Source of the DNA: Escherichia coli
Lineage (GTDB): Bacteria > Pseudomonadota > Gammaproteobacteria > Enterobacterales > Enterobacteriaceae
Assembly: GCF_003018255.1 (NCBI RefSeq)
Contig: NZ_CP027440.1
Length of the DNA stretch: 64,000 bases
Strand: one strand, 5' to 3'
This document shows, one piece after another, positions 1-64,000 of the stretch. The notes beneath the pieces are model-generated. The model was not told the DNA's origin and ran no database searches. It saw only the letters and a list, made by a program, of their open reading frames with translations. How positions within the stretch are numbered: position 1 is the stretch's first letter; the number at the start of each line of letters is the position of its first letter. Both the position numbers and the translations under genes were made by a program.

Positions 1-64
1 GCGTAAAACGCAGACTGCGTAGAAATCGTGGTGGCAGCCCCAATTTAACCAAATAAATGAGGAT

Positions 65-1114
65 GTGATGACACAACCAATGCCTGGGAAACCGGCCGAA
101 GACGCTGAAAATGAACTGGATATTCGTGGGTTGTTTCGTACCTTGTGGGCTGGGAAGCTGTGGATTATTGGCATGGGGCTGGCGTTTGCGTTAATCGCGC
201 TGGCGTATACTTTTTTTGCTCGCCAGGAGTGGAGCTCGACAGCGATTACCGATCGTCCAACGGTGAATATGCTGGGGGGATATTACTCACAGCAGCAATT
301 TTTGCGTAACCTGGATGTCCGTTCAAACATGGCTTCTGCCGACCAACCATCGGTCATGGACGAAGCTTATAAAGAGTTTGTTATGCAACTGGCCTCGTGG
401 GATACCCGCAGAGAGTTCTGGCTGCAAACCGACTATTACAAACAGCGGATGGTGGGCAACAGCAAAGCCGATGCGGCGTTGCTGGATGAAATGATCAACA
501 ACATCGTGTTTATTCCCGGTGACTTCACCCGCGCGGTCAATGACAGCGTGAAGCTGATTGCCGAAACTGCGCCTGACGCTAATAACCTGTTACGTCAGTA
601 TGTTGCTTTTGCCAGCCAGCGTGCAGCCAGCCATCTGAATGATGAGCTGAAAGGCGCATGGGCGGCACGCACCATCCAGATGAAAGCTCAGGTGAAGCGT
701 CAGGAAGAGGTGGCGAAAGCCATCTACGATCGCCGGATGAACAGTATTGAACAGGCGCTGAAAATTGCTGAGCAGCATAATATTTCGCGCAGTGCGACAG
801 ATGTGCCTGCCGAGGAATTACCTGATTCAGAAATGTTCCTGCTTGGGCGTCCAATGCTCCAGGCTCGACTGGAAAATTTACAGGCCGTCGGTCCGGCCTT
901 TGATCTCGACTATGATCAGAATCGGGCCATGTTAAACACCCTGAATGTTGGTCCAACCCTGGATCCGCGTTTTCAGACCTATCGCTATTTTCGTACGCCG
1001 GAAGAACCGGTAAAACGCGATAGCCCACGTCGTGCCTTCCTGATGATTATGTGGGGCATTGTCGGGGGACTGATCGGGGCTGGTGTCGCATTAACCCGCC
1101 GTTGCTCGAAATAG
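65..1114 (+). CDS. wzzE: ECA polysaccharide chain-length modulation protein
   Basis: 349 aa ORF; N-terminus [23 protein letters not shown] with TM segments at both ends typical of Wzz/PCP; first gene of the ECA cluster order. Confidence 0.9.
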
Positions 1115-1169
1115 CAACACTGCTGCGGTGAGCGCAAAGGCGCTCGCCGCTTATTCGAAGAGAATCGAT

Positions 1170-2300
1170 GTGAAAGTACTGACTGTATTTGGTACGCGCC
1201 CGGAAGCCATCAAGATGGCGCCGTTGGTGCATGCGTTGGCAAAAGATCCTTTTTTTGAGGCTAAAGTTTGCGTCACTGCGCAGCATCGGGAGATGCTCGA
1301 TCAGGTGCTGAAACTCTTTTCCATTGTACCTGACTACGATCTCAACATAATGCAGCCAGGACAGGGCCTTACAGAGATAACCTGTCGGATTCTGGAAGGG
1401 CTAAAACCTATTCTTGCCGAGTTCAAACCAGACGTCGTGCTGGTTCACGGCGATACTACGACGACGCTGGCAACCAGCCTGGCGGCGTTTTATCAGCGTA
1501 TTCCTGTTGGTCACGTTGAGGCTGGTCTGCGCACGGGCGATCTCTATTCGCCGTGGCCGGAAGAGGCTAACCGTACATTGACCGGGCATCTGGCGATGTA
1601 TCACTTCTCTCCAACCGAAACTTCCCGGCAAAACTTGCTGCGTGAAAACGTTGCGGATAGCCGAATCTTCATTACTGGTAATACAGTCATTGATGCACTG
1701 TTATGGGTGCGTGACCAGGTGATGAGCAGCGACACGCTGCGTTCAGAACTGGCGGCAAATTACCCGTTTATCGACCCCAATAAAAAAATGATTCTGGTGA
1801 CCGGTCACAGGCGTGAGAGCTTCGGTCGTGGCTTTGAAGAAATCTGCCATGCGCTGGCAGACATCGCCACCACGCACCAGGACATCCAGATTGTCTATCC
1901 GGTGCATCTCAACCCGAACGTCAGAGAGCCGGTCAATCGCATTCTGGGGCACGTGAAAAATGTCATTCTGATCGATCCCCAGGAGTATTTACCGTTTGTC
2001 TGGCTGATGAACCACGCCTGGCTGATTTTGACCGACTCAGGCGGCATTCAGGAAGAAGCGCCTTCGCTGGGGAAACCGGTGCTGGTAATGCGCGATACCA
2101 CTGAGCGTCCGGAAGCGGTGACGGCGGGTACGGTGCGTCTGGTAGGCACGGATAAGCAGCGAATTGTCGAGGAAGTGACGCGTCTTTTAAAAGACGAAAA
2201 CGAATATCAAGCTATGAGCCGCGCCCATAACCCGTATGGTGATGGTCAGGCATGCTCTCGCATTCTGGAAGCGTTAAAAAATAATCGGATATCACTATGA
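1170..2300 (+). CDS. wecB: UDP-N-acetylglucosamine 2-epimerase
   Basis: ORF track starts at 1128; in-frame GTG at 1170 ([18 protein letters not shown]) gives the expected 376 aa non-hydrolysing epimerase; stop overlaps next start (ATGA at 2297-2300). Confidence 0.9.
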
Positions 2301-3559
2301 GTTTTGCGACCATTTCTGTTATCGGACTGGGTTACATCGGGCTGCCTACAGCAGCTGCGTTTGCCTCTCGGCAAAAACAGGTGATTGGTGTCGATATCAA
2401 CCAACACGCAGTTGATACCATCAATCGTGGCGAAATCCATATCGTCGAACCTGATTTGGCGAGCGTAGTAAAAACTGCCGTAGAAGGCGGTTTTTTACGA
2501 GCGAGCACGACGCCAGTTGAAGCGGATGCCTGGCTGATTGCTGTACCCACGCCGTTTAAAGGCGATCATGAGCCAGATATGACCTACGTTGAATCGGCTG
2601 CTCGCTCCATTGCGCCAGTGCTGAAAAAAGGCGCGCTGGTGATCCTTGAATCCACCTCGCCGGTGGGGTCAACCGAGAAGATGGCAGAATGGTTAGCAGA
2701 GATGCGTCCAGATCTCACTTTCCCACAGCAGGTGGGTGAGTTGGCGGACGTCAACATTGCTTACTGCCCGGAACGCGTGTTACCGGGCCAGGTTATGGTC
2801 GAGCTGATTAAAAACGATCGCGTGATTGGTGGTATGACGCCGGTTTGTTCGGCCCGCGCCAGCGAACTGTACAAAATTTTCCTCGAAGGTGAGTGTGTCG
2901 TCACTAACTCGCGGACGGCGGAAATGTGTAAGCTCACCGAAAACAGCTTCCGCGATGTGAATATCGCTTTTGCTAACGAACTGTCGCTGATTTGTGCCGA
3001 TCAGGGAATTAACGTCTGGGAACTGATTCGCCTGGCGAATCGTCACCCTCGCGTTAATATTCTTCAGCCTGGTCCTGGCGTGGGCGGTCACTGCATTGCT
3101 GTTGATCCGTGGTTTATCGTGGCACAGAACCCGCAGCAGGCGCGGCTTATCCGTACCGCGCGCGAAGTGAACGATCACAAACCGTTCTGGGTTATCGATC
3201 AGGTGAAAGCGGCGGTTGCCGACTGCCTTGCTGCTACCGATAAACGCGCCAGTGAACTGAAAATCGCCTGCTTTGGTCTGGCGTTTAAACCGAATATTGA
3301 TGACCTGCGCGAAAGCCCGGCGATGGAAATCGCTGAACTGATCGCCCAGTGGCATAGCGGCGAAACTCTGGTTGTTGAGCCTAACATCCACCAGTTGCCG
3401 AAAAAACTGACCGGGCTTTGTACTCTGGCGCAGCTTGACGAGGCGCTGGCAACGGCAGACGTGCTGGTGATGCTGGTCGATCATAGTCAGTTCAAAGTTA
3501 TCAATGGCGACAATGTCCATCAGCAGTATGTCGTCGATGCCAAAGGAGTCTGGCGCTGA
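2297..3559 (+). CDS. wecC: UDP-N-acetyl-D-mannosamine dehydrogenase
   Basis: 420 aa; N-terminal Rossmann motif [15 protein letters not shown]; UDP-sugar dehydrogenase family; position in ECA cluster. Confidence 0.9.
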
Positions 3560-4626
3560 TGAGAAAAATTCTGATAACAGGTGGTGCCGGGTTTATTGGC
3601 TCGGCGCTGGTGCGTTATATCATCAACGAAACGAGCGACGCGGTGGTAGTGGTCGATAAGCTGACCTACGCCGGAAATCTGATGTCGCTGGCACCGGTCG
3701 CGCAAAGCGAGCGCTTTGCCTTTGAGAAAGTTGATATCTGCGATCGGGCAGAACTGGCGCGCGTATTCACTGAGCATCAGCCAGACTGTGTCATGCATCT
3801 GGCAGCCGAAAGCCATGTTGACCGTTCTATTGACGGCCCGGCAGCGTTTGTTGAAACCAACATTGTCGGGACTTATACATTGCTTGAAGCGGCGCGGGCT
3901 TACTGGAATGCGCTGACGGAAGATAAAAAATCAGCGTTCCGTTTTCATCATATCTCTACCGACGAAGTATATGGTGACCTGCACTCGACGGATGATTTCT
4001 TCACCGAAACCACGCCGTATGCGCCGAGCAGCCCTTATTCCGCGTCAAAAGCCAGCAGCGACCATCTGGTGCGCGCCTGGCTGCGGACCTATGGTCTGCC
4101 GACGCTTATCACCAACTGCTCGAATAACTACGGCCCTTACCACTTTCCGGAAAAACTGATCCCGCTGATGATCCTCAACGCGCTGGCGGGTAAACCGCTG
4201 CCGGTATATGGCAACGGGCAGCAAATCCGTGACTGGCTGTATGTTGATGATCACGCCCGCGCGCTGTATTGCGTGGCGACCACAGGGAAAGTCGGTGAAA
4301 CCTATAATATTGGTGGTCACAACGAGCGTAAGAATCTCGATGTTGTGGAAACCATTTGCGAGCTGCTGGAAGAACTGGCTCCGAATAAGCCGCACGGCGT
4401 GGCGCACTATCGTGACCTGATCACCTTTGTCGCTGACCGTCCGGGGCATGATCTGCGTTATGCCATTGATGCTTCGAAAATTGCCCGTGAACTTGGCTGG
4501 CTGCCGCAGGAAACCTTTGAAAGTGGAATGCGTAAAACGGTGCAGTGGTATCTGGCTAATGAAAGCTGGTGTAAGCAGGTGCAGGACGGCAGCTATCAGG
4601 GCGAGCGTTTAGGTCTGAAAGGCTAA
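3559..4626 (+). CDS. rffG: dTDP-glucose 4,6-dehydratase
   Basis: 355 aa; [12 protein letters not shown]-binding motif and YSASK catalytic motif of the SDR-type RmlB family. Confidence 0.9.
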
Positions 4627-4644
4627 TTTTCAGCGGAGGTAAAC

Positions 4645-5526
4645 ATGAAAGGTATTATCCTGGCGGGCGGTTCCGGCACCCGATTGCATCCGATTACGCG
4701 CGGCGTATCGAAGCAACTGTTGCCGATTTACGATAAGCCAATGATTTACTATCCGCTGTCGGTGCTGATGCTGGCCGGTATCCGCGAAATTCTCATCATC
4801 ACTACGCCGGAAGATAAAGGTTATTTCCAGCGCCTGCTGGGCGATGGTAGTGAGTTCGGTATCCAGCTGGAATATGCCGAGCAGCCCAGTCCGGACGGTC
4901 TGGCGCAGGCCTTTATCATCGGTGAAACCTTCCTCAACGGTGAACCTTCTTGTCTGGTGCTGGGCGATAACATCTTCTTCGGACAGGGCTTCAGTCCGAA
5001 GCTGCGTCATGTTGCGGCGCGCACGCAAGGCGCGACGGTATTTGGCTATCAGGTGATGGATCCGGAACGCTTTGGCGTCGTGGAGTTTGACGACAATTTC
5101 CGCGCTATCTCGCTGGAAGAAAAGCCAAAACAGCCGAAGTCAAACTGGGCGGTGACCGGGCTTTATTTCTACGACAGTAAAGTCGTGGAGTACGCAAAGC
5201 AGGTGAAGCCGTCGGAGCGTGGTGAACTGGAGATTACCTCCATCAACCAGATGTACCTCGAGGCGGGCAACCTGACCGTTGAACTGCTCGGGCGCGGATT
5301 TGCCTGGCTGGACACTGGCACTCACGACAGCCTGATTGAAGCCAGCACCTTTGTACAGACGGTGGAAAAACGCCAGGGCTTTAAGATTGCCTGCCTGGAA
5401 GAGATCGCCTGGCGTAACGGCTGGCTTGATGACGAAGGCGTGAAGCGCGCCGCCAGCTCGCTGGCGAAAACTGGCTACGGCCAATATCTGCTGGAGTTAC
5501 TTCGTGCCCGTCCGCGCCAGTATTGA
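4645..5526 (+). CDS. rffH: glucose-1-phosphate thymidylyltransferase
   Basis: 293 aa; [18 protein letters not shown] nucleotidyltransferase signature (RmlA family). Confidence 0.9.
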
Positions 5527-6178
5527 GCCACTAACCTGGGAAAACGCCTTCTTTGGTGTTAACAGCGCCATTGTGCGCATTAGTCCTGAAGCACCGCTCC
5601 TGACGCCAGACGCCTTAGCGCCGTGGTCACGGGTGCAGGCCAAAATTGCGGCATCAAATACGGATGAACTGGATGCCTTGCAACAGCTGGGATTCTCCCT
5701 GGTAGAAGGTGAAGTTGATTTGGCGCTACCCGTAAACAATGTCAGTGATAGTGGTGCTGTAGTGGCACAAGAGACCGATATTCCCGCATTACGTCAGTTA
5801 GCCAGCGCCGCATTTGCGCAAAGCCGTTTTCGTGCGCCGTGGTATGCGCCTGACGCCAGCGGTCGCTTTTATGCACAGTGGATTGAAAATGCCGTGCGCG
5901 GCACCTTTGATCATCAATGCCTCATTTTACGTTCGGCGTCCGGCGATATTCGTGGCTATGTCTCTTTACGGGAACTCAATGCGACAGATGCGCGAATTGG
6001 CCTGCTGGCTGGACGCGGTGCAGGTGCTGAGCTGATGCAAACAGCGCTAAACTGGGCGTATGCTCGCGGTAAAACAACTTTGCGGGTGGCGACCCAAATG
6101 GGCAACACCGCCGCGCTAAAACGATACATACAAAGTGGTGCGAATGTAGAAAGCACCGCGTACTGGTTATACAGGTGA
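5504..6178 (+). CDS. wecD: dTDP-fucosamine acetyltransferase
   Basis: 224 aa GTG-initiated ORF in the expected ECA position between rffH and wecE; GNAT-like C-terminal region. Confidence 0.8.
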
Positions 6179-6182
6179 TCAC

Positions 6183-7313
6183 ATGATTCCATTTAACGCA
6201 CCGCCGGTGGTGGGAACCGAACTCGACTATATGCAGTCGGCAATGGGTAGTGGCAAACTGTGTGGCGATGGCGGTTTTACCCGTCGCTGCCAGCAGTGGC
6301 TGGAGCAACGTTTTGGCAGCGCCAAAGTGTTACTGACGCCATCCTGCACCGCTTCGCTGGAGATGGCGGCGCTGCTGCTCGATATCCAGCCTGGCGATGA
6401 AGTGATCATGCCGAGCTACACCTTTGTCTCCACCGCCAATGCCTTTGTGCTGCGTGGCGCAAAAATCGTTTTTGTGGATGTTCGCCCGGACACCATGAAC
6501 ATCGACGAAACGCTGATTGAAGCGGCGATCACCGACAAAACGCGCGTTATCGTGCCGGTCCATTACGCGGGTGTGGCCTGCGAAATGGACACCATTATGG
6601 CGTTGGCGAAAAAGCATAATCTGTTTGTGGTGGAAGATGCTGCTCAGGGCGTGATGTCCACTTACAAAGGGCGTGCACTGGGAACCATTGGTCATATTGG
6701 CTGCTTTAGCTTCCATGAAACCAAAAACTACACGGCGGGCGGTGAAGGCGGCGCGACGCTGATTAACGATAAAGCGTTGATCGAACGAGCCGAGATCATC
6801 CGTGAAAAAGGCACAAACCGCAGCCAGTTCTTCCGTGGTCAGGTCGATAAATATACCTGGCGCGATATTGGCTCCAGCTATTTGATGTCCGATCTGCAAG
6901 CTGCGTACCTGTGGGCGCAACTGGAAGCAGCGGATCGTATCAATCAGCAACGTCTGGCGCTGTGGCAAAACTACTACGATGCGTTAGCACCTCTGGCGAA
7001 AGCCGGGCGTATCGAGCTGCCGTCGATTCCCGATGGCTGCGTGCAGAACGCGCATATGTTCTACATTAAACTGCGGGATATTGATGACCGGAGCGCGTTG
7101 ATTAACTTTCTGAAAGAAGCGGAAATCATGGCGGTGTTCCATTACATTCCGCTGCACGGTTGCCCTGCGGGGGAACGCTTTGGTGAGTTCCACGGTGAAG
7201 ATCGCTACACCACCAAAGAGAGCGAGCGCCTGCTGCGCCTGCCGCTGTTCTACAACCTGTCGCCCGTCAATCAGCGTACGGTAATTGCGACTTTGTTGAA
7301 CTACTTCTCCTGA
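6183..7313 (+). CDS. wecE: dTDP-4-amino-4,6-dideoxygalactose transaminase
   Basis: 376 aa; DegT/DnrJ/EryC1 PLP-dependent aminotransferase features (FSFHETKNYT lysine region). Confidence 0.9.
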   Translation: MIPFNAPPVVGTELDYMQSAMGSGKLCGDGGFTRRCQQWLEQRFGSAKVLLTPSCTASLEMAALLLDIQPGDEVIMPSYTFVSTANAFVLRGAKIVFVDVRPDTMNIDETLIEAAITDKTRVIVPVHYAGVACEMDTIMALAKKHNLFVVEDAAQGVMSTYKGRALGTIGHIGCFSFHETKNYTAGGEGGATLINDKALIERAEIIREKGTNRSQFFRGQVDKYTWRDIGSSYLMSDLQAAYLWAQLEAADRINQQRLALWQNYYDALAPLAKAGRIELPSIPDGCVQNAHMFYIKLRDIDDRSALINFLKEAEIMAVFHYIPLHGCPAGERFGEFHGEDRYTTKESERLLRLPLFYNLSPVNQRTVIATLLNYFS

Positions 7314-7314
7314 T

Positions 7315-8565
7315 ATGTCGTTGGCAAAAGCGTCCTTGTGGACGGCGGCCAGTACACTGGTCAAGATTGGTGCCGGGTTACTGGTCGGTAAGTTGCTGGC
7401 GGTGTCATTTGGTCCGGCGGGGCTTGGGCTGGCGGCAAATTTCCGCCAGTTGATTACCGTGCTCGGCGTGCTTGCCGGGGCGGGCATCTTTAATGGCGTA
7501 ACCAAATACGTTGCTCAGTACCATGATAATCCGCAGCAGCTGCGCCGCGTGGTCGGCACTTCATCAGCGATGGTACTTGGTTTCTCTACGCTGATGGCGC
7601 TGGTTTTTGTGCTGGCAGCTGCGCCAATCAGCCAGGGATTGTTTGGTAATACCGACTATCAGGGGCTGGTGCGTTTAGTGGCGCTGGTGCAAATGGGGAT
7701 CGCCTGGGGCAACCTGTTACTGGCGCTGATGAAAGGCTTTCGCGATGCCGCAGGTAATGCGTTATCCCTGATTGTCGGCAGCTTGATTGGCGTTCTCGCG
7801 TACTACGTCAGTTACCGTTTGGGCGGTTATGAAGGGGCGTTGCTGGGGCTGGCGTTGATTCCCGCGCTGGTGGTGATTCCTGCCGTCATCATGCTAATTA
7901 AGCGTGGTGCAATCCCGTTAAGCTATCTGAAACCCAGCTGGGATAACGGCCTGGCAGGGCAGTTGAGCAAATTTACGCTCATGGCGTTGATTACGTCGGT
8001 GACCTTGCCTGTTGCTTACATCATGATGCGTAAACTGCTGGCGGCGCAGTATAGCTGGGATGAGGTGGGGATCTGGCAAGGGGTGAGCAGTATTTCCGAT
8101 GCCTACCTGCAATTTATTACGGCATCGTTCAGCGTATATTTGCTGCCCACGTTGTCGCGGCTAACGGAAAAGCGCGATATCACCCGGGAAGTGGTTAAAT
8201 CGCTGAAATTCGTCTTACCGGCAGTGGCGGCGGCGAGTTTTACCGTCTGGTTGCTGCGTGATTTTGCTATCTGGCTGCTGTTGTCGAATAAATTTACCGC
8301 TATGCGCGATCTCTTTGCCTGGCAGTTAGTGGGTGATGTGTTAAAAGTGGGCGCTTATGTCTTTGGTTATCTGGTGATCGCCAAAGCGTCACTGCGGTTT
8401 TATATTCTGGCGGAAGTCAGCCAGTTCACTTTATTGATGGTATTTGCCCACTGGCTAATCCCTGCGCATGGTGCACTGGGCGCGGCGCAGGCCTATATGG
8501 CAACCTATATCGTCTATTTTTCTCTTTGTTGTGGCGTGTTTTTACTCTGGCGTAGGCGGGCATGA
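7315..8565 (+). CDS. wzxE: ECA lipid III flippase
   Basis: 416 aa polytopic membrane protein of the Wzx/MOP family, in ECA cluster order. Confidence 0.85.
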
Positions 8566-9641
8566 CTGTACTGATTCACGTACTGGGATCGGATATCCCT
8601 CACCATAACCGAACCGTTTTGCGGTTTTTCAATGACGCGCTGGCCGCGACGAGCGAGCACGCGCGCGAGTTTATGGTTGTTGGCAAGGACGACGGCTTAA
8701 GTGATAGCTGTCTGGCGCTTTCTGTGCAATTTTTCCCTGGGAAAAAATCGCTGGCGGAAGCGGTCATCGCGAAAGCAAAAGCTAACCGTCAGCAGCGTTT
8801 TTTCTTCCACGGTCAGTTCAATCCCACACTGTGGCTGGCTCTGCTGAGTGGTGGCATTAAGCCCAGCCAGTTTTACTGGCATATCTGGGGGGCAGACCTG
8901 TACGAACTTTCCAGTGGCTTGAGATATAAGCTTTTTTACCCACTACGTCGCCTGGCGCAAAAGCGAGTCGGCTGTGTATTTGCCACCCGCGGTGATTTGA
9001 GCTTTTTTGCCAAAACGCACCCAAAGGTGCGGGGCGAACTGCTGTACTTCCCGACGCGGATGGACTCTTCTCTTAATACGATGGTGAACGATCGGCAACG
9101 TGAAGTAAAAATGACCATTCTGGTGGGGAACTCCGGTGACCGCAGCAATGAGCATATTGCTGCCTTGCGCGCCGTTCATCAGCAATTTGGCGATACGGTA
9201 AAAGTGGTGGTGCCGATGGGATATCCGCCTAATAACGAAGCGTACATCGAGGAAGTTCGTCAGGCGGGACTGGAGTTATTCAGCGAAGAAAATCTGCAAG
9301 TTCTGAGCGAAAAACTGGAATTTGACGCCTATCTGACGCTACTTCGTCAGTGCGATCTCGGTTACTTTATTTTTGCCCGCCAGCAGGGCATTGGTACGCT
9401 TTGCTTACTGATTCAGGCGGGCATTCCTTGTGTGCTTAACCGGGAAAATCCGTTCTGGCAGGATATGACGGAACAGCATTTGCCAGTACTGTTTACTACC
9501 GATGATCTCAACGAGGATATTGTGCGTGAAGCGCAGCGCCAGTTGGCGTCGGTGGATAAAAACACCATTGCCTTCTTTAGCCCTAACTATCTACAAGGCT
9601 GGCAGCGGGCGTTGGCGATTGCCGCCGGGGAGGTCGCATGA
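8562..9641 (+). CDS. wecF: TDP-Fuc4NAc:lipid II Fuc4NAc transferase
   Basis: 359 aa; start overlaps wzxE stop (ATGA); synteny with ECA cluster. Confidence 0.85.
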
Positions 9642-10990
9642 GTCTGCTGCAATTCAGTGGCCTGTTTGTTGTCTGGCTGCTCTGCACGTTGTTTATTGCC
9701 ACGCTGACCTGGTTTGAGTTTCGCCGTGTGCGCTTTAACTTCAATGTCTTCTTTTCATTGCTGTTTTTGCTCACCTTTTTCTTCGGCTTTCCGCTGACCA
9801 GCGTGCTGGTATTTCGCTTTGATGTTGGTGTCGCGCCGCCAGAAATCTTGTTGCAGGCGTTGCTTTCTGCAGGCTGCTTCTACGCGGTTTACTATGTCAC
9901 CTACAAAACCCGTCTACGCAAACGCGTTGCTGATGCACCGCGCCGTCCGCTGTTTACCATGAACCGCGTGGAGACCAATCTCACGTGGGTGATCCTGATG
10001 GGCATCGCTCTGGTGAGCGTCGGCATCTTCTTCATGCACAACGGCTTTTTGCTGTTCCGGCTTAATTCTTACAGTCAGATCTTTTCCAGCGAAGTCTCCG
10101 GCGTGGCATTAAAACGCTTCTTTTACTTTTTCATCCCGGCGATGCTGGTGGTTTATTTTCTGCGCCAGGATAGCAAAGCGTGGCTGTTTTTCCTCGTCAG
10201 CACGGTTGCCTTTGGCTTGTTGACTTACATGATTGTCGGCGGCACTCGCGCCAATATCATCATCGCATTCGCTATCTTCCTGTTTATTGGCATTATTCGC
10301 GGCTGGATTTCGTTGTGGATGCTGGCGGCGGCGGGCGTGCTGGGGATTGTGGGCATGTTCTGGCTGGCGCTAAAACGTTATGGAATGAATGTGAGCGGCG
10401 ATGAAGCGTTCTATACGTTTCTCTATCTCACCCGCGATACCTTTTCGCCGTGGGAGAATCTGGCGTTGCTGTTGCAGAACTACGACAACATCGACTTCCA
10501 GGGCCTGGCTCCCATTGTCCGCGATTTCTATGTCTTTATCCCTTCCTGGCTGTGGCCGGGTCGCCCGAGTATGGTACTGAACTCCGCCAACTACTTTACC
10601 TGGGAAGTGCTGAATAACCACTCCGGGCTGGCGATCTCGCCTACGCTTATAGGCTCACTGGTGGTGATGGGCGGCGCGTTGTTCATCCCGCTCGGGGCGA
10701 TTGTGGTTGGTCTGATCATCAAATGGTTCGACTGGCTGTATGAGCTGGGCAACCGCGAGACTAATCGCTATAAGGCTGCGATATTGCACAGTTTCTGCTT
10801 CGGGGCGATCTTCAATATGATCGTGCTGGCACGTGAAGGGCTGGATTCGTTTGTCTCACGCGTAGTCTTTTTTATCGTGGTCTTCGGCGCATGTCTGATG
10901 ATCGCAAAACTGTTGTACTGGCTTTTTGAAAGCGCCGGACTCATTCATAAACGTACAAAATCATCGCTCCGGACGCAGGTTGAAGGATAA
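9638..10990 (+). CDS. wzyE: ECA polymerase
   Basis: 450 aa highly hydrophobic multi-TM protein; start overlaps wecF stop; ECA synteny. Confidence 0.85.
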
Positions 10991-10992
10991 CA

Positions 10993-11733
10993 ATGAATAA
11001 CAACACCACGGCACCGACCTATACGCTGCGTGGCTTACAGTTGATTGGTTGGCGTGATATGCAGCACGCCCTCGATTATCTGTTTGCTGACGGGCAGCTT
11101 AAGCAGGGAACGCTGGTTGCCATTAATGCCGAAAAAATGCTGACCATTGAAGATAATGCTGAGGTCAGGGAGCTAATTAACGCTGCCGAATTTAAATATG
11201 CGGATGGCATCAGCGTTGTACGTTCAGTACGTAAAAAGTACCCGCAGGCGCAGGTTTCCCGCGTTGCCGGTGCCGATCTCTGGGAAGAGCTGATGGCGCG
11301 CGCAGGCAAAGAAGGGACGCCGGTATTTCTTGTGGGCGGTAAACCTGAAGTGCTGGCGCAAACTGAAGCTAAACTGCGCAACCAGTGGAATGTGAATATC
11401 GTTGGCAGTCAGGATGGTTATTTTAAACCCGAGCAGCGTCAGGCGCTGTTTGAACGCATTCATGCCAGCGGAGCGCAAATCGTCACCGTTGCGATGGGAT
11501 CGCCAAAGCAGGAGATCTTCATGCGCGACTGCCGTCTGGTGCATCCGGATGCGCTGTATATGGGCGTTGGCGGGACTTACGATGTTTTCACCGGTCACGT
11601 AAAACGTGCACCGAAAATCTGGCAAACGCTGGGGCTGGAGTGGCTCTACCGCCTGCTTTCGCAGCCGAGCCGCATTAAGCGTCAGCTTCGTTTGCTGCGT
11701 TATTTACGCTGGCATTACACCGGCAACCTCTGA
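10993..11733 (+). CDS. wecG: UDP-N-acetyl-D-mannosaminuronic acid transferase
   Basis: 246 aa WecB/TagA/CpsF glycosyltransferase family; last gene of the ECA cluster. Confidence 0.85.
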
Positions 11734-11751
11734 TTTTCCTCTCTCTGTAAA

Positions 11752-11789
11752 GCGACGAAGTGGTCACTTCGTCGCCTTCCTGCTTTTTT
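11752..11789 (+). terminator. Rho-independent terminator after wecG
   Basis: GC-rich hairpin GCGACGAAGTG-GTC-ACTTCGTCGC followed by a T-run (CTGCTTTTTTATT) about 20 nt after the wecG stop. Confidence 0.7.
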
Positions 11790-11923
11790 ATTACACAAAG
11801 CATTCAAATTTTTAATGCTTTATTTGCCATTTCTCCTGAATTACGAAAACATTCGCAACACTCGATGTACCCATAACGATAACCGGTAACACCGGAAAGC
11901 ATGCAAACACAACACGAGGATTT

Positions 11924-13309
11924 ATGGCAGATAACAAACCAGAGCTACAGCGTGGGCTGGAAGCTCGACATATCGAACTCATCGCCCTGGGGGGCACCAT
12001 TGGCGTCGGCCTGTTTATGGGGGCCGCCAGTACCCTGAAATGGGCCGGGCCATCCGTATTGTTGGCCTATATCATCGCCGGGCTGTTCGTCTTTTTCATC
12101 ATGCGTTCAATGGGCGAAATGTTATTCCTCGAACCGGTTACCGGTTCGTTCGCCGTTTATGCGCATCGCTATATGAGCCCGTTCTTTGGCTATCTCACCG
12201 CCTGGTCTTACTGGTTTATGTGGATGGCGGTGGGGATCTCAGAAATCACCGCCATTGGCGTTTATGTCCAGTTCTGGTTCCCGGAGATGGCGCAGTGGAT
12301 ACCCGCATTGATCGCGGTGGCGCTGGTGGCGCTGGCGAATCTGGCGGCGGTGCGGTTGTACGGCGAAATCGAATTCTGGTTCGCGATGATCAAAGTCACT
12401 ACGATTATCGTGATGATTGTCATTGGCCTGGGCGTGATTTTCTTTGGTTTTGGCAATGGCGGGCAGTCGATTGGTTTTAGCAATCTCACAGAGCATGGCG
12501 GTTTCTTTGCGGGTGGCTGGAAAGGGTTCCTGACCGCATTGTGTATTGTGGTGGCGTCCTACCAGGGCGTGGAGCTGATTGGCATTACTGCCGGTGAAGC
12601 GAAGAATCCGCAGGTGACGCTGCGCAGTGCCGTAGGCAAAGTGTTGTGGCGTATCCTGATTTTCTACGTAGGCGCGATTTTCGTTATCGTCACCATCTTC
12701 CCGTGGAATGAAATAGGCAGTAACGGCAGCCCGTTCGTACTGACTTTCGCCAAAATCGGCATTACCGCAGCGGCGGGCATTATCAACTTTGTGGTGCTGA
12801 CGGCTGCGCTCTCTGGCTGTAACAGCGGCATGTACAGTTGCGGACGTATGCTCTACGCATTGGCGAAAAACCGTCAGTTACCGACGGCGATGGCGAAAGT
12901 TTCCCGTCACGGCGTACCGGTTGCGGGTGTGGCAGTATCTATTGCTATCCTGTTAATTGGCTCATGCCTGAACTACATCATTCCCAATCCGCAGCGTGTG
13001 TTTGTCTACGTCTACAGTGCCAGCGTGCTTCCGGGGATGGTGCCATGGTTTGTGATATTGATTAGCCAGCTGCGTTTTCGTCGTGCGCATAAAGCGGCAA
13101 TTGCCAGCCATCCGTTCCGCTCAATCCTGTTCCCGTGGGCCAACTACGTAACAATGGCATTCCTGATTTGCGTTTTGATCGGCATGTACTTTAATGAAGA
13201 TACGCGTATGTCGCTGTTTGTCGGCATCATCTTTATGCTGACGGTGACGGCGATTTATAAAGTTTTTGGGCTTAATCGCCACGGTAAAGCGCATAAACTG
13301 GAGAAATAA
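11924..13309 (+). CDS. yifK: APC-family amino acid permease (threonine/serine transporter)
   Basis: 461 aa with 12 predicted TM segments; amino acid permease N-terminus; K-12 synteny between ECA cluster and argX tRNA operon. Confidence 0.85.
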
Positions 13310-13361
13310 GCAGCAAAGCGCACAAACCGTAACCAAACGCGCAATTTATTTAAAAAGGGAC

Positions 13362-13390
13362 TAGACAGAGGGGTGGGAAGTCCGTATTAT
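13362..13390 (+). promoter_or_regulatory. sigma70 promoter of the argX-hisR-leuT-proM tRNA operon
   Basis: -35 TAGACA (13362-13367), 17-bp spacer, -10 TATTAT (13385-13390), GC-rich discriminator CCACCCCCGC, AT-rich UP-like tract upstream; about 20 nt upstream of tRNA-Arg. Confidence 0.6.
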
Positions 13391-13411
13391 CCACCCCCGC
13401 AACGGCGCTAA

Positions 13412-13488
<77 letters not shown>

Positions 13489-13545
13489 TTTAGTCCCGGC
13501 GCTTGAGCTGCGGTGGTAGTAATACCGCGTAACAAGATTTGTAGT

Positions 13546-13622
13546 GGTGGCTATAGCTCAGTTGGTAGAGCCCTGGATTGTGATTCCAGTTGTCGTGGGT
13601 TCGAATCCCATTAGCCACCCCA
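13546..13622 (+). tRNA. hisR: tRNA-His (anticodon GUG)
   Basis: GGUGGCUAUAGCUCAGUUGGUAGAGC with the extra 5' G typical of tRNA-His; anticodon loop AUUGUGAUU; GGUUCGAAUCC T-arm; CCA end. Confidence 0.9.
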
Positions 13623-13642
13623 TTATTAGAAGTTGTGACAAT

Positions 13643-13729
13643 GCGAAGGTGGCGGAATTGGTAGACGCGCTAGCTTCAGGTGTTAGTGTCCTTACGGACG
13701 TGGGGGTTCAAGTCCCCCCCCTCGCACCA
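13643..13729 (+). tRNA. leuT: tRNA-Leu (anticodon CAG), long variable arm
   Basis: GCGAAGGUGGCGGAAUUGGUAGACGC D-arm; anticodon loop CUUCAGGUG; long variable arm; GGUUCAAGUCC T-arm; CCA end. Confidence 0.9.
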
Positions 13730-13771
13730 CGACTTTAAAGAATTGAACTAAAAATTCAAAAAGCAGTATTT

Positions 13772-13848
13772 CGGCGAGTAGCGCAGCTTGGTAGCGCAAC
13801 TGGTTTGGGACCAGTGGGTCGGAGGTTCGAATCCTCTCTCGCCGACCA
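13772..13848 (+). tRNA. proM: tRNA-Pro (anticodon UGG)
   Basis: CGGCGAGUAGCGCAGCUUGGUAGCGC; anticodon loop UUUGGGA; GGUUCGAAUCC T-arm; CCA end. Confidence 0.9.
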
Positions 13849-13854
13849 ATTTTG

Positions 13855-13880
13855 AACCCCGCTTCGGCGGGGTTTTTTGT
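13855..13880 (+). terminator. Rho-independent terminator of tRNA operon
   Basis: Hairpin CCCCGCTTCGGCGGGG immediately followed by TTTTTTGTTTTC. Confidence 0.8.
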
Positions 13881-13994
13881 TTTCTGTGCATTTCGTCACT
13901 TTCCCTTCGCAATAAACGCCCGTAATAACGCATTGCGCCACGGTATGATTTCGCCCTTAACTTATTGAAGGATGACTTCAGGCAAGGAGCGACC

Positions 13995-15230
13995 ATGCTG
14001 CAACAGGTTCCAACGCGTGCTTTTCATGTGATGGCGAAACCGAGCGGTTCCGATTGTAATCTGAACTGTGACTACTGTTTTTATCTCGAAAAACAATCCC
14101 TTTACCGCGAAAAGCCAGTCACGCATATGGACGATGACACGCTGGAAGCGTATGTCCGTCACTATATCGCTGCCAGCGAAACCCAAAACGAAGTGGCTTT
14201 TACCTGGCAGGGCGGCGAACCAACGTTACTCGGGCTGGATTTTTACCGCCGTGCCGTGGCGCTACAGGCGAAATATGGTGCTGGCAGGAAGATAAGTAAC
14301 AGCTTCCAGACTAACGGCGTGCTGCTTGATGACGAATGGTGTGCATTTCTGGCAGAAAATCATTTTCTTGTAGGGTTATCGCTGGATGGTCCGGCTGAGA
14401 TCCACAATCAATATCGCGTGACCAAAGGTGGCAGACCAACGCATAAGCTGGTGATGCGTGCTCTGACGCTCCTGCAAAAACATCATGTCGACTATAACGT
14501 GCTGGTCTGCGTCAATCGCACCAGTGCGTTACAACCTTTGCAAGTCTATGATTTTCTGTGTGATGCAGGTGTTGAGTTCATCCAGTTTATTCCGGTGGTC
14601 GAGCGCCTGGCTGATGAAACGGCTGCTCATGCTGGACTTAAGCTACATGCTCCCGGCGATATTCAGGGCGAACTGACGGAATGGTCGGTGTGCCCGCAAG
14701 AGTTCGGTGAGTTTCTGGTGGCGATTTTCGACCACTGGATTAAGCGCGACGTCGGCAAGGTTTTCGTAATGAATATCGAATGGGCGTTCGCCAATTTTGT
14801 CGGCGCACCGGGCGCGGTTTGCCATCATCAGCCAACCTGTGGGCGCTCGGTGATTGTTGAACACAACGGCGATGTTTACGCCTGCGATCACTATGTTTAT
14901 CCGCAGTATCGACTAGGGAATATGCTTCAGCAGACGATTGCAGAAATGATTGATTCCCCGCAACAGCAGGCATTTGGTGAAGATAAATTCAAGCAGTTAC
15001 CGGCACAGTGTCGCAGTTGCAACGTGTTAAAAGCGTGCTGGGGAGGCTGCCCGAAACACCGCTTTATGCTCGATGCCAGCGGCAAACCCGGGCTGAATTA
15101 TTTGTGTGCCGGGTATCAGCGTTATTTCCGCCATCTACCGCCATATCTTAAAGCAATGGCTGATTTGCTGGCGCACGGTCGTCCGGCCAGCGACATTATG
15201 CAGGCGCATTTGATGGTGGTGAATAAGTAG
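13995..15230 (+). CDS. aslB: anaerobic sulfatase-maturating enzyme (radical SAM)
   Basis: ORF track starts at 13965; ATG at 13995 (MLQQVPTRAFHV) gives a ~411 aa product; CxxxCxxC radical-SAM cluster motif CNLNCDYCFY and C-terminal Cys-rich SPASM region. Confidence 0.85.
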   Translation: MLQQVPTRAFHVMAKPSGSDCNLNCDYCFYLEKQSLYREKPVTHMDDDTLEAYVRHYIAASETQNEVAFTWQGGEPTLLGLDFYRRAVALQAKYGAGRKISNSFQTNGVLLDDEWCAFLAENHFLVGLSLDGPAEIHNQYRVTKGGRPTHKLVMRALTLLQKHHVDYNVLVCVNRTSALQPLQVYDFLCDAGVEFIQFIPVVERLADETAAHAGLKLHAPGDIQGELTEWSVCPQEFGEFLVAIFDHWIKRDVGKVFVMNIEWAFANFVGAPGAVCHHQPTCGRSVIVEHNGDVYACDHYVYPQYRLGNMLQQTIAEMIDSPQQQAFGEDKFKQLPAQCRSCNVLKACWGGCPKHRFMLDASGKPGLNYLCAGYQRYFRHLPPYLKAMADLLAHGRPASDIMQAHLMVVNK

Positions 15231-15256
15231 AAATCGGCGGCCGCCTGCGGTTGATT

Positions 15257-15359
15257 GCCGGATGCGGCGTGAACGCCTTATCCGGCCTACAATCATTGCA
15301 AATTCAATAAATTGCAGCGTTCTGTAGGCTGGATAAGATGCGTCAGCATCGCATCCGGC
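15257..15359. repeat. REP/BIME palindromic units (pair in inverted orientation)
   Basis: GCCGGATGCGGCGTGAACGCCTTATCCGGCCTAC and inverted partner GTAGGCTGGATAAGATGCGTCAGCATCGCATCCGGC in the aslB-aslA intergenic space. Confidence 0.8.
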
Positions 15360-15387
15360 AAAGGCAGATCTCAGCGATAGCGCCGGC

Positions 15388-17043
15388 TTAGTCAGATTTA
15401 ATCTGCGCGCGTGGTGGATATTTTTTCAGGATCTCCATATACGCGTGCATTTCGGTCTGTAGCGGTACACCCATCGGAATATGGCGCACGCCGATAGAGT
15501 CGCTTTCCTGCGGATCGGTGTACAGGTTAAACACCGACGATCCCGCCGTTTGCATTACTGTGCCGGTGAATCCACCCTGATATCCGCTCTGGGTATAAGC
15601 GTAAGGTTGCTGAATCAGGACGTGATACTTGAACTCATCCATACGCACAGCAGAAAGTTTACCGTTGAGGAAGTAGTGCTCGGCCTTACGGTTAGACTGA
15701 CCATTTGTTCCCAGGAAGAAAGATGTCTGGTCCACACCATCGATAAAGGTGGTTTTCGGTACTAAATTCGCTACTTTCGCCCCAGGATGCCCCGCCAGAT
15801 CCAGCGCCGTAGGGAAGAGATCCGCCAGATCGACAATGCCGTCAGATTTACGCGGTTGGATCATGCCTTTCCAGTAAACGAAGGTTGGCACACGAACGCC
15901 GCCTTCCCATGTAGAACCTTTCGCACCGCGGAACGGCGTGCGACCGTGCGGCGGAACTTCGGCTTCCGGACCGTTATCAGAGGTGAACACAATCAGCGTG
16001 TTATCAAGCTGACCGTTTTTCTCCAGTGCTTTATACAGATTGGCGAAGATATCGTTCATCTCCACCATGCAGTCGCCGTAAGAGGTGCGCGCCGGAGAGC
16101 TACCCGCATATTTGGCGTTCGGGTAGTTATCGAAGTGACAGCCGCGAGTGCCGTAATAGAGGAAGAAAGGCTTATCACTCTTCGCCATCTTGTCGAGGAA
16201 CTTAACGCCATATTCCATCCAGCGTTGATCCAGGTCTTCCATATATTTCGGCGTAATGTCGGCAATGGCTTCCTGTTCACCGCCGCGCACGGCATGAACG
16301 TCATCTTTGCTAAACGGCAGTTTTTGGATGTATTCAGAACGAGCCGGGCTCAGGGCGACTTCCGGGTTGACATGAACATCACGCCATTCGGTATACATAT
16401 CGGACACCGAGTTAAAGCCGCGGAAATCATCAAAGCCAACGTTCTGCGGCTGCGACTCTTTGTTTTCCCCCATATGCCATTTCCCGATGGCCTGGGTGAC
16501 GTAGCCCTGATCATGCAGCAACTGCGGCAGCGTGGTTAACCCTTGCAGACCGCCCGGTTGCCCGTACATTGGCGGCATCAGAATGCCGTGGTGGATGGAG
16601 TATTGTCCGGTAAGAATCGTGGCGCGGGTTGGGGAAGAACTCGGTTGAGAATACGCCGAAGTTAAAATCAGCCCCTGGCTGGCAACGGCGTCGATATCTG
16701 GTGTAGGGTTACCCACCGCCACGCCGCCGCCGTTAAAGCCAACATCCATCCAGCCCACATCATCCAGCAAGAAAACAACCACGTTCGGTTTCTTACCGGT
16801 TTTTTTCTCAAGTTCTGCCAGCTTCTGCTGGGTTTCTTTGTCTTGTGCAGGATGCTGCATCACCGGCATCATGTTGTCGGCAATAGTGGTCGCCGGTTTA
16901 ACCAGATACTGGTTTGGGTGATCGTATCCGGCAAAGCCTTTGCGTGCGGTGGCGGTTGACGGGGTATCTGCTGCGCTGGCTATGAGAGGAAGAGCTGCGG
17001 CGACAGCAACAACAAGAAGTTTGGGTGAAAACGAAAATTCCAT
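15388..17043 (-). CDS. aslA: arylsulfatase
   Basis: 551 aa; signal peptide; sulfatase signature with the formylglycine target motif [15 protein letters not shown] (C/S-x-P-x-R) and downstream GKWH motif. Confidence 0.9.
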
Positions 17044-17455
17044 GCAAAATGCTCCGGTTTCATGTCGTCAAAATGATGACGTAATTAAGCATTGATAATT
17101 GAGATCCCTCTCCCTGACAGGATGATTGCATAAATAATAGTGATAAAAATAAATTATTTATTTATCCAGAAAATGAATTGAAAAATCAGGAGAGCATTTT
17201 CAATCCTACCTCTGGCGCAGGTGATATGTAAGGCGGTGATGTTATATCGCTTTGATTATTGATGCTGTTTTTAGTTTTAACGGCAATTAATATATATGTT
17301 ATTAATTGAATGACTTTTATTATTCATTATATATATGTGTAGAATTGTGCGCAGGAGAAATATTCACTCAGGAAGTTATTACTCAGGAAGCAAAGAGGAT
17401 TACAGAATTATCTCATAACAAGTGTTAAGGGATGTTATTTCCCGGTTCTCTGTGG

Positions 17456-17461
17456 CATAAT
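17456..17461 (+). promoter_or_regulatory. -10 element (extended TG-n-CATAAT) of glmZ promoter
   Basis: TGGCATAAT located 7 nt upstream of the proposed sRNA 5' end. Confidence 0.45.
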
Positions 17462-17467
17462 AAACGA

Positions 17468-17675
17468 GTAGATGCTCATTCCATCTCTTATGTTCGCCTT
17501 AGTGCCTCATAAACTCCGGAATGACGCAGAGCCGTTTACGGTGCTTATCGTCCACTGACAGATGTCGCTTATGCCTCATCAGACACCATGGACACAACGT
17601 TGAGTGAAGCACCCACTTGTTGTCATACAGACCTGTTTTAACGCCTGCTCCGTAATAAGAGCAGGCGTTTTTTTA
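17468..17675 (+). ncRNA. glmZ: GlmZ small RNA (glmS activator)
   Basis: Sequence beginning GTAGATGCTCATTCCATCTCTTATGTTCGCC and ending in terminator hairpin GCCTGCTC-CGTAATAA-GAGCAGGC plus T7, matching the remembered GlmZ sequence and its aslA-hemY intergenic location. Confidence 0.65.
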
Positions 17676-17721
17676 TGTATCAGAAAGGTCCCGGAGGAGC
17701 TTGCCTCCGGGTGAGAAAGAG

Positions 17722-18918
17722 CTACTGTGGCGGGTTGTTCTGCAACGTTAACATCAAACCGTCGCGACGCATCGCTGCGGCTTCTTCCGGCTTGTGCAGT
17801 CTGTCCAGCGCGTCGGCAAGCCATGCGTAATCGTAGGCGTCCGGACGTTGTTTCAGCGCTGCGCGGAAGGCGAGCGATGCTTCCTGCCATTCTCCGTGTT
17901 TCATCAGCGACTGACCCAGTGTGCTCCACAACAGCGGGCGATCGCCCACGTTTTTGATCTGTTGGCGCAGCACTTTTTCCAGCTGTTCCGGGTTATTGGT
18001 TTTCAGACGCGGGATCGGCAGCAGCAGGCGATCGTCATACTGGCGTTTCAGGCCATCGATGATAATTTGCTGGGCAGTATCATGATCGTCACACTCAATA
18101 AGATGTTCCGCCATTGCCACCTGCAAGGCCACCTGATGACGCGTTTTCCGGCTTTGGTTTTTCCACCAGTTACGCAAACCTTCACTACCGTTATCGGCAC
18201 GCGCCTGATCCATCAGGCCAATCCATGCCTGTTGTTCCAGCATTGCACGATGTTCTTCATCACCAACATGGGCTTTCGCCATTGATGGGATGATATCCAG
18301 CAGCGAACTCCATGCACCAGTGCGGATATACGCCTGTTCCGCCAGACGTAATACTTCCGGATGGCGTGGCGTAACTTCCAGCAGCTTATCCACGCCGTGA
18401 CGTGCTGCATGGTTTTCATTACGGGCCAGTTGCAGACGTACACGGGTGATTTCTACCGGAATGGTGTCATTGCCGGCCAGCTCCGCTGCGCGTTCCAGAT
18501 GTTGGTTGGCGCGTGCTTCATCACCACGTTGTTGCGCGGCTTCGGCTGCCAGTAGATAGTTCACCACCGGTTGTTCAGCGTGATCGGCATTTTTCGCCAT
18601 CAGCTTTTCAACTTGCTGATAATCGCCTTCCGCCAGTTTCAGCAGCGCCTGTTCGGTCTGCTTACGTGCACGGCGACGCTTACGTCCGACAAACCACCCA
18701 CGGGTGTGCGCGCCTGTGCGGAAGATTCGCCGCAGTAGCCACTCAATGGCAAACAGCACTACCATCGCCAGAATCAAAATAATCGCGAGGCCCGTGACGC
18801 TAGTTTCAATATTGTAGTTGTCGGTCTGGATCAGCACGTAACCCTGATGGCCGGCAATCATCGGGCCAACCACGATCCCCGCAATCAGCAACACAAAGAG
18901 CAATAACACTTTTAGCAT
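17722..18918 (-). CDS. hemY: protoheme IX biogenesis protein HemY (TPR membrane protein)
   Basis: 398 aa; two N-terminal TM helices followed by TPR-like repeats; hemCDXY operon synteny. Confidence 0.85.
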   Translation of the reverse strand: MLKVLLLFVLLIAGIVVGPMIAGHQGYVLIQTDNYNIETSVTGLAIILILAMVVLFAIEWLLRRIFRTGAHTRGWFVGRKRRRARKQTEQALLKLAEGDYQQVEKLMAKNADHAEQPVVNYLLAAEAAQQRGDEARANQHLERAAELAGNDTIPVEITRVRLQLARNENHAARHGVDKLLEVTPRHPEVLRLAEQAYIRTGAWSSLLDIIPSMAKAHVGDEEHRAMLEQQAWIGLMDQARADNGSEGLRNWWKNQSRKTRHQVALQVAMAEHLIECDDHDTAQQIIIDGLKRQYDDRLLLPIPRLKTNNPEQLEKVLRQQIKNVGDRPLLWSTLGQSLMKHGEWQEASLAFRAALKQRPDAYDYAWLADALDRLHKPEEAAAMRRDGLMLTLQNNPPQ

Positions 18919-18920
18919 GG

Positions 18921-20114
18921 TTATTCTCCTTGCGGCGCGGCTGCCGGAGCATCAGCTTGCGGTGTAGGTGCAGGTGCAGGTGCAGGTTTAGCTTCCGTTG
19001 TCCCTGCTGCCGGTTGTGCCAGCAGGTTACGCACGCGGGTCTGCATCAATTTTTCCAGCATCGCCTGGCTTTGCAGGGTTTCCGGAAGATCCATCGAGAT
19101 ATTTTGCTGGCTTAACTGGTCCACCTCGTCGAGGAACGCTTTGGTGGTGGCATCATCAGTATCGTAGTAAGCACGTACCCAGGTGGAGACGTTCTCCAGC
19201 GCCTGGCGATAAGTCTCTTCCTGGTGACGCGGTACAGCTTGTGCTGCGACCAGCAGGCGAGAGCGAATATTTTCGCGCAGATAGATATCCTGATTTGGCG
19301 CTAACAGCGGTACGGCGGTGTCATCACGACGGCGAATCGTAATGAAGTTGTCCATAAAGTTCTGCCAGCTTTTTTGCAGATTGATACGCCATTCGCTGAT
19401 GGAACTGGAAAGCTCTTCACCGTCGGAATCCATCGGCGAACCATCGCTGTCATTATCAGCCAGACGCAGATTATCTACCTGATTTGAAAGCTGATTAAGC
19501 TTAAGGATGATACCGTCATAATCCACCTGCGATACCGCAGAAAGGCTGGCGATATCATCGGTAATTGCCCGACGAACGGTAATCAGACTCGGGTCATTCA
19601 TATCCGCCAGGCTGGCATCTGCACTTTTCAGCAACGCTGCAGCGGTCGTGACGTCTTGATCGCTCCACAGCTTCCGTCCTGCGAGTTTCACCAGAAAATC
19701 GGCCTGAGCCAGCAGCCAGGTTTTAGCATCGCTGCCGGAAATGGTGGCGACCTTTTGTTGGACTTCATCCAACTGTTTTGCCAGCGTTTCTTGCTGACGA
19801 TTCGCCTGCTCAAGCTGTACAGCTTGTTGCTTGATAATGCCTTCCAGCTCGGCTTTTTGGCTCTCCTGGGCTTTTTGCAATGCCGTCAGTTGGTTAGCCA
19901 GGGCATCGCTGGTGGCGGTCTGATTGACGGCCTGTTGTTTACCCCAGCCATACAAACCGACGCCCGCCGCCAGAGCAATAGCGATAGCCACCGCGCTGAG
20001 AATCAATGCGGTATTGTTCTTACTCTTTTTTTCTGTTGCGACAGGTTGTGACGTGGTGTCCACGGCCTCCCTGGTCTCTTCAACCACGGCGGAGGTTTTT
20101 TCTTGTTCCGTCAT
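18921..20114 (-). CDS. hemX: HemX (uroporphyrinogen-III methyltransferase-like membrane protein)
   Basis: 397 aa; Ala/Pro-rich C-terminus ([19 protein letters not shown]); single TM anchor; operon position. Confidence 0.85.
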
Positions 20115-20135
20115 TATGGCTTCCTGTTATGAGAG

Positions 20136-20876
20136 TTATTGTAATGCCCGTAAAAGCGCATCGTTGTCAGCGTTATCGGCGACCTTAATGTCTTGCCAGC
20201 CCAGTTCCCGGGCGAGTTTCGCCAAACGCTCACTGACGACCAATAGTCGACAGCGTAGTAACCAGTGCTCACGATACCATTGTGGGATCAGCGACCAGAG
20301 TTGCTGCAACATTTCACCGCTGGTAACAACGACCGTCGTCACCTCGCGGGATTGCCAGCGCATCGCTTCTTCTGCACCATCGTAATGGATTGCGCATCGT
20401 TGATAACATTCACAAAAAGTGACCTCAGCACCGCGCGCCGTCAGGGAATCCCCAATTAGCTCACGACCGCCATTGCCACGTAATATCAGCGCACGTTTGC
20501 CCGCAATATTTTGTAATTCAGGTAATTGTAGCAAGACTTCGCTGATTTCCCGATCCTGCGGGTAGAGAATCTTCTGTCCGCTTACGGTATGTAGTGCCAG
20601 TGCGGTGGTGCGTCCAATGGCGAAATAATCAGGTAGTCGGGGCCATTTACGATCTTGCTGATGCAGCTGTGATTGGGCAAAAGCAACCGCGTGTTGCGAG
20701 AGGGCAAACAACAGATCGCTCTCTCCCAGCGCTGCCAGTTGATCAGCAAGTTGCGGTAATTGTCGACCCGGAGAAAACTCAATCAGCGGAAAATGCCAGG
20801 CCACCTGCCCCAGTGTGCGCAGACGGCTCACTAACTCTTCTCCTGCGGGAGACGGGCGGGTGACTAGGATACTCAT
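20136..20876 (-). CDS. hemD: uroporphyrinogen-III synthase
   Basis: 246 aa; start overlaps hemC stop; operon position. Confidence 0.85.
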
Positions 20877-21814
20877 GCCGGGGCGTCTCCGTTATAGACT
20901 TCAGCGAGGATCTCGCGCGCGCCGTTATTCAGTAGCTCTTCTGCCAGCGAAATCCCCATTTGTTCGGCATCTTGCGGCGCACCGCGGCGTTCACCGCGAA
21001 TAATCAGCGAACCGTCCGGCGCGCCGACCAACGCACGCAGCCAGATTTCGCCATCAATAAGCTCGGCGTAGCTACCAATTGGTACCTGACATCCGCCTTC
21101 GAGACGGGTATTCATGGCGCGTTCTGCGGTAACGCGCAGTGCAGTTTCGTGGTGATTCAGCGCGGCAAGCAGCTCGCGAGTGCGTGTATCATCAAGGCGG
21201 CATTCAATGCCCACCGCACCTTGTCCTACCGCCGGAAGAGAAATCTCGGGTGGCAACGCGGCGCGAATGCGTGACTCCAGACCTAAACGTTTTAGTCCGG
21301 CTACGGCAAGAATGATGGCATCGTATTCGCCGTTATCCAGTTTGCTCAGGCGAGTGCCGACGTTGCCGCGCAGGGAGCGGATAATCAGATCCGGGCGGCG
21401 TTCAGCCAGTTGGCACTGGCGACGTAAACTGGACGTCCCGACGATACTGCCTGCCGGTAACGCATCCAGACTGTCATAGTTATTGGACACAAAGGCATCG
21501 CGAGGATCTTCACGCTCACAAATAGTGACCAGTCCCAGACCTTGCGGGAATTCAACCGGCACATCTTTCATTGAATGTACGGCGATATCGGCGCGATTTT
21601 CGAGGAGCGCGACTTCCAGCTCTTTTACAAATAAGCCTTTTCCGCCTACTTTCGCCAGCGGCGTATCAAGAATCACATCGCCGCGCGTCACCATCGGTAC
21701 CAGTTCAACGACCAGGCCCGGATGGCTCGCCATCAACTTGTCTTTGACATAGTGTGCCTGCCAGAGTGCAAGTGGGCTTTGGCGTGTGGCAATTCTTAAA
21801 ACATTGTCTAACAT
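20873..21814 (-). CDS. hemC: porphobilinogen deaminase (hydroxymethylbilane synthase)
   Basis: ORF track starts at 21835; ATG at 21814 ([20 protein letters not shown]) gives the expected 313 aa enzyme. Confidence 0.9.
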
Positions 21815-22200
21815 GCTTGTTACCGTCATTATCATCCGTGGTCCATCCTAACATCCTTGCCAGAGCGATGTCAGTGTTGTGGTGAAACGTAGACGCCTGC
21901 GCAAACCGTAAAATGAGGTCTGGCAGTGGATCCTGACAGGCGTTTCACGCCGTCGTAATAAGGAATTTACAGAGAATAAACGGTGCTACACTTGTATGTA
22001 GCGCATCTTTCTTTACGGTCAATCAGCAAGGTGTTAAATTGATCACGTTTTAGACCATTTTTTCGTCGTGAAACTAAAAAAACCAGGCGCGAAAAGTGGT
22101 AACGGTTACCTTTGACATACGAAATATCCCGAATGCCGCGTGTTACCGTTGATGTTGGCGGAATCACAGTCATGACGGGTAGCAAATCAGGCGATACGTC

Positions 22201-24747
22201 TTGTACCTCTATATTGAGACTCTGAAACAGAGACTGGATGCCATAAATCAATTGCGTGTGGATCGCGCGCTTGCTGCTATGGGGCCTGCATTCCAACAGG
22301 TCTACAGTCTACTGCCGACATTGTTGCACTATCACCATCCGCTAATGCCGGGTTACCTTGATGGTAACGTTCCCAAAGGCATTTGCCTTTACACGCCTGA
22401 TGAAACTCAACGCCACTACCTGAACGAGCTTGAACTGTATCGTGGAATGTCAGTACAGGATCCGCCGAAAGGTGAGCTTCCAATTACTGGTGTATACACC
22501 ATGGGCAGCACCTCGTCCGTAGGGCAAAGTTGTTCCTCTGACCTGGATATCTGGGTCTGTCATCAATCCTGGCTCGATAGCGAAGAGCGCCAGTTACTAC
22601 AACGTAAATGCAGCCTGCTGGAAAGCTGGGCCGCCTCGCTGGGCGTGGAAGTTAGCTTCTTCCTGATTGATGAAAATCGCTTCCGTCATAATGAAAGCGG
22701 CAGCCTGGGGGGCGAAGATTGTGGCTCCACCCAGCATATACTGCTGCTTGACGAATTTTACCGTACCGCCGTGCGTCTCGCTGGTAAGCGTATTCTGTGG
22801 AATATGGTGCCGTGCGACGAAGAAGAGCATTACGACGACTATGTGATGACGCTTTACGCGCAGGGCGTGCTGACGCCAAATGAATGGCTGGATCTCGGTG
22901 GCTTAAGCTCGCTTTCTGCTGAAGAGTACTTTGGTGCCAGCCTTTGGCAGCTCTACAAGAGTATCGATTCCCCATACAAAGCGGTGCTGAAAACACTGCT
23001 GCTGGAAGCCTATTCCTGGGAATACCCGAACCCACGTCTGCTGGCGAAAGATATCAAACAGCGTTTGCACGACGGCGAGATTGTGTCGTTTGGCCTCGAT
23101 CCTTACTGCATGATGCTGGAGCGTGTTACTGAATACCTGACGGCGATTGAAGATTTCACTCGTCTGGATTTAGTACGCCGCTGCTTCTATTTAAAAGTGT
23201 GCGAAAAACTCAGCCGTGAACGCGCCTGCGTAGGCTGGCGTCGTGAAGTGCTAACCCAGTTAGTGAAAGAGTGGGAATGGGACGATGCTCGTCTGGCAAT
23301 GCTCGATAACCGCGCTAACTGGAAGATTGATCAGGTACGTGAGGCGCACAACGAGTTGCTCGACGCGATGATGCAGAGCTACCGTAATCTGATTCGCTTT
23401 GCGCGCCGCAATAACCTTAGCGTCTCCGCCAGCCCACAGGATATTGGCGTACTGACGCGTAAACTGTATGCCGCGTTTGAAGCGTTACCGGGTAAAGTGA
23501 CGCTGGTAAACCCGCAGATTTCGCCCGATCTCTCGGAACCGAATCTGACCTTTATTTATGTGCCGCCGGGCCGGGCTAACCGTTCAGGTTGGTATCTGTA
23601 TAACCGCGCGCCAAATATTGAGTCGATCATCAGCCATCAGCCGCTGGAATATAACCGTTACCTGAATAAACTGGTGGCGTGGGCATGGTTTAACGGCCTG
23701 CTGACCTCGCGTACCCGCTTGTATATTAAAGGCAACGGCATTGTCGATTTGCCTAAGTTGCAGGAGATGGTCGCCGATGTGTCACACCATTTCCCGCTGC
23801 GCCTGCCTGCACCGACGCCAAAAGCGCTCTACAGCCCGTGTGAAATTCGCCATCTGGCGATTATCGTTAACCTGGAATATGACCCGACAGCTGCGTTCCG
23901 CAATCAGGTGGTGCATTTTGATTTCCGTAAGCTGGACGTCTTCAGCTTTGGCGAGAATCAAAATTGCCTGGTAGGTAGCGTGGACCTGCTGTACCGCAAC
24001 TCGTGGAACGAAGTGCGTACGCTGCACTTCAACGGCGAGCAGTCGATGATCGAAGCCCTGAAAACCATTCTCGGTAAAATGCATCAGGACGCCGCACCGC
24101 CAGATAGCGTGGAAGTCTTCTGCTACAGCCAGCATCTGCGCGGATTAATCCGTACTCGCGTGCAGCAACTGGTTTCTGAGTGCATTGAACTGCGTCTTTC
24201 CAGCACCCGCCAGGAAACCGGGCGCTTCAAGGCGCTGCGCGTTTCTGGTCAAACCTGGGGCTTATTCTTCGAACGCCTGAATGTATCGGTACAGAAACTA
24301 GAAAATGCCATCGAGTTTTATGGCGCTATTTCGCATAACAAACTGCACGGCCTGTCAGTGCAGGTTGAAACCAATCACGTCAAATTACCGGCGGTGGTGG
24401 ACGGCTTTGCCAGCGAAGGGATCATCCAGTTCTTCTTCGAAGAAACGCAAGACGAGAATGGCTTTAATATCTACATTCTCGACGAAAGCAACCGGGTTGA
24501 GGTGTATCACCACTGCGAAGGCAGCAAAGAGGAGCTGGTGCGTGACGTCAGTCGCTTCTACTCGTCATCGCACGACCGTTTTACCTACGGCTCAAGCTTC
24601 ATCAACTTCAACCTGCCGCAGTTCTATCAGATTGTGAAGGTTGATGGTCGTGAACAGGTGATTCCGTTCCGCACCAAATCGATTGGCAACATGCCGCCTG
24701 CCAATCAGGATCACGACACGCCGCTATTACAGCAGTATTTTTCGTGA
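22201..24747 (+). CDS. cyaA: class I adenylate cyclase
   Basis: 848 aa; TTG start codon at 22201 ([18 protein letters not shown]), as remembered for E. coli cyaA. Confidence 0.9.
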
Positions 24748-24786
24748 TGAGCGTGCCGGAAAGCGAGGCTTATCCGGCATGCAATC

Positions 24787-25107
24787 TTAGCGGAAACTGA
24801 CTGTTTCACCCGCTTGCTGCGTTGCCGCCTGTTCCAGCAAATCCCAGAAGGTTTCGCCGCTACGATCGCAAATCCACTCATCGCCTTTCAGATCAAAATG
24901 GTAGCCGCCCTGTTTGGTTGCCAGCCATACCTGGTGCAGCGGTTCCTGGCGGTTGATAATGATTTTGCTCCCGTTTTCAAAGGTAATGGTCAGTACACCG
25001 CCGTTGATTTCGCAGTCGATATCGCTATCGCCATCCCAGTCGTCCAGACGCTCTTCAATGGTCAGCCACAGTTGATCAGCCAGGCGATGAAATTCACTGT
25101 CGTTCAT
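24787..25107 (-). CDS. cyaY: iron-sulfur cluster assembly protein CyaY (frataxin homolog)
   Basis: 106 aa [33 protein letters not shown] acidic-ridge frataxin fold; convergent with cyaA. Confidence 0.9.
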
Positions 25108-25154
25108 TGTTGTATCCTGTTTTTAAGTGATGGCGGCAGTATAGCGGCATGGGG

Positions 25155-27212
25155 TCAGAGCTTCAAAGTTTGCTCAATGTCTGGTGTTTTGTGGCACTCT
25201 TCCTCCGTCGTCAAGATGATGATGTCATCATTGGATGAAAACATGTTCTGATCCAGATTACGTGTCCTGGCCGGACAGGGCGATGCGGTTCGATAAAGTT
25301 GGCTACCGATCCAGGTATAAACATAGCGATTGTCATAAGCGAAACGTTCGGTGGTTTTCAATGGTCCATCAATAGCAAAAATTTGAATATCATCGCGTAA
25401 ACGGGAAGAGCGCATAAAGTAACCATGGCCTTTCCCGGCGTTAATCCGTTGTTTCAGGAAAGGTGCAGAAGAGTCGAGCGTTATTATTTCCAGGGTGTCT
25501 TCACCAAAAGGAGACAATTTCGCAATGTACAGATGATTTTTGTACTGCGCGACACGATCGGTGATGGGATGAAATGCTTTCGGGTCAATATCGGGGAGTT
25601 TCTCCCATTGACTCCATTGCTGGTCTGTAGAGCGAAGCTTACGCCAGCTAACATCGGTTTCGCCGACGAGAAAAGAGCCTTCGCCATCAGAATATTGAGC
25701 AATGTTAACGGATGAGTTATAGGGGATTCCCGTTGGAATAAACGCACCATCCTCAAGAAGTCTGCCGTCAAGCTCACCACTACGGTAGTTTGCCCAATAG
25801 CCATATCCTGAATCTTTGGTTTTCCATTTCACCCGCACGGCTTTGGTATTGGGAGTTGGGTAGCGCCAAAGCTGTGAGCCATCGAATGCGTAAACATAAC
25901 GATCGTCGTGTGCATACCATTTCTTGTAATGGGGGCTATCGCTAAGGTGAGCCTCATGCTCGTCAGGAACACGATAATCCATCAGGATAAGCGGCCCGGA
26001 AGAATCGAATACCTGGAGGCCATCTTCTTCTTCACCATCAGCTGGTAATTTGGTCAATAAATAGCCGTGAGTTCTTCCCGCGTTAAAGCGTTTATCTATC
26101 ACCAAACCAGGATTATCCAGTGTGACGATATTTAGCCTATTTTCGCCAAATCCCGTTTTTTTGATGGTGTACAGCTTGTCCTGATACTGAGCAACGGTAT
26201 TACTAAGAGGATGAAATTGTTCTGGATCGAGGCCGGGTAGGACTTCTTGCTGGCATTCTGGCCCTTTGCGCCATGAAACAGAGTGTTCCTGCAAAGTGAA
26301 CGCCGCGCAGCTATTTGCCCTATCTTTGTCCAGATTTCCCTGATTCAGCACCTTCCGGTGCAGGCCGCTTTTATCTCGCCAGGTTAATAACGAACCGGGC
26401 ATCCAGCGTACGACAGTAAATGTCTCTGGGTCGGCTTTAAGCTGTTCGCCATTGATTATGATTTTGGTCCGTGTACGGGCTAACGTATCCCAGGGGCCAA
26501 ATGGTACGGCAACGCAGGGGTTAAACGTGGTGGAAAACTTTCCTCGCTGATCCCAGGACTTCTGCGCCAGCACACGGAAACTCTCGGGGTCAGCGAGGCG
26601 ATGTCCATCGACATATAAGAAATTAGCGTCACGTAATATCAGCCCCAGAAAGTCAGGTTTCCAGGGGGAACGGAATTTCACCTGATGCAGCGTTTTAATA
26701 TCTAGACTATTTTCTCCGCCATTGTCATCGGTGCGCGTGCCTTCAAAATAGAGACTGTGTTTATCTGCGGCAAAATCACCCCATGCCTTGAACGAGGCGA
26801 CATCGACGGGAGGTTTGTCTGGCGGGTTTTGCACAACTTCACCCGCGTAGAGGATATAGCGACCATCGCTATGCCAGGAGTAATGAGGATACCAGGCCTG
26901 TGCGCCTTCATAGAGGTAGTCGGTTGTCAGATCAGTCAGAGGAGGTACTTTATCCCATTTGTCTAGTGTTGTCGGGTCTATTAATAAATTGGGTAAACGG
27001 CGCAAACTTTTGTAATTCACGTCAGGAAGAGAAAGATTTGTTTCTTTATAAGGGCGCAGGTATACCACGCCTTTTCCCTGTTTCTGGTAAATATTATGTT
27101 CAGGCGCGGAAAGCCGACATCCCCATGCCGACGATAAAAACAACGAACAAGACAACAAACAAACCACATTGCGAAAGTGCATAAAGCCATCCTGGCGCGA
27201 GGTGTTGATCAC
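25155..27212 (-). CDS. secreted DKNYY-repeat protein (accessory)
   Basis: 685 aa; ORF track start at 27212 is GTG, a more likely ATG with SD lies at 27182 (MHFRNVVCLLSCSLFLSSAWGC signal peptide); repeated motifs DxxYVY/DKxYY (DGRYILYAGE, DKHSLYFEG, DANFLYVDG, DDRYVYAFDG, YKNHLYIAK, YDNRYVYTWIG) characteristic of the DKNYY family; not part of the K-12 cyaY-yifL interval as I recall it. Confidence 0.6.
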   Translation of the reverse strand: MINTSRQDGFMHFRNVVCLLSCSLFLSSAWGCRLSAPEHNIYQKQGKGVVYLRPYKETNLSLPDVNYKSLRRLPNLLIDPTTLDKWDKVPPLTDLTTDYLYEGAQAWYPHYSWHSDGRYILYAGEVVQNPPDKPPVDVASFKAWGDFAADKHSLYFEGTRTDDNGGENSLDIKTLHQVKFRSPWKPDFLGLILRDANFLYVDGHRLADPESFRVLAQKSWDQRGKFSTTFNPCVAVPFGPWDTLARTRTKIIINGEQLKADPETFTVVRWMPGSLLTWRDKSGLHRKVLNQGNLDKDRANSCAAFTLQEHSVSWRKGPECQQEVLPGLDPEQFHPLSNTVAQYQDKLYTIKKTGFGENRLNIVTLDNPGLVIDKRFNAGRTHGYLLTKLPADGEEEDGLQVFDSSGPLILMDYRVPDEHEAHLSDSPHYKKWYAHDDRYVYAFDGSQLWRYPTPNTKAVRVKWKTKDSGYGYWANYRSGELDGRLLEDGAFIPTGIPYNSSVNIAQYSDGEGSFLVGETDVSWRKLRSTDQQWSQWEKLPDIDPKAFHPITDRVAQYKNHLYIAKLSPFGEDTLEIITLDSSAPFLKQRINAGKGHGYFMRSSRLRDDIQIFAIDGPLKTTERFAYDNRYVYTWIGSQLYRTASPCPARTRNLDQNMFSSNDDIIILTTEEECHKTPDIEQTLKL

Positions 27213-27291
27213 GAAACTGCTAGCAGAACATAAATCCTCACAAGTAAGCGTAACTCTCGCAGCAAATCGTCACTTTTCAGAATCCATAAAG
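27122..27291. repeat. direct repeat copy 1 (5' end and upstream region of DKNYY gene)
   Basis: About 170 bp that recur at 28208-28370 with high similarity (e.g. GAACAAGACAACAAACAAACCACATTGCGA...GCATAAAGCCATCCTGGCGCGAGGTG...CACGAAACT...ACTTTTCAGA). Confidence 0.85.
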
Positions 27292-27553
27292 GTCATCGCT
27301 ATTTTCTGATAGTTGCTGGAATAAACGTGATATTTTCATTCACGATATAAACACAATCCCGGAACTGCCCCATAGTACGGCTAATAGCATAAAAATATTC
27401 CGGATTGACCCCTGGAAGGGAGGCAATGTGGGATTCCGCCCCCCGTTGCCTTCTTTATTGTCTTTCACGAGTTGTACCCAGGTTCCACCACGGGTATCTA
27501 ACATTCGCCACATTATTACGCTTTCTGCCGAACGTGATTTTTATAGAAATCTA

Positions 27554-28108
27554 TCAATTCATTTTCCCTGTACCATAAAGTTTATCCTTCACATCCTGCC
27601 GAACGCGGGTCTTGTACCCCCCGTTGTGAAGATCTTCATACGGAGAAAAAGAATCTTTACTCCACCCCAGCAACACTTTATCGCCAGGCATAAAATGCAC
27701 GTGCAGGTAATTTTCTCCCCATTCTCTTTTTGGGAGAGGTAACGTCATATTGCGTTTCTCCAGACGCATTCCAGCATTATACTGTGTACGAGTAGTACTT
27801 AATGTCCATATAACCTCTGCCGTATCCCCACTGACATCACCGCAACAGGTGATTGAACCGCCACCATTCGCAAAAGCATTCGCGCCCGCCACGCCGTTAA
27901 CACTGAATCCCAGTATCGGACGGTCAATTTCACTGTGGATTTCCAGTATCACTCCACCTCTTGGTCCTCCCCATACTGCCTGTCCTATATTCCACAACAC
28001 GACCAGTACTGGAACGACAATTAACGTCCGCCATACCCAGCGCCCCCAGCGGGCATAACCGCGCGTAAGCTTTTGGTCAAATTTTTCCAGTTGGGTAAAT
28101 AGCCCCAT
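27554..28108 (-). CDS. DUF3304-like membrane-anchored protein (accessory)
   Basis: 184 aa; N-terminal TM helix (WRTLIVVPVLVVLWNIGQAVWG); Gly-rich core (GFSVNGVAGANAFANGGGSITCCGDVSG) resembling DUF3304 proteins; family assignment from memory. Confidence 0.5.
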   Translation of the reverse strand: MGLFTQLEKFDQKLTRGYARWGRWVWRTLIVVPVLVVLWNIGQAVWGGPRGGVILEIHSEIDRPILGFSVNGVAGANAFANGGGSITCCGDVSGDTAEVIWTLSTTRTQYNAGMRLEKRNMTLPLPKREWGENYLHVHFMPGDKVLLGWSKDSFSPYEDLHNGGYKTRVRQDVKDKLYGTGKMN

Positions 28109-28207
28109 CGATTTTATTCCCTCTTCTCACCTGGTTGGCAAAGTTGCACGTCACTGGCGACTAAGGTCAGACAACGAAATTTCGTGGTACGCCACTCTCT
28201 TAAAAGT

Positions 28208-28370
28208 CCCATGCAGGCGATAAGAACAAGACAACAAACAAACCACATTGCGATAGTGCATAAAGCCATCCTGGCGCGAGGTGCCGATCACGAAACTACC
28301 AGCAAAACATAAATCGCCACGTGTAAGCGTTATACTCGCAGCATTTCCTCACTTTTCAGACTTCATAAAG
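28208..28370. repeat. direct repeat copy 2 with frameshifted signal-peptide remnant
   Basis: Second copy of the 27122-27291 repeat; contains a 20-codon remnant ORF on the minus strand (MHYRNVVCLLSCSYRLHGTF-stop) created by a 7-bp deletion relative to copy 1. Confidence 0.8.
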
Positions 28371-28449
28371 AGTCGCTAAACGCTTGCTTTTACGCCTTCT
28401 CCTGCGATGATAGAAAGCAGAAAGCGATGAACTTTACAGGCAATCCATA

Positions 28450-28653
28450 ATGAAAAACGTGTTTAAGGCACTCACTGTATTACTTACTCTCTTCAGCCTG
28501 ACGGGCTGCGGTCTGAAAGGTCCGCTCTATTTCCCGCCTGCAGATAAAAACGCACCGCCGCCGACCAAACCGGTAGAGATGCAAACGCAATCCACGGTGC
28601 CGGATAAAAACGACCGCGCCACTGGCGATGGTCCATCCCAGGTGAATTACTAA
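28450..28653 (+). CDS. yifL: small lipoprotein YifL
   Basis: 67 aa; lipobox LTGC in the signal peptide (MKNVFKALTVLLTLFSLTGCG); immediately upstream of dapF. Confidence 0.85.
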   Translation: MKNVFKALTVLLTLFSLTGCGLKGPLYFPPADKNAPPPTKPVEMQTQSTVPDKNDRATGDGPSQVNY

Positions 28654-28689
28654 AAGTCAGTTTCTGTACCCGCGTGATTGGAGTAAATG

Positions 28690-29514
28690 ATGCAGTTCTC
28701 GAAAATGCATGGCCTTGGCAACGATTTTATGGTCGTCGACGCGGTAACGCAGAATGTCTTTTTTTCACCGGAGCTGATTCGTCGCCTGGCGGATCGGCAC
28801 CTGGGGGTAGGGTTTGACCAGCTGCTGGTGGTTGAGCCGCCGTATGATCCTGAACTGGATTTTCACTATCGCATTTTCAATGCTGATGGCAGTGAAGTGG
28901 CGCAGTGCGGCAACGGTGCGCGCTGCTTTGCCCGTTTTGTGCGCCTGAAAGGGCTGACTAATAAGCGCGATATCCGCGTCAGCACCGCCAACGGGCGGAT
29001 GGTTCTGACCGTCACCGATGATGATCTGGTCCGCGTAAATATGGGCGAACCCAACTTCGAACCTTCCGCCGTGCCGTTTCGCGCTAACAAAGCGGAAAAG
29101 ACCTATATTATGCGCGCCGCCGAGCAGACAATCTTATGCGGCGTGGTGTCGATGGGAAATCCGCATTGCGTGATTCAGGTCGATGATGTCGATACCGCGG
29201 CGGTAGAAACGCTTGGTCCTGTTCTGGAAAGCCACGAACGTTTCCCGGAGCGCGCCAATATCGGTTTTATGCAAGTGGTTAAGCGCGAGCATATTCGTTT
29301 ACGCGTTTATGAGCGTGGGGCAGGAGAAACCCAGGCCTGCGGCAGCGGCGCGTGTGCGGCGGTTGCAGTAGGGATTCAGCAAGGTTTGCTGGCCGAAGAA
29401 GTACGCGTGGAACTCCCCGGCGGTCGTCTTGATATCGCCTGGAAAGGTCCGGGTCACCCGTTATATATGACTGGCCCGGCGGTACATGTCTACGACGGAT
29501 TTATTCATCTATGA
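28690..29514 (+). CDS. dapF: diaminopimelate epimerase
   Basis: 274 aa from ATG 28690 ([17 protein letters not shown]); catalytic Cys motifs (GNGARC, ACGSGA). Confidence 0.9.
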
Positions 29515-30218
29515 AGCAACCAGGGGAAGAACTGCAGGAAACACTCACGGAGCTTGATGACCGGGCGGTTGTCGATTATCTGATTAAAAATCCTGAGTTT
29601 TTTATCCGCAATGCGCGCGCAGTAGAAGCGATACGTGTGCCGCATCCGGTACGCGGCACCGTTTCGTTGGTCGAGTGGCACATGGCCCGCGCACGTAATC
29701 ACATTCATGTTCTGGAAGAGAACATGGCGTTGTTGATGGAGCAGGCTATCGCCAACGAAGGCCTGTTTTATCGCTTACTCTACTTGCAGCGTAGTCTCAC
29801 CGCCGCCAGCAGTCTCGACGATATGCTGATGCGCTTTCACCGCTGGGCGCGCGATCTCGGCCTGGCGGGTGCGAGCCTGCGCCTGTTCCCGGATTGCTGG
29901 CGTTTAGGTGCGCCGTCGAACCACACTCATCTGGCATTAAGCCGTCAGTCTTTCGAACCGCTGCGTATTCAGCGTTTGGGGCAGGAACAGCACTATCTTG
30001 GGCCGCTTAACGGACCGGAGCTGCTGGTGGTGCTACCGGAAGCGAAAGCGGTGGGATCGGTGGCGATGTCGATGCTGGGAAGCGATGCTGATTTGGGTGT
30101 CGTGCTGTTTACCAGTCGCGATGCCAGTCACTATCAACAAGGGCAGGGAACGCAGTTACTTCATGAAATTGCGCTGATGTTGCCGGAGCTTCTGGAGCGT
30201 TGGATTGAACGCGTATGA
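29511..30218 (+). CDS. yigA: DUF484 protein YigA
   Basis: 235 aa; start overlaps dapF stop; conserved dapF-yigA-xerC-yigB operon order. Confidence 0.8.
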
Positions 30219-31111
30219 CCGATTTACACACCGATGTAGAACGCTACCTACGTTATCTGAGCGTGGAGCGTCAGCTTAGCCCGATAACCCTACTTAACTA
30301 TCAGCGTCAGCTTGAGGCGATCATCAATTTTGCCAGTGAAAACGGCCTGCAAAGCTGGCAGCAATGTGATGTGACGATGGTGCGCAATTTCGCTGTACGC
30401 AGCCGCCGTAAAGGGCTGGGAGCTGCAAGTCTGGCGTTACGGCTTTCTGCGCTACGTAGCTTTTTTGACTGGCTGGTCAGCCAGAACGAACTCAAAGCCA
30501 ACCCGGCGAAAGGTGTTTCGGCACCGAAAGCGCCGCGTCATCTGCCGAAAAACATCGACGTCGATGATATGAATCGGCTGCTGGATATTGATATCAACGA
30601 TCCCCTCGCCGTGCGCGATCGGGCAATGCTGGAAGTGATGTACGGCGCGGGTCTGCGTCTTTCCGAACTGGTGGGGCTCGATATCAAACACCTCGACCTG
30701 GAGTCCGGCGAAGTGTGGGTGATGGGAAAAGGCAGCAAAGAGCGCCGCCTGCCGATTGGTCGCAACGCTGTGGCGTGGATTGAGCACTGGCTTGATTTGC
30801 GCGACCTGTTTGGTAGCGAAGACGACGCGCTTTTTCTGTCGAAACTGGGCAAGCGTATCTCCGCGCGTAATGTGCAGAAACGCTTTGCCGAATGGGGCAT
30901 CAAACAAGGGCTGAATAATCACGTTCACCCGCATAAATTACGTCACTCGTTCGCTACGCATATGCTGGAGTCGAGCGGCGATCTTCGTGGTGTGCAGGAG
31001 CTGCTGGGTCATGCCAACCTCTCCACCACGCAAATCTATACTCATCTTGATTTTCAACACCTTGCCTCGGTGTACGATGCGGCGCATCCACGCGCCAAAC
31101 GGGGGAAATAA
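30215..31111 (+). CDS. xerC: tyrosine recombinase XerC
   Basis: 298 aa; C-terminal catalytic signature [15 protein letters not shown]...[15 protein letters not shown] (R-H-R-Y tyrosine recombinase). Confidence 0.9.
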
Positions 31112-31827
31112 TGCGTTTTTACCGGCCTTTGGGGCGCATCTCGGCGCTCACCTTTGACCTGGATGATACCCTTTACGATAACCGTCCGGTGATTTTGCGC
31201 ACCGAGCGAGAGGCGCTTACCTTTGTGCAAAATTATCATCCGGCGCTGCGCAGCTTCCAGAATGAAGATCTGCAACGCCTGCGCCAGGCGGTACGGGAAG
31301 CGGAACCCGAGATTTATCACGACGTGACGCGCTGGCGTTTTCGTTCGATTGAACAAGCCATGCTCGACGCCGGGCTGAGTGCCGAAGAAGCCAGTGCAGG
31401 CGCACACGCAGCAATGATCAACTTTGCCAAATGGCGCAGCCGAATCGATGTCCCGCAGCAAACCCACGACACCTTAAAACAGCTGGCGAAGAAATGGCCG
31501 CTGGTGGCGATCACCAACGGTAACGCCCAGCCGGAGCTGTTTGGTTTAGGGGATTATTTTGAGTTTGTGTTGCGCGCTGGCCCGCACGGGCGCTCAAAAC
31601 CGTTCAGCGATATGTACTTCCTGGCGGCGGAAAAACTCAACGTGCCGATCGGCGAGATCTTACATGTTGGGGACGATCTCACCACTGACGTGGGTGGGGC
31701 AATTCGCAGCGGAATGCAGGCCTGTTGGATCAGACCGGAAAATGGCGATCTGATGCAAACCTGGGACAGCCGTTTACTGCCGCATCTGGAAATTTCCCGG
31801 TTGGCATCTCTGACCTCGCTGATATAA
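31111..31827 (+). CDS. yigB: HAD-family phosphatase YigB
   Basis: 238 aa; HAD motif [10 protein letters not shown] near N-terminus; operon position after xerC. Confidence 0.85.
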
Positions 31828-31836
31828 TCAGCAAAT

Positions 31837-31852
31837 CTGTATATATACCCAG
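31837..31852 (+). promoter_or_regulatory. LexA (SOS) box of uvrD
   Basis: CTGTATATATACCCAG fits the CTGT-N8-ACAG consensus and lies about 60 bp upstream of the uvrD ATG. Confidence 0.8.
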
Positions 31853-31910
31853 CTTTTTGGCGGAGGGCGTTGCGCTTCTCCGCCCAACCTATTTTTACGC
31901 GGCGGTGCCA

Positions 31911-34073
31911 ATGGACGTTTCTTACCTGCTCGACAGCCTTAATGACAAACAGCGCGAAGCGGTGGCCGCGCCACGCAGCAACCTTCTGGTGCTGGCGGGC
32001 GCGGGCAGTGGTAAGACGCGCGTACTGGTGCATCGTATCGCCTGGCTGATGAGCGTGGAAAACTGCTCGCCATACTCGATTATGGCGGTGACGTTTACCA
32101 ACAAAGCGGCGGCGGAGATGCGTCATCGTATCGGGCAACTGATGGGCACCAGCCAGGGCGGCATGTGGGTCGGCACCTTCCACGGGCTGGCGCACCGTCT
32201 GCTGCGTGCGCACCATATGGACGCCAATCTGCCGCAGGATTTTCAGATCCTCGACAGCGAGGACCAGCTACGCCTGCTCAAACGCCTAATCAAGGCGATG
32301 AACCTCGACGAGAAGCAGTGGCCGCCGCGCCAGGCAATGTGGTACATCAACAGCCAGAAAGATGAAGGCCTGCGTCCACATCATATTCAAAGCTACGGTA
32401 ATCCGGTGGAGCAGACCTGGCAGAAGGTGTATCAGGCGTATCAGGAAGCGTGTGACCGCGCGGGCCTGGTGGACTTCGCCGAGCTGCTGCTACGTGCTCA
32501 CGAGTTGTGGCTTAACAAGCCGCATATCCTTCAGCACTATCGCGAACGGTTTACCAATATCCTGGTGGATGAATTCCAGGATACCAACAACATTCAGTAT
32601 GCGTGGATCCGCCTGCTGGCGGGCGATACCGGCAAAGTGATGATCGTTGGCGATGACGACCAGTCAATCTACGGCTGGCGTGGGGCGCAGGTCGAGAATA
32701 TTCAGCGTTTCCTCAATGATTTCCCCGGTGCTGAAACTATCCGTCTGGAGCAGAACTACCGCTCTACCAGCAATATTCTGAGCGCCGCTAACGCCCTGAT
32801 TGAAAACAATAACGGGCGTCTGGGTAAAAAACTGTGGACCGATGGCGCGGACGGTGAGCCTATTTCCCTCTATTGCGCTTTTAACGAACTCGACGAAGCG
32901 CGTTTTGTGGTTAACCGTATCAAGACCTGGCAGGACAATGGCGGGGCGCTTGCCGAGTGCGCCATTCTCTACCGCAGCAACGCCCAGTCGCGTGTACTGG
33001 AAGAAGCACTGTTGCAGGCGAGTATGCCGTACCGTATTTACGGCGGGATGCGCTTCTTCGAACGCCAGGAAATCAAAGATGCGCTCTCGTATCTGCGCCT
33101 GATTGCCAACCGTAATGACGACGCGGCGTTTGAGCGCGTGGTGAATACACCAACGCGGGGTATTGGTGACCGGACGCTGGACGTGGTACGTCAGACATCG
33201 CGCGATCGCCAGTTAACACTCTGGCAGGCATGTCGTGAACTGTTGCAGGAAAAAGCCCTCGCCGGACGTGCTGCCAGTGCCTTACAGCGGTTTATGGAAC
33301 TGATCGACGCCTTAGCGCAGGAAACTGCCGATATGCCGCTGCATGTACAGACTGACCGGGTAATTAAAGACTCCGGCCTGCGCACAATGTACGAGCAGGA
33401 GAAAGGCGAAAAAGGCCAGACGCGTATCGAAAACTTAGAGGAACTGGTAACGGCGACGCGCCAGTTCAGCTACAACGAAGAAGACGAAGATTTAATGCCG
33501 CTGCAGGCGTTCCTCTCCCATGCGGCACTGGAAGCGGGCGAGGGGCAGGCGGATACCTGGCAGGATGCGGTGCAGTTGATGACGCTACACTCGGCGAAAG
33601 GTCTGGAATTCCCGCAGGTGTTTATCGTTGGTATGGAAGAGGGCATGTTCCCAAGCCAGATGTCGCTGGATGAAGGCGGGCGTCTGGAAGAAGAACGCCG
33701 TCTGGCCTACGTTGGCGTAACCCGCGCGATGCAGAAACTGACGCTGACCTACGCGGAAACCCGCCGTCTATATGGCAAAGAGGTTTACCATCGCCCGTCG
33801 CGCTTTATCGGTGAGTTGCCGGAAGAGTGTGTGGAAGAGGTGCGCCTGCGCGCCACGGTAAGCCGCCCGGTCAGCCATCAACGGATGGGGACGCCGATGG
33901 TCGAGAACGACAGCGGCTACAAGCTCGGCCAGCGCGTACGCCACGCTAAGTTTGGTGAAGGCACCATCGTCAATATGGAAGGCAGCGGTGAGCATAGCCG
34001 TTTGCAGGTGGCGTTCCAGGGCCAGGGTATTAAATGGCTGGTGGCGGCTTACGCCCGGTTGGAGACGGTGTGA
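31911..34073 (+). CDS. uvrD: DNA helicase II
   Basis: ORF track extends to 31725, but ATG at 31911 (MDVSYLLDSLNDKQREAV) gives the expected 720 aa; Walker A GAGSGKTRV; UvrD/Rep helicase motifs. Confidence 0.9.
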   Translation: MDVSYLLDSLNDKQREAVAAPRSNLLVLAGAGSGKTRVLVHRIAWLMSVENCSPYSIMAVTFTNKAAAEMRHRIGQLMGTSQGGMWVGTFHGLAHRLLRAHHMDANLPQDFQILDSEDQLRLLKRLIKAMNLDEKQWPPRQAMWYINSQKDEGLRPHHIQSYGNPVEQTWQKVYQAYQEACDRAGLVDFAELLLRAHELWLNKPHILQHYRERFTNILVDEFQDTNNIQYAWIRLLAGDTGKVMIVGDDDQSIYGWRGAQVENIQRFLNDFPGAETIRLEQNYRSTSNILSAANALIENNNGRLGKKLWTDGADGEPISLYCAFNELDEARFVVNRIKTWQDNGGALAECAILYRSNAQSRVLEEALLQASMPYRIYGGMRFFERQEIKDALSYLRLIANRNDDAAFERVVNTPTRGIGDRTLDVVRQTSRDRQLTLWQACRELLQEKALAGRAASALQRFMELIDALAQETADMPLHVQTDRVIKDSGLRTMYEQEKGEKGQTRIENLEELVTATRQFSYNEEDEDLMPLQAFLSHAALEAGEGQADTWQDAVQLMTLHSAKGLEFPQVFIVGMEEGMFPSQMSLDEGGRLEEERRLAYVGVTRAMQKLTLTYAETRRLYGKEVYHRPSRFIGELPEECVEEVRLRATVSRPVSHQRMGTPMVENDSGYKLGQRVRHAKFGEGTIVNMEGSGEHSRLQVAFQGQGIKWLVAAYARLETV

Positions 34074-34117
34074 CGTTGCGGGATGCGGTGCGCCACACCG
34101 CATTCCGCATCAGCACC

Positions 34118-35020
34118 TTACTTAGCGCACTTCTTCACATCAATATTCCAGTCAGCACCAGACGCAACCTGATGTTTCTGCGCAAAATTATCCATATTCA
34201 GCGCCACGGAAACATTCAATAAGCTGTTCAGATACACCATCGGCTGGCCTTCCGGCACATCGCCGAAGCTTGCGACATACGGCATTTTCCCTGCGTATTT
34301 TTGCTGGGAACCTTCGGAAATGGTCACACACAACGTGTCGTTGAGTTTGATTCCTGCCTGTTTCAGCAACTCGTCGCTGATATTGCTCCAGACGTTGCCG
34401 TACTGAATATCGAGAATCGGGATATTGCCCTTCACTTCACCTTTTGTTGCTTTTGCTTTCTGATAAGAAAGTTCGACAACTTTTGCAGGAAGCTCTGGCC
34501 CCACCTGTTCGAACGTAATCGCTCCGGAAGCCAGACGCGCACCAGTGTAGGCATATACATCGCGACCATGGAAGGTATATGACTTTTCAGAACCTTTCAG
34601 GCGGTTAGCTTTTTCGTCGATTTCCCGGACGCTATCAATACCCAGAGTTTGTGCCACCAAAGTGAGCGTACCGTTATCTGGTGAAACGAAGTATTGACCG
34701 TTTTTGGTTTTCAGCACTACCGATTTACGGTCAGTGCCTACGCCCGGATCGACCACGCTAACAAACACCGAACCTTGCGGCCAGTAACTGGCAGTCTGAT
34801 ACAGGCGATAAGCGCCTTCCCAGATGTTATACGGTGGAATTTCGTGTGTTAAATCAAAGATTTTAAGATTATGGTCAACGCCGAATGCGACCCCTTTCAT
34901 CGCCGAGACGGCACCATCTTTCAGGCTAAAATCCGTTTGTAAAATCAAAGCGTTATCCGCATAAGCGGATGATGACCCCAGACAGGTTAATAAAAATAAT
35001 GTTGCGAGCGTTTTTTTCAT
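34118..35020 (-). CDS. secreted SAM hydroxide adenosyltransferase-like protein (DUF62 family, accessory)
   Basis: 300 aa; signal peptide MKKTLATLFLLTCLGSSSAYA; N-terminal LQTDFSLKDGAVSAMKGV and C-terminal ILDIQYGNVWSNI motifs resembling the DUF62 fold (fluorinase/chlorinase-related); I do not recall a gene between uvrD and yigE in K-12. Confidence 0.55.
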   Translation of the reverse strand: MKKTLATLFLLTCLGSSSAYADNALILQTDFSLKDGAVSAMKGVAFGVDHNLKIFDLTHEIPPYNIWEGAYRLYQTASYWPQGSVFVSVVDPGVGTDRKSVVLKTKNGQYFVSPDNGTLTLVAQTLGIDSVREIDEKANRLKGSEKSYTFHGRDVYAYTGARLASGAITFEQVGPELPAKVVELSYQKAKATKGEVKGNIPILDIQYGNVWSNISDELLKQAGIKLNDTLCVTISEGSQQKYAGKMPYVASFGDVPEGQPMVYLNSLLNVSVALNMDNFAQKHQVASGADWNIDVKKCAK

Positions 35021-35102
35021 TTTTGTTTCCCTTCATTTATCTGATGATTTTCCAGCTGTGTAGCCAGCCCCAGTTTGTCTGGCCTCCTCGAGTGTACAAT
35101 GT

Positions 35103-35867
35103 TTAACCTTTCTGCTCGACGGAAATCATGGTGACAAAAGGATAGCGTTGCCACGGGATTGCCTCGCCTTTCATATACATATGTGAAATTGTGCCATCAA
35201 GATAAAGCAGCTGCCCAACGTTCAGTTTCGCTTTGGCATAACAGGCAAAATCATAAAAATTTGTCGCCTGCTGGCTCAACAAAAACACGGCGTTCCCATG
35301 TTTATTAATCCCAACACCGTTACGAATTTTACGTGAGGCGACGTTGGGATGAATACGCGGATTAATTACACCGTTTTCCATCAACAATGGCCCTGACTGC
35401 ACCGCAAACTGAATCTCTTTACTGGTTTTAAAGGCATCCAGACGAACGATGCCGACTTTATCTCCCGCGACATAAAACACTCCGCCAGGACGAATAAAGA
35501 AATTCCCTTCACCTGAAGCGAGATTTAACGCCACCTTCTGCTGACCGTTTTCGATGTACAAACCGAGCGGCGCATAGCTTTCATCATAGATGCCGCCGTT
35601 CATCGCCATCTGCACCTGACCCTGACTATTAATATCCGCCAGCAGAGCATGTAACGTTCCCCACGCTTCGCCATTGGCTTTTTGCCAGTACATTTTCACC
35701 CGCTCTGTTTGAGGATTAACGGTATACGCCTGTACGGTCAGCGTCGGATCTGAGGGTGCGCAATCATCAGCGGCAACAGCAAACAAGGGAAGTAAGGTGA
35801 GGGTGAGAAAAATCCGTTTGAGATTCAAGGTGATCATTCCTTTACCAATGAATAGCCGATGCGCCAT
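35103..35867 (-). CDS. yigE: DUF2233 protein YigE
   Basis: 254 aa with signal peptide; synteny upstream of corA. Confidence 0.75.
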   Translation of the reverse strand: MAHRLFIGKGMITLNLKRIFLTLTLLPLFAVAADDCAPSDPTLTVQAYTVNPQTERVKMYWQKANGEAWGTLHALLADINSQGQVQMAMNGGIYDESYAPLGLYIENGQQKVALNLASGEGNFFIRPGGVFYVAGDKVGIVRLDAFKTSKEIQFAVQSGPLLMENGVINPRIHPNVASRKIRNGVGINKHGNAVFLLSQQATNFYDFACYAKAKLNVGQLLYLDGTISHMYMKGEAIPWQRYPFVTMISVEQKG

Positions 35868-36236
35868 TATAGGCCCTGGATGTGGGATTTTTTTATCCTG
35901 TTAGCGACCTTGACGAGTACCAAAAAGCGCGAAGTTCAACTATTGTTCTGTGGTGTTCTGTTGCGTGTTGACGGCAAAATTTTGCTGGCGTAACATGCGC
36001 GCACGATCACTCTAAGAGGACATTCGCCTTGGACACACCCAGTAGATACTGGCTCACTATCCTGTCATCCAGGATCAACTCCTAAGGCTATCCCTTTTTG
36101 CTGATAGCCTTAGCGGTTGTCAGCGACCTCAATTTTTCCCGTCGCGCTGAGTCAGGCTGTTTAATGGTCTGAAACCCAATTTGTTTCTGTGTGCCCACCG
36201 AACTGTCCGATATTTTAAGCATTGGGAGTCCCGGTC

Positions 36237-37187
36237 ATGCTGAGCGCATTTCAACTGGAAAATAACCGACTGACCCGGCTGGAAGTCGAAGAGTCACAAC
36301 CCCTTGTAAATGCAGTATGGATTGATCTTGTCGAACCGGACGACGACGAGCGACTGCGCGTACAATCTGAACTTGGTCAGAGCCTGGCAACCCGCCCGGA
36401 ACTGGAAGACATCGAAGCATCGGCACGTTTCTTTGAAGACGATGACGGCCTGCATATTCACTCCTTCTTCTTCTTTGAAGATGCGGAAGATCACGCCGGT
36501 AACTCTACTGTGGCATTTACCATCCGTGATGGTCGTCTGTTTACTCTGCGTGAGCGTGAACTGCCTGCATTCCGTCTGTATCGTATGCGCGCCCGTAGCC
36601 AGTCAATGGTGGACGGTAACGCCTACGAGCTGCTGTTGGATCTGTTCGAAACCAAAATCGAACAGTTGGCGGATGAAATTGAAAACATCTACAGCGATCT
36701 GGAGCAGTTGAGCCGGGTGATTATGGAAGGGCATCAGGGCGATGAGTACGACGAGGCGCTCTCCACGCTGGCGGAACTGGAAGATATCGGCTGGAAAGTT
36801 CGCCTGTGTCTGATGGATACCCAGCGTGCGCTCAACTTCCTGGTACGTAAAGCACGCTTACCGGGTGGGCAACTGGAGCAGGCGCGTGAAATCCTGCGAG
36901 ATATCGAATCCCTGCTGCCGCATAACGAATCCCTGTTCCAGAAGGTGAACTTCCTGATGCAGGCGGCGATGGGCTTTATCAATATCGAGCAGAACCGCAT
37001 CATCAAAATCTTCTCGGTGGTATCCGTGGTGTTCCTGCCACCGACGCTGGTCGCTTCCAGCTACGGGATGAACTTTGAGTTTATGCCGGAACTGAAGTGG
37101 AGCTTCGGCTACCCAGGCGCGATTATCTTTATGATCCTCGCGGGCCTGGCACCGTATCTGTACTTTAAGCGGAAGAACTGGTTGTAA
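36237..37187 (+). CDS. corA: magnesium/cobalt transporter CorA
   Basis: 316 aa from ATG 36237 ([12 protein letters not shown]); C-terminal [11 protein letters not shown] with the GMN signature and two TM helices; long 5' leader upstream. Confidence 0.9.
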
Positions 37188-37222
37188 TATAAATGCCGGG
37201 TAAAGATTGTTCTTTATCCGGC

Positions 37223-37720
37223 TTATTGCTGAAAATTGTCTTTTTCAAAGTCATGCGGGTTGAACACTCGCTCTATCTTATTTTCCTGGGTTAGTTGATA
37301 CTCATTGTTATCAGCAATAAAAAAATGAGTATTACGGTAAGGATATTCATTAATAACCATTAAATAGTTTTTTACGATGCAATTATCATTGCTCTTAATC
37401 GTCGGGAAACAGTAGAGATCTTCATACGGCCCTTCGATATATTTTTTATAGTCAGTGAAGCCATTACCGATATCAATAACATACCAGGTATGCCAACTAC
37501 CTTCTGGTAGGGGATGTTGATTTTTAATTTCATTCTGACGCTTCAGATACCAATTTATTTTATCGCTGTCAGTCCATGGCAGATGATCAACGACCAGAAA
37601 GACTGAATTGCCAGCATCAGAGTATGTATACAAAATCTGTACAGGACGCAATGTCCATAAATTATAGATGCAGCATAGAAGAAATAAACATAATATAATT
37701 TTCTGGAGTTTGCTTTTCAT
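37223..37720 (-). CDS. DUF943-like small membrane protein (accessory, possible immunity-like partner)
   Basis: 165 aa, AT-rich codon usage; N-terminal TM helix (IILCLFLLCCIYNLW); start overlaps upstream gene stop (ATGA-type coupling at 37717-37720). Confidence 0.45.
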   Translation of the reverse strand: MKSKLQKIILCLFLLCCIYNLWTLRPVQILYTYSDAGNSVFLVVDHLPWTDSDKINWYLKRQNEIKNQHPLPEGSWHTWYVIDIGNGFTDYKKYIEGPYEDLYCFPTIKSNDNCIVKNYLMVINEYPYRNTHFFIADNNEYQLTQENKIERVFNPHDFEKDNFQQ

Positions 37721-38565
37721 AGATAATTTTCGATTCTTTCTATAGTGTTAAAATTGGTGAAAAAAGGTTTGAAAGCAAAGTCTTTATGCCGTTGTAAAAA
37801 GAACCATATGCGAAAAAATCTATATTTGCTATAAGTCTTGTTTTTGATATCAGTTACATCAAGACCGAAGTGGTCCTGTGCTACAAAATGAATTGTTGCA
37901 CTCCATCCTATAGCGTATTTTTGAAAACTTAAAAGAGATATTTTTTGAGCTGAAATATCATGAACACTGATTCCTAAGCCATTAAAACTGTCCTCGAAGT
38001 CATTAAATTTATTTAGTCTTGATGAAAGTAATTCGGTCTTAATCTTTTGTAGGAGAAGAGGCCGGTATCCTATCGTAGGTGTTGAAGAAATATCATTTTC
38101 GATACATTCTTTGATTACACGTATTGGGCTATTATAATCATATTTGTTTATTCGTTCATGAAAAGATAAGTTCAATTCCTGGCTATGGAAACTGTTGCCA
38201 TTTCCATATCTAAAATGATCAATCAGATCCTGGATGAGTGTTTTGTATTGTCCAAAAAAGGAAAACATTTTTGCCAGATCTTTCATTTCTGCAAATAAAA
38301 TATCAATACATTCACTTTGTGATATTTTTGTTCCAGAAGTTGGAACACTAAAAGCACCATAAGTAGAATTCGGCCCAGGAAAATGGTATTTAATGAGGCG
38401 GTAAGGATCAACTTTTGCAGAGATGTCGCTCAAGCCGAGTGAGAGAAAATCTTGTTCTTCCATATCCCCATATTGCATATCATCAGCAGAAAAATCATCG
38501 AATAAAGTAATAGTTTCGAAAAGTGTACAGGGCATATTAATTGATGAGCCTAATATGTTGTTCAT
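37717..38565 (-). CDS. DUF3289-like protein (accessory, function unknown)
   Basis: 282 aa, AT-rich; no signal peptide; sizes and sequence do not fit the K-12 yigF/yigG pair (~126 aa each, from memory) that occupies this corA-rarD slot; family assignment tentative. Confidence 0.45.
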   Translation of the reverse strand: MNNILGSSINMPCTLFETITLFDDFSADDMQYGDMEEQDFLSLGLSDISAKVDPYRLIKYHFPGPNSTYGAFSVPTSGTKISQSECIDILFAEMKDLAKMFSFFGQYKTLIQDLIDHFRYGNGNSFHSQELNLSFHERINKYDYNSPIRVIKECIENDISSTPTIGYRPLLLQKIKTELLSSRLNKFNDFEDSFNGLGISVHDISAQKISLLSFQKYAIGWSATIHFVAQDHFGLDVTDIKNKTYSKYRFFRIWFFLQRHKDFAFKPFFTNFNTIERIENYL

Positions 38566-38875
38566 TTATATTCTCCTTTCTTATAATTAAGGGCAATGTT
38601 AATTTGATAAGAAATAATAGGCTAAAAAAATTTTAAAAAAGAAATGCACTTCACATTTTTCATTACATTCTGAAGAGAACTTGGTTAATGATTGGTCTTG
38701 CTCATCGCTAATAACATAATGCTGAATTTACCAAAAATGAAATTTATTAAAGCAAATGAAAATATACAACGACGTCTGGAAATTCTGCCTTTCCTTATGT
38801 GAGTCTCCTGTCAGCATGGCAATATGCCCACTCTCATGCAAGAGTCGGCATATTTTTTCAGAATATATTTATTTT

Positions 38876-39766
38876 TTATTTGGCCGTTCTACGCTGCGTA
38901 TAAATCGCATCCATCACAAAAATTGCCAGCGCCACCCAAATAAAGGTGAAAGTCACCATCTTATCGGCACCCGGTTTTTCACCATAAAACGTCACTGCCA
39001 ACAGGAACATTAGCGTCGGCCCAATGTACTGGAAAAAGCCTAATGTTGAGAGTCGTAAGCGTGTAGCTGCTGCGGTAAAACATAACAGTGGCACGGTGGT
39101 GACAATACCGGCGGCGATCAGCAGTAAATTCAGCGACATCGGGTTTTGCCCCATATGGCTGGTTGAGCTGTCGGCAATAGCAAACAGGTAAATCGCCGCC
39201 ACGGGCAGCAGCCACATGGTTTCGATTAACATGCCGGTTTGCGCTTCAACGGCAATTTTCTTGCGTACCAGGCCGTAGAAGGCAAAACTAAACGCCAGCC
39301 CCAGCGCGATGATTGGCAGCGAACCAAAAGTCCAGAGCTGGACCAATACACCACATATCGCCAGAATCACCGCCAGCCATTGCATCCGGCGGAATCGCTC
39401 GCCGAGGAAAATCATCCCCAGCACAATGTTCACCAGCGGGTTAATAAAGTAACCAAGGCTCGCTTCCAGCATATGGTGATTGTTCACCGCCCAGATAAAC
39501 AGTAGCCAGTTGCCACCAATCAGCACGGCAGAGACTGCCAGCATGAAGATTTTCTTTGGTGTCTGAATCAGCGTTTTTAAATAGGACCACTGGCGGCAAA
39601 TGCTCATCAGCACCACCATAAAGAAAAACGACCAGATCACGCGATGCGTCAGGATCTCATCGGCGGGCACGTAGTAAATCAGCTTGAAGTACGCTGGCGC
39701 AATACCCCAAATAAAATAAGCGGCAAGAGCGAGTAATACGCCCTGCCGCGTTTGTTTGGTGTCCAT
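38876..39766 (-). CDS. rarD: EamA/DMT-family transporter RarD
   Basis: 296 aa from ATG at 39766 (MDTKQTRQGVLLALAAYFIWG); 10-TM DMT transporter. Confidence 0.85.
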   Translation of the reverse strand: MDTKQTRQGVLLALAAYFIWGIAPAYFKLIYYVPADEILTHRVIWSFFFMVVLMSICRQWSYLKTLIQTPKKIFMLAVSAVLIGGNWLLFIWAVNNHHMLEASLGYFINPLVNIVLGMIFLGERFRRMQWLAVILAICGVLVQLWTFGSLPIIALGLAFSFAFYGLVRKKIAVEAQTGMLIETMWLLPVAAIYLFAIADSSTSHMGQNPMSLNLLLIAAGIVTTVPLLCFTAAATRLRLSTLGFFQYIGPTLMFLLAVTFYGEKPGADKMVTFTFIWVALAIFVMDAIYTQRRTAK

Positions 39767-39817
39767 TGGCAAAACTCATTTTTTATTGGTAAAAGCAGTT
39801 TACCTGCTTTTACGTTA

Positions 39818-40285
39818 TCAACCTACCATATAGGTGGCGGTGGCACTGGCTATATAAAGCTGTTCTTCATTGTGTAATTCAACGCGGGCAACGGCGACTT
39901 TATTGCCTGCACGCAACAGACTACTGGTAGCAGTAAAACGCTCGCCCCTGCCTGGGCGCAGATAATCGACGCGAAGATCAATGGTCCCCATCCGCGATAG
40001 CCGCTGGCGTAGTTCATCTTCACTGATGGTTTCGTGGCGGGTTAAGGTACTTCCCACGCACACCAGACCTGCGGCGACATCCAGCGCCGACGCAATGACC
40101 CCGCCGTGCAAAATGCTTTGCGCCCAGTTACCCACCATCATTGGCTGATTTTTAAAGGCCAGCTGTGCGAACTCTTTTTCGTAACGCTCCAGTTCCATCC
40201 CCAATGCGCGGTTAAATGGCATGTGATAAACAAACATCTCACCCACTAATTTCAGGGCTTGTTCAGCGGTCAGTACGGCAGACAT
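39818..40285 (-). CDS. yigI: hotdog-fold acyl-CoA thioesterase YigI
   Basis: 155 aa from ATG at 40285 ([18 protein letters not shown]); PaaI/4HBT-like thioesterase fold. Confidence 0.8.
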
Positions 40286-40449
40286 ATCATCCTTACACCT
40301 CATTGGTTAATGAAATGTTGATTTTATGCTTCTTAATTGTGGTTTTCTACTTTAGGAAGGGATAACTAACGGCAAAGGAGTTAAGTATGTAAAATAGCCC
40401 GCAGAAAAATATTCATCTAATCAATAATTCGTTACGGAGAACACGACCG

Positions 40450-41319
40450 ATGCGGACTCTGCAGGGCTGGTTGTTGCCGGTGTTTATGTTGCCAATGGCA
40501 GTGTATGCGCAAGAGGCAACGGTAAAAGAGGTGCATGACGCGCCTGCGGTGCGTGGCAGTATTATTGCGAATATGCTGCAGGAGCATGACAATCCTTTCA
40601 CGCTCTATCCTTATGACACCAACTACCTCATCTACACCCAAACCAGCGATCTGAACAAAGAAGCGATCGCCAGTTATGACTGGGCGGAAAACGCGCGTAA
40701 GGATGAAGTGAAATTCCAGTTGAGCCTGGCATTTCCGCTGTGGCGCGGAATATTGGGGCCAAACTCGGTGTTGGGGGCTTCTTACACGCAAAAATCCTGG
40801 TGGCAACTGTCCAATAGCGAAGAGTCTTCACCGTTTCGTGAAACCAACTACGAACCGCAATTGTTCCTTGGTTTTGCCACCGATTACCGCTTTGCTGGCT
40901 GGACGCTGCGCGATGTGGAGATGGGTTATAACCACGACTCTAACGGGCGTTCAGACCCGACTTCCCGCAGCTGGAACCGCCTTTATACCCGTCTGATGGC
41001 AGAAAACGGTAACTGGCTGGTAGAGGTGAAGCCGTGGTATGTGGTGGGGAATACTGACGATAACCCAGATATCACCAAATATATGGGTTACTACCAGCTT
41101 AAAATCGGCTATCACCTGGGTGATGCGGTGCTGAGTGCGAAAGGACAGTACAACTGGAACACCGGTTACGGTGGTGCGGAGTTAGGCTTAAGTTACCCGA
41201 TCACCAGGCATGTGCGCCTTTATACCCAGGTTTACAGCGGTTATGGCGAATCGCTCATCGACTATAACTTTAACCAGACCCGTGTGGGTGTGGGGGTTAT
41301 GCTGAACGACTTGTTCTAA
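40450..41319 (+). CDS. pldA: outer membrane phospholipase A
   Basis: 289 aa; signal peptide; OMPLA catalytic region YNHDSNGRSD (His-Ser-Asn triad context); C-terminal beta-barrel ending in F. Confidence 0.9.
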   Translation: MRTLQGWLLPVFMLPMAVYAQEATVKEVHDAPAVRGSIIANMLQEHDNPFTLYPYDTNYLIYTQTSDLNKEAIASYDWAENARKDEVKFQLSLAFPLWRGILGPNSVLGASYTQKSWWQLSNSEESSPFRETNYEPQLFLGFATDYRFAGWTLRDVEMGYNHDSNGRSDPTSRSWNRLYTRLMAENGNWLVEVKPWYVVGNTDDNPDITKYMGYYQLKIGYHLGDAVLSAKGQYNWNTGYGGAELGLSYPITRHVRLYTQVYSGYGESLIDYNFNQTRVGVGVMLNDLF

Positions 41320-41450
41320 TGTGAGTTGATTGAAAGGCAAAACTGGAATCCAGTATCCAGGATTACCCTCTCAGAGACTAAAAGCATTGCAGTTTCTCGC
41401 GCAGGCGCTGAAAATAGCGCCTGTTTTTATTTCAGGCAATCGGGGTTAAT

Positions 41451-43280
41451 GTGGCGCAGGCGGAAGTGTTGAATCTGGAGTCCGGAGCTAAACAGGTTTT
41501 ACAAGAAACCTTTGGCTACCAACAGTTTCGCCCCGGCCAGGAAGAGATTATCGACACCGTACTTTCCGGTCGCGATTGCCTGGTCGTCATGCCCACTGGT
41601 GGCGGAAAATCCCTTTGCTATCAAATTCCTGCCTTACTGCTAAACGGTCTTACCGTGGTTGTTTCACCACTGATTTCGTTGATGAAAGATCAGGTGGATC
41701 AGCTACAGGCCAACGGTGTGGCGGCGGCGTGCCTTAACTCGACGCAAACCCGCGAGCAGCAGCTTGAAGTGATGACAGGCTGTCGCACCGGGCAAATTCG
41801 TCTGCTTTATATCGCCCCGGAACGCCTGATGCTGGATAACTTTCTTGAGCATCTGGCGCACTGGAATCCGGTGTTATTAGCCGTTGATGAAGCGCACTGT
41901 ATCTCCCAATGGGGCCACGATTTCCGCCCGGAATATGCCGCGCTCGGTCAGTTGCGCCAGCGGTTCCCGACGCTGCCGTTTATGGCGCTAACCGCCACCG
42001 CCGACGACACCACGCGGCAGGATATCGTGCGCCTGCTGGGGCTGAACGATCCGCTGATTCAAATTAGCAGTTTTGACCGTCCGAATATTCGCTACATGCT
42101 GATGGAGAAATTCAAACCGCTCGATCAGTTGATGCGTTATGTACAGGAACAACGCGGTAAGTCGGGGATTATTTACTGTAATAGTCGTGCGAAAGTAGAA
42201 GACACCGCCGCGCGTCTGCAAAGCAAGGGTATCAGCGCAGCGGCTTATCACGCCGGGCTTGAAAACGATGTCCGTGCGGACGTGCAGGAAAAATTCCAGC
42301 GTGATGACCTGCAAATTGTGGTGGCGACGGTAGCGTTCGGCATGGGCATCAACAAGCCTAACGTCCGCTTCGTGGTTCACTTTGATATTCCACGCAATAT
42401 CGAATCCTATTATCAGGAAACCGGTCGCGCCGGGCGTGATGGCCTGCCCGCGGAAGCGATGCTGTTTTACGATCCGGCTGATATGGCGTGGCTGCGCCGT
42501 TGTCTGGAAGAGAAGCCGCAGGGGCAGTTGCAGGATATCGAGCGCCATAAACTCAATGCGATGGGCGCTTTTGCCGAAGCGCAAACTTGCCGTCGTCTGG
42601 TGCTGCTGAACTACTTTGGCGAAGGGCGGCAGGAGCCGTGCGGGAACTGCGATATCTGCCTCGATCCGCCGAAACAATACGATGGTTCAACCGATGCGCA
42701 GATTGCGCTTTCCACCATTGGTCGTGTGAATCAGCGTTTTGGGATGGGCTATGTAGTGGAAGTGATTCGCGGCGCCAATAACCAGCGAATCCGCGACTAT
42801 GGTCATGACAAACTGAAAGTCTACGGCATGGGCCGCGATAAAAGTCATGAGCACTGGGTGAGCGTAATCCGCCAGTTGATTCATCTCGGTCTGGTGACGC
42901 AAAACATCGCCCAGCATTCGGCATTACAACTGACAGAAGCCGCACGCCCGGTGTTGCGCGGCGAATCCTCTTTACAACTTGCCGTGCCGCGTATTGTGGC
43001 GCTCAAACCGAAAGCAATGCAGAAATCTTTCGGTGGCAATTACGATCGCAAACTGTTCGCCAAATTACGCAAACTGCGTAAATCGATTGCCGATGAAAGT
43101 AATGTCCCGCCGTATGTGGTGTTTAACGATGCGACCTTGATTGAGATGGCGGAACAGATGCCGATCTCCGCCAGCGAAATGCTCAGCGTTAACGGCGTTG
43201 GGATGCGCAAGCTGGAACGCTTTGGCAAACCGTTTATGGCGCTAATTCGTGCGCATGTCGATGGCGATGACGAAGAGTAG
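41451..43280 (+). CDS. recQ: ATP-dependent DNA helicase RecQ
   Basis: 609 aa; Walker [17 protein letters not shown] box ([15 protein letters not shown]), zinc-binding Cys cluster (CGNCDIC), C-terminal HRDC domain. Confidence 0.9.
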
Positions 43281-43343
43281 TCAGCAGCATAAAAAAGTGC
43301 CAGGATGAAGACTCCGTAAACGATTTCTCCGCGAGTCAATTGA

Positions 43344-43964
43344 ATGTTGATGTTATTCCTCACCGTTGCCATGGTGCACATTGTGGCGCTTATGAGCCCC
43401 GGTCCCGATTTCTTCTTTGTTTCTCAGACCGCTGTCAGTCGTTCCCGTAAAGAGGCGATGATGGGCGTGCTGGGCATTACCTGCGGCGTAATGGTCTGGG
43501 CAGGGATCGCGTTGCTTGGCCTGCATTTGATTATCGAAAAAATGGCCTGGCTGCATACGCTGATTATGGTGGGCGGTGGCCTGTATCTCTGCTGGATGGG
43601 TTATCAGATGCTGCGTAGCGCACTGAAAAAAGAGGTCGTTTCTGCGCCTGCGCCACAGGTAGAACTGGCAAAAAGCGGGCGCAGTTTCCTGAAAGGCTTA
43701 CTGACCAATCTCGCCAATCCGAAAGCAATTATCTACTTTGGTTCGGTATTCTCGCTGTTTGTCGGCGATAACGTCGGCACCACTGAGCGCTGGGGCATTT
43801 TCGCGTTGATTATTATCGAAACACTGGCATGGTTTACGGTGGTTGCCAGCCTGTTTGCTCTACCGCAAATGCGCCGTGGTTATCAACGTCTGGCGAAGTG
43901 GATTGATGGTTTTGCCGGGGCGTTATTTGCCGGATTTGGCATTCATTTGATTATTTCTCGTTGA
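43344..43964 (+). CDS. rhtC: threonine efflux protein (LysE/RhtB family)
   Basis: 206 aa 6-TM LysE-family exporter; convergent with rhtB as in K-12. Confidence 0.85.
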   Translation: MLMLFLTVAMVHIVALMSPGPDFFFVSQTAVSRSRKEAMMGVLGITCGVMVWAGIALLGLHLIIEKMAWLHTLIMVGGGLYLCWMGYQMLRSALKKEVVSAPAPQVELAKSGRSFLKGLLTNLANPKAIIYFGSVFSLFVGDNVGTTERWGIFALIIIETLAWFTVVASLFALPQMRRGYQRLAKWIDGFAGALFAGFGIHLIISR

Positions 43965-43987
43965 TGCCAAACGCTTCATCAGAGTAA

Positions 43988-44017
43988 GTCGGATAAGGCG
44001 TTTATGCCGCATCCGAC
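43988..44017. repeat. REP palindromic unit
   Basis: GTCGGATAAGGCGTTTATGCCGCATCCGAC between the convergent rhtC and rhtB genes. Confidence 0.7.
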
Positions 44018-44025
44018 ATTATTTT

Positions 44026-44646
44026 TCACGCATGCCTCGCCGATGCCAACAACGCTCCTACCAGCATAAACAGCGAGCCAAAAATCTTATTCAATGCCTT
44101 CATCTGTTTCGGCCCTTTTATCCATAACGCAATCCGTTGAGCAAGTGTGGCGTAACCGATCATCACAATAATATCGACCACAATAGTGGTGACGCCGAGC
44201 ACGATATACTGCATCAGTTGTGGCTGCTGCGGCATGATGAATTGCGGAAATAGCGCCGCCAGAAACACAATACTTTTGGGATTGGTGAGATTGACAAAAA
44301 CTGCGCGCTGGAACAAATGTCGACGCGATTGAGTAGAGGCCAGCGGTTTAAGATCAATTGCGCCAGCGGCGCGCCACTGCTGGATCCCAAGCCAAATCAA
44401 GTAAGCTGCGCCTGCCCACTTCAACACTTCAAACGCAATCACTGAGCGGGAAAATAGCGTCCCCAACCCCACGCCAACCAGCACAATATGAATCGCCAGT
44501 CCGGTCTGAAGCCCAGCAATAGACGCCACCGCGCCGCGATAACCGTGGTTGAGCGAGGTGGTCATGGTGTTGATTGCACCAGAGCCTGGCGACAGGCTTA
44601 AAATGATCGATGTCAGCAGGTAGGCAAACCACCATTCTAAGGTCAT
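44026..44646 (-). CDS. rhtB: homoserine/homoserine lactone efflux protein (LysE/RhtB family)
   Basis: 206 aa LysE-family exporter ([27 protein letters not shown]). Confidence 0.85.
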
Positions 44647-44756
44647 GATGAACTCCCGGTGTGTCTATTTTTGTGCCACAATACGCTACTGTCGAAGCGT
44701 TGTGTCAGGCACGCTTAAAAAAACGATTTTACGTGGTTTAAGAGGCAGATTACCCG

Positions 44757-45779
44757 ATGTTTCAGCAGCAAAAAGACTGGGAAACAAGAGAAAACGCGTT
44801 TGCTGCTTTTACCATGGGACCGCTGACTGATTTCTGGCGTCAGCGTGATGAAGCAGAGTTTACTGGTGTAGATGACATTCCGGTGCGCTTTGTCCGTTTT
44901 CGCGCACAGCACCATGACCGGGTGATAGTCATCTGCCCGGGGCGTATTGAGAGCTACGTAAAATATGCGGAACTGGCCTACGACCTGTTCCATTTGGGGT
45001 TTGATGTCTTAATCATCGACCATCGCGGGCAGGGACGTTCCGGTCGCCTGTTAGCCGATCCGCATCTTGGGCATGTTAATCGCTTTAATGATTATGTCGA
45101 TGACCTGGCGGCATTCTGGCAACAGGAGGTCCAGCCTGGTCCGTGGCGTAAGCGCTATATACTGGCACATTCGATGGGCGGTGCGATCTCCACGTTATTT
45201 CTGCAACGCCATCCAGGTGTATGTGACGCCATTGCGCTAACTGCGCCAATGTTTGGGATCGTGATTCGTATGCCGTCATTTATGGCGCGGCAGATCCTTA
45301 ACTGGGCCGAAGCGCATCCACGTTTCCGTGATGGCTATGCAATAGGCACCGGGCGCTGGCGCGCGTTGCCGTTTGCTATCAACGTACTGACCCACAGCAG
45401 ACAGCGATATCGACGTAACTTACGCTTTTATGCTGATGACCCAACGATTCGCGTCGGTGGGCCGACCTACCATTGGGTACGCGAAAGTATTCTGGCTGGT
45501 GAACAGGTGTTAGCCGGTGCGGGTGATGACGCCACGCCAACGCTTCTCTTGCAGGCTGAAGAGGAACGCGTGGTGGATAACCGCATGCACGACCGTTTTT
45601 GTGAACTCCGCACCGCTGCGGGCCATCCTGTCGAAGGGGGACGACCGCTGGTAATTAAAGGTGCGTACCATGAGATCCTTTTTGAAAAGGACGCAATGCG
45701 CTCAGTCGCGCTCCACGCCATTGTTGATTTTTTCAACAGGCATAACTCACCCAGCGGAAACCGCTCTACAGAGGTTTAA
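44757..45779 (+). CDS. pldB: lysophospholipase L2
   Basis: 340 aa alpha/beta hydrolase with GHSMGG nucleophile elbow; divergent from rhtB. Confidence 0.85.
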   Translation: MFQQQKDWETRENAFAAFTMGPLTDFWRQRDEAEFTGVDDIPVRFVRFRAQHHDRVIVICPGRIESYVKYAELAYDLFHLGFDVLIIDHRGQGRSGRLLADPHLGHVNRFNDYVDDLAAFWQQEVQPGPWRKRYILAHSMGGAISTLFLQRHPGVCDAIALTAPMFGIVIRMPSFMARQILNWAEAHPRFRDGYAIGTGRWRALPFAINVLTHSRQRYRRNLRFYADDPTIRVGGPTYHWVRESILAGEQVLAGAGDDATPTLLLQAEEERVVDNRMHDRFCELRTAAGHPVEGGRPLVIKGAYHEILFEKDAMRSVALHAIVDFFNRHNSPSGNRSTEV

Positions 45780-45786
45780 ATTTCTT

Positions 45787-46587
45787 ATGTACCAGGTTGT
45801 TGCGTCTGATTTAGATGGCACGTTACTTTCTCCCGACCATACGTTATCCCCTTACGCCAAAGAAACTCTGAAGCTGCTCACCGCGCGCGGCATTAACTTT
45901 GTGTTTGCGACCGGTCGCCACCACGTTGATGTAGGGCAAATTCGCGATAATCTGGAGATTAAGTCTTACATGATTACCTCCAATGGCGCGCGTGTTCACG
46001 ATCTGGATGGCAATCTGATTTTTGCTCATAACCTGGATCGCGACATTGCCAGCGATCTGTTTGGCGTGGTCAACGACAACCCGGACATCATTACTAACGT
46101 TTATCGCGACGACGAATGGTTTATGAATCGCCACCGCCCGGAAGAGATGCGCTTTTTTAAAGAAGCAGTGTTCAAATATGCGCTGTATGAGCCAGGATTA
46201 CTGGAGCCGGAAGGCGTCAGCAAAGTGTTCTTCACCTGCGATTCTCATGAGCAACTGCTGCCGCTGGAGCAGGCAATCAACGCTCGTTGGGGCGATCGCG
46301 TCAACGTCAGCTTCTCTACCCTAACTTGTCTGGAAGTGATGGCGGGCGGCGTTTCAAAAGGCCATGCCCTGGAAGCGGTGGCGAAGAAACTGGGCTACAG
46401 TCTGAAAGATTGTATTGCCTTTGGTGACGGGATGAACGACGCCGAAATGCTGTCGATGGCAGGTAAAGGCTGCATTATGGGCAGTGCGCACCAGCGTCTG
46501 AAAGATCTGCATCCGGAGCTGGAAGTGATTGGTACTAATGCCGAAGACGCGGTGCCGCATTATCTGCGTAAACTCTATTTATCGTAA
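45787..46587 (+). CDS. yigL: HAD-family sugar phosphatase (pyridoxal phosphate phosphatase) YigL
   Basis: ORF track extends to 45661 inside pldB; ATG at 45787 (MYQVVASDLDGTLL, HAD motif I) gives the expected 266 aa Cof-type phosphatase. Confidence 0.85.
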   Translation: MYQVVASDLDGTLLSPDHTLSPYAKETLKLLTARGINFVFATGRHHVDVGQIRDNLEIKSYMITSNGARVHDLDGNLIFAHNLDRDIASDLFGVVNDNPDIITNVYRDDEWFMNRHRPEEMRFFKEAVFKYALYEPGLLEPEGVSKVFFTCDSHEQLLPLEQAINARWGDRVNVSFSTLTCLEVMAGGVSKGHALEAVAKKLGYSLKDCIAFGDGMNDAEMLSMAGKGCIMGSAHQRLKDLHPELEVIGTNAEDAVPHYLRKLYLS

Positions 46588-46662
46588 TCGTTCTTTATTT
46601 GGTCAGTTGTCAACCTGATACTTCGCTACAATGGATACTCGTTAATCAAAGAGTTTTCCATT

Positions 46663-47562
46663 GTGGCGCTACTTATCATCACCACGATTCTGTGGGCCTT
46701 CTCCTTTAGCTTTTATGGCGAGTACCTTGCGGGGCACGTCGATAGCTATTTTGCAGTGCTGGTGCGCGTTGGCCTGGCGGCACTCGTGTTTCTGCCGTTT
46801 CTGCGTACCCGTGGCAATAGCCTGAAAACGGTTGGCCTGTATATGCTGGTGGGCGCGATGCAGCTCGGTGTGATGTATATGCTGAGTTTTCGCGCCTATC
46901 TCTACCTGACGGTCTCCGAACTGTTGCTGTTCACCGTACTGACTCCGCTCTACATCACGCTGATTTATGACATCATGAGTAAGCGCCGTCTGCGCTGGGG
47001 CTATGCTTTTAGCGCCTTGTTGGCGGTGATTGGTGCCGGAATTATTCGCTATGATCAGGTCACCGACCACTTCTGGACTGGCCTGCTGCTGGTGCAACTC
47101 TCCAATATCACTTTTGCCATCGGCATGGTGGGTTACAAACGCCTGATGGAAACTCGTCCGATGCCACAGCATAACGCCTTTGCGTGGTTCTATCTTGGTG
47201 CGTTCCTGGTGGCGGTGATTGCATGGTTTTTGCTGGGAAATGCGCAGAAAATGCCGCAAACCACGCTGCAATGGGGCATTCTGGTGTTTCTTGGCGTGGT
47301 GGCTTCCGGTATTGGCTACTTTATGTGGAACTACGGCGCGACTCAGGTGGACGCCGGAACGCTGGGCATTATGAATAATATGCACGTTCCGGCAGGGCTG
47401 TTGGTTAACCTGGCTATCTGGCACCAACAGCCGCACTGGCCAACGTTTATTACAGGCGCGCTGGTGATCCTGGCCTCACTGTGGGTGCATCGTAAGTGGG
47501 TCGCTCCGCGCTCTTCACAAACGGCAGATGATCGCAGGCGTGATTGCGCGCTGAACGAATAA
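46663..47562 (+). CDS. yigM: EamA/DMT-family transporter (biotin uptake YigM/BioP)
   Basis: 299 aa GTG-initiated 10-TM DMT protein; position between yigL and metR. Confidence 0.75.
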
Positions 47563-48403
47563 ACGCTTCTGTAATCGGCTGACGCTGCTCGCCATCGCGC
47601 ACGGCGGCGTACAGTCGGCTCCACAAGCCTTCGCCCAGGGTTTTGGTGACCACCAGACCCTGGCGTTCAAAACTCTCCACCACCCAATGCGGTAGCGCAG
47701 CGATGCCCATCCGCGCGGCAACCATCTGAATCAACAACAAGGTGTTATCGACGCTTTTCAGTGACGGGCTAACGCCTGCGGGCTGAAGAAAATGCCGCCA
47801 GACATCCAGTCGGCTACGCTGCACCGGATAAATCAACAGCGTTTCGCTGGCGAGGTCTTCCGGCGTGATTCGCGTTTTCGCCGCCAGTGGATGGTCAGGT
47901 GCCAACACCAGACGCACTTCATAATCGAACATCGGCGAATAATGCAGGCCACTGCGCGGCAGAATATCGGAGGTCATCACCAGATCCAGCTCACCCTGCT
48001 GCAACGCGGGCTGCGGGTCAAACGTCACGCCCGATTTAAAATCCATCTCCACCTGCGGCCAGTTCTTATGGAAATTTTCTAACGCGGGCGTCAGCCACTG
48101 AATACAGCTATGGCACTCAATGGCAATGCGCAGGCGCGTCTGCTGCGGTTCATTGCAGGCTTGCAGTGCCTGGCTGATTTGAGGCAGCACCTGATTCGCC
48201 AGTTGCAACAGGATTTCTCCCTGCGGTGTAAACCGAAGCGGCTGGCTTTTACGCACAAATAGCCGGAAGCCAAGGCGTTGTTCCAGATCGCTAAACTGGT
48301 GAGACAGGGCGGATTGCGTTTGATGCAACGTCGCCGCAGCGGCTGCGAGTGAGCCGCAGTTCCGCAACGCTTGTAGCGTTTTCAGGTGTTTTACTTCGAT
48401 CAT
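47450..48403 (-). CDS. metR: LysR-family transcriptional activator MetR
   Basis: 317 aa; N-terminal HTH ([45 protein letters not shown]); divergent from metE. Confidence 0.9.
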
Positions 48404-48520
48404 GAAAGTCCTTCACTTCGGCATGAATAATTTGCGCTTGAGGAATATACAGTAACCGCCAATTATGGATGTGTAAACATCTGGACGGCTAAATACTAAA
48501 AATTCCATAAGGGGCATATA
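48404..48520. promoter_or_regulatory. metR-metE divergent control region (expected MetJ and MetR sites)
   Basis: 117-bp divergent intergenic region; contains ACATCTGGACGGCT resembling tandem degenerate met-boxes (AGACGTCT-like); site boundaries not resolved. Confidence 0.4.
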
Positions 48521-50782
48521 ATGACAATTCTTAATCACACCCTCGGTTTCCCTCGCGTTGGCCTGCGTCGCGAGCTGAAAAAAGCGCAAGAGAGTTATTG
48601 GGCGGGGAACTCCACGCGTGAAGAACTGCTGGCTGTTGGGCGTGAATTACGTGCCCGTCACTGGGATCAACAAAAGCAGGCGGGTATCGACCTGCTGCCG
48701 GTGGGCGATTTTGCCTGGTACGATCATGTACTGACCACCAGTCTGCTGCTGGGTAACGTTCCGCCACGTCATCAGAACAAAGATGGTTCGGTAGATATCG
48801 ACACCCTGTTCCGTATTGGTCGTGGACGTGCACCGACTGGCGAACCTGCGGCGGCAGCGGAAATGACCAAATGGTTTAACACCAACTATCACTACATGGT
48901 GCCGGAGTTCGTTAAAGGCCAACAGTTCAAACTGACCTGGACGCAGCTGCTGGAGGAAGTGGACGAGGCGCTGGCGCTGGGCCACAAGGTCAAGCCCGTG
49001 CTGCTGGGGCCGGTTACCTACCTGTGGCTGGGTAAAGTGAAAGGTGAACAGTTTGATCGCCTGAGCCTGCTGAACGACATTCTGCCGGTTTATCAGCAAG
49101 TGTTGGCAGAACTGGCAAAACGCGGCATTGAGTGGGTACAGATCGACGAACCAGCGCTGGTACTGGAACTACCGCAGGCGTGGCTGGACGCATACAAACC
49201 CGCTTACGACGCGCTCCAGGGCCAGGTGAAACTGCTGCTGACTACCTATTTTGAAGGCGTAACGCCAAATCTCGACACGATTACTGCGCTGCCTGTTCAG
49301 GGGCTGCATGTGGACCTTGTACATGGTAAAGATGACGTTGCTGAACTGCACAAGCGTCTGCCTTCTGACTGGCTACTGTCTGCGGGTCTGATCAATGGTC
49401 GTAACGTCTGGCGCGCCGATCTTACCGAGAAATATGCGCAAATTAAGGACATTGTCGGCAAACGCGATTTGTGGGTGGCATCTTCCTGCTCGTTGCTGCA
49501 CAGCCCCATCGACCTGAGCGTGGAAACGCGTCTTGATGCAGAAGTGAAAAGCTGGTTTGCCTTCGCCCTACAAAAATGCCATGAACTGGCACTGCTGCGC
49601 GATGCGCTGAACAGTGGTGATACGGCGGCTCTGGCAGAATGGAGCGCTCCGATTCAGGCGCGTCGTCACTCTACCCGTGTCCATAATCCGGCGGTAGAAA
49701 AGCGTCTTGCAGCCATTACCGCCCAGGACAGTCAGCGTGCGAATGTCTATGAAGTGCGTGCTGAAGCCCAGCGTGCGCGTTTTAAACTGCCCGCGTGGCC
49801 GACTACCACGATTGGTTCCTTCCCGCAAACCACGGAAATTCGTACACTGCGTCTGGATTTCAAAAAGGGTAATCTCGACGCCAACAACTACCGCACGGGC
49901 ATTGCGGAACATATCAAGCAGGCCATTGTCGAGCAGGAACGTTTGGGACTGGATGTGCTGGTACATGGCGAGGCCGAGCGTAATGACATGGTGGAATACT
50001 TTGGCGAGCATCTGGATGGCTTTGTCTTTACGCAAAACGGTTGGGTACAGAGCTACGGTTCCCGCTGCGTGAAGCCACCGATTGTCATTGGTGACGTTAG
50101 CCGCCCGGCACCAATTACCGTGGAGTGGGCGAAATATGCACAATCGCTGACCGACAAACCGGTGAAAGGGATGCTGACGGGGCCGGTAACCATACTCTGC
50201 TGGTCATTCCCGCGTGAAGATGTCAGCCGTGAAACCATCGCCAAACAAATTGCGCTGGCGCTGCGTGATGAAGTGGCGGACCTGGAAGCCGCTGGAATTG
50301 GCATCATCCAGATTGATGAACCGGCACTGCGCGAAGGTTTACCGCTGCGTCGCAGCGACTGGGATGCCTATCTCCAGTGGGGCGTGGAGGCTTTCCGTAT
50401 CAACGCCGCCGTGGCGAAAGATGACACACAAATCCACACTCACATGTGTTACTGCGAGTTCAACGACATCATGGATTCGATTGCGGCGCTGGACGCAGAC
50501 GTCATCACCATCGAAACCTCGCGTTCCGACATGGAGTTGCTGGAGTCGTTTGAAGAGTTTGATTATCCAAATGAAATTGGTCCAGGCGTCTATGACATTC
50601 ACTCGCCAAACGTACCGAGCGTGGAATGGATTGAAGCCCTGCTGAAGAAAGCGGCAAAACGCATTCCGGCAGAGCGTCTGTGGGTAAACCCGGACTGTGG
50701 CCTGAAAACGCGCGGCTGGCCAGAAACCCGCGCGGCACTGGCGAACATGGTGCAGGCGGCGCAGAATTTGCGTCGGGGATGA
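48521..50782 (+). CDS. metE: cobalamin-independent methionine synthase
   Basis: 753 aa; [23 protein letters not shown]-terminus; C-terminal zinc-binding motifs ([16 protein letters not shown]). Confidence 0.95.
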
Positions 50783-50818
50783 TGAGTATTAACGAGTCAT
50801 TGTAAATTGCAGTACGAT

Positions 50819-50846
50819 AATGGCTTCCAGTACTGGAAGCCATTTT
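50819..50846 (+). terminator. Rho-independent terminator after metE
   Basis: Hairpin AATGGCTTCCAG-TACT-GGAAGCCATT followed by TTTG. Confidence 0.7.
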
Positions 50847-50950
50847 GCATGAGTGCCAGATTGAAGCAGATCTTCAGGAGTAGAAATAACCGAATCGTTT
50901 TTTTCGCAAAACACAGTTTTGAGTGATTCCGTTCAGTAATCAACGCTACG

Positions 50951-51211
50951 TTATTTATTCTCACGTTGCACGAGATTGTATCCCTTTTCACTAACGTGGT
51001 AGTGAGGCATAGACTTATGCCCGCTATCCTCAATAATAACCAAACCTTCGTTAGCTAATTTGTTAACAATATTAACAATATTACCGAATCCTGGTATTTG
51101 CCTTATGGATAGTGTGCGATCGAGATTCATCCAGTTCCAGTTTATATCTTTCTCAGTCATAACGTTCAGCACGTTAAGTTCATTTTTAGTGATCACGATA
51201 TTCTGTACCAA
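50951..51211 (-). CDS. second paralog of putative immunity protein (possible orphan immunity)
   Basis: 86 aa; clearly paralogous to the 51271-51528 product (shared IVxxNxLxVMxEKDIxWxWMxLDRTLxIRxIPGFGNxxNIVxKLxNxGLVxI pattern); AT-rich. Confidence 0.55.
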   Translation of the reverse strand: MVQNIVITKNELNVLNVMTEKDINWNWMNLDRTLSIRQIPGFGNIVNIVNKLANEGLVIIEDSGHKSMPHYHVSEKGYNLVQRENK

Positions 51212-51270
51212 AATTGATGAGTATCTTATTGAAAGATCACAATGTAAATCATGCTCCTGTAATGGCTGGA

Positions 51271-51528
51271 TCAGAAGAGGTTGTCTTGTTGTTCTTTGAT
51301 AAGATTCAATCCATATTGAGAAACTCTGTAGCGTGGTTTAGAGTTGCCCTCACCATTTACGATATCAACCAACCCATGATTAACCAGCTTTGTTACGATA
51401 TTCGCTACGTTGCCAAATCCTGGAATATTTCGTATAGCTAAAGTACGATCCAGCACCATCCAGCTCCAGTCAATATCTTTCTCAGCCATAACTTTCAGCA
51501 CGTTAAATTCAACTATCGTAATCGTCAT
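51271..51528 (-). CDS. putative cognate immunity protein of the Hcp-fusion effector
   Basis: 85 aa; start codon overlaps the stop of the upstream Hcp-fusion gene (ATGA at 51525-51528), the arrangement typical of effector-immunity pairs. Confidence 0.55.
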   Translation of the reverse strand: MTITIVEFNVLKVMAEKDIDWSWMVLDRTLAIRNIPGFGNVANIVTKLVNHGLVDIVNGEGNSKPRYRVSQYGLNLIKEQQDNLF

Positions 51529-52658
51529 TTTTTTGCATCCGGATGAAATAAGTCAGTATCTTTAATTTTAAAGTCTTCTAGAGTTGCAGTATGTACATTA
51601 TTCCATAATTCATATCCATCTAAACCTTTCGGTTCACCTGTTTCCCATCCTAAATTACAATAACGCTGATACTCGCGACATTCATGAGTATAGTAGTTCA
51701 GATCGTATTTTTCAGGAAGCAATTCTTTATTTGCTATTTTCTTTAGCCTTGAAATCATTACATCATTAGCTGGATCATGATCAAATCTGGAGATATGCTT
51801 TTCAACAATAGCGATACCTTCCCTGTTGATTGTTACGCCATCTATCGTCAGGTTTTCAATTGGACCACCGGCAAGGTCGGGATTAAATGGTCTTCCTGAT
51901 ACTGCTCCTCTGGCTCCGAAATGCTCAAGTGATTCCAAATCAGGGAATCTCATTCTTCCCAGAACAACTCCAGCAACTATTGAAGCACCAGCGATGAGTA
52001 ACCCTTTGTTATCCATAACTTGATCGTAACCAGCAGGTGCATCTCCTCCCAACTTGTTTGCTGTTTCCCTGAATCCTTCGATATTCCCATTGTATATGCC
52101 GCCAGCAGCAAGCAGTCTGCCAACCGCTTTACTATTGAGTGTTTTGAGGCCATTATCATCTTTAGTTTTTGGCCGTGGTATAAACAGACGGTTGTAGTTA
52201 TCGGGAAATGCCAAATAACTAAATTCAGTATTAGCAATCAGATGCCTGGAGAGTATATATTCATAACTGGCAGTGATGGTTTCTGTATCCAGATTGTTCT
52301 CAGTAAACAGGTGATTGATTGCTGATAAGAGCGCGCCGCGGAGTTGAATGTTGTAATATTTCTCCCATCGACCAAATCTATTGATCCGATAGAAGTCAAA
52401 CTCCATGAACAACTGCTCGTTATTGTTAATAGCGTTAATAAGTAACGGGGAGCTTTTGTCAATCAACTTACAGAAACTAAGGCCATGTAATTGTGACCCT
52501 TTGCCTGTATTCGTAATACTATTAGATAGCGAGAACGCGAAGATTTCATCTTCATGGCCAATCTGCCAGCGATTACCTATTGATGCGCTCGTTCCGCAAC
52601 GAGAGGAAATACATCCTTGTTGTTCTCCGGTTATGGTCAGGTAAATAATATCACTCAT
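51525..52658 (-). CDS. Hcp-domain protein with C-terminal extension (candidate T6SS Hcp-effector fusion, Hcp-ET-like)
   Basis: 377 aa; N-terminal ~165 aa match the Hcp tube-protein signature (YLTITGEQQG...DEIFAFSLSNSITNTGKGS...LSFCKLIDKSSPLLINA; compare Hcp FIKIGDVKGES...IDVLAWSWG...LSFTKYIDKSTPNL); ~210 aa C-terminal extension of unrecognised fold; AT-rich. Confidence 0.7.
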   Translation of the reverse strand: MSDIIYLTITGEQQGCISSRCGTSASIGNRWQIGHEDEIFAFSLSNSITNTGKGSQLHGLSFCKLIDKSSPLLINAINNNEQLFMEFDFYRINRFGRWEKYYNIQLRGALLSAINHLFTENNLDTETITASYEYILSRHLIANTEFSYLAFPDNYNRLFIPRPKTKDDNGLKTLNSKAVGRLLAAGGIYNGNIEGFRETANKLGGDAPAGYDQVMDNKGLLIAGASIVAGVVLGRMRFPDLESLEHFGARGAVSGRPFNPDLAGGPIENLTIDGVTINREGIAIVEKHISRFDHDPANDVMISRLKKIANKELLPEKYDLNYYTHECREYQRYCNLGWETGEPKGLDGYELWNNVHTATLEDFKIKDTDLFHPDAKK

Positions 52659-53049
52659 CCTTGAAAAACCTTTTGTTAATTCTTTTGTGAAAGAAAAATA
52701 GTATTGTTATTTTTTACCTTTATTTACGCCCAAAAGGGATGAACTAAAATGTGAAAAACAAAATGTTTCACTTTAATATCTTTTTATCAGGAAGGTCTGA
52801 GATAATTTATAATTAATGTGAATGTGTTGATAATAATTAATGTTTGTTTGAGAATGGGAGTTGATGGTAAATCTCTAAGGTGTCTGCCAGTGAAGAGACT
52901 CATTTATGACTATGACTTGCCGACTTTCTTAAGGTCAAATAGCGGAGTCGTGCTCTCCAATCAATTCATACTGATTATTTTTTGGGGGACAGAGATGGCA
53001 GCAAAATGCACTCGTTCACTCACCATCTCAAATATAGACTAAGAGGAAA

Positions 53050-53865
53050 CTAATTCCGCTTCCCACCATACTGCTTAAACCACTCCAGCATACGCTGCCA
53101 GCCATCTTTCGCAGATTCGGCATGATAGCTCGGGCGATAATCGGCGTTGAATGCATGCCCGGCATCCGGGTAGACGATAATCTCTGCTTTCGCATTAGCA
53201 GCCCGCAGCGCCTGGCGCATGGTTTCAACGCTCTCCTGCGGAATGCTGTTATCCTGACCACCATATAAGCCGAGAACCGGCGCGTTAAGATCGGTTGCGA
53301 TATCAACAGGTTGTTTCGGTGAATTCAGCGACTTGTCGCCCGTCAGTTTGCCGTACCACGCCACTGCGGCTTTTAGCTGTGGATTATGCGCGGCATACAG
53401 CCAGGTGATACGTCCACCCCAGCAGAATCCGGTGATCATTAAACGATGAACATCGCCGCCGTTGCGGGAAGCCCAACTGGCGACATGATCGAGATCGGCC
53501 AGCACCTGCGAGTCAGGCACTTTTGCTACCAGACCGCTAAGCAACGTGGGGATATCGGCAAAATCATTCGGATCGCCTTCGCGGAAGTAAAGTTCAGGTG
53601 CAATAGCCAGATACCCCTCCAGCGCCAGACGGCGACAAATGTCGCGGATATGTTCATGCACGCCAAAAATTTCCTGCACTACAATGACCACTGGCAGTGG
53701 GCCATCGCTTTGCTTTGGTCTGGCATGGTAAGCAGGCATGTTATCCCCTTGTGAAGGGATAGAGGTGAAGCCCGCCACAATCGCGTCGTCCGGAGTCTGA
53801 ACGATGGTCGAAGCGAGAGGCGATGCCGCAGGTGCAAATCCAGATTGTTGTGTTGTTGCCATGGT
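53050..53865 (-). CDS. ysgA: dienelactone hydrolase-family protein YsgA
   Basis: ORF track starts at 53928; ATG at 53865 (MATTQQSGFAPAASPL) gives ~271 aa; alpha/beta hydrolase with GFCWGG nucleophile motif. Confidence 0.8.
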   Translation of the reverse strand, partial: TMATTQQSGFAPAASPLASTIVQTPDDAIVAGFTSIPSQGDNMPAYHARPKQSDGPLPVVIVVQEIFGVHEHIRDICRRLALEGYLAIAPELYFREGDPNDFADIPTLLSGLVAKVPDSQVLADLDHVASWASRNGGDVHRLMITGFCWGGRITWLYAAHNPQLKAAVAWYGKLTGDKSLNSPKQPVDIATDLNAPVLGLYGGQDNSIPQESVETMRQALRAANAKAEIIVYPDAGHAFNADYRPSYHAESAKDGWQRMLEWFKQYGGKRN

Positions 53866-53981
53866 ATTCTCCGTACCCTTATAAAAATGTTGCGCAATGT
53901 TAACTATAGTCAGCATGCAACAAATCACATTGCCTGAATCGGCTCATCTTTTATGCAGTCCTGCAGAATGAAGAGTGATTT

Positions 53982-53997
53982 ATGTGATTTGCATCAC
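53982..53997 (+). promoter_or_regulatory. CRP-binding site in udp promoter region
   Basis: TGTGATTTGCATCACT fits TGTGA-N6-TCACA about 125 bp upstream of udp; a second imperfect palindrome TGCAACGCATTTGCGTCA follows. Confidence 0.55.
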
Positions 53998-54123
53998 TTT
54001 TGATGGGTAAATTTATGCAACGCATTTGCGTCATGGTGATGAGTATCACGAAAAAATGTTAAACCCTTCGGTAAAGTGTCTTTTTGCTTCTTCTGACTAA
54101 ACCGATTCACAGAGGAGTTGTAT

Positions 54124-54888
54124 ATGTCCAAGTCTGATGTTTTTCATCTCGGCCTCACTAAAAACGATTTACAAGGGGCTACGCTTGCCATCGTCCCTGG
54201 CGACCCGGATCGTGTGGAAAAGATCGCCGCGCTGATGGATAAGCCGGTTAAGCTGGCATCTCACCGCGAATTCACCACCTGGCGTGCAGAGCTGGATGGT
54301 AAACCTGTTATCGTCTGCTCTACCGGTATCGGCGGCCCGTCTACCTCTATTGCTGTTGAAGAGCTGGCACAGCTGGGCATTCGCACCTTCCTGCGTATCG
54401 GTACAACGGGCGCTATTCAGCCGCATATTAATGTGGGTGATGTCCTGGTTACCACGGCGTCTGTTCGTCTGGACGGCGCGAGCCTGCACTTCGCACCGCT
54501 GGAATTCCCGGCTGTCGCTGATTTCGAATGTACGACTGCGCTGGTTGAAGCGGCGAAGTCAATTGGTGCCACCACTCACGTTGGTGTGACGGCTTCTTCT
54601 GATACCTTCTACCCGGGTCAGGAACGTTACGATACTTACTCTGGTCGCGTAGTTCGTCACTTTAAAGGTTCTATGGAAGAGTGGCAGGCGATGGGCGTAA
54701 TGAACTATGAAATGGAATCTGCAACCCTGCTGACCATGTGTGCAAGTCAGGGCCTGCGTGCCGGTATGGTAGCGGGGGTTATCGTTAACCGCACCCAGCA
54801 AGAGATCCCGAATGCTGAGACGATGAAACAAACCGAGAGCCATGCGGTGAAAATCGTGGTGGAAGCGGCGCGTCGTCTGCTGAAATAA
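54124..54888 (+). CDS. udp: uridine phosphorylase
   Basis: 253 aa from ATG 54124 ([35 protein letters not shown]); PNP/UDP family. Confidence 0.9.
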
Positions 54889-54913
54889 AAAACGCTCCCC
54901 AACTTCGGGGAGC
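54889..54913. terminator. hairpin terminator shared by udp and the convergent tct operon
   Basis: GCTCCCC-AACTTC-GGGGAGC hairpin; the T-run lies on the minus-strand side (complement of AAAAAACG), so it is best placed to terminate the minus-strand tct operon. Confidence 0.6.
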
Positions 54914-54921
54914 GATATCAG

Positions 54922-56412
54922 TTACTGACGCCGTAAACGCATTATTTTGCGGATTATTGGCGTCAGTAGCGTAAAGGCTGCCAGAGTTAGCAATGCCAGA
55001 GTGATCGGTCGGGTATACAGAAAGTCCAGTGAACCCCCTGAAAGCGACAGCGCACGGCGAAAATTACTTTCTGCCATCGGGCCCATAATCAATGCCAGCA
55101 CTACGGGTGATGCCGGATATCCTCCTTTCTGCATGAAATAGCCCACCACGCCTGCAATCAGCATAATGCCAACATCAAACAGGCTATTGTTCAACGCATA
55201 AGTCCCGACCACACAAAGTGCGAGGATCATCGGTGTGAGAATATTGCCGGGGATCTTCACCACGTTACCGATGACTTTCAAAGAGAGCAGTCCAAGAACT
55301 AGCAGCATGAAGTAACAAAAGATCATGCCGACAAACAGTGTATAAACCATATCGCCGTGGTCGGTAAACATCAGCGGGCCTGGTTGCATTCCCTGTAACG
55401 TTAACGCGCCCAGCATGATGGCGGTTACCGCATCGCCAGGGATCCCCAGCGTCAGCATAGGTAACAATGCGCCACCGGTGCAGCCATTCGCGCCTGCCTC
55501 ACAGGAGGCCACAGCTTTAATTTCACCCTTACCAAAGTTTTCTGGTGTCTTACTGAAACGACGAGTTTCGTTATAGGCAACAAAAGCTGCAATATCCGCC
55601 CCCGCACCGGGGATCATGCCGATAAAAACCCCTAATCCTGATGAGCGCAAAATGGTTAATGCAATGCGGCGTAGTGTTTGCCAGGGCAGTAACAGACTGC
55701 CGATAGCCACCTTCGCCCCCTGACGAATTTGCTGGTTTTGCTCCATAGAGCGGAATGCTTCTGAAGCAGCAAATAAACCAATCATCACCGGGATAAATGG
55801 CACATTCATCAGCTCCACAAATCCACCTGTAAACCGTGGAAAACCGCCCATTGGATCAAGGCCTATCGTTGCGATCAGCAATCCGCCAACCCCGGCAATC
55901 AGCCCTTTAATCAGCGACTCACCGGAAATACTGGCAATAATACTCAGTCCGAAGGTTGCCAGGGCGAAGGACTCCGAGGCACTAAATTTCAGCGCCCAAC
56001 TGGCAAGTACCGGAGAGAGAAACATCAGCACGATAATGCTGAGCGTTCCGCCACTAAAGGAAGAGAACGTGGCGGCACTCAATGCCAGCCCTGCTTTTCC
56101 CTGTTTCGTCAGCTCATAACCATCAATAGCGGTGGCTGCGGCGGCAGGCGTTCCGGGAATTTTGAGCAAAATTGCGGTGATAGAACCACCGTAGACGCCA
56201 CCAAAAAAGACGCCGCAAATCATCAACAAGCCAGAAACAGGCTCCATGCCGTAGGTGAAAGGCAGCAAAATCGCCACACCCATGGTCGCTGTCAGACCAG
56301 GCAAAGCGCCAATCACAATACCCAGCATCACCCCAAAAGTGGCAAACAGCAGCGCCTGAGGATTATTGAGTAATGTCGAAAAACCCTGAGTTAAAAGTTC
56401 ACTTTCAAACAT
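54922..56412 (-). CDS. tctA: tripartite tricarboxylate transporter large permease
   Basis: 496 aa, many TM helices; TctA-family features (GAITAILLKIPGTPAAAAT, GMIPGAGADIAAFVAYNE). Confidence 0.75.
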   Translation of the reverse strand: MFESELLTQGFSTLLNNPQALLFATFGVMLGIVIGALPGLTATMGVAILLPFTYGMEPVSGLLMICGVFFGGVYGGSITAILLKIPGTPAAAATAIDGYELTKQGKAGLALSAATFSSFSGGTLSIIVLMFLSPVLASWALKFSASESFALATFGLSIIASISGESLIKGLIAGVGGLLIATIGLDPMGGFPRFTGGFVELMNVPFIPVMIGLFAASEAFRSMEQNQQIRQGAKVAIGSLLLPWQTLRRIALTILRSSGLGVFIGMIPGAGADIAAFVAYNETRRFSKTPENFGKGEIKAVASCEAGANGCTGGALLPMLTLGIPGDAVTAIMLGALTLQGMQPGPLMFTDHGDMVYTLFVGMIFCYFMLLVLGLLSLKVIGNVVKIPGNILTPMILALCVVGTYALNNSLFDVGIMLIAGVVGYFMQKGGYPASPVVLALIMGPMAESNFRRALSLSGGSLDFLYTRPITLALLTLAAFTLLTPIIRKIMRLRRQ

Positions 56413-56424
56413 TGCTGGCCCCTG

Positions 56425-56934
56425 TTATTCGAAAAATGTGCCGACAGGCAATGGCACCTGTAACGCTTCGACAAACAGCAACCAGAGGATTGCCGTTAAC
56501 AGCAGCGCAATACCCGGTGTGAGTACCCATCGCCTGTAGCCCATCAACGTCATAATGACGATGAGGAAAACAGGAGTAGTAATGAGATAACCGCAGTAGC
56601 TCATCGCCACAATATAAAACGCGGTTGCCGCAATTCCTGTTGCTGTTTTCCTGAATGCCGGTTTTTCCTGTGCGTTGGCGCAAGAGGCTGGTTTTGCCTG
56701 CAAAAGATCGCGTATCACCAGCAAGACAGCGAGCACAATCAGGGCACAGGCATAGAAGGTAGGGAAGGCACTTGCACCGGGATCCGTTTCAATGGCAGTT
56801 GCTGGAAAATCAGCGGCATTAATCATCACCGCGCCAGCAACCACACAAAGTAACAGCGCCACCACCATCGTTGATGAAAGGCGCTTGCGGTGCGGTACGG
56901 CGAGTTGAGCAACAGACTGTTTTGTGTTCATCAA
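56425..56934 (-). CDS. tctB: tripartite tricarboxylate transporter small membrane subunit
   Basis: 169 aa with 4 TM helices, between tctC-like and tctA-like genes. Confidence 0.65.
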   Translation of the reverse strand: MMNTKQSVAQLAVPHRKRLSSTMVVALLLCVVAGAVMINAADFPATAIETDPGASAFPTFYACALIVLAVLLVIRDLLQAKPASCANAQEKPAFRKTATGIAATAFYIVAMSYCGYLITTPVFLIVIMTLMGYRRWVLTPGIALLLTAILWLLFVEALQVPLPVGTFFE

Positions 56935-56947
56935 CCGTACCTCAGGT

Positions 56948-57922
56948 TTATTTTTTCAGGCCCAGGCGAGTCAGCAACTCGTCAAAGTACTTTTCCTGTT
57001 CGCTGATTTGGGTCTGGAAGCTGGCAGCGTCAAGCCATGCATAGTTGAGATTCAACTTTTGCAGTGCATCCTGGAATGCAGGCTCTTCAGCCGTCTCTTT
57101 TGCTGCCTTTGCCAGAACATCCACCACATCCTGCGGCGTTTTTTGCGACACAATCAGGCCGCGCCAGGTGCCGATGGAGAGATCAACGCCTTTCTCTTTT
57201 AACGTCGGGACGTCAGGCATGGTTTTCATTCGCTCATCCGCCATCACTACCAGTGTCTTCAGCTTGCCGCCATTCACATGGTTGATAACTTCTCCTGGGC
57301 TTACGGAAACCGCTTCAATATGCCCGCCTAACAGGCCTGTAATGGCAGGGGCTGCGCCGTCATACGGGACATGAGAAAACTTTGTGCCCGTTTTGTCTTC
57401 CAGTGCAGCTGCCGCCAGATGCCAGATAGCTCCGGTGCCTGAGTTACCAATGCGTACTTTTCCGGGATTCGCTTTGGAGTAAGCCATAAATTCTTCATAG
57501 CTATTCCACGGCGCATCGGCACGGACTGTGATAGCAGCCGGATCCGCATTCAGACGGGCAATGGGTTTAAAGTCGCTGGTTTTAAAACGCACCATTCCGA
57601 GGCTGGGAAGGGTGGTCAGTTCAACCGTGCCTAAACCAATTTTGTAACCGTTAGGGCGGGCAGCGGCGATTTCACTCAGGCCGATAGCACCGCCTCCGCC
57701 AGGTTTATTGATAACCCCGATGCTGACGGGTAAATGGTTTTTGGCGGCATCAGCAAAGGCACGGGCAACCAGATCCGTACCGCCTCCGGCAGCGTAGGGA
57801 ACGACTAACTCGATCTGTTTGGTTGGGTAGGAGGCAGCCTGTACAGGCGCAATGCTGAGGGCAGCGCCTGCAAGAAGTACCATTGCAGCCATTTTTTTCG
57901 GTAAGGTAAGATGTTTTATCAT
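56948..57922 (-). CDS. tctC: tripartite tricarboxylate transporter periplasmic substrate-binding protein (Bug/TctC family)
   Basis: 324 aa; signal peptide; Bug-family architecture (IELVVPYAAGGGTDLVAR, GNSGTGAIWHLAA). Confidence 0.75.
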   Translation of the reverse strand: MIKHLTLPKKMAAMVLLAGAALSIAPVQAASYPTKQIELVVPYAAGGGTDLVARAFADAAKNHLPVSIGVINKPGGGGAIGLSEIAAARPNGYKIGLGTVELTTLPSLGMVRFKTSDFKPIARLNADPAAITVRADAPWNSYEEFMAYSKANPGKVRIGNSGTGAIWHLAAAALEDKTGTKFSHVPYDGAAPAITGLLGGHIEAVSVSPGEVINHVNGGKLKTLVVMADERMKTMPDVPTLKEKGVDLSIGTWRGLIVSQKTPQDVVDVLAKAAKETAEEPAFQDALQKLNLNYAWLDAASFQTQISEQEKYFDELLTRLGLKK

Positions 57923-57946
57923 TGCTTTTATATCCTTATTTATCAG

Positions 57947-58576
57947 TTAGTTGCTATTTAAATTGTTCCATGCGTTCATAAACAGTACTGCATTTTCATA
58001 GACTTGCTCTGGCGTCATGCCGGGGCGATATAGCGCAGAACCGAGGCCAAAGCCGTTTGCGCCGTGGCTCAGATAACGCGCCATGGTTTCCGGTGTGATA
58101 CCGCCAACCGGTAACATCGGAACGGATTGTGGAATAACCGCACGCCAGGCTTTGGTAACTTCTGGCGTAATTTGTTCAGCCGGGAACAGCTTGATGGCAT
58201 TAGCACCATGTTCAATGGCAGCAAAGGCTTCGGTGGGCGTGGCGACGCCAGGCGCACAATACATACCCAGCGCACGGGCGCGACGGATCACCGCAGTATC
58301 GCAATGCGGCATCACGATAATCTGGCCCCCAGCCTCTTTAACCGCAACCACCTGCTCTACCGAAAGCACAGTTCCGGCTCCGACCAGGCAGTCCTTAGGC
58401 AGGGCGTCGCGCAGTAAACTGATACTTTGCAACGCCTCCGGCGAGTTCATAGGAATCTCAATCAGGCGGAATCCGGCGGCGTACAGTTTTTCACCGATGG
58501 CGACAATCTCATCCGGTTTCACGCCGCGTAAAATGGCGACTAACCCGGTTTTTTGCAAAAGTGTATTAAATGGCAT
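57947..58576 (-). CDS. 2-dehydro-3-deoxy-6-phosphogalactonate (KDPGal) aldolase-like
   Basis: ORF track starts at 58651; ATG at 58576 with SD (MPFNTLLQKTGLVAILRGVKPDE) aligns along its length with remembered E. coli DgoA (KLPLIAILRGITPDE...EIPLNSP...GAGTVL...VGGVTPEN). Confidence 0.75.
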   Translation of the reverse strand: MPFNTLLQKTGLVAILRGVKPDEIVAIGEKLYAAGFRLIEIPMNSPEALQSISLLRDALPKDCLVGAGTVLSVEQVVAVKEAGGQIIVMPHCDTAVIRRARALGMYCAPGVATPTEAFAAIEHGANAIKLFPAEQITPEVTKAWRAVIPQSVPMLPVGGITPETMARYLSHGANGFGLGSALYRPGMTPEQVYENAVLFMNAWNNLNSN

Positions 58577-59570
58577 GGGTACATTCCCTGGCGTTGGTGG
58601 ACAGTAACCCGGCAGCGTGGGCGATTCGCCATAATCCATGTTCAGTGGCATTAGGAATGGCGTGTATCTGTCTGTCGGGAAAAACGTGGCTGAATGCTTG
58701 TGAATAGCGGCTGTTCAGATTTGCGCTACCGATTAAGGCGATCGGTGTTGTGGCGGGTAAATCACGTAGCAAACTGGATGCCAGACCACATAATTCATGG
58801 CCTATCAGTAATCCGGAAAGGTAATCCCCCTGCGAGGACGACGTAAGATTACTGGTCAGCAGGCGCGAACGGGTCGAAAACAGCGTCGATAATAATCCGG
58901 TCTGATGATGCTCTTGTGCTGCTGTCAGCCCGTGGGTGAAGGCATCCCAGTGCGGTTCATCTCCAGGATGCATGGTGGCACCGAGAATCGAATGGCGGGA
59001 TAAAACATCAAATAACTCGCCCGTCATAAAGGTTCGGAAATCGGTAATGGTGTTGTTTTCAACTACTGCCCATTTCGCATGTGTGCCGGGTAAGCCTATC
59101 AGCACTGGCATACCCTGATGGATCGCGTTTTGCAGGGCCGGTTCCATCGAGATAGCACCGAAGATTTGTGTCTCTTCGCCACGCATCACTTCGGGCATTT
59201 CACCTTCTTTAATCACGCCAGGAATGATGTGCAGCATTGTCTGCTGCTGGTGGATAACAGGCGTCAACTGCTTCGCCAGACCCTCGAGAGTGACCGGGCA
59301 AGGTAAATAAGCTGCTGATTGCCACCCTTGCGCACTGCCGAGCATGCCGCAAGCCAGTACCGGGCATGGGGTTTGTGCCAGCCAGTCGCCGCAGACACGT
59401 AAAAACGTATCGTGGAAAGCGTCCTCACGTGTTGCTGCCTGGGAGGGTAATTTCATGATCCCCCAGGGGAATTCACGTTTTTCTTGTGGATTTGGTGATT
59501 CGCCAAAACGCCATGCCCGAAGCGATGACGTTCCCCAGTCCAGGGCAATAAATGAGGGTGCTCCCGGCAT
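58566..59570 (-). CDS. 2-dehydro-3-deoxygalactonokinase-like
   Basis: 334 aa; IALDWGTSSLRAW and VMRGEETQIFGA motifs match DgoK (IAIDWGSTNLRAW, VMRGEETQLIGA); 3' end overlaps the aldolase start. Confidence 0.75.
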   Translation of the reverse strand: MPGAPSFIALDWGTSSLRAWRFGESPNPQEKREFPWGIMKLPSQAATREDAFHDTFLRVCGDWLAQTPCPVLACGMLGSAQGWQSAAYLPCPVTLEGLAKQLTPVIHQQQTMLHIIPGVIKEGEMPEVMRGEETQIFGAISMEPALQNAIHQGMPVLIGLPGTHAKWAVVENNTITDFRTFMTGELFDVLSRHSILGATMHPGDEPHWDAFTHGLTAAQEHHQTGLLSTLFSTRSRLLTSNLTSSSQGDYLSGLLIGHELCGLASSLLRDLPATTPIALIGSANLNSRYSQAFSHVFPDRQIHAIPNATEHGLWRIAHAAGLLSTNARECTHAI

Positions 59571-59593
59571 TAGTCGTTTCCTTTAATCATGGT

Positions 59594-60361
59594 TTATTTA
59601 TCTTTGCGGACGTGCTTACCCCAGCCCAGTTCAGCGGATATCTCTTCTGCACAGGATTTGACGTAAGGTGCCAGTTCTTCCAGACGCGCCAGCGACATAT
59701 ACGTGGTGGTACTGGCGACAGAAATAGCCGCCACAATTTCATCCCGGGCGTTGTAAACCGGCGCTGCAACGCAACGGATAGTCGGCTCGTTCTCTTCCAG
59801 ATCAAAAGCAAAACCACTGGCGGCATAACGACGCATGTTCTGAATAAATGCGCCCAGTTTTGTTTCATCACCACAGGTCTTAAACAGCGTGCGCCACTCT
59901 TCTTCTGTTCGGTTGAGGATCAATGCCTTGCCGATGCCGGTGATTGCCAGTGGCATGCGATGGCCTGGGCGTGAGCGCATTTCCAGCCCGCGCTGACTGT
60001 TGATCTTCTCCAGATACAGCACTTCGTCGCCTTCAACGATCCCCAGATGCACGGTGTCCAGGGTGTAACGGGCAAGGCGTTGCAAAACGGGCTGGGCAAT
60101 TTCGTACAGTGAGGTGCTTTCCAGTGCTCTGGCACCGAATTCGATCAGTTTGGCACCCAGTTGGTAGCCCTGCGTTGGGACATGGCGCAGGTAGCGTTGT
60201 TCCACCAGAACGGTGACTAAACGATGGGTTGTGCTCCGGGTCGTGCCGGTGAACTCGCCGATACTTTTTAGGTCATGGCAGCCGTTATAAACAGCATTAA
60301 GAACCGCCAGTCCACGTAATAACGTTTGTGCGCCTGCGGTGGTTGAAGAGGTTTCTGCCAT
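59594..60361 (-). CDS. IclR/KdgR-family transcriptional regulator
   Basis: ORF track starts at 60535; ATG at 60361 with AGGAG SD (MAETSSTTAGAQTLLRGLAVLNAV) gives ~255 aa; N-terminal winged HTH and C-terminal effector domain laid out as in KdgR. Confidence 0.7.
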   Translation of the reverse strand: MAETSSTTAGAQTLLRGLAVLNAVYNGCHDLKSIGEFTGTTRSTTHRLVTVLVEQRYLRHVPTQGYQLGAKLIEFGARALESTSLYEIAQPVLQRLARYTLDTVHLGIVEGDEVLYLEKINSQRGLEMRSRPGHRMPLAITGIGKALILNRTEEEWRTLFKTCGDETKLGAFIQNMRRYAASGFAFDLEENEPTIRCVAAPVYNARDEIVAAISVASTTTYMSLARLEELAPYVKSCAEEISAELGWGKHVRKDK

Positions 60362-60422
60362 ACGTTTCTCCTGATGATATTGCTGAAGTGTTCCACATAA
60401 TGACGTGGGGAAAAGGTGATAT

Positions 60423-60458
60423 ATCCCACAATATAAACTCCATCTCATATTGTGGGAT
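60423..60458. promoter_or_regulatory. perfect inverted repeat, candidate operator of the IclR-family regulator
   Basis: ATCCCACAATAT-N12-ATATTGTGGGAT, 12-bp perfect arms, 60-100 bp upstream of the regulator start and about 120 bp upstream of rmuC. Confidence 0.4.
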
Positions 60459-60577
60459 AAAATAATGAAAATTAACGATCGTTTTGCGTAGCGCCTCGCA
60501 GGAAATGCCTTTCCAACTGGACGTTTGTACAGCACAATTCTATTTTGTGCGGGTAAGTTGTTGCGTCAGGAGGCGTT

Positions 60578-62005
60578 GTGGATTTCTCAATCATGGTTTA
60601 CGCAGTTATTGCATTGGTGGGTGTGGCAATTGGCTGGCTGTTTGCCAGTTATCAACATGCGCAGCAAAAAGCCGAGCAATTAGCTGAACGTGAAGAGATG
60701 GTCGCGGAGTTAAGCGCGGCAAAACAACAAATTACTCAAAGCGAGCACTGGCGCGCTGAGTGCGAGTTACTCAATAACGAAGTGCGCAGCCTGCAAAGTA
60801 TTAACACCTCTCTGGAGGCCGATCTGCGTGAAGTAACCACGCGGATGGAAGCCGCACAGCAACATGCTGACGATAAAATTCGCCAGATGATCAACAGCGA
60901 GCAGCGCCTCAGTGAGCAGTTTGAAAACCTCGCCAACCGTATTTTTGAGCACAGCAATCGCCGGGTTGATGAGCAAAACCGTCAGAGTCTGAACAGCCTG
61001 TTGTCGCCGCTACGTGAACAACTGGACGGTTTCCGCCGTCAGGTTCAGGACAGCTTCGGTAAAGAAGCACAGGAACGTCATACCCTGACCCACGAAATTC
61101 GCAATCTCCAGCAGCTCAACGCGCAAATGGCTCAGGAGGCGATCAACCTGACGCGCGCGCTGAAAGGCGACAATAAAACCCAGGGCAACTGGGGCGAGGT
61201 GGTATTGACGCGGGTGCTGGAGGCTTCCGGTCTGCGTGAAGGGTATGAATATGAAACTCAGGTCAGCATCGAAAATGACGCCCGCTCGCGGATGCAGCCG
61301 GATGTCATCGTGCGGTTGCCGCAGGGAAAAGATGTGGTGATCGACGCCAAAATGACGCTGGTCGCCTATGAACGCTATTTCAACGCCGAAGATGACTACA
61401 CCCGCGAAAGCGCGCTACAGGAACATATCGCGTCGGTGCGTAACCATATCCGTTTGCTGGGACGCAAAGATTATCAACAGCTGCCGGGGCTGCGAACCCT
61501 GGATTACGTGCTGATGTTTATTCCCGTTGAACCCGCTTTTTTACTGGCGCTTGACCGCCAGCCGGAGCTGATCACCGAAGCGTTGAAAAACAATATCATG
61601 CTGGTTAGCCCGACTACGCTGCTGGTGGCGCTGCGCACTATCGCCAACCTGTGGCGTTATGAGCATCAAAGCCGCAACGCCCAGCAAATCGCCGATCGTG
61701 CCAGCAAGCTGTACGACAAGATGCGTTTGTTCGTCGATGACATGTCAGCGATTGGTCAAAGTCTCGACAAAGCGCAGGATAACTACCGCCAGGCAATGAA
61801 AAAACTCTCTTCAGGTCGCGGAAATGTGCTGGCGCAGGCAGAAGCGTTTCGCGGTTTAGGGGTAGAAATTAAACGCGAGATTAATCCTGATTTGGCTGAA
61901 CAGGCGGTGAGCCAGGATGAAGAGTATCGACTGCGGTCGGTTCCGGAGCAGCCGAATGATGAAGCTTATCAACGCGATGATGAATATAATCAGCAGTCGC
62001 GCTAG
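60578..62005 (+). CDS. rmuC: DNA recombination protein RmuC
   Basis: 475 aa; N-terminal TM then long coiled-coil and RmuC domain; synteny upstream of ubiE. Confidence 0.85.
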   Translation: MDFSIMVYAVIALVGVAIGWLFASYQHAQQKAEQLAEREEMVAELSAAKQQITQSEHWRAECELLNNEVRSLQSINTSLEADLREVTTRMEAAQQHADDKIRQMINSEQRLSEQFENLANRIFEHSNRRVDEQNRQSLNSLLSPLREQLDGFRRQVQDSFGKEAQERHTLTHEIRNLQQLNAQMAQEAINLTRALKGDNKTQGNWGEVVLTRVLEASGLREGYEYETQVSIENDARSRMQPDVIVRLPQGKDVVIDAKMTLVAYERYFNAEDDYTRESALQEHIASVRNHIRLLGRKDYQQLPGLRTLDYVLMFIPVEPAFLLALDRQPELITEALKNNIMLVSPTTLLVALRTIANLWRYEHQSRNAQQIADRASKLYDKMRLFVDDMSAIGQSLDKAQDNYRQAMKKLSSGRGNVLAQAEAFRGLGVEIKREINPDLAEQAVSQDEEYRLRSVPEQPNDEAYQRDDEYNQQSR

Positions 62006-62099
62006 CCCATTGGGGGTAGTTAAGCCGGGTAGAAATCTAGGGCATCGACGCCCAATCTGTTACACTTCTGGAACAATTTTTTGATGAGCAGGCATTGAG

Positions 62100-62855
62100 A
62101 TGGTGGATAAGTCACAAGAAACGACGCACTTTGGTTTTCAGACCGTCGCGAAGGAACAAAAAGCGGATATGGTCGCTCACGTTTTCCATTCCGTGGCATC
62201 AAAATACGATGTCATGAATGATTTGATGTCATTCGGTATTCATCGTTTGTGGAAGCGATTCACGATTGATTGCAGCGGCGTACGCCGTGGGCAGACCGTG
62301 CTGGATCTGGCTGGTGGCACCGGCGACCTGACAGCGAAATTCTCTCGCCTGGTCGGAGAAACTGGCAAAGTGGTCCTTGCTGATATCAATGAATCCATGC
62401 TCAAAATGGGCCGCGAGAAGCTGCGTAATATCGGTGTGATTGGCAACGTTGAGTATGTTCAGGCGAACGCTGAGGCGCTGCCGTTCCCGGATAACACCTT
62501 TGATTGCATCACCATTTCGTTTGGTCTGCGTAACGTCACCGACAAAGATAAAGCACTGCGTTCAATGTATCGCGTGCTGAAACCCGGCGGCCGCCTGCTG
62601 GTGCTTGAGTTCTCGAAGCCAATTATCGAGCCGCTGAGCAAAGCCTATGATGCATACTCCTTCCATGTGCTGCCGCGTATTGGCTCACTGGTCGCGAACG
62701 ACGCCGACAGCTACCGTTATCTGGCAGAATCCATCCGTATGCATCCCGATCAGGATACCCTGAAAACCATGATGCAGGATGCCGGATTCGAAAGTGTCGA
62801 CTACTACAATCTGACGGCAGGGGTTGTGGCGCTGCATCGTGGTTATAAGTTCTGA
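62100..62855 (+). CDS. ubiE: ubiquinone/menaquinone C-methyltransferase
   Basis: 251 aa; SAM-binding motif [11 protein letters not shown]. Confidence 0.9.
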
Positions 62856-62868
62856 CAGGAGACCGGAA

Positions 62869-64000
<1,132 letters not shown>

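Follow-up and report, generated by a model that had tools for sequence, protein, structure and literature searches.

We identified an accessory gene between uvrD and yigE in a 64,000-nucleotide stretch of Escherichia coli DNA (the window; contig NZ_CP027440.1) whose product is a genuine member of the DUF62 family of SAM-splitting proteins. The protein carries a predicted Sec leader and the active-site residues of a hydrolase, and has a close counterpart, HP0709, in Helicobacter pylori. With moderate confidence, we propose that it is a Sec-exported, soluble periplasmic hydrolase that would form adenosine from SAM and serve SAM scavenging, and that a copy from the Escherichia lineage became HP0709.

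The gene and its protein family

The interval 34074-35102, which runs from the stop of uvrD (34073) to the stop of yigE (35103) and is exactly the one flagged in the initial annotation, contains one open reading frame (ORF), 34118-35020 on the minus strand, with 300 codons (ORF list). An identical gene (100%) from E. coli strain 104 is recorded in RefSeq as WP_000751622.1 under the label ‘SAM hydrolase/SAM-dependent halogenase family protein’. The features of the locus are as follows.

31911-34073, plus strand: uvrD, the convergent downstream neighbour (context)
34077-34109, no strand assigned: GC-rich hairpin with a 14-bp stem, where uvrD and the DUF62 gene converge (RNA fold -34.2 kcal/mol, z=-6.6)
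34118-35020, minus strand: coding sequence of the DUF62 / SAM hydroxide adenosyltransferase-family protein, predicted to be exported, 300 residues plus stop (ORF list, PF01887 and PF20257, RefSeq, AF2, Foldseek)
34121-34957, minus strand: predicted mature protein, residues 22-300 (279 residues, ~30.4 kDa, pI ~5.9)
34127-34129, minus strand: codon of Cys298 in the C-terminal KKC motif, proposed disulfide partner, directly after the last model strand (288-297)
34328-34330, minus strand: codon of Cys231, proposed disulfide partner from its co-occurrence with Cys298, at the start of model strand 229-236
34568-34570, minus strand: codon of His151, catalytic triad, equivalent by alignment to PH0463 His127 and to Tyr130 in SalL
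34727-34729, minus strand: codon of Arg98, catalytic triad, equivalent by alignment to PH0463 Arg75
34748-34750, minus strand: codon of Asp91, catalytic triad, equivalent by residue-by-residue alignment to PH0463 Asp68 and to Tyr70 in SalL
34958-35020, minus strand: predicted Sec signal peptide from its n/h/c regions and AXA motif, covering residues 1-21 (MKKTLATLFLLTCLGSSSAYA); the cut is predicted after Ala21
35021-35102, minus strand: 82-bp spacer from yigE to the DUF62 gene, holding the Shine-Dalgarno sequence AAGGGA at 35028-35033
35103-35867, minus strand: yigE (DUF2233 / phosphodiester glycosidase family, leader also present), the upstream same-strand neighbour (context)

The hairpin is probably a bidirectional terminator or a REP-like element. 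The Shine-Dalgarno sequence lies 7 nt 5' of the ATG of the DUF62 gene, and the last ~25 nt of the spacer are homologous in H. pylori and in a related enterobacterium. A consensus scan of the 82-bp spacer for a sigma-70 promoter returned nothing convincing, and co-transcription with yigE is therefore possible. yigE is context only and not a conserved partner, as it does not adjoin the orthologue in L087 or in H. pylori. BLASTP clustering of the ORFs within ±4.5 kb of 80 loci revealed nothing recurrent beyond within-genus synteny; thus, the neighbourhood gives no operon-based clue to function and the gene is a stand-alone unit. A role in a defence system was rejected, as PADLOC returned no match for the DUF62 protein, yigE or the DUF943 neighbour.

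The initial annotation had assigned the protein to DUF62 on its N- and C-terminal motifs. Pfam supports the assignment with matches to both PF01887 (SAM_HAT_N; residues 26-174, E=4.9e-53) and PF20257 (SAM_HAT_C; residues 198-291, E=2.6e-18). The AF2 monomer model (pLDDT 92.3, pTM 0.86) has the two-domain DUF62 fold, with an alpha/beta/alpha N-domain and an antiparallel beta C-domain. Foldseek gave TM values of 0.85-0.89 against 2zbu, SalL and PH0463, and E values of 1e-24 to 2e-32 with target-normalised TM of 0.78-0.89 against 2zbu, 6ryz, 1wu8 and 1rqp; the top PDB sequence match is also 2zbu (E=9e-44). DUF62 / SAM_HAT proteins are homotrimers with active sites at the subunit interfaces.

The SAM hydroxide adenosyltransferases PH0463 (1WU8, 2WR8; Pyrococcus horikoshii), MJ1651 (2F4N; M. 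jannaschii), 2ZBU (Thermotoga maritima) and StDUF62 (Salinispora) share with the E. coli protein the two-domain fold (TM 0.85-0.88), both Pfam domains, an identical triad and the substrate-binding residues, at 31-34% identity in Foldseek structure-based alignments. However, the E. coli protein differs in its predicted Sec leader, its covarying Cys pair and a C-terminal extension that ends in KKC, and it is predicted to be periplasmic rather than cytoplasmic. Its scores against the NCBIfam (R)-SAM hydrolase equivalogs NF058624 (131.6 bits versus a cut-off of 350) and NF053629 (116.2 versus 470) fall so far under the cut-offs that they do not establish the same function as the characterised enzymes. 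The cytoplasmic DUF62 enzymes characterised so far turn over slowly, with a preference for the non-biological (R,S)-SAM epimer, and what they do physiologically is disputed (PMC12120602, bioRxiv 10.1101/2025.08.29.672840).

Active site and substrate

D91, R98 and H151 align residue for residue with D68, R75 and H127 of PH0463, and the triad is conserved across the clade (D91 and R98 each in 84/84 sequences, H151 in 79/84). This water-activating Asp-Arg-His triad is specific to the hydrolases and is not found in the halogenases (PMC10491745, PMC4859513); SalL has Tyr70 at the Asp91 position and Tyr130 at the His151 position. Given the triad, alignment places the protein with the hydrolase type and not the halogenase type, and the fluorinases and chlorinases mentioned in the initial annotation are not relevant to it. 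The substrate-binding positions D30, N116, F150, D204 and N209 are kept, D30 and N209 being the equivalents of FlA D16 and N215. The motifs PxNG and (I/L)DxxYGN are kept as well, with Thr for Leu of PxNGL after P114-D-N116-G, and with Leu for Ile and Tyr for Phe of IDxxFGN in L203-D204-I-Q-Y-G-N209. Comparison of 76 exported with 25 cytoplasmic members revealed an active site without clade-specific rewiring except for the change from Phe to Tyr at 207. The residues conserved particularly in the exported clade are F46, G47, Y186, P201 and Y207 (the Tyr for Phe in IDxxFGN).

The names given to HP0709 from UniProt (‘adenosyl-chloride synthase / salL’, used in PMC6090961 and PMC6212823) imply a SAM-dependent halogenase, that is, a chlorinase or fluorinase yielding 5'-halo-5'-deoxyadenosine. 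SalL (chlorinase) and FlA (fluorinase) do belong to the same superfamily, with the same fold and the same SN2 chemistry at C5' of SAM, and the E. coli protein matches SalL at 30% identity and TM ~0.88. However, both enzymes are without the triad, have halide-binding residues of their own, are cytoplasmic and lie in biosynthetic clusters (PMC4859513). In the E. coli protein the halide-site residues (SalL Y70/G131, FlA T80/S158) are not present, Asp91 standing in place of SalL Tyr70 and the FlA pair being unmatched, the NCBIfam fluorinase model TIGR04507 scores 83.6 against a cut-off of 400, and the neighbourhoods of 80 loci hold no downstream halometabolite genes. We consider halogenation extremely improbable, and rejected it on the presence of the triad. 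The phage T3-type SAMase (SAM lyase) also degrades SAM, but has an unrelated fold, acts as a lyase that yields MTA and homoserine lactone (PMC7877911) and is a cytoplasmic anti-restriction protein.

It is also unlikely, in our judgement, that the protein is exported to act on a substrate other than SAM, namely another extracellular 5'-substituted adenosine or sulfonium compound, with a role in detoxification or signalling rather than nutrition. Candidates include decarboxylated SAM, an antimetabolite of natural-product origin and an adenosyl conjugate from the host or the microbiota. Such a substrate would be consistent with the mostly intracellular location of SAM, with the debate over the physiological substrate even of the cytoplasmic DUF62 enzymes (PMC12120602), with the residues conserved particularly in the exported clade and with the scores under the equivalog cut-offs. 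It accords poorly with the conservation of the triad and of every residue with a known role in binding the adenosine and methionine moieties; the 80 loci show no neighbouring biosynthetic or transporter gene that would suggest a specialised substrate.

Leader peptide and cysteine pair

The leader reads MKK (n-region), TLATLFLLTCLG and SSSAYA|D; its hydrophobic core is 12 residues long and its cleavage motif is A-Y-A|D. Signal peptides were called heuristically (n/h/c regions and AXA motif), and by this heuristic the basic n-region, an h-region within 7-15 residues and small residues at -3 and -1 mark a Sec leader. The catalytic domain begins at about residue 24, which in alignments corresponds to residues 2-5 in all cytoplasmic homologues with solved structures, and AlphaFold pLDDT is ~53 for residues 1-20 versus >90 for the domain. 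The signal peptide noted in the initial annotation is thus upheld, and the DUF62 protein appears to be exported from the cytoplasm.

Judging from the N termini of its relatives, an exported DUF62 protein is not an E. coli peculiarity. Leaders were found in 79 of the 80 nearest genomic homologues, from about ten phyla; their sequence varies but the hydrophobic and charged design is kept, and five of them are lipobox-like. Sec or lipoprotein leaders occur in at least 42 of 82 full-length cluster representatives. The E. coli protein sits in a large, uncharacterised branch of DUF62 for which export is predicted, and neither it nor these 79 relatives would share the cytoplasmic location of the (R)-SAM hydrolase equivalogs. 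The initial annotation had called a periplasmic or secreted member unexpected. This is accurate in that no exported member is yet characterised: none of the 16 PDB sequence matches has a leader, and a literature search for DUF62 proteins or SAM hydrolases with a signal peptide or in the periplasm returned nothing relevant. It does not extend to the relatives, given their leaders. A search for functional or evolutionary studies of the exported clade and HP0709 (jhp0648, O25413) also found none.

We also considered a lipoprotein processed by SPase II. The sequence L-L-T-C13 has Thr at -1 and does not match the lipobox [LVI][ASTVI][GAS]C, and Cys13 is not conserved (His in H. acinonychis, Gln in H. 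pylori SA213A); the variable Cys13 and the Thr at -1 make a lipobox unlikely, and this candidate was rejected. HP0709 was detected in an H. pylori OMV proteome (PMC8756444), which adds little weight to export because ribosomal proteins are in the same list.

Cys231 and Cys298 occur together throughout the proteobacterial subclade (38/38 sequences) and are both missing in the other 46. The mature part has 0-1 Cys in other exported members (none in most) and 2-4 in three of four cytoplasmic representatives. Such perfect covariation against Cys-poor exported members is the pattern expected for folding in an oxidising compartment, and the two residues probably form a disulfide.

Alternatively, the N-terminal extension may not be a cleaved leader, and the protein may be a cytoplasmic (R,S)-SAM ‘repair’ hydrolase made from an internal TTG25, or may be anchored in the inner membrane. 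Initiation at the in-frame TTG25, which E. coli and H. pylori both have, would produce MILQTDF..., similar to the N termini of cytoplasmic homologues, and the signal-peptide assignment is a heuristic one. However, TTG25 is without a Shine-Dalgarno sequence and the codon is CTG in a related enterobacterium, whereas ATG1 is preceded by a good Shine-Dalgarno sequence that is conserved in H. pylori and L087. Leaders with an AXA-type c-region are kept across phyla, and the covarying Cys pair, set against the few Cys of other exported members, fits folding in an oxidising compartment. We regard this alternative as improbable and favour export with cleavage of the leader.

Distribution, HP0709 and proposed role

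The initial annotation held that the uvrD-yigE interval is empty in K-12 and proposed comparing it across E. coli. In agreement with the former, only 146 bp lie between uvrD (ends 4000145) and yigE (starts 4000292) in K-12 MG1655, without this gene. Across the species, 2413 of 5426 complete genomes carry it in the uvrD-yigE interval, as a single chromosomal copy, and carriers include BL21/C43, O157 and ST131-type strains. The remaining 56% of complete genomes are without the gene, indicating that it is dispensable. A deletion scar in K-12 was considered and rejected, as the 146-bp spacer is REP-like and holds no gene remnant. A second species-level lineage of Escherichia has the gene in the same uvrD-X-yigE position, and in another genus of the Enterobacteriaceae it adjoins corA. 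We conclude that in the Escherichia lineage the gene has long resided in the corA-uvrD interval, vertically inherited and often lost. The clade as a whole consists mostly of free-living soil and water bacteria (Aeromonas, Chitinophaga, Verrucomicrobia, Synergistetes).

The most unusual fact about this gene, missed in the initial annotation, is its orthologue in H. pylori. The nearest non-Escherichia relative is HP0709 of H. pylori and H. acinonychis, with 90% amino acid and 84.5% nucleotide identity, leader included. HP0709 (jhp0648; UniProt O25413, uncharacterised) is likewise 300 residues long and has the same leader, triad, Cys pair and ribosome-binding region, but it belongs to a different phylum and lies in an unrelated context (uvrA-hopE-rsmH-HP0708-X-homA), flanked by a ~210-bp direct repeat and with a GC content of 43% versus 47% for the E. 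coli gene. Its database names, acetolactate synthase and adenosyl-chloride synthase (PMC6090961), are inconsistent and represent misnaming.

Phylogenetic analysis recovered the tree (related enterobacterium,(E. coli,H. pylori)) with support of 299/300, and the E. coli and H. pylori sequences were sisters, nested in the Gammaproteobacteria, in 265/300 replicates. Nucleotide identity between this pair exceeds the 80.8% between E. coli and the related enterobacterium. The nesting of HP0709 in the enterobacterial clade suggests an ancient transfer from the Escherichia lineage to H. pylori, and HP0709 is most likely derived from an Escherichia-like donor. The dN/dS ratio of 0.03-0.06 (about 0.05) indicates that the gene is functional in both hosts and under strong purifying selection. 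A sensitive BLASTN search for donor flanks in H. pylori found homology to E. coli reaching 20 nt beyond the 5' end of the ORF and 6 nt beyond its 3' end, and no remnants of uvrD, yigE or REP elements. Close matches in the plasmid collection were only chromosomes mis-filed as plasmids, and the phage collection gave one close match, Helicobacter phage Pt11444_1, a prophage record that also takes in the bacterial flank uvrA...HP0709-homA. No transfer vector was found in these collections.

In the mechanism that we propose, the 21-residue leader would be cut after Ala-Tyr-Ala and the mature ~30-kDa protein would fold in the periplasm, where a Cys231-Cys298 disulfide would stabilise it, and presumably form a trimer, as its relatives do. 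The Asp91-Arg98-His151 triad would activate water for SN2 attack on C5' of SAM, or of a closely similar sulfonium compound, for example (R,S)-SAM or decarboxylated SAM, and the products from SAM would be adenosine and L-methionine. Cleavage, outside the cytoplasm, of exogenous SAM from lysed cells, food or host tissue may in this way supply two nutrients that can be imported. No SAM importer is known in E. coli, which makes scavenging of exogenous SAM the most likely physiological role by analogy with other periplasmic hydrolases; the role proposed for the known DUF62 hydrolases, removal of cytoplasmic (R,S)-SAM, cannot be filled by an exported enzyme. UshA and CpdB are periplasmic hydrolases of E. 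coli that split nucleotides before uptake. The resemblance to UshA, CpdB and AphA is one of analogy only: a charged compound that cannot be imported is converted in the periplasm to an importable nucleoside and a second product, but the proteins are not homologous and cleave phosphoesters rather than a sulfonium C-S bond.

The Escherichia-lineage copy would then have passed to the ancestor of H. pylori and H. acinonychis and, as HP0709, would have been kept by selection in an organism that makes neither purines nor methionine. H. pylori is without de novo synthesis of either (PMC13328217, PMC6247508), and in biofilms of strain SS1 ‘salL’ is up 2.87-fold, alongside the methionine permease metI at 2.18-fold (PMC6212823). 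A host-directed role, in which the exported or OMV-borne enzyme makes adenosine (anti-inflammatory through A2A receptors) or depletes extracellular SAM at the mucosa, would account for retention in H. pylori and for the association of the non-synonymous SNP D49N of HP0709 with gastric cancer in a GWAS (PMC6090961). The gene is common to two gut or stomach colonisers, and HP0709 occurs in the OMV proteome (PMC8756444). However, ribosomal proteins are also in OMV lists, a GWAS association establishes no mechanism, and the dominance of free-living soil and water bacteria in the clade indicates that the ancestral role was not host-directed. We consider a host-directed role very improbable and retain SAM scavenging as the preferred reading.

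H. pylori is known mainly for within-species exchange, and HP0709 is a clean case of inter-phylum gene capture by a pathogen. Its function is unassigned, yet it is present in both a gastric-cancer GWAS and a biofilm transcriptome. For the E. coli gene, natural plus (BL21/C43, O157, ST131-type) and minus (K-12) backgrounds exist and provide a tractable model. The chemistry and structures of DUF62 enzymes are already known, but their physiological role is contested. In a large clade that is consistently exported, as predicted here, cytoplasmic (R,S)-SAM ‘repair’ would be impossible, implying a second biology for DUF62 in which extracellular SAM or a related sulfonium nucleoside serves as nutrient or signal. 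We tentatively suggest that exported DUF62 enzymes could constitute a widespread, unrecognised system of extracellular SAM salvage, and that H. pylori could have captured the Escherichia version across phyla and fixed it in its genome as a nutritional adaptation. If true, SAM salvage would for the first time give one branch of the DUF62 family a clear physiological role.

A DUF62 gene in the uvrD-yigE interval

The whole interval from the uvrD stop codon (34073) to the yigE stop codon (35103), positions 34074-35102, holds a single long ORF, with a Shine-Dalgarno AAGGGA 7 nt 5' of its ATG. This gene and its surroundings contain the following features:

Features of the region
31911: ATG, the annotated and conserved start of uvrD (720 aa, MDVSYLLD...)
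34077-34109: GC-rich hairpin (14-bp stem, -34.2 kcal/mol, z=-6.6) between the convergent uvrD and DUF62 genes, in carrier strains
34118-35020, minus strand: DUF62 gene, sole long ORF of the uvrD-yigE interval, 300 codons
37223 to ~38890: low-GC islet (GC 31-35%) directly after corA, at the K-12 yigF and yigG site
37223-37720, minus strand: DUF943 gene in the islet

A mechanical ORF call for uvrD began at TTG 31725 (782 aa), adding region 31725-31910 before the conserved start. The hairpin lacks a T-run and was therefore missed by the terminator scan. The islet also holds a DUF3289 pseudogene, an IS1A copy and a YPO3983-family pseudogene; its DUF943 protein had no PADLOC match.

The initial annotation assigned the encoded protein to DUF62, and Pfam bears this out, with SAM_HAT_N (PF01887, residues 26-174, E=4.9e-53) and SAM_HAT_C (PF20257, residues 198-291, E=2.6e-18). 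The top solved relative is Thermotoga maritima 2ZBU (E=9e-44), followed by the chlorinases ClA1 and SalL, PH0463 (a cytoplasmic SAM hydrolase), MJ1651 and then the fluorinases. An AlphaFold2 model built from 35 homologues (mean pLDDT 92.3) gave target-normalised TM-scores of 0.78-0.89 against solved DUF62 and halogenase structures. E. coli strain 104 (chicken, China) is 100% identical at this locus, where RefSeq names the gene ‘SAM hydrolase/SAM-dependent halogenase family protein’. Given the Pfam and structural matches and the annotation of this identical gene, the gene is real and its family assignment correct.

We identified a single chromosomal copy in 2413 of 5426 complete E. coli genomes, including O157:H7, O55:H7, ETEC and the BL21 derivative C43(DE3). 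The alleles are 94.7-100% identical in nucleotide sequence and lie between uvrD and yigE at every inspected E. coli locus. K-12 MG1655 lacks the gene, as the initial annotation had supposed: its uvrD-yigE spacer is a 146 bp REP-like sequence with no gene remnant. In Escherichia sp. MOD1-EC7003, a second species-level lineage, corA, yigE, the DUF62 gene and uvrD are collinear (~95% nucleotide identity). On an Enterobacteriaceae contig (L087; Logan SRR28530750 contig 70) the orthologue (80.8% nucleotide identity) divergently adjoins corA without yigE; identity to E. coli there is 88.5% for corA and 77% for pldA-rarD. The gene does not look like a recent island. Its position in the Escherichia lineages and L087, together with its patchy presence in E. 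coli, suggests that it has long resided in the corA-uvrD interval and was repeatedly lost, in K-12 among others. In E. coli HS-02 (NZ_CP172818.1, 3896683-3897540) the annotation of the gene shows a frameshift and an internal stop, its identity is only 80.9%, and yigF is a pseudogene too; this may reflect an assembly error rather than real decay.

Predicted export and the exported-type clade

Several independent lines agree on a signal peptide, a heuristic call from leader anatomy, alignments, the model and start codons. Residues 1-21 comprise an n-region MKK, an h-region TLATLFLLTCLG and a c-region SSSAYA with Ala at -3 and -1, followed by Asp22. In every pairwise alignment the homologous domain starts at residue 24-28, facing residues 2-5 of cytoplasmic proteins, so the 22 extra N-terminal residues are an add-on; their pLDDT is ~53, versus >90 for the domain. 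A lipoprotein is unlikely: Thr occupies -1 in L-L-T-C13, and Helicobacter alleles have His or Gln in place of Cys13.

It is unlikely that the protein is not truly exported, or that a second isoform arises at codon 25 (34946-34948), an in-frame TTG (Leu25) that is also TTG in the Helicobacter pylori orthologue. This codon has no Shine-Dalgarno before it and is CTG in L087, and Met1 is the only Met upstream of the essential Asp30. A start at TTG25 would yield a leaderless MILQTDF..., resembling cytoplasmic homologues.

The initial annotation had singled out a secreted member as unexpected. The protein does appear exported, but it is not unique: 79 of the best 80 loci in a survey of GTDB (one genome per species) encode a basic and hydrophobic leader, five of them lipobox-like, and the 80th is also leader-like by eye. 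These loci span Escherichia, H. pylori, Edwardsiella, Thorsellia, two Pasteurellaceae, and Neisseriales and Burkholderiales MAGs. The whole genus Aeromonas is represented at 72-76% identity; at 55-66% follow Chitinophaga, Dyadobacter and other Bacteroidota, Verrucomicrobiota, Synergistota, Tissierellia, Fusobacteriota, Thermotogota, Planctomycetota and Desulfobacterales. Among the best 150 representatives of 50%-identity clusters from 1.84 billion proteins, 82 were full-length, of which 42 were exported-type and 23 leaderless. Leader design is kept across the clade while leader sequence is not, the pattern expected of real signal peptides. Judged by these sequences, exported DUF62 proteins form a large clade. 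The gene stands alone in clade neighbourhoods, without conserved partners.

In the proteobacterial subclade the mature part has exactly two cysteines, Cys231 and Cys298 (in a C-terminal KKC motif), which co-occur in 38/38 sequences. The mature part of other exported members has 0-1 Cys, mostly none; 2-4 are found in three of the four leaderless representatives. The model places Cys231 at the start of strand 229-236 and Cys298 immediately after the final strand (288-297), a placement compatible with an inter-strand disulfide.

The Helicobacter orthologue

Outside Escherichia, the best matches come from H. pylori and H. acinonychis: hundreds of records whose amino acid identity is 89-90% along the full 300 residues, including the leader. 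The H. pylori context (uvrA, hopE-type OMP, rsmH, small ORF, the DUF62 gene, homA, HD hydrolase, rpoN) identifies the orthologue as HP0709/jhp0648, an identity found in primer names (PMC6083042) and as UniProt O25413 (PMC8756444). The H. pylori and E. coli genes share 84.5% nucleotide identity (66% at third positions; dS 0.89), versus 80.8% for E. coli and L087 (dS 1.46). Homology between the E. coli and H. pylori loci reaches only 20 nt past the ORF on its upstream side and 6 nt past it on the downstream side. The gene has 43% GC in H. pylori (locus 38%) and 47% in E. coli (window 51%). No other Campylobacterota occurred among the best 80 loci of the species-level scan.

In a neighbour-joining tree (300 bootstraps), L087, E. 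coli and H. pylori were monophyletic in 299 replicates, with E. coli and H. pylori sisters in 265; this trio plus Edwardsiella was recovered in 269 and lay inside Gammaproteobacteria. Transfer from the Escherichia lineage to the ancestor that H. pylori and H. acinonychis share is the most parsimonious reading of these sequences. It is not recent, even though dS is inflated by H. pylori's AT bias and rapid evolution. We found no paper describing it in the literature searched; as far as we could find, this inter-phylum transfer had not been described. dN/dS was 0.03-0.06 in every comparison, indicating strong purifying selection on the protein in both hosts.

In H. pylori CP079344 (L001) the gene is flanked by a ~210-bp direct repeat (5708-5919 and 6909-7129; three segments, 71-81% identical, spacing ~1200 bp), of which the downstream copy forms the homA upstream region. 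The inserted gene thus seems to sit behind a duplicated hom upstream/promoter region. The locus lies next to the prophage integration hotspot that ranks second in frequency (PMC11321410). Searches of plasmid and phage collections yielded no carrier. PQ159899.1 (‘Helicobacter phage Pt11444_1’, ‘complete phage genome’) has uvrA, OMP, mraW, HP0708, HP0709 and homA beside phage structural genes; these bacterial genes indicate a prophage boundary drawn too wide, in agreement with the reported HD-hydrolase/homA hotspot (PMC11321410).

Active site and predicted role

The hydrolase branch of the family is defined by a water-activating Asp-Arg-His triad (D68-R75-H127 in PH0463), which halogenases lack, using FlA T80/S158 (fluorinase) or SalL Y70/G131 instead (PMC4859513, PMC10491745). 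D91, R98 and H151 fall exactly on the PH0463 triad in the HMMER alignment, whereas SalL has Tyr70 opposite D91 and Tyr130 opposite H151. Conservation in the clade alignment is 84/84, 84/84 and 79/84, respectively. The substrate-contact positions D30, N116, F150, D204 and N209 are kept, and the motifs PxNG and (I/L)DxxYGN are present. Comparison of 76 exported with 25 leaderless sequences shows that the pocket is not rewired, Phe to Tyr at 207 being the sole clade-specific change inside a binding motif. By these residues the protein is of hydrolase type, not halogenase type, and the initial mention of halogenases has no bearing here; a halogenase, contradicted by the triad, is very improbable. 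Fluorinase identity was rejected (score 83.6, cut-off 400). Scores against characterised (R)-SAM hydrolase equivalogs were below cut-off (131.6 bits vs 350; 116 vs 470), so the protein is no equivalog of these enzymes.

‘Acetolactate synthase’ (NCBI/UniRef) and, in UniProt-derived annotations, ‘adenosyl-chloride synthase / salL’ are the names given to many copies in E. coli, Shigella and H. pylori. Sequence features support neither name, and both have entered papers (PMC6090961, PMC6212823).

We propose that Sec would export the protein, with processing after Ala21, oxidation by the Dsb system and assembly in the periplasm. Its reaction there would yield adenosine and L-methionine from SAM or from a sulfonium analogue very close to it. 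E. coli readily imports nucleosides and methionine but is not known to have a SAM importer, which suggests a scavenging role, by analogy with UshA and CpdB. H. pylori is a good fit for this hypothesis, as it makes neither purines de novo (PMC13328217) nor methionine (PMC6247508), and ‘salL’ (HP0709) and the methionine permease metI rise together (2.87- and 2.18-fold) in an SS1 biofilm transcriptome (PMC6212823). Organic-matter degraders rich in secreted hydrolases dominate the wider clade, and the hypothesis suits their ecology as well. One weak point is that more than half of E. coli strains do without the gene. Another is that the cytoplasmic DUF62 enzymes work slowly and favour (R,S)-SAM, and that what they do physiologically is disputed (PMC12120602; bioRxiv 10.1101/2025.08.29.672840). 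A different extracellular substrate is rather unlikely. A role directed at the host through adenosine generation, an idea that stems from the listing of HP0709 in an OMV proteome (PMC8756444) and from a gastric-cancer-associated D49N SNP (PMC6090961), seems quite unlikely.

What is new is a clade of exported proteins, so far uncharacterised, within a known enzyme family. Its chemistry is probably ordinary; reasons to follow it up are its compartment, the link to H. pylori and how easily it can be tested experimentally.

Follow-up and report, generated by a model that had tools for sequence, protein, structure and literature searches.

A probable orphan effector–immunity cassette of the DUF3289/DUF943 type between corA and rarD in Escherichia coli

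Described DUF3289–DUF943 pairs and related toxins

Papers published since 2024 describe DUF3289 as a colicin-M-like toxin domain of the T6SS that acts in the periplasm, and they assign DUF943 the role of its immunity protein (PMC11148199, PMC12135965, PMC12469244). The statement in a sequence-only reading of the locus presented here that the function of such genes is unknown is out of date given these papers. The PAAR–DUF3289 protein T6EC1 of Yersinia pseudotuberculosis IP32881 kills E. coli when targeted to the periplasm, causing cells to round up, and the DUF943 protein T6IC1 rescues cells from it (PMC11148199). T6EC1 and T6IC1 belong to the same two Pfam families as the E. coli proteins and are encoded in the same order, with the immunity gene directly downstream, and T6IC1 likewise combines a single N-terminal transmembrane helix with a periplasmic body. 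However, T6EC1 carries an N-terminal PAAR fusion and is encoded within a T6SS operon, whereas the E. coli toxin is a bare domain and its gene pair lies at an orphan site between housekeeping genes. PAAR-fused relatives are around 35% identical to the E. coli toxin, a figure that describes the relatives found in our searches and not T6EC1 itself.

Two further DUF3289 systems resemble the E. coli pair in other respects. The orphan DUF3289 protein WP_042032936.1 of Aeromonas jandaei is present in the T6SS-dependent secretome, and a strain with its gene and the downstream gene deleted is sensitive to wild-type T6SS attack (PMC12135965). Like the E. coli toxin gene, this gene is an orphan, located away from T6SS genes and followed by an immunity gene; particular to it are proven T6SS-dependent secretion and antibacterial activity (PMC12135965). 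Klebsiella clusters 10480 (DUF3289) and 51573 (DUF943) were found linked 780 times and are T6SS-associated (PMC12469244). They constitute another enterobacterial DUF3289–DUF943 pair, a putative effector–immunity pair on the basis of T6SS co-occurrence (PLoS Genet 2025), but one that is known from genomics only and that occupies a different locus in a different host genus.

Colicin M, PaeM, syringacin M and pectocin M1 form a group of lipid II-cleaving bacteriocins that enter by FhuA/TonB-type uptake, in contrast to the injection described for DUF3289 proteins, and they possess receptor-binding and translocation domains that the E. coli toxin lacks. The catalytic signature of the colicin M type is D-x-Y-D-x5-H-R, and the colicin M immunity protein, Cmi, consists of a membrane anchor and a periplasmic domain. 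Structural information closer to DUF3289 comes from Bacteroides fragilis, for which Li et al. (Cell Host Microbe, 2025) reportedly described the complex of the BtpeA C-terminal domain (CTD) with BtpiA (PDB 9jdi, 9jg8 and 9jg9). Unlike the E. coli toxin, BtpeA is 608 aa long with an N-terminal carrier part, and the Bacteroides pair comes from another phylum and has low sequence identity to the E. coli pair. BtpeA is said to need the adaptor BtapC and to be co-secreted with a second effector (PMC13402684). The papers citing the BtpeA study do not state its enzymatic activity; literature searches for ‘YPO3983’ and for the BtpeA–BtpiA PDB codes returned nothing relevant, and no biochemical data for any DUF3289 protein were found in the literature searched.

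The gene pair in the corA–rarD slot

The window analysed here is a 64-kb stretch of E. coli DNA in which the corA stop (37187) and the rarD start (38876) bound a slot whose entire extent is positions 37188–38875. The list of open reading frames places two genes in this slot, both on the minus strand: a stand-alone toxin gene of the DUF3289/YPO3983 family, encoding a 282-aa predicted T6SS effector (37717–38565), and a DUF943 immunity gene, encoding 165 aa (37223–37720). The stop of the former and the start of the latter share a 4-nt ATGA overlap (37717–37720, minus strand) that couples them translationally, and a Shine-Dalgarno sequence, AAGGAG (38573–38578, minus strand), lies 7 nt 5′ of the toxin ATG, both features being read directly from the sequence. 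Sequence matches to K-12 end at 37187 and pick up again at 38732, delimiting an inserted cassette of 1,544 bp (37188–38731, minus strand) that extends from the corA stop codon to a deletion junction in yigG. At a GC content of 0.330, this cassette is the minimum among 625 same-sized windows of the 64 kb (mean 0.514, s.d. 0.040). GC content across the gene pair is 0.31–0.36, compared with roughly 0.5 in the flanks, and the GC3 values of the two genes, 0.27 and 0.36, compare with 0.63 in corA and rarD. The coordinates, the ATGA overlap and the position of the lowest-GC stretch in the window all agree with the earlier description of a coupled, AT-rich minus-strand pair of 282 and 165 aa.

The intergenic region at 38566–38875 has a GC content of 0.30, and its part within the cassette (38566–38731, minus strand), upstream of the toxin gene, is the presumed promoter site. 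A scan for promoter consensus sequences over 37100–38950 gave 7 sites against 8.5 expected from shuffles, and is therefore uninformative in DNA this rich in AT. Just past the stops of the convergent corA and immunity genes lies a hairpin with a 12-bp stem (37195–37222), likely a bidirectional terminator, and no Rfam families were found inside the locus. No adaptor, VgrG or Hcp gene, or any other T6SS gene, adjoins the pair, whose neighbours are corA and rarD. A further orphan of T6SS type lies elsewhere in the window (51525–52658), namely an Hcp that has a toxin-like extension.

Profile searches assign both proteins to their families over nearly the full length of the models, as had been proposed from the sequence. 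The 282-aa protein matches Pfam DUF3289 (PF11692) with an E-value of 6.7e-83 over model positions 2–270 of 272 and TIGR03034, the ‘YPO3983 family’, with 405.6 bits against a cut-off of 156.45; the 165-aa protein matches DUF943 (PF06092) with an E-value of 1.8e-27 over positions 1–150 of 151. Kyte-Doolittle profiles also agree with the expectation of a soluble toxin and a partner with one N-terminal transmembrane helix. The 282-aa protein has no hydrophobic stretch above 1.2, and neither a signal peptide nor a carrier domain was found in it. The 165-aa protein has a single hydrophobic stretch at residues 6–26 (Kyte-Doolittle 1.79), following the Lys-rich MKSKLQK, and its AF2 model places a helix at residues 2–24. 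The body of the protein, an alpha/beta domain following this single anchor (residues ~6–26), is predicted to face the periplasm, and contains a nearly invariant pair of cysteines, C104 and C114.

Fold comparison connects both proteins to the Bacteroides complex. The 282-aa protein agrees in fold with the BtpeA CTD (PDB 9jdi_A) and the 165-aa protein with the cognate immunity protein BtpiA (PDB 9jdi_C); for the latter, a single-sequence phmmer search against the PDB gave noise only, and the link to BtpiA comes from fold comparison alone. Across 53 DUF3289 sequences down to 23% identity, eight residues are invariant (H232, F233, G234, D239, W254, L257, Q258, P267) and three more are nearly invariant (D231, D236, D203), yielding a core composed of D231-H-F-G-L-D236-x-x-D239, W254, L257-Q258 and P267, and BtpeA carries the same motifs. 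Fusion partners provide a further line of evidence: the 33 longer DUF3289 relatives include 10 fusions to PAAR, 1 to DUF4280 and 1 to Hcp, and such relatives are also fused to PG_binding_1, LysM, SH3_3, M23 and M14 domains, which together suggest that these proteins are delivered by the T6SS and act on the cell wall.

Insertion history, distribution and alleles

K-12 has yigF and yigG at the same position, each of 381 nt and encoding 126 aa, in agreement with the sequence-only reading (about 126 aa). The identical chromosomal slot would fit the pair being divergent orthologues of YigF and YigG, but neither protein finds YigF or YigG by BLASTP (best E-value of 0.27 over 10 residues), the Pfam families differ (YigF belongs to DUF2628), strain RS571 has both gene sets side by side, and a fragment of yigG persists beside the cassette in the window. 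Orthology is ruled out by the coexistence in RS571 together with the BLASTP and junction comparisons. The yigG fragment (38732–38788, minus strand) is a 5′ remnant translating to ...ISRRRCIFSFALINFIF, compared with ISRRRYIFSFILINFIF in K-12 YigG, and it marks a deletion of a corA′ duplicate, yigF and most of yigG. The ancestral order was corA-cassette-corA′-yigF-yigG-rarD, from which deletion gave the present form. The cassette is horizontally acquired, AT-rich DNA. Its entry next to corA was accompanied by a 147-bp duplication of the 3′ end of that gene, and a later deletion removed corA′-yigF-yigG in the present lineage. Strains RS571 and O157 retain a direct repeat of the 3′ end of corA, whereas the window has none. 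The identical yigG deletion junction is found in 930 of 5,426 complete E. coli genomes.

The pair is present on the chromosome of approximately 49% of complete E. coli genomes, its carriers including O157:H7, Nissle-derived strains and the BL21 lineage. None of 2,654 places where the pair occurs is on a plasmid, and full-length matches in the plasmid collection were limited to two records of megabase size (1.0 and 4.8 Mb): the cassette is chromosomal, not plasmid-borne. The same collection also included Salmonella and E. coli plasmids (~180–245 kb) with a 63-bp match, which is of no relevance here. The toxin gene is full-length in nearly all of ~2,630 genomes, and dN/dS values of 0.11–0.25 indicate purifying selection on both genes. 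The N-terminal two-thirds of the toxin exists within E. coli as deeply diverged alleles, with residues 6–178 differing at 20% of amino acids (dS 0.41), and these diverged N-terminal alleles have recombined onto an identical catalytic third and an identical immunity gene.

The sequence-only reading had also stated that DUF3289 and DUF943 genes are often adjacent, and a check of gene neighbourhoods bears this out. Eight other loci were examined, from Salmonella, Enterobacter, Trabulsiella, metagenomic and further contigs, and they occupy five different core-genome slots. In each of the nine pairs found there, the DUF943 gene comes after the DUF3289 gene; in eight, it overlaps its partner or starts within 30 nt, and in the ninth it lies 167 nt downstream, beside the truncated Enterobacter copy. 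Of the two outcomes that the sequence-only reading named as counting against it, high-identity orthology to YigG/YigF and a lack of co-occurrence of the two families, neither was observed.

Delivery, mode of action and alternative readings

Full-length matches to both families and the published DUF3289/DUF943 pairs support the likeness to toxin–immunity systems noticed at the outset, and we consider it probable that the two genes make up an antibacterial effector–immunity cassette of the DUF3289/DUF943 type that is an orphan, not linked to T6SS genes. The pair is an ordinary member of the toxin–immunity family described in 2024–2025, so that the sequence-only reading interpreted it correctly, although as an instance of an already known kind and not a new one. 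Judging by their sequence, the two genes are co-transcribed and translationally coupled. The 282-aa toxin would stay harmless in the cytoplasm of the producer because it lacks an export signal. It would be loaded onto a T6SS whose genes lie at another site of the genome, and injected into the periplasmic space of Gram-negative neighbours. There, judging from its homologues, it would damage cell-wall synthesis or integrity, leading to rounding and death; the chemistry most often proposed is a colicin-M-like cleavage of the lipid II precursor. One N-terminal helix is predicted to hold the DUF943 protein in the inner membrane, with the globular domain on the periplasmic side. There the protein would bind and block toxin arriving from sister cells, as suggested by the homologous crystal complex.

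Close relatives of the window provide candidates for the secretion system. Two strains with complete genomes, 200164 and JNE23-011, encode identical copies of both proteins, and in each of them the metV site carries the full set of 13 core T6SS genes; the metV cluster also encodes a 468-aa PAAR protein. JNE23-011 is the closest complete genome, at 99.8% identity over the window; strain 200164 is 100% identical at the locus and 98.6–99.2% over the full window, with different content past 50.8 kb. By analogy with these relatives, a T6SS would be expected to accompany the pair in the genome from which the window comes as well. Of the other sites inspected in strain 200164, aspV is empty, the pheU island has a VasL pseudogene only and the pheV island has defence genes only. 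C41(DE3), of the BL21 lineage, has the pair but no T6SS at metV or aspV, indicating that in some hosts the toxin cannot be fired in that way. DUF3289 spans the whole protein, with no PAAR, VgrG or Hcp fusion and no MIX, FIX, PIX or WHIX type domain as a delivery determinant. It is doubtful, though conceivable, that bare DUF3289 proteins of Enterobacteriaceae are loaded onto the T6SS without known fusions, motifs or adaptors through a determinant in their N-terminal two-thirds, perhaps in combination with a DHFGLD..D chemistry that is not of the colicin M type.

In fold, the 282-aa protein weakly resembles colicin M, PaeM and pectocin M1, but a profile built from 53 relatives retrieved no colicin M-type chains at E<=10, and the D-x-Y-D...H-R string is absent from its sequence, where the conserved acidic/His motif is instead D-H-F-G-L-D-x-x-D. 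A substantial minority possibility is that the effector–immunity architecture holds but that the toxin is not a lipid II phosphodiesterase of the colicin M type and attacks the wall or envelope by another chemistry, defined by its own invariant core of D-H-F-G-L-D-x-x-D, W..LQ and KPF; such a toxin would alter only the cell-wall step above and is compatible with the remaining ones. The same fold resemblance, together with an immunity protein sharing the anchor-plus-periplasmic-domain topology of Cmi, might suggest a bacteriocin of the colicin M kind that is released and enters by way of a receptor. This is highly improbable: the DUF3289 domain fills all 282 aa (model positions 2–270 of 272) and leaves no room for receptor-binding or translocation domains, no lysis gene is present, and the pair is only chromosomal.

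Two other readings dispense with attack on neighbours. Very AT-rich DNA is a typical target of xenogeneic silencing by H-NS, and the cassette has that composition; its orphan location, the absence of a loading determinant and its presence in C41(DE3), with no T6SS at metV and aspV, would also suit a defensive or leftover cassette in which immunity alone matters, against DUF3289-armed competitors, while the toxin is unloaded or the DNA silenced. We regard this as unlikely, as the toxin gene is intact in nearly all carriers and under purifying selection comparable to that on the immunity gene, and as an equally orphan DUF3289 protein in Aeromonas is secreted and active (PMC12135965). That the locus is a cytoplasmic toxin–antitoxin, addiction or anti-phage module with no tie to secretion is very hard to sustain, even though two translationally coupled genes in a horizontally acquired cassette would be in keeping with one. 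PADLOC defence models match neither protein (none at E<=1). Both resemble the components of a crystallized T6SS effector–immunity complex, and the assays of the Yersinia homologue made use of a signal that targets it to the periplasm (PMC11148199). Moreover, the antidote is membrane-anchored and its Cys-pair domain is predicted to be periplasmic, the wrong compartment for neutralizing a cytoplasmic toxin.

For an orphan effector–immunity cassette, the value of these results is mostly one of bookkeeping: RefSeq still labels the pair ‘YPO3983 family protein / DUF943 family protein’, and an annotation as an antibacterial toxin acting in the periplasm, together with the matching immunity protein, can be given with good confidence. 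There is also a practical consequence for assays of foreign DUF3289 toxins in hosts of the BL21 lineage, which have a DUF943 gene of their own. To judge from the Yersinia study, this native gene gave no protection against the Yersinia toxin (PMC11148199), which would suggest allele specificity or silencing. The stand-alone form of the toxin offers a test case for how carrier-less effectors load onto the T6SS, and the corA–rarD slot, as a polymorphic competition locus, is of use for strain typing and for reading E. coli competition experiments.

A coupled DUF3289–DUF943 gene pair between corA and rarD

The interval between corA (ending at 37187) and rarD (starting at 38876) holds two coupled minus-strand genes, a 282-aa ORF at 37717..38565 followed by a 165-aa ORF at 37223..37720, with the TGA of the former and the ATG of the latter sharing the sequence ATGA. 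A Shine–Dalgarno motif, AAGGAG, can be read on the same strand 7 nt 5′ of the ATG of the 282-aa ORF, and a hairpin with a 12-bp stem (37195-37222) lies between the pair and the convergent corA. GC content is 0.31-0.36 over the pair versus ~0.5 in the flanks, and GC3 is 0.27 and 0.36 versus 0.63 for the neighbours; the 1,544-bp cassette as a whole (37188-38731) has a GC content of 0.330, the minimum among 625 equal-sized windows across the 64 kb (mean 0.514, s.d. 0.040). Hydropathy over the whole 282-aa protein revealed no signal-peptide-like segment, and the 165-aa protein has only one hydrophobic stretch, residues 6-26, preceded by a lysine-rich N terminus. The sequence-only reading, which had described the two gene sizes and their coupling, the AT-richness, a soluble large protein and a single N-terminal transmembrane helix in the small one, is confirmed in all particulars.

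Its assignment of the pair to DUF3289-like and DUF943-like families is borne out by HMM matches. The large protein matches Pfam DUF3289 over essentially the entire model (E 6.7e-83) as well as the NCBIfam TIGR03034 'YPO3983 family' (405.6 bits), and the small protein matches Pfam DUF943 (E 1.8e-27). In an alignment of 53 relatives of the DUF3289 protein, down to 23% identity, H232, F233, G234, D239, W254, L257, Q258 and P267 are invariant and D231, D236 and D203 nearly so; the DUF943 protein carries a conserved cysteine pair in a domain predicted to be periplasmic. Among 33 longer DUF3289 relatives, the domain is fused to PAAR in 10, to DUF4280 in 1 and to Hcp in 1, and peptidoglycan-related partners also occur (PG_binding_1, LysM, SH3_3, M23, M14 and a glycoside-hydrolase-like domain). 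These fusions support delivery by a type VI secretion system (T6SS) and a target in the envelope.

Origin and evolution of the cassette

In K-12, as the sequence-only reading had stated, the corA–rarD interval is occupied by yigF and yigG (126 aa each). Orthology of the pair to these genes, which that reading had singled out as a check, is refuted: YigF and YigG show no resemblance to the 282-aa and 165-aa proteins (BLASTP, best E 0.27), E. coli RS571 carries both sets, and a fragment of yigG persists beside the cassette. The order in RS571 is corA, DUF943, DUF3289, a 147-bp repeat of the 3′ end of corA (corA′), yigF (a pseudogene), yigG and rarD; in O157:H7, a different small ORF comes after the pair and corA′. 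Both arrangements read as intermediate forms. In the window, the cassette's right end runs straight into yigG at about codon 12, and the surviving yigG fragment still translates as ISRRRCIFSFALINFIF. The allele of the window thus arose in two steps, an insertion beside corA that duplicated the corA end and then a ~0.9-kb deletion of corA′, yigF and most of yigG. About half of 5,426 complete E. coli genomes (2,633-2,647) carry the pair, in every case on the chromosome, with a median of one copy per genome and a maximum of two places; the exact cassette–yigG junction of the window recurs in 930 genomes, and yigFG is found at ≥80% coverage in 2,408.

The adjacency of the two families in other genomes, likewise noted beforehand, was recovered in all nine pairs examined (eight other loci were fetched), with the DUF943 gene always 3′ of the DUF3289 gene. 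In 8 of the 9 the genes overlap or the second starts <30 nt away; beside a truncated Enterobacter copy it lies 167 nt downstream. Two records from non-enterica Salmonella subspecies place the pair in the rarD–corA slot, as in the window, and an Enterobacter-like assembly and two Trabulsiella contigs place it between fadH and lsrK. One further enterobacterial-type core slot lies between rlmG and fadH, two additional slots lie beside valS and beside aspC, and one locus encodes a PAAR-fused form. Each stand-alone cassette among the loci fetched is a two-gene insert amid housekeeping genes, with T6SS genes absent nearby. The Enterobacter-like assembly (L008, 4499-7319) has two DUF3289–DUF943 pairs in tandem, the first DUF3289 protein being cut to 225 aa, which suggests that cassettes of this type undergo duplication and decay.

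Both genes evolve with dN/dS of 0.11-0.25, among E. coli alleles and versus Salmonella, indicating that both are maintained by purifying selection. All 34 residue differences between the DUF3289 protein of the window and the RS571/O157 type fall inside positions 6-178 (dN 0.098, dS 0.41), versus dN 0 and dS 0.03 in codons 179-282. The DUF943 genes of the window and RS571 are 99.6% identical; O157 combines an RS571-type DUF3289 gene with a more diverged DUF943 gene (93.7% nt). This block-wise divergence indicates that recombination reassorts three segments: the N-terminal two-thirds of the DUF3289 gene, its putative catalytic third and the DUF943 gene. In the variable part, dS is ~4 times that of corA (0.11), which points to import from a source beyond the usual diversity of E. 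coli or to long-standing balanced alleles; a dN/dS of ~0.24 there gives no sign of positive selection.

Other accessory modules in the window

Apart from the cassette, the only stretch below 40% GC is 50.8-52.7 kb. A minus-strand module there (50951-52658), between metE and ysgA, encodes a 377-aa 'evolved' Hcp, with a TssD domain at residues 1-147 and a ~230-aa C-terminal extension matching no Pfam family, followed by small ORFs of 85 aa (51271-51528, minus strand) and 86 aa (50951-51211, minus strand) that are 57% identical paralogues. The arrangement resembles an orphan fusion of Hcp to a toxin, with the two small ORFs as candidate immunity genes in tandem, and would be a second orphan T6SS-type toxin module. 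A minus-strand insert between cyaY and lptM (25155-28108) encodes a 184-aa DUF3304 protein (27554-28108, minus strand) that weakly matches the Tli1a family (E 8.5e-4), together with a 685-aa protein (25155-27212, minus strand) that has an N-terminal hydrophobic segment and internal repeats and matches no sequence or family in Pfam, NCBIfam or the PDB. Because a DUF3304 paralogue adjoins a DUF2235 (Tle1-type) gene in the T6SS cluster of E. coli 200164, this insert may be another T6SS-related orphan module.

Between uvrD and yigE, a minus-strand gene at 34118-35020, missing from the K-12 layout, encodes a 300-aa member of the SAM hydrolase/SAM-dependent halogenase family with an N-terminal signal-like sequence; it scores below the (R)-SAM hydrolase equivalog cut-offs. 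Compared with 200164, gene content over 50779-64000 diverges past metE: the window continues with the Hcp–toxin module, ysgA, udp and a tripartite tricarboxylate transporter/galactonate cluster, and 200164 with an island of hxlB, ptsG-like, tkt and fdrA/ylbE/arcC genes. This region is a second hypervariable slot. Plus-strand Rfam matches at 13412-13845, 17468-17674 and 63223-63474, comprising four tRNAs (argX-hisR-leuT-proM cluster position), GlmZ sRNA and Erse sRNA, are ordinary for this part of the chromosome.

Proposed function of the pair and its delivery

The sequence-only reading held the function of these families to be unknown, which is outdated; one of its two suggestions, a toxin–immunity pair, agrees with work on homologues. 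One study assayed T6EC1, a PAAR–DUF3289 protein of Y. pseudotuberculosis, and T6IC1, the DUF943 protein encoded next to it (Mol Syst Biol 2024, PMC11148199): T6EC1 sent to the periplasm kills E. coli and rounds the cells, and T6IC1 rescues them. Its authors pointed out a structural similarity to the colicin M-like PaeM and proposed that both Pfam families be re-annotated as toxin and immunity. An orphan DUF3289 protein of Aeromonas jandaei is present in the T6SS-dependent secretome, and competition assays established that it and the gene downstream encode a genuine T6SS effector and its immunity protein (PLoS Biol 2025, PMC12135965). In Klebsiella, 780 T6SS-associated DUF3289–DUF943 linkages are reported (PMC12469244), and DUF3289 has been counted among the toxin domains of PIX-domain and PAAR-containing effectors. 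We found no publication testing the stand-alone E. coli copy itself. By analogy with these homologues, the pair in the window would be a secreted toxin and the partner that rescues from it.

In the best-supported scheme, the DUF3289 protein, which has no export signal, would be made in the cytoplasm and loaded onto a T6SS whose genes lie at another site. Injection would then bring it into the periplasm of neighbours, where it would harm cell-wall synthesis or integrity; in sister cells, the DUF943 protein, anchored by its N-terminal helix, would bind the incoming toxin through its predicted periplasmic domain with the cysteine pair. The toxin candidate consists of the DUF3289 domain alone, and the locus has no adjoining adaptor, VgrG, Hcp or PAAR genes. 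A complete T6SS is present at metV in two strains, 200164 (100% match at the locus, 98.6-99.2% over the remaining window) and JNE23-011 (99.8% over 39500-64000 of the window), and in both of these the two proteins (WP_001059675.1 and WP_000837559.1) are identical to those of the window. The metV cluster contains tssA, B, C, E, F, G, H, J, K, L, hcp, vgrG, an ImcF/TssM protein and a PAAR protein.

Some hosts are different. C41(DE3) (NZ_CP010585.1, BL21 lineage) carries the pair at 92% identity; we found no T6SS at metV or aspV, and the metV–amiC interval is empty. It is possible that in such T6SS-less hosts the cassette is purely defensive or silenced, although this leaves an intact, constrained toxin gene unexplained. 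It was also in BL21 that the DUF3289 toxin of Yersinia proved lethal (PMC11148199), so that the native DUF943 of this lineage evidently gave no protection, through either non-cognate specificity or silencing. The topology of the putative antidote and the absence of PADLOC matches for both proteins make a cytoplasmic toxin–antitoxin or anti-phage module unlikely; equally unlikely is a released colicin-type bacteriocin, for which uptake domains and a lysis gene are absent and which would sit oddly with a pair that is never plasmid-borne.

An injected toxin with an anchored immunity protein is the best-supported account. Gene organization, the families and folds to which both proteins belong, their predicted topology, the conserved partnership and purifying selection were established for the pair itself. 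Pairs of this kind were described in 2024-2025, and this one is a textbook example that already has named entries in RefSeq.

Follow-up and report, generated by a model that had tools for sequence, protein, structure and literature searches.

What does a strain gain from two related small genes behind a single T6SS effector gene? The question is raised by a locus in a 64,000-nucleotide stretch of Escherichia coli DNA (the window, to which all coordinates refer), in which metR, metE (plus strand, ending at 50782), three genes on the minus strand, ysgA and udp follow one another; this order is read directly from the ORF list of the window and is matched by the RefSeq annotation of near-identical loci. 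The three minus-strand genes encode a 377-aa effector, an 85-aa protein (imm1) and a protein of 81 or 86 aa (imm2). With a GC content of 33–45%, compared with ~55% in the flanking genes and hence pointing to a foreign origin, the segment between metE and ysgA is an AT-rich, horizontally acquired T6SS effector-immunity island. Its features are as follows.

[quoted passage not shown]
52209..52658, minus strand: Hcp (tube protein) domain, aa 1–150 (TIGR03344, Pfam, Hcp chains in the PDB; 93–100% nucleotide identity between alleles A and B)
51954..52208, minus strand: linker or pre-toxin module, aa 151–235, with a hydrophobic, Gly/Ala-rich stretch (tblastn; PHROG)
51525..51953, minus strand: toxin domain, aa 236–377, predicted all-alpha (many invariant His/Glu/Arg)
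51200..51790, minus strand: putative type-A-specific cassette, comprising the divergent toxin tip (last ~85 codons), imm1 and the spacer (sliding-window identity versus the type-B locus L020)
51271..51528, minus strand: imm1, 85 aa, ATG start, predicted winged-helix fold, predicted cognate immunity gene of the type-A tip (ATGA overlap; clade; AlphaFold2; Foldseek)
51197..51270, minus strand: imm1-imm2 spacer, 74 nt, 33.8% GC (no counterpart in type-B alleles)
50951..51196, minus strand: imm2, putative orphan immunity gene of type-B specificity, 81 aa from GTG 51196 (nucleotide identity; bootstrap)

An initial annotation had described the two small genes as immunity-like paralogs, tandem duplicated downstream of an Hcp-fusion effector, with the first gene coupled to the effector by overlapping stop and start codons. 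Most of this description stands. The two adjacent minus-strand ORFs are paralogs to a degree far beyond chance (BLASTP, 46/80 identities or 58%, no gaps, E = 6e-32) and contain the core motif that had been quoted for them. They lie behind the 377-aa ORF, whose residues 1–147 match TIGR03344 (TssD/Hcp) with E = 3.8e-36. The coupling is evident at plus-strand positions 51525–51528, where TCAT reads as ATGA on the minus strand and the TGA of the effector overlaps the ATG of imm1 by 4 nt. What became of the duplication and of the proposed orphan status of imm2 is taken up below.

Pfam T6SS_HCP also matches the Hcp part of the effector, and Hcp chains in the PDB are hit with E-values down to 2.4e-14; the C-terminal ~230 residues gave no profile match. 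The linker segment returned tblastn matches in loci where other Hcp effectors carry unrelated toxin tips, residues 171–236 match PHROG entries (E ~5e-15), and the same module is found in the YhhZ-type effector of E. coli 55989. For the toxin domain, searches of Pfam, NCBIfam, PADLOC and the PDB produced nothing significant, and no HNH profile matched; its model is predicted to be all-alpha and its fold is without a solved relative. The labels "colicin" and "HNH endonuclease" that PGAP attaches to fragments of this toxin were not confirmed, and the model has no beta-beta-alpha-metal fold. The domain contains numerous invariant His, Glu and Arg residues, H90, E91 and H121 among them, which suggests that it is an enzyme. 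Its target is probably cytoplasmic, to judge from the immunity proteins, whose N-termini do not resemble signal peptides, and from the bacteriocin translocation domains in whose company it occurs. Its fusion partners in Enterobacterales are Hcp, PF26362 (DUF8093) and N-termini that match nothing in Pfam, and given this variety of carriers it is a typical polymorphic-toxin tip. It is also borne by pyocin-like, RHS and LXG proteins.

Neither of the two small proteins gave a significant match to Pfam, NCBIfam, PADLOC, PHROGs or PDB sequences. A word-indexed search retrieved 170 relatives, all of ~80–90 aa and all from Enterobacterales, many of them named "MarR family transcriptional regulator" by NCBI. 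When 1.84 billion cluster representatives were searched exhaustively with a family profile, just 74 reached E <= 0.001; the family is thus small and self-contained and does not merge into the MarR/PadR superfamilies. Two of the 74, long proteins of 851 and 522 aa, turned out to be repeat proteins and were discarded as spurious. An AlphaFold2 model built from a 23-sequence alignment (pLDDT 87.7) has the topology helix, strand, helix, helix, beta-hairpin wing, helix, and Foldseek aligned it to PadR, RosR and MarR regulators in the PDB (TM 0.7–0.79, probability 1.0, identity 12–25%). The predicted fold of the family is therefore a winged helix (H1-S1-H2-H3-S2-wing-S3), the core being followed by one C-terminal helix. 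Helix 3 and the wing are the most variable part of the family.

The genomic company of these proteins speaks for a role in immunity. Loci were taken from a one-genome-per-species collection, from exact-protein look-ups and from E. coli genomes, and in at least 13 lineages a family member lies directly behind the same toxin domain, carried by Hcp, PAAR or other proteins. The two genes overlap, or are separated by <=10 nt, in both E. coli alleles (type A, that of the window, and type B; see below), Lonsdalea, Enterobacter, Pantoea agglomerans, E. chuandaensis, Mangrovibacter, Citrobacter sp. FP75, another Citrobacter and Salmonella. In the PAAR-borne case, a gene for a DcrB/Eag-type chaperone is found upstream, and toxin and immunity protein match with E = 3.6e-62 and E = 3.7e-18, respectively. 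Two further metagenomic lineages have the toxin domain followed by a family member, and in one extra case the toxin is severed by an IS element. The scaffolds that bring toxin and immunity gene together thus comprise Hcp, Hcp-less or PF26362 (DUF8093) N-termini, PAAR and a large protein ended by a contig edge.

Members of the family also occur away from this toxin. In Citrobacter koseri-type loci, genes of the imm2 clade and of the imm1 clade are present as orphans, each ending an Hcp-toxin cassette whose toxin tip and first immunity gene are unrelated to those of the window. A pair of 84-aa genes downstream of a Citrobacter Hcp effector had been considered as a conserved tandem; upon translation, the first proved unrelated and the second was the imm1-clade orphan, and this candidate was rejected. 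Linkage to one toxin domain, the co-variation described next and the orphans behind unrelated toxins bear out the immunity-like character proposed initially and support, at the level of comparative genomics, the view that the small proteins are dedicated immunity proteins of this toxin domain.

Among the loci collected, four types of toxin tail correspond to four clades of immunity genes.

Type A: tail ...LEDFKxKDxDLFHPDAxK; window, Lonsdalea, Enterobacter, Pantoea; imm1 clade (PRYRVS)
Type B: tail ...LEDYxLKGxxxDLYHxDAxxYDx; E. coli L020 and PCN033, Citrobacter L025, Mangrovibacter; imm2 clade (SMPHYHV)
Type C: tail ...HPDAPSW; Salmonella; immunity clade of its own
Type E: Citrobacter FP75; immunity clade of its own

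This co-variation is observed directly in the pairs. Distances over the last 90 alignment columns of the toxin correlate with those of the adjacent immunity protein (Mantel r = 0.73, p = 0.0004; 9 pairs from 6 genera, with shared ancestry uncorrected, though the types cut across genera). In a neighbor-joining tree with 200 bootstraps, imm2 groups with the type-B cognates at 100% and imm1 with the type-A cognates at 91.5%, the imm1 clade including the immunity genes beside type-A tips in Lonsdalea, Pantoea and Enterobacter. On these grounds, imm1 is most likely the cognate immunity gene of the type-A toxin tip of the window. The type-A loci of the other genera, four in number, have a single immunity gene, which is of the imm1 type, consistent with the second gene having originated at the E. 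coli site.

The two alleles found in E. coli bear on the origin of the second gene. Of 5426 complete E. coli genomes, 848 have the locus, ~722 as type A and ~126 as type B. Type B occupies the same metE-ysgA site and has one immunity gene, the ortholog of imm2. Aligned to each other, the two alleles are 93–100% identical from upstream of hcp to ~51790, fall to 58–82% across the last ~85 toxin codons (51790–51540), and return to 93–98% nucleotide identity across imm2 (51180–50940); imm1 and the spacer (~51540–51200) have no counterpart in type B. The toxin proteins are 80% identical overall, with the differences concentrated in the tip. The mosaic itself is plain in the alignment, and it looks like the footprint of a recombinational exchange that placed a cassette of toxin tip and immunity gene beside a resident immunity gene. 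The exchange may have run from B to A, with imm1 gained, or from A to B, with imm1 lost; one event would suffice either way, and imm2 would be of type-B specificity regardless.

A local tandem duplication, as the initial annotation had it, does not account for the pair, although the paralogy as such holds. Between imm1 and imm2, dN is 0.33 and dS is 1.2–1.6, i.e. saturated, and the two genes are sisters in 0 of 200 bootstraps. Moreover, each is closer to orthologs in other genera than to its neighbor: imm1 shares 77% identity with a Citrobacter orphan and imm2 79–88% with the type-B genes of E. coli and with Citrobacter genes, compared with 58% between the two. Saturated dS and closer relatives elsewhere indicate that the divergence of the paralogs is much older than their present adjacency. 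The other proposal of the annotation, that imm2 is an orphan left from an alternative effector variant, fared better, as a second C-terminal cassette exists at this very locus and the ortholog of imm2 is the sole immunity gene of its tip. A search of the imm1-imm2 spacer for a remnant of a displaced toxin yielded nothing above chance, the scores being attained by 10 to 257 of 1000 shuffles; the best spacer alignments to the 3' end of the toxin, likewise not significant, fall on the segment encoding YTHECREY.

In the window, imm2 follows imm1 and no toxin gene adjoins it, while in E. coli and Citrobacter its ortholog is the one immunity gene that accompanies type-B tips; by this comparison, imm2 is a putative orphan immunity gene of type-B specificity. 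Its ORF is intact in every type-A locus read, including the window, strain 536 and JNE23-011, and the window sequence is identical to those of 536 and JNE23-011 or differs by one conservative substitution (V41I in the window). RefSeq picks the GTG at 51196 as start codon (81 aa); the alternative TTG at 51211 would give 86 aa (50951–51211). Exact copies of the 81- and 86-aa proteins are found on at least 1000 contigs, the longer form being c4753 of CFT073. Compared with Citrobacter orthologs, omega is 0.12–0.29, which suggests long-term purifying selection on imm2.

The comparison with the E. coli type-B gene gives a higher omega of 0.47. Differences cluster at the N-terminus: the first 16 codons hold six nonsynonymous and one synonymous change, among them K12N and A15T, which alter residues that the rest of the family conserves, and the start codon has changed from ATG to GTG. 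Over the remaining 64 codons there are four nonsynonymous and four synonymous changes, and the hydrophobic core positions of the family are retained. The translational coupling to the toxin gene that is present in type B has been lost for imm2 in type A, and we found no convincing Shine-Dalgarno sequence before either the GTG or the TTG start. The spacer contains a promoter-like pair of hexamers at 51248–51220 and an 8-codon mini-ORF behind AGGAG. The region between the two immunity genes gave no terminator-like site when scanned, so that their co-transcription is possible. Within type A, the haplotypes read differ by 0–1 positions in their immunity genes, too few for a population dN/dS. A working imm2 orphan is thus plausible.

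We therefore think it quite probable that imm1 is the cognate immunity gene and imm2 an orphan of type-B specificity, brought together by cassette exchange and not by local duplication. The effector would consist of an Hcp tube protein joined by the conserved linker to an all-alpha toxin domain acting in the cytoplasm. Translationally coupled to the effector, imm1 would protect the producer and its kin, its product binding the toxin domain one-to-one. Recombination would have put a cassette of toxin tip and immunity gene before, or in place of, the resident one. The retained imm2, if expressed, would probably make type-A strains, among them UPEC lineages such as CFT073, UTI89 and 536, resistant when type-B strains attack them.

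A less favorable view of imm2 is that it is a non-functional relic of a displaced effector-immunity pair, either silent or incapable of binding a toxin, which would persist only because the exchange was recent. The non-ATG start, the lack of an obvious ribosome-binding site and the lost coupling would fit such a relic; the excess of nonsynonymous changes in the first 16 codons and the omega of 0.47 could mean decay, and diversity within type A is too low for demonstrating selection on imm2. However, the gene is intact wherever a type-A locus was read, its exact product recurs on the many contigs mentioned above, it differs from the type-B gene by just four amino acids after codon 17 with the family core kept, and a promoter-like site precedes it with no terminator-like site in between; on balance, we consider decay unlikely. 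If imm2 does work, it might instead neutralize the toxin of the window together with imm1, redundantly or as an increase in dose. UPEC offers a reported precedent, with three repeats of an immunity gene downstream of Hcp-ET3-4 (review PMC6730261), and the similarity of the two proteins in sequence and predicted fold, along with the overall 80% identity of the A and B toxins, would make cross-protection conceivable. Yet type-A toxins in four other genera are paired with an imm1-clade gene alone, imm2 groups with full bootstrap support with genes paired to another toxin tip, and the divergence between the toxins sits in precisely the tip that co-varies with the immunity gene, which makes such redundancy very unlikely.

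The predicted fold brings up a different alternative, namely that the small proteins are MarR/PadR-like regulators of the effector operon, either devoid of an immunity role or combining immunity with autoregulation like the antitoxins of TA systems. The initial annotation had counted homology to an unrelated function such as that of a transcription factor against an immunity role, and part of such a case is indeed present: the winged-helix topology is that of PadR and MarR, the best structural matches in the PDB are the regulators named above, winged-helix Pfam families match, though below threshold alone, and NCBI uses the MarR name. In sequence, the resemblance fades. MarR chains reach only E = 0.16–0.32 in a PDB profile search, no MarR or PadR profile of Pfam or NCBIfam matches, and the family search led to its own 74 relatives, not to regulator superfamilies. 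Membership in the MarR family goes with a profile match and a subunit of ~140–150 aa in which dimerization helices surround the winged helix, whereas the small proteins have 81–85 aa and lack these helices. Their net charge is ~0, and mostly hydrophobic residues (VANIVTKLVN) make up the helix that occupies the recognition position. They behave, furthermore, like immunity genes in their linkage to one toxin domain, in their co-variation with its tip and in forming orphan arrays behind unrelated toxins. A regulatory role thus appears highly improbable. We also entertain, as a speculation that is itself quite unlikely to hold in full, that the toxin represents a novel all-alpha type of enzyme fold, which T6SS effectors and pyocin-like bacteriocins would have in common, and that the substrate site of the toxin would be plugged by the nucleic-acid-reading face of the winged helix (helix 3 and wing), with the immunity protein perhaps also serving as a DNA-binding autoregulator; if true, this would make for an immunity class derived from a transcription-factor fold and having a dual role.

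Exchange of a cassette beside a retained orphan, the reading that we prefer, would place the locus among well-known systems. At polymorphic-toxin loci, the toxin tip and its immunity gene are swapped by recombination, and older immunity genes are kept downstream as orphans, which may protect against non-self toxins. Orphan immunity is described in PMC10539506 and PMC10470768. Like Rhs, CDI and T6SS arrays, the locus combines a conserved delivery module with a variable toxin tip and a small immunity gene directly downstream; it differs in that the carrier is Hcp, not Rhs, CdiA or VgrG, and in that a displaced toxin fragment is missing. In concept it is an ordinary polymorphic-toxin locus. New is the immunity family, which is unnamed and, like the toxin domain, absent from Pfam and NCBIfam, and the toxin fold adds interest in having no solved relative. 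In thousands of Enterobacteriaceae genomes, the family or its toxin is mislabeled as "MarR family transcriptional regulator", "colicin" or "HNH endonuclease". A search of the literature for the small proteins, by protein accession and by the CFT073 locus tag, found no relevant paper. With types A and B, a single E. coli locus offers a clean natural specificity pair, and as major UPEC lineages carry A together with the B antidote, one-sided resistance between E. coli lineages becomes a testable prediction.

Hcp-ET effectors of Enterobacteriaceae were reportedly described by Ma et al. in 2017; they, and Hcp-ET1/ETI1, are covered in reviews. The locus resembles them in being an orphan Hcp gene outside a T6SS cluster with a C-terminal toxin and then an immunity gene, and the Hcp and linker modules of the window are clearly homologous to those of the effector of E. 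coli 55989, a named carrier of Hcp-ET1. In 55989, however, the metE-ysgA site is empty, and the Hcp effector lies at yhhY-ggt, is of the YhhZ type, shows the classical HNH motif and has the gene for the 164-aa YrhA behind it. A length of 164 aa fits the quoted 99.4% identity to ETI1. An equation of the type-B allele, or of the locus in the window, with Hcp-ET1/ETI1 was accordingly rejected; the window toxin, predicted to be all-alpha, matches no HNH profile, and its immunity protein is an unrelated, predicted winged helix of 81–85 aa.

The type-B allele is instead the 1149-bp "hcp3" of PCN033, which is located between ysgA and metE. Peng et al. 2016 (PMC4882540) placed Hcp3 of this porcine ExPEC strain far from the T6SS cluster and noted that its second half had no homology; they handled it as an Hcp paralog with roles in invasion and colonization, and no toxin domain or downstream immunity gene was recognized. 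Hcp3 can now be reinterpreted as an effector with an immunity gene, relative to which the window has a type-A tip and an extra immunity gene.

Another relative is T6EC4/T6IC4 of Citrobacter koseri (PMC11148199), an orphan operon in which an Hcp-fused effector with an unannotated toxin domain is accompanied by a validated small immunity protein. The C. koseri-type loci of our collection may be T6EC4 itself. There, an Hcp effector lies directly upstream of the imm1-clade orphan, as in the window; in contrast to the window, its toxin tip is unrelated, the adjacent immunity gene encodes an unrelated 84-aa protein, and the imm1-like gene comes second, as an orphan.

Type-B effectors, which carry an alternative toxin tip at the same metE-ysgA site, are often broken in STEC strains: in 2014C-3061 by a frameshift and an internal stop, in 95-3192 by an IS3 insertion. 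The immunity gene downstream of these broken effectors is still intact and thus outlives the toxin. At L036 and L037, a distant member of the immunity family directly follows an IS (rve) transposase gene and the toxin is reduced to its last ~20 codons; this member is an orphan created by IS insertion.

L002 3303-4429; L003 3303-5760: type-B effector of STEC strains, often broken
L036 499-1352; L037 1-431: distant immunity-family member behind IS (rve) transposase gene

P0008, a predicted 94-aa protein from a metagenome, follows imm1 through residue ~54 and imm2 thereafter. Either the paralogs recombined in nature to give this protein, or it is a chimera of the assembly. In Kosakonia, Pantoea wallisii, Mangrovibacter and Citrobacter, orphan or cognate immunity-family members are adjoined by a small family of ~100 aa with the motif SFNxNESAI..DAFT.G.I.APDFE.KY, which looks like an additional immunity-type gene of these arrays.

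L017, L019 and L024, each at ~4660-4970; L021 5296-5484; L023 5227-5547: ~100-aa small family

Between imm1 and imm2, the spacer contains a mini-ORF of 8 codons and a promoter-like element. Its likeness to the toxin-gene segment encoding YTHECREY is weak and not significant.

51197-51270, minus strand: imm1-imm2 spacer
51252-51226, minus strand: 8-codon mini-ORF, AGGAG immediately before
51248-51220, minus strand: promoter-like TTTACA-17-GATACT

In the effector itself, the linker between Hcp and toxin has matches at E ~5e-15 to two PHROG families without assigned function and contains a Gly/Ala-rich hydrophobic segment, GLLIAGASIVAGVVLG. In Citrobacter, and also in the YhhZ-type effector of E. 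coli 55989, this Hcp and linker module is followed by unrelated toxin tips.

51951-52148, minus strand: Hcp-toxin linker, effector aa 171-236, with PHROG matches

Upstream of the Hcp gene, 536-type strains carry hxlB-ptsG-tkt in place of ysgA, and the upstream junction of the island therefore varies among type-A strains, those with the window's toxin tip.

L004 (E. coli 536) 5361-8073, compared with window 52659-53050: region upstream of Hcp gene

With respect to published Hcp effectors, the type-B allele of the window locus is the gene that Peng et al. (2016) described in E. coli PCN033 as 'Hcp3'. In E. coli 55989, the metE-ysgA site is empty; an HNH-type Hcp effector followed by YrhA lies at yhhY-ggt, and this pair is probably Hcp-ET1/ETI1, the published HNH-type effector and its immunity protein.

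L033 (PCN033) 2501-3884: type-B allele
L035 (55989) 12282-13951: HNH-type Hcp effector and YrhA, yhhY-ggt

Follow-up and report, generated by a model that had tools for sequence, protein, structure and literature searches.

What does an orphan Hcp protein of Escherichia coli carry at its C-terminus, and how might this cargo act? The window analysed here, a stretch of 64 kb of E. coli DNA, contains on its minus strand an open reading frame of 377 aa (51525..52658) in which an Hcp protein is followed by a long extension. An initial annotation had assigned positions 51525-52166 to a single putative toxin domain of ~210 aa, and suggested a new fold or, from a glycine-zipper-like segment, a membrane-targeting toxin. 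Its coordinates are correct: residue 165 starts at 52166, and the interval covers residues 165-377 and the stop codon. The sequences that it quoted, PRPKTKDDNGLKTLNS, GLLIAGASIVAGVVLG (aa 219-234) and INREGIAIVEKHISRFDHDPANDVMISRLKKIANKE...YYTHECREYQRYCNLGWETGE, are all present. The extension itself is real; it is, however, made up of two separable modules, a connector and a toxin domain.

The Hcp fusion and its connector

The fusion gene lies in a low-GC island of 2.3 kb (50783..53049) in the E. coli chromosome, inserted between metE (48521-50782), which it adjoins, and ysgA. In the composition profile, the GC content of the island is 0.35-0.43, versus ~0.52-0.56 in the flanking DNA. A RefSeq locus that is 99.5% identical is annotated as metE, two hypothetical genes, tssD and ysgA, and public databases contain exactly the same 377-aa protein; truncated and IS1-disrupted copies also exist. 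There is no T6SS cluster within the 64-kb window, and the locus is thus an orphan. The phage collection that we searched contained no copy of the toxin domain.

Residues 1-147 (52218..52658, minus strand) form an Hcp (TssD) tube-protein domain, with a TIGR03344 score of 124.5 bits over aa 1-147 (cut-off 58.9) and a Pfam T6SS_HCP match (PF05638) over aa 6-135 at E 1.5e-13. Beyond this domain, the protein has no Pfam or NCBIfam match at E<=10, and no PADLOC or PDB-sequence match. The initial annotation had failed to place the extension among HNH, colicin-DNase, pyocin S3, Tle or papain-like domains, and at that threshold there is no HNH, Colicin-DNase, Pyocin_S, DUF2235 or papain-like match. The extension past Hcp measures 230 aa, including a toxin-family domain of 135 aa, and the literature sets the threshold for an Hcp C-terminal extension at >60 aa or >=120 aa. 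[quoted passage not shown]

Specialised Hcp effectors of types Hcp-ET1 to ET5 (Ma et al. 2017), including Usp, resemble the window protein in their Hcp domain followed by a C-terminal toxin, in their orphan loci, and in their downstream immunity genes, which are sometimes duplicated. They differ in the toxins, which as described are an HNH-DNase, DUF2235/Tle1, Pyocin_S with colicin-DNase, and a papain-like peptidase, all of them absent here. We read the 'pyocin S3' domain of Hcp-ET3 as Pyocin_S, judging from its Usp-like architecture, and Pyocin_S is absent from the window fusion. T6EC4, an Hcp effector of Citrobacter (Geller et al.), is Tox-REase-5-like and falls outside the family of the window toxin. 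We infer delivery of the fusion by a T6SS, as its Hcp domain is intact and Hcp-ET effectors provide a precedent.

Between Hcp and toxin lies the connector (aa 148-242, 51933..52217, minus strand; the module proper begins at ~170), which consists of a disordered stretch, a three-helix module, a hydrophobic helix and a junction, RMRFPDLESLE. When we searched with aa 165-377, the relatives split into two groups. In one, the whole of this stretch is found behind another N-terminus, as in 348-aa DUF8093/PF26362 proteins of Pantoea, Klebsiella and Cronobacter. In the other, only the first ~70 aa are common, and are then followed by colicin D (PF11429), DUF6883 (PF21814) or other C-terminal domains. 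A connector core of ~66 aa is 80-90% conserved ahead of at least five different C-termini, with the consensus KT(L/I)NSKA.GRLLAAGG.YNGN.EGF..TA..LGGDAPAGYDQVMDNKGL.IAGAS.AAGL..GR. The relatives diverge directly after G-R-x-x-x-P-E-L-E, a point that looks like a recombination junction. The core also matches phrog_31266 and phrog_14497 (E ~1e-15), both PHROG families of unknown function. In a further relative with an unrelated N-terminus (P0088), similarity is found only from KHFGARG onward, and we therefore take the toxin domain proper to begin at ~aa 243.

In an AlphaFold2 model of aa 148-377, confidence is low (pLDDT <50) at aa 148-172, which are disordered, and at aa 222-247; residues ~177-216 form three short helices (pLDDT 84-90), and the toxin domain is modelled at pLDDT >90. 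The hydrophobic GLLIAGASIVAGV segment is helical and unpacked, also at pLDDT <50. This Gly/Ala-rich segment (GLLIAGASIVAGVVLG, 51957..52004, minus strand) lies entirely within the connector, and has the highest 19-residue Kyte-Doolittle mean of the protein, 1.69 centred at aa 229, a value that is borderline for a membrane helix.

[quoted passage not shown] The two differ in build, with ~140 aa and a beta-rich structure for the IMT domain, and ~70 aa, helical, with a hydrophobic helix at its end, for the connector. PF06958 is not matched in the window fusion at E<=10; an equal test detects it in a plasmid colicin, described below, at 1.7e-21. We hypothesize that connector and IMT domain are functionally analogous.

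The toxin domain and its bacteriocin relatives

The toxin domain (aa 243-377, 51528..51932, minus strand; stop codon 51525-51527) is of the carocin D/S3 - pyocin G/SX2 type. A phmmer search with aa 240-377 against 1.84 billion representatives yielded 462 clusters, counted at 50% identity, at E<=1e-3, and 339 of these at E<=1e-10. Carrier length varies between 138 and 5214 aa, and in 136 of the 142 representative carriers the domain ends no more than 28 residues from the C-terminus. The carriers include Hcp, PAAR, Rhs/YD-repeat proteins (one with an SpvB-like N-terminus), LysM-containing and DUF8093 proteins, and proteins of more than 5000 aa. Such abundance, C-terminal placement and variety of carriers indicate that the domain behaves as a polymorphic toxin.

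An alignment of 71 family members reveals a set of invariant residues, R256, G281, H288, D319, H325, E326, E329, W352 and H356 (R17, G42, H49, D80, H86, E87, E90, W113 and H117 in alignment numbering), together with a nearly invariant alignment residue, E122. The initial annotation had pointed to an 'H/E/C/Y cluster'; neither of its two cysteines is conserved across the family.

None of the 71 members matches a Pfam family at E<=0.001, the one chance match being to HNH_4 at 0.08, and the toxin domain itself has no match in Pfam, NCBIfam, PADLOC or PHROGs. Sequence and profile searches of the PDB gave chance matches only. AlphaFold2 models the domain with confidence (pLDDT 93, pTM 0.86): a short hairpin at the N-terminus precedes four long helices, a further short helix ends the chain, and the invariant residues are concentrated on the helices. 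From the lack of Pfam matches among the members, the chance-only PDB matches and the confident model, we conclude that the predicted fold has no recognisable solved relative. The initial annotation had proposed structure prediction with a Foldseek comparison as a check. Run against AFDB50, this returned, among the matches listed, members of the toxin family only: PAAR proteins and many proteins named 'S-type pyocin / colicin transporter', pyocin, colicin or klebicin-like, with the domain C-terminal. The suggestion of a new toxin fold thus stands in part. The domain is a toxin domain, unassigned in Pfam, NCBIfam and PADLOC and lacking a solved relative, but it is not unknown, being a homologue of the killing domains of carocins D and S3, bacteriocins whose toxicity has been demonstrated by experiment.

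This kinship follows from an alignment in the supplement to the carocin S3 study (PMC7461348), where the C-terminal sequences of carocin S3K and carocin DK are given. By BLASTP, the toxin domain is 47% identical to the former over 118 aa (E 2e-33) and 43% identical to the latter over 122 aa (E 5e-30), and all family-invariant residues are common to the three. These identities and shared residues therefore assign the window domain, at the level of sequence, to the carocin D/S3 killing-domain family. The row 'Pyocin S3K' of the same supplement duplicates carocin DK, looks mislabelled, and was left out of the comparison. Carocin S2 is colicin D-like according to the literature, and in the printed alignment it cannot be aligned with the domain; neither the window domain nor its 71 relatives match PF11429, the colicin D-type tRNase family of carocin S2 and klebicin D. 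The window domain is linked to pyocins G and SX2 through carocins D and S3 and a published statement, not by direct alignment: the cytotoxic domains of these pyocins, which have ~10-kDa immunity proteins, are reported as homologous only to carocins D and S3. Both pyocins are lethal at nM concentrations, and their entry into the cytoplasm depends on FtsH, TonB1 and the IMT domain.

We also found the domain in bacteriocin genes themselves. By tblastn against plasmids, it is encoded on 5.8-kb Klebsiella plasmids and on 7-kb ColE1-like E. coli plasmids. On the latter it belongs to a 747-aa protein, in which Pyocin_S (PF06958, aa 468-597) lies directly upstream of the toxin domain, and the activity gene, a 90-aa gene and a lysis gene make up a textbook colicin operon. 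In P. aeruginosa, a pyocin of 711 aa encoded at the toxA locus combines a pyocin S2 N-terminus with the toxin domain and is followed by an 85-aa 'immunity protein'; its N-terminus sets it apart from pyocins G and SX2. The P. aeruginosa contigs obtained through the immunity gene yielded only this chimera.

The window system and carocins D and S3 thus share ~120 aa of homology in a C-terminal domain that is followed by a gene for ~85-90 aa, a putative immunity gene in the window, and, with carocin S3, an ATGA overlap of the toxin and immunity genes (PMC7461348). They differ in the carrier, which is Hcp and a novel connector here but receptor-binding, translocation and Pyocin_S/IMT domains in the carocins; in delivery, predicted to be contact-dependent through a T6SS here, whereas carocins diffuse; and in the immunity protein, which belongs to a different family with no detectable relation to theirs. 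With pyocins G and SX2, the window system would share a cytotoxic domain homologous to carocins D and S3, as the authors report for theirs, the small size of the immunity protein, and possibly a site of action in the cytoplasm, which the pyocins reach by FtsH-dependent import.

Probable immunity genes and toxin alleles

Two small genes follow the toxin on the minus strand. The ATG of the first (51271..51528, 85 aa) overlaps the toxin stop codon as ATGA (AAAAAATGACG), and this gene probably encodes the toxin's cognate immunity protein. The second (50951..51211; 86 aa from TTG; RefSeq starts it at the GTG at 51196, which gives 81 aa) is a paralogue whose product is 58% identical to that of the first. 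Neither protein contains a signal peptide, a hydrophobic stretch or a transmembrane segment as judged from sequence. Homologues of immunity 1, of 80-86 aa, are found directly behind the toxin domain on two other carriers: one at a DUF8093-type locus (65% identity) and one at the locus of P0088 (25%), with the positions W..W..DR..G..N conserved in both. A profile-profile comparison by hhalign detected no relation between the window immunity proteins and those of the bacteriocins, which bear a KGPNWKEP motif (hhalign probability 0.3%).

Of 5426 complete E. coli genomes, 846, or about one in six, contain the toxin-coding DNA, at >=95% identity in 727 genomes and at 80-90% in 119. Hcp/connector DNA and immunity DNA are found in the same number of complete genomes. 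Strain 83972 and the type strain, ATCC 11775, are among the carriers; the effector is annotated only as 'TssD'. A second allele, in O145:H28, encodes 382 aa with 89% overall identity to the window fusion; it is nearly identical up to ~aa 290 and divergent thereafter (~290-377). This allele has a single immunity gene, 88% identical to window immunity 2 and 59% to immunity 1. The O145:H28 gene is thus closest to immunity 2, and the island therefore appears to carry immunity both to its own toxin and to that of the rival allele, an arrangement that would be typical of polymorphic-toxin evolution. The divergence between the alleles suggests that the determinants of immunity specificity lie within aa ~290-377.

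Mode of action and rival explanations

We consider it probable that the protein joins Hcp and a connector to a carocin D/S3 - pyocin G/SX2 toxin that acts in the cytoplasm as an enzyme against nucleic acid or gene expression, and that is neutralized by a soluble immunity protein. The fusion would be built into the T6SS tube and fired at neighbouring Enterobacteria, and its helical toxin of ~135 aa would enter the cytoplasm and act there as an enzyme. H288, D319, H325-E326-x-x-E329 and W352-x-x-x-H356, on helices 1, 3 and 4, together with the invariant Arg, could form the active centre; their spatial clustering is predicted from helix positions only. Attack on nucleic acid would shut down gene expression. 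The producer would be shielded by the soluble protein of 85 aa, which is translationally coupled to the toxin and presumably binds it 1:1, and the second immunity gene may guard against sister strains with the alternative allele. The connector, hydrophobic Gly/Ala helix included, may serve as a reusable 'pre-toxin' adaptor; more speculatively, it may aid crossing or engagement of the inner membrane, the role of Pyocin_S/IMT in bacteriocins. Action in the cytoplasm is most likely, since the immunity proteins are soluble, the domain is found with IMT in bacteriocins, and pyocins G and SX2 depend on FtsH.

Does the domain act on DNA? The main rival explanation, a toxin with DNase activity, is possible but rather unlikely. 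Digestion of DNA in vitro has been reported for carocins D and S3, the invariant His, Asp and Glu residues would fit a metal-dependent hydrolase, and association with an IMT domain is typical of nuclease bacteriocins. However, purified pyocin SX2 did not nick plasmid with any metal tested, unlike the HNH control SX1, and the toxin domain has no similarity to any known DNase fold. Moreover, the carocin S3 study (PMC7461348) also reports that the immunity protein had DNase activity, and this suggests contamination by a nuclease. Pyocin SX2 does inhibit coupled in vitro transcription-translation in a dose-dependent manner, reaching only 50% inhibition at 200 ng. The DNase data are thus contested, and, together with this inhibition, they lead us to lean towards an RNA or translation-linked target while keeping the DNase as the main rival; DNA takes a smaller share, and the rest falls to something else. 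A more specific version, which we hold tentatively, is that the domain is an unclassified non-DNase enzyme fold that inactivates one particular part of the gene-expression machinery, for example a tRNA, an rRNA site or a factor, with the connector a T6SS-specific means of inner-membrane crossing that is interchangeable with the IMT domain.

The remaining alternatives are much weaker. NCBI places the names 'HNH endonuclease' and 'colicin' on truncated copies of the protein, but an endonuclease of the HNH or colicin type is extremely improbable: no HNH or Colicin-DNase domain is found in any of the 71 members (Pfam, E<=0.001), PF01844, PF12639 and PF21431 are unmatched, and the predicted all-alpha model has no beta-beta-alpha-metal core. 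Such a label is also applied to P0120, a protein whose C-terminus is colicin D, and so does not track the window toxin domain. Membrane targeting or pore formation through the glycine-zipper-like helix, which the initial annotation had entertained, is very improbable; in its favour is the one hydrophobic Gly/Ala-rich helix itself. This single borderline segment lies outside the toxin domain, in a connector common to enzymatic toxins such as colicin D-type tRNases, and the toxin domain occurs without the connector in bacteriocins, Rhs and PAAR proteins, in bacteriocins behind an IMT domain. In addition, the immunity proteins are soluble, and PyoG and SX2 require FtsH-dependent import to the cytoplasm. 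We reject this idea, since the hydrophobic helix belongs to the connector and not to the toxin. It is also improbable, to a lesser degree, that the locus is an undeployed relic, with an Hcp fusion that is not secreted or with small ORFs that are MarR-like regulators instead of immunity genes. The orphan setting and the truncated and IS1-disrupted copies would favour such a relic, as would the small ORFs, which NCBI names 'MarR family transcriptional regulator' or 'hypothetical' and which have a non-significant winged-helix-like similarity (PDB 2eth, E 0.079; Pfam EarA, 0.14). In contrast, 841-846 complete genomes have an intact ORF, at 95-100% identity, the small ORFs occur together with the toxin, and the small gene keeps its place behind the toxin across carriers. 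From one E. coli allele to the other, toxin and immunity gene also vary in concert, as a specific toxin-immunity interaction would lead one to expect.

Hcp-toxin fusions are known, the toxin family is known from bacteriocins, and both have already been described; our literature search found no paper linking Hcp fusions with the carocin D/pyocin G family. Placing the window domain in this family joins T6SS effectors, Rhs/PAAR toxins and colicin-like bacteriocins, three fields each of which has dealt with the domain on its own. The locus offers an E. coli-native model for a widespread family that has neither a Pfam entry nor a solved structure, and for which reports of activity are contradictory. 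A comparison of its two natural E. coli alleles, each with an immunity gene to match, maps the region that probably sets specificity to aa ~290-377.

Records and printed sequences of the Hcp fusion and its relatives

The Hcp fusion and its neighbours are named inconsistently across public records. Full-length copies of the fusion are called 'TssD', while truncated copies appear as 'HNH endonuclease', 'colicin' and even 'IS1 orfB', the last of these for a fusion in Shigella sonnei. Immunity genes go by 'hypothetical' in some records and by 'MarR family transcriptional regulator' in others. Internal starts were used for the gene call in UTI89 and APEC O1, which gives products of 229 and 163 aa, respectively. 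Some copies are themselves disrupted: those of Shigella are truncated, and at least one E. coli genome (H3, NZ_CP101222.1) carries an IS1 inside the island.

The supplement of the carocin S3 paper (PMC7461348) prints an alignment in which long parts of the 'Pyocin S3K' row do not differ from carocin DK. This row is probably mislabelled, and the figure is therefore uninformative on the DNase domain of the real pyocin S3.

Bacteriocins that carry the same killing domain

The killing domain of the window's Hcp fusion is also carried by bacteriocins on two small ColE1-like plasmids. One is a colicin-like protein of 747 aa, encoded at 3142-5385 of a 7-kb E. coli plasmid (NZ_CP075644.1), and the other is a klebicin-like protein of 780 aa, encoded at 1297-3639 of a 5.8-kb Klebsiella plasmid (NZ_CP065166.1). 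Both plasmids also encode an immunity protein of 87-90 aa and a lysis gene, and the Klebsiella plasmid has an additional, separate 'bacteriocin immunity protein' gene. The sole annotation of either bacteriocin is 'S-type pyocin domain-containing protein', and we found no named colicin that matches them.

At the toxA locus of P. aeruginosa (L008 and L010), a pyocin S2 N-terminus is joined to the window-type killing domain. Behind this gene come an immunity gene of 85 aa and then a gene for a colicin-immunity domain. Further on, the annotated record (L008) contains a fragmented cytotoxin of the colicin E3/pyocin S6 type and an immunity gene of the pyocin S6 family. Displaced modules seem to have been stacked at this locus. 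Pectobacterium carotovorum (L013) has a complete HNH-type bacteriocin with its immunity gene and, downstream of these, an orphan fragment at 4665-5590. The fragment combines part of Pyocin_S, 108 aa of the window-type toxin domain and an immunity gene of 87 aa.

The second immunity-like ORF

The second immunity-like ORF of the window (50951-51211, minus strand) shares 88% identity with the single immunity gene of the alternative E. coli allele in O145:H28 (locus L014, 2248-2493) but only 56-59% with the first ORF, the cognate one. Two readings fit: an orphan gene for cross-immunity, or a relic that stayed behind when a new C-terminal end of the toxin and a new immunity gene took the place of the old ones.

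The connector module

The connector of ~66 aa (aa 170-234; window 51957-52151, minus strand) has matches in two PHROG families without an assigned function and is 80-90% conserved across proteins with at least five unrelated C-terminal toxin domains: that of the window, colicin D, DUF6883 and two unassigned. Ahead of it lies either Hcp or DUF8093. The connector has the look of a pre-toxin module that can be reused and that has a defined junction for recombination.

Follow-up and report, generated by a model that had tools for sequence, protein, structure and literature searches.

A six-gene accessory operon lies between udp and rmuC in this 64,000-nucleotide stretch of Escherichia coli DNA (the window). 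Our preferred reading, to which we give about an even chance, is that it is a functional, self-regulated unit, a trimmed module that scavenges a uronate-derived 2-keto-3-deoxy-hexonate with a ligand in the KDG series. The operon is compact, with a single palindrome upstream and a single terminator downstream, and the operator motif is conserved across proteobacterial classes. As to the identity of the hexonate, enzyme homology would favour KDGal and genomic context KDG; our reading points away from D-galactonate and citrate.

The operon at the udp–rmuC locus

Alignment of the junctions with those of the empty-site strain 7A delimits an accessory segment of 5,599 bp (54883..60481) that takes the place of 47 bp of the K-12-type udp–rmuC spacer. 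The limits originally given for the cluster, 54889–60577, coincide with the udp stop at one end and the rmuC start at the other. As the original prediction stated, udp (b3831) and rmuC (b3832) are neighbours in MG1655, where a 140-bp spacer without the cluster separates them. The description of the cluster as ‘inserted’ assumes a direction; the locus shows a presence/absence polymorphism, and each state has its own unique sequence. There are no mobility genes within the island, and a repeat scan found no flanking direct repeats at its borders.

On the minus strand, the gene order is IclR-family regulator, DGOK-family kinase, DgoA-clade aldolase, tctC, tctB and tctA. All six predicted ORFs are present with the expected short or overlapping junctions (tctA/tctB +12, tctB/tctC +16, tctC/aldolase +24, aldolase/kinase −11, an overlap, and kinase/iclR +23 nt), start sites being those of the RefSeq annotation of a 99.8%-identical genome. 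A 234-aa aldolase ORF and a 313-aa iclR ORF in the program-made list are upstream extensions and unlikely to be genes. All six family assignments were upheld by direct profile and homology tests. PGAP/RefSeq already names the six genes in more than 1400 genomes, so the cluster is not an unannotated novelty; a literature search found no experimental work on them.

The first gene, iclR (59594..60361, minus strand; 255 aa from the PGAP start), is preceded by an AGGAG ribosome-binding site, and its product gives full-length matches to the BhcR, KdgR, PcaR and IclR models, all under the equivalog cut-offs (for KdgR, 128.8 bits against 275). A perfect 13-nt inverted repeat, TATCCCACAATAT-N12-ATATTGTGGGATA, picked out by a repeat scan at 60422..60459, is a candidate operator and precedes the iclR ATG by 61–98 nt. 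One copy of a TCCCACwATnTGGGA-like motif is contained in each of its arms; the motif occurs without mismatch nowhere else in the 64-kb window, and related palindromes lie 5′ of iclR in most of ten other genomes of alpha-, beta- and gamma-proteobacteria. At the far end of the operon, a terminator scan found a G+C-rich hairpin with a 9-bp stem (54893..54914) between the convergent udp and tctA; since a T-run follows it on the minus strand, it is likely to be the operon terminator, and it probably serves udp too. A consensus scan of the minus strand found no sigma-70 promoter.

The island was found in 1457 of 5426 complete E. coli genomes and is missing from the other 73%, K-12 and the sampled O157:H7 included, which agrees with the original prediction that K-12 lacks it. 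An E. coli B derivative carries it, and it is never plasmid-borne. Sampled copies are all annotated intact, and the pN/pS ratios of 0.11–0.13 (about 0.12) against ST131 and E. coli B indicate genes that are constrained and under purifying selection. In this comparison, the TctA, TctB and IclR proteins are identical, and tctA differs from its ST131 counterpart by 27 synonymous and 0 non-synonymous changes. One strain holds a decayed relic, 81.6% identical, so losses and allele replacement also occur.

Enzymes and transporter

The kinase (58566..59570, minus strand; 334 aa) matches Pfam PF05035 at 5.3e-89 and PDB 3R1X at 2e-37, and is 37% identical to K-12 DgoK, which a simple NJ tree places within the module kinases. 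Its stop is overlapped by 11 nt by the start of the aldolase gene (57947..58576, minus strand; 209 aa), which encodes a class I pyruvate aldolase scoring 321.6 bits against NCBIfam NF006600, above the cut-off of 207 for this KDPGal-aldolase subfamily. The aldolase matches the E. coli KDPGal aldolase (PDB 2V81) at 3e-50 and is 45% identical to K-12 DgoA compared with 26% to Eda. It keeps the equivalents of the catalytic residues E37 and K126 and of I12 and V154, two sites found to direct selectivity for KDPGal. This I/V signature is not exclusive, being found also in one KduI-linked aldolase and in PfkB-linked aldolases, and the module aldolases branch apart from the DgoD-linked DgoA proteins, as their sister clade. 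Both enzymes thus group with DgoK and DgoA, as predicted, rather than with unrelated families.

Compared with the dgoRKADT operon, the island has the same kinase Pfam family and aldolase NCBIfam subfamily, the same overlap of kinase stop and aldolase start, and what would be the same end products, pyruvate and glyceraldehyde-3-phosphate. It differs in lacking the DgoD dehydratase, in having a three-component TTT where dgo has the MFS transporter DgoT and an IclR-family regulator where dgo has the GntR-type DgoR, and in the sister-clade position of its aldolases; dgo is taken as core and the island is accessory. The contrast originally drawn with the canonical operon is confirmed on regulator and transporter, and with it the case for a distinct acidic-sugar uptake and catabolic module. 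By analogy, the island appears to work like the enterobacterial KdgR regulon (kdgT, kdgK, eda), which also combines an IclR-family repressor with a 2-keto-3-deoxy-hexonate transporter, a kinase and a class I pyruvate aldolase and also lacks a dehydratase. The components differ: the island kinase is DGOK-family rather than PfkB, the aldolase DgoA-clade rather than Eda, the transporter is binding-protein-dependent and the regulator falls short of the KdgR equivalog. The KdgR box also differs from the island operator motif.

The tripartite tricarboxylate-type transporter comprises, all on the minus strand, a large membrane subunit, TctA (54922..56412; 496 aa; PF01970 at 1.2e-151 over its full length), a small membrane subunit, TctB (56425..56931; 168 aa from the PGAP start; PF07331 at 1.9e-21), and a periplasmic Bug/TctC-family solute-binding protein (SBP), TctC (56948..57922; 324 aa; PF03401 carried by its 98%-identical cluster representative), the names of the membrane subunits being those of PGAP. 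The N-terminus of TctC resembles a Sec signal peptide, with VQA/AS at its end. The island shares its three-component architecture and Pfam families with the family prototype, the Salmonella TctCBA citrate transporter, which has another ligand class and, unlike the island, no linked catabolic enzymes; the prototype is under a two-component system, whereas the island has an IclR regulator.

The closest solved structure to the island SBP is Polaromonas Bpro_3516 TctC (PDB 4X9T; 4e-100, 51.5% identity), an apo crystal whose substrate is listed as unknown (PMC5812351), and is thus uninformative about function. Among SBPs with a measured ligand, the nearest is Vibrio sp. C42 TTT-C (PDB 25HK; 7e-64, 38.9% identity), which binds unsaturated alginate oligosaccharides and is encoded at a lyase-rich alginate locus for uronate-polysaccharide catabolism (PMC13390454). 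Of the 11 contact residues tested in it by mutation, defined by docking and mutagenesis rather than by a ligand-bound crystal structure, the E. coli SBP shares seven, among them the three proposed to set specificity (G24, G183 and T225). Differences lie in S164 and E165 and in the GNSGTGAIWHLAA loop, three residues longer in E. coli. With no linked lyase, the E. coli SBP would be expected to bind a monomer.

Orthologous modules in other bacteria

All ORFs were clustered at 24 loci with SBP orthologues, 22 of them proteobacterial (57–84% identity) and two from Brevibacillus (66–67%). Just three extra families recur: an SDR cluster in 16 of the 24 loci (15 of the A1-R-like type), an SGL/SMP30-like (lactonase-like) protein in 9–11 and a 2-hydroxyacid dehydrogenase in four. 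No DgoD-type galactonate dehydratase was found in these approximately 24 modules; a TTT locus with DgoD-DgoK-DgoA does occur in Vibrio sonorensis, its SBP being only 42% identical. The original framing as De Ley–Doudoroff steps stands insofar as the kinase and aldolase are related to DgoK and DgoA, but the galactonate or KDGal that it implied is unsupported by a module context in which the extra genes are a DEH reductase homologue, a lactonase-like gene and DhuI/DhuD-like genes.

The A1-R-like SDR matches Sphingomonas A1-R and A1-R′ at E-values of about 1e-102 to 1e-106, with approximately 64% identity (counted by eye on a gapless alignment), and is by homology a relative of the reductase of DEH, the alginate monomer. 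Its orthologues adjoin oligoalginate lyase genes in Kluyvera and Mangrovibacter, and in the Stutzerimonas module its gene directly follows tctA. DhuI/DhuD-like genes occur in one genome's module; the operon of Photobacterium pectinilyticum carries a KduD/gluconate-5-dehydrogenase-like gene and a DhuI-like isomerase (1e-75 to gbs1892, PDB 4U8E). The Brevibacillus SBPs adjoin a PfkB KDG/KDGal-kinase-like gene and an Eda-type (PTGG) aldolase, and in a Firmicute relative the transporter is linked to a bona fide KduI (379 bits, cut-off 250). The products of the recurrent extra genes probably have KDG stereochemistry, opposite at C4 to KDGal. In Sphingomonas sp. A1, the DEH pathway runs from the A1-R/A1-R′ reductase to KDG kinase and KDPG aldolase; modules in Stutzerimonas, Rhodoferax, Azospirillum, Photobacterium and others place an A1-R/A1-R′-like SDR beside the same transporter, kinase and aldolase as the island. 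The E. coli island differs from that pathway in lacking the reductase and in having DGOK and DgoA-type enzymes where KdgK and Eda-type ones are described.

Proposed function and competing readings

In the mechanism that we favour, the IclR-type protein would bind the double palindrome that precedes iclR and hold down transcription of the six-gene unit as long as neither the sugar acid nor its phosphate is present. Secreted TctC would capture the acid with high affinity and deliver it to the TctA/TctB secondary transporter, the kinase would phosphorylate C6, and the aldolase would split the product into pyruvate and D-glyceraldehyde-3-phosphate, taking a 2-keto-3-deoxy-hexonate monomer from the periplasm straight into central metabolism. 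Since the operon contains no dehydratase, reductase or isomerase, the imported compound would be the kinase substrate itself or would be converted by core enzymes such as KduI/KduD. The island may be a pared-down enterobacterial variant of a module widespread in proteobacteria; its fuller versions also have a DEH reductase and, in some cases, DhuI/DhuD-like genes together with a lactonase-like protein. These versions would place the ligand in the 4,5-unsaturated uronate series, as KDG, possibly DEH or DKI, derived from 4,5-unsaturated uronates freed by alginate, pectin or glycosaminoglycan degraders.

The main rival, possible but in our view rather doubtful, is that the TTT imports 2-keto-3-deoxy-D-galactonate, which the kinase converts to KDPGal for cleavage by the aldolase, making the island a second, dehydratase-free copy of the lower De Ley–Doudoroff pathway under an IclR regulator. 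The PF05035 match, the identities to DgoK and DgoA, the NF006600 score, the conserved I12 and V154 sites and the position of both enzymes in the trees all favour it, and the absent dehydratase fits direct KDGal uptake. Against it, we know of no abundant extracellular source of D-KDGal; the DEH reductase homologue, DhuI/DhuD-like enzymes and KduI of the relatives make KDG, the Brevibacillus orthologues sit with KdgK-like and Eda-type genes, and the I/V signature extends to a KduI-linked aldolase and to PfkB-linked aldolases. We think it improbable that the TTT takes up D-galactonate for dehydration in trans by core DgoD. Such uptake was predicted by genomic reconstruction for a Salinivirga locus with an IclR ‘GalR’, a TTT and dgoK (PMC5507952), DgoD is present in E. 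coli and the V. sonorensis locus shows the linkage, but the SBP there is divergent and the dehydratase is missing from all of the approximately 24 orthologous modules. Moreover, DgoT and a dgo operon induced by galactonate, with its own kinase and aldolase, are already present in E. coli, so the island enzymes would be pointless. Least probable of all is that the genes are cryptic or decaying cargo without a present function, or that they encode a true tricarboxylate (citrate) transporter. The patchy distribution, the eroded relic and the lack of a consensus promoter fit the former, whereas the low pN/pS, the strictly synonymous divergence of tctA and the intact copies argue against it. The family prototype does move citrate (PMC5812351), but SBPs with di- or tricarboxylate ligands are only remote relatives of the island SBP, and the long-term evolution (LTEE) descendants of E. 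coli B, which presumably carry the island as one E. coli B derivative does, classically make no aerobic use of citrate (PMC7299349).

Our preferred reading, scavenging of a KDG-series acid, has to contend with several points of its own. The only characterized relatives of the kinase and aldolase act on KDGal and KDPGal, and the aldolase passes the KDPGal-subfamily cut-off with I12 and V154 in place. By our Fischer-projection derivation, every natural 4,5-unsaturated uronate gives KDG-type C4, so a KDG ligand would require the DgoA sister clade and the DGOK kinases to accept the C4 epimer. The island has no reductase, isomerase or lactonase-like gene, and the context of its relatives may not transfer to it. 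E. coli already possesses KdgT, KdgK and Eda, so the benefit of the island would lie in affinity or independent regulation.

Gene content of the island between udp and rmuC

Six minus-strand open reading frames lie between the stop codon of udp (position 54888) and the start of rmuC (60578). They are iclR (59594-60361), a kinase gene (58566-59570), an aldolase gene (57947-58576), tctC (56948-57922), tctB (56425-56931) and tctA (54922-56412), with gene starts taken from the RefSeq annotation of a 99.8%-identical genome. Successive genes are separated by 23 nt (iclR to kinase), an 11-nt overlap (kinase to aldolase) and then 24, 16 and 12 nt, and a terminator scan placed a hairpin with a 9-bp stem and a T-run downstream of tctA (54893-54914). 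The open reading frames, families and coordinates thus bear out the tightly spaced six-gene cluster of the original prediction; all six genes had already been named by PGAP.

TctA matched PF01970 at 1.2e-151 (model positions 1-423 of 423) and TctB matched PF07331 at 1.9e-21. For TctC, PF03401 was matched on a 98%-identical cluster representative, structural matches included BugD, BugE, Bug27, TphC and MatC, and the sequence itself has a signal-peptide-like N-terminus and the AGGGTD form of the AGGxxD motif of TctC/Bug-type proteins. These features identify a tripartite tricarboxylate transporter (TTT) with large and small membrane subunits and a secreted TctC/Bug-type solute-binding protein (SBP), for which ion-gradient-driven carboxylate transport is predicted. 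The closest structure to the SBP, 4X9T, is an apo form of unknown ligand. The nearest SBP with a measured ligand is TTT-C of Vibrio sp. C42 (PDB 25HK), which binds unsaturated alginate oligosaccharides; the E. coli protein is identical to it at seven of the 11 contact residues tested. No characterised E. coli TTT system turned up in the literature searched.

The kinase matched the full PF05035 model at 5.3e-89 and PDB entries 3R1X and 3T69 at about 1e-37. The aldolase scored 321.6 bits against NF006600 (cut-off 207), conserves the equivalents of the catalytic residues E37 (Glu) and K126 (Lys), and matched 2V81, a structure of KDPGal aldolase from E. coli, at 3e-50. The proposed kinship with DgoK and DgoA held when checked: the kinase is 37% identical to K-12 DgoK, and the aldolase 45% identical to K-12 DgoA against 26% to Eda. 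Simple neighbour-joining trees group the TTT-linked aldolases in a single clade, whose sister group is the DgoD-linked DgoA proteins, and place K-12 DgoK among the TTT-linked kinases. Read alone, this homology supports the De Ley-Doudoroff reading of the original prediction. The aldolase also has both I12 (strand β1, LVAIL) and V154 (strand β7, PVGG), at sites that have been found experimentally to steer selectivity between KDPGal and KDPG (PMC4915726). The same residues are present in one KduI-linked and two PfkB-linked aldolases, so they leave the physiological substrate undecided, and the V154/T161 and I12/V20 positions were rejected as a decisive test of stereochemistry.

The regulator gave full-length IclR-family matches, all below the equivalog cut-offs. 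It scored 128.8 bits against the KdgR equivalog NF011671 (cut-off 275) and higher, 143.3 bits, against BhcR (cut-off 350); we therefore describe it as a predicted member of the IclR family only, short of the score that would name it KdgR. A repeat scan revealed a perfect 13-nt inverted repeat at 60422-60459, 61-98 nt upstream of iclR, which holds two copies of a TCCCACwATnTGGGA-like motif and is a candidate operator. Most of the ten other genomes inspected have kindred palindromes upstream of iclR (Phytobacter, K. oxytoca, Brenneria, Rhodoferax, Skermanella, an Acetobacteraceae genome and Spirabiliibacterium), with weaker matches in Photobacterium and Brevibacillus. Their retention across genomes supports a model in which the IclR protein would autoregulate the whole operon. 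A consensus scan of the minus strand upstream of iclR found no consensus promoter, and manual reading yielded weak candidates only. In ST131, one arm of the inverted repeat has A in place of G.

Related modules in other bacteria

Relatives of the SBP were collected from 78 genome loci, and their neighbourhoods were annotated by BLAST and unsupervised clustering. Orthologues of at least 57% identity, drawn from alpha-, beta- and gammaproteobacteria, are nearly all accompanied by the same IclR, DGOK-family kinase, aldolase and TctBA genes, mostly with the order kept; at a few loci a contig end intervenes or one called gene is missing. Neither the island nor the approximately 24 orthologous modules contain a DgoD-type dehydratase or a lyase. 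When K-12 DgoD was compared by BLAST with all open reading frames of the 78 loci, the single match came from Vibrio sonorensis, the only locus in which DgoD, DgoK and DgoA adjoin a TTT, and there the SBP is only 42% identical. No other dehydratase or lyase family recurred in the unsupervised clustering, by which alone the IlvD/Edd and UxaA dehydratase families were covered.

Three extra families do recur among 24 loci: an SDR cluster is found in 16 of them (the A1-R-like type in 15), an SMP30/lactonase-like protein in 9-11 and a 2-hydroxyacid dehydrogenase in four. The A1-R-like SDR matched A1-R and A1-R' of Sphingomonas sp. A1 at about 1e-102 to 1e-106, with about 64% identity as counted from a gapless alignment; these are the reductases that take the alginate monomer DEH to KDG (PMC8778563). 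In the Stutzerimonas module the SDR gene directly follows tctA, and in Kluyvera and Mangrovibacter its orthologues adjoin oligoalginate lyase genes. An A1-R-type DEH reductase is absent from the E. coli island. The lactonase-like (SGL) protein has distant PDB matches of regucalcin and xylonolactonase type (about 1e-27) and no NCBIfam match; our guess is that it opens cyclic or lactone forms of the acid.

Further observations lead in the same direction, the alginate-oligosaccharide ligand of Vibrio TTT-C among them. Brevibacillus SBPs (66-67% identity) occur together with a PfkB kinase of KDG/KDGal type and an Eda-type aldolase with the KDPG-type threonine, and in a Firmicute relative the transporter is linked to a bona fide KduI. 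The operon of Photobacterium pectinilyticum further includes genes for a KduD-like dehydrogenase and for a DhuI-like isomerase, the latter matching PDB 4U8E (gbs1892, which we take to be the streptococcal DhuI) at 1e-75. There, ten genes form an operon-like array (L024, the P. pectinilyticum locus, 6993-15728) in the order IclR, DEH-reductase-like SDR, TctC, TctB, TctA, SMP30-like protein, DGOK, DgoA-clade aldolase, KduD/gluconate-5-dehydrogenase-like protein and DhuI-like protein (LacAB_rpiB and DUF3666). No fuller version of the module was seen, and the host of this array is the best organism for a test of the pathway.

Several other loci have individual features. In Klebsiella oxytoca (locus L003, 3079-5258 and 11239-12003) the module is flanked by a divergent pair encoding a second DGOK paralogue, very distant at 21% identity, and an iron-type alcohol dehydrogenase, which could substitute for the DEH-type aldehyde reductase of other loci; a second IclR gene lies downstream. 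In Rhodoferax (locus L004, 3639-4427) a type I 3-dehydroquinate dehydratase gene adjoins the DEH-reductase-like SDR. Hydrated cyclic DEH is said in a review to resemble quinate (PMC8778563), and the two genes may be neighbours by chance. Kluyvera ascorbata (L090, 4138-9777) and Mangrovibacter (L096, 9001-12741) have small loci for alginate oligomers, each encoding an oligoalginate lyase, a GntR regulator and an A1-R-like reductase; the Kluyvera locus also encodes a sodium-solute symporter. A megablast search with the Kluyvera lyase-symporter-reductase locus found no near-identical match in E. coli complete genomes, and an alginate locus of the Kluyvera type in E. coli was set aside on this result.

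The probable substrate: KDG or KDGal

The neighbouring genes of the relatives and the homology of the enzymes point to different C4 epimers. We derived by Fischer projections that DEH, whether from mannuronate or guluronate, reduces to KDG, and that DKI, from galacturonate, glucuronate or iduronate, is taken to KDG by an isomerase and a reductase. The natural 4,5-unsaturated uronates all keep the C3 hydroxyl that becomes the C4 hydroxyl of KDG, and their reduction or isomerisation leads to KDG or L-KDGal, never to the C4 epimer D-KDGal. Conversion of DEH or DKI to D-KDGal was accordingly discarded, as we found no chemistry by which a DEH reductase could work together with an aldolase strict for KDPGal. 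For the specificity of the kinase, the context of the relatives therefore argues for KDG, while homology argues for KDGal: either the DgoA sister clade and the DGOK kinases accept the gluco epimer, or some other chemistry is at work. The original prediction of a De Ley-Doudoroff-type uptake operon is partly supported: it fits the homology of the enzymes, whereas the comparative context argues for KDG instead.

Lacking a dehydratase, a reductase and an isomerase, the E. coli operon would have to import either a 2-keto-3-deoxy-hexonate that the kinase can use directly or a molecule that the core enzymes KduI and KduD can convert. On balance, we give about even weight to the view that it is a reduced form of a module for keto-deoxy acids derived from uronates. 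The literal annotation, a salvage route specific for KDGal, has the DgoK and DgoA relationships on its side and the DEH-reductase genes of the relatives against it, and we regard it as rather unlikely, though a serious competitor. The known D-galactonate (dgo) regulon has DgoR (GntR family), DgoT (MFS) and the DgoD dehydratase, and the island has none of these three, its regulator being of the IclR family and its transporter a TTT. Uptake of D-galactonate, with DgoD supplied in trans, we consider improbable. Less probable still is a citrate transporter, as the family name might suggest, or a non-functional locus, to be set beside the selection on its genes described below.

A more far-reaching version of the uronate reading can be offered tentatively, as possible but somewhat short of an even chance. 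The DGOK-family kinase and DgoA-sister-clade aldolase would act on KDG and KDPG, respectively, or would not distinguish the C4 epimers, and TctCBA would be the first bacterial high-affinity importer of monomeric uronate-derived keto-deoxy acids (KDG, DEH or DKI). Carrier lineages, including B and ST131, could then cross-feed, independently of KdgR, on what polysaccharide degraders of the gut release from alginate, pectin or glycosaminoglycans. If so, a stereochemical switch would be hidden in two families that every pipeline labels galactonate-specific.

The main value of the cluster is as a test of whether 'galactonate' enzymes beside TTT transporters are mislabelled. Were the comparative reading true, thousands of '2-dehydro-3-deoxygalactonokinase' and 'KDPGal aldolase' entries beside TTT genes would carry the wrong stereochemical label, the transporter would be a candidate bacterial uptake route for DEH or KDG, of relevance to the engineering of seaweed-sugar fermentation, and E. 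coli strains would differ in their scavenging of polysaccharide breakdown products in the gut. Were the literal reading true, the operon would be a second, dehydratase-free KDGal salvage operon of modest interest. A full-text literature search, with subscription journals outside its scope, found no study of the E. coli cluster, the sole mention being a passing one of tctA in a table of EPEC RNA-seq results; a similar IclR, TTT and dgoK arrangement has been predicted for another bacterium (PMC5507952).

Distribution and history in E. coli

The stated absence of the cluster from K-12 proved correct, udp and rmuC being adjacent in MG1655. Comparison of the junctions showed that 5,599 bp (54883-60481) stand in place of 47 bp of K-12 spacer. 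One junction falls inside the end of udp (54880-54888), so that translation gives ...RRLLK* in carriers and ...RRLL* in empty-site strains, a difference of one C-terminal lysine reflected in RefSeq entries WP_000045178 and WP_000045177, respectively. The island is present in 1457 of 5426 complete genomes, 1420 of them at 99% identity or more, so that about 27% of complete genomes have this TTT system. Among the carriers are ST131, IAI39, ATCC 25922 and a derivative of E. coli B, of the laboratory B/BL21 lineage. We found no plasmid copies, and the junctions have no flanking direct repeats, mobility genes or shift in composition (island G+C about 0.52, similar to neighbouring genes), which rules out a classic mobile island.

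Against ST131 and B, pN/pS is 0.11-0.13, and TctA has 27 synonymous and no non-synonymous changes; selection therefore maintains the genes. Along 54922-60361 the lineages differ very unevenly in synonymous divergence, with pS of 0.04-0.07 in tctA and about 0.005 in the kinase gene and iclR, which suggests a recombination mosaic within the operon. In strain HS-02 (NZ_CP172818.1; locus L092, 7009-8419) a truncated udp pseudogene and rmuC are separated by about 1.4 kb of DNA without annotation, which aligns with the kinase/iclR end of the island at an identity of only 81.6%. This segment is the eroded remnant of a divergent allele at this site, and the history of the locus is therefore one of loss and allele replacement rather than one simple insertion.

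A second strain-specific segment, with a low G+C content (0.35-0.43), lies at 50783-53049 and separates metE from ysgA, its neighbour in MG1655. On its minus strand it encodes a TssD/Hcp-like protein of 377 aa with a long C-terminal extension (51525-52658), and small hypothetical open reading frames lie downstream (51271-51528 and 50951-51211). The segment resembles an orphan type VI effector of the 'evolved Hcp' kind, possibly accompanied by immunity genes.
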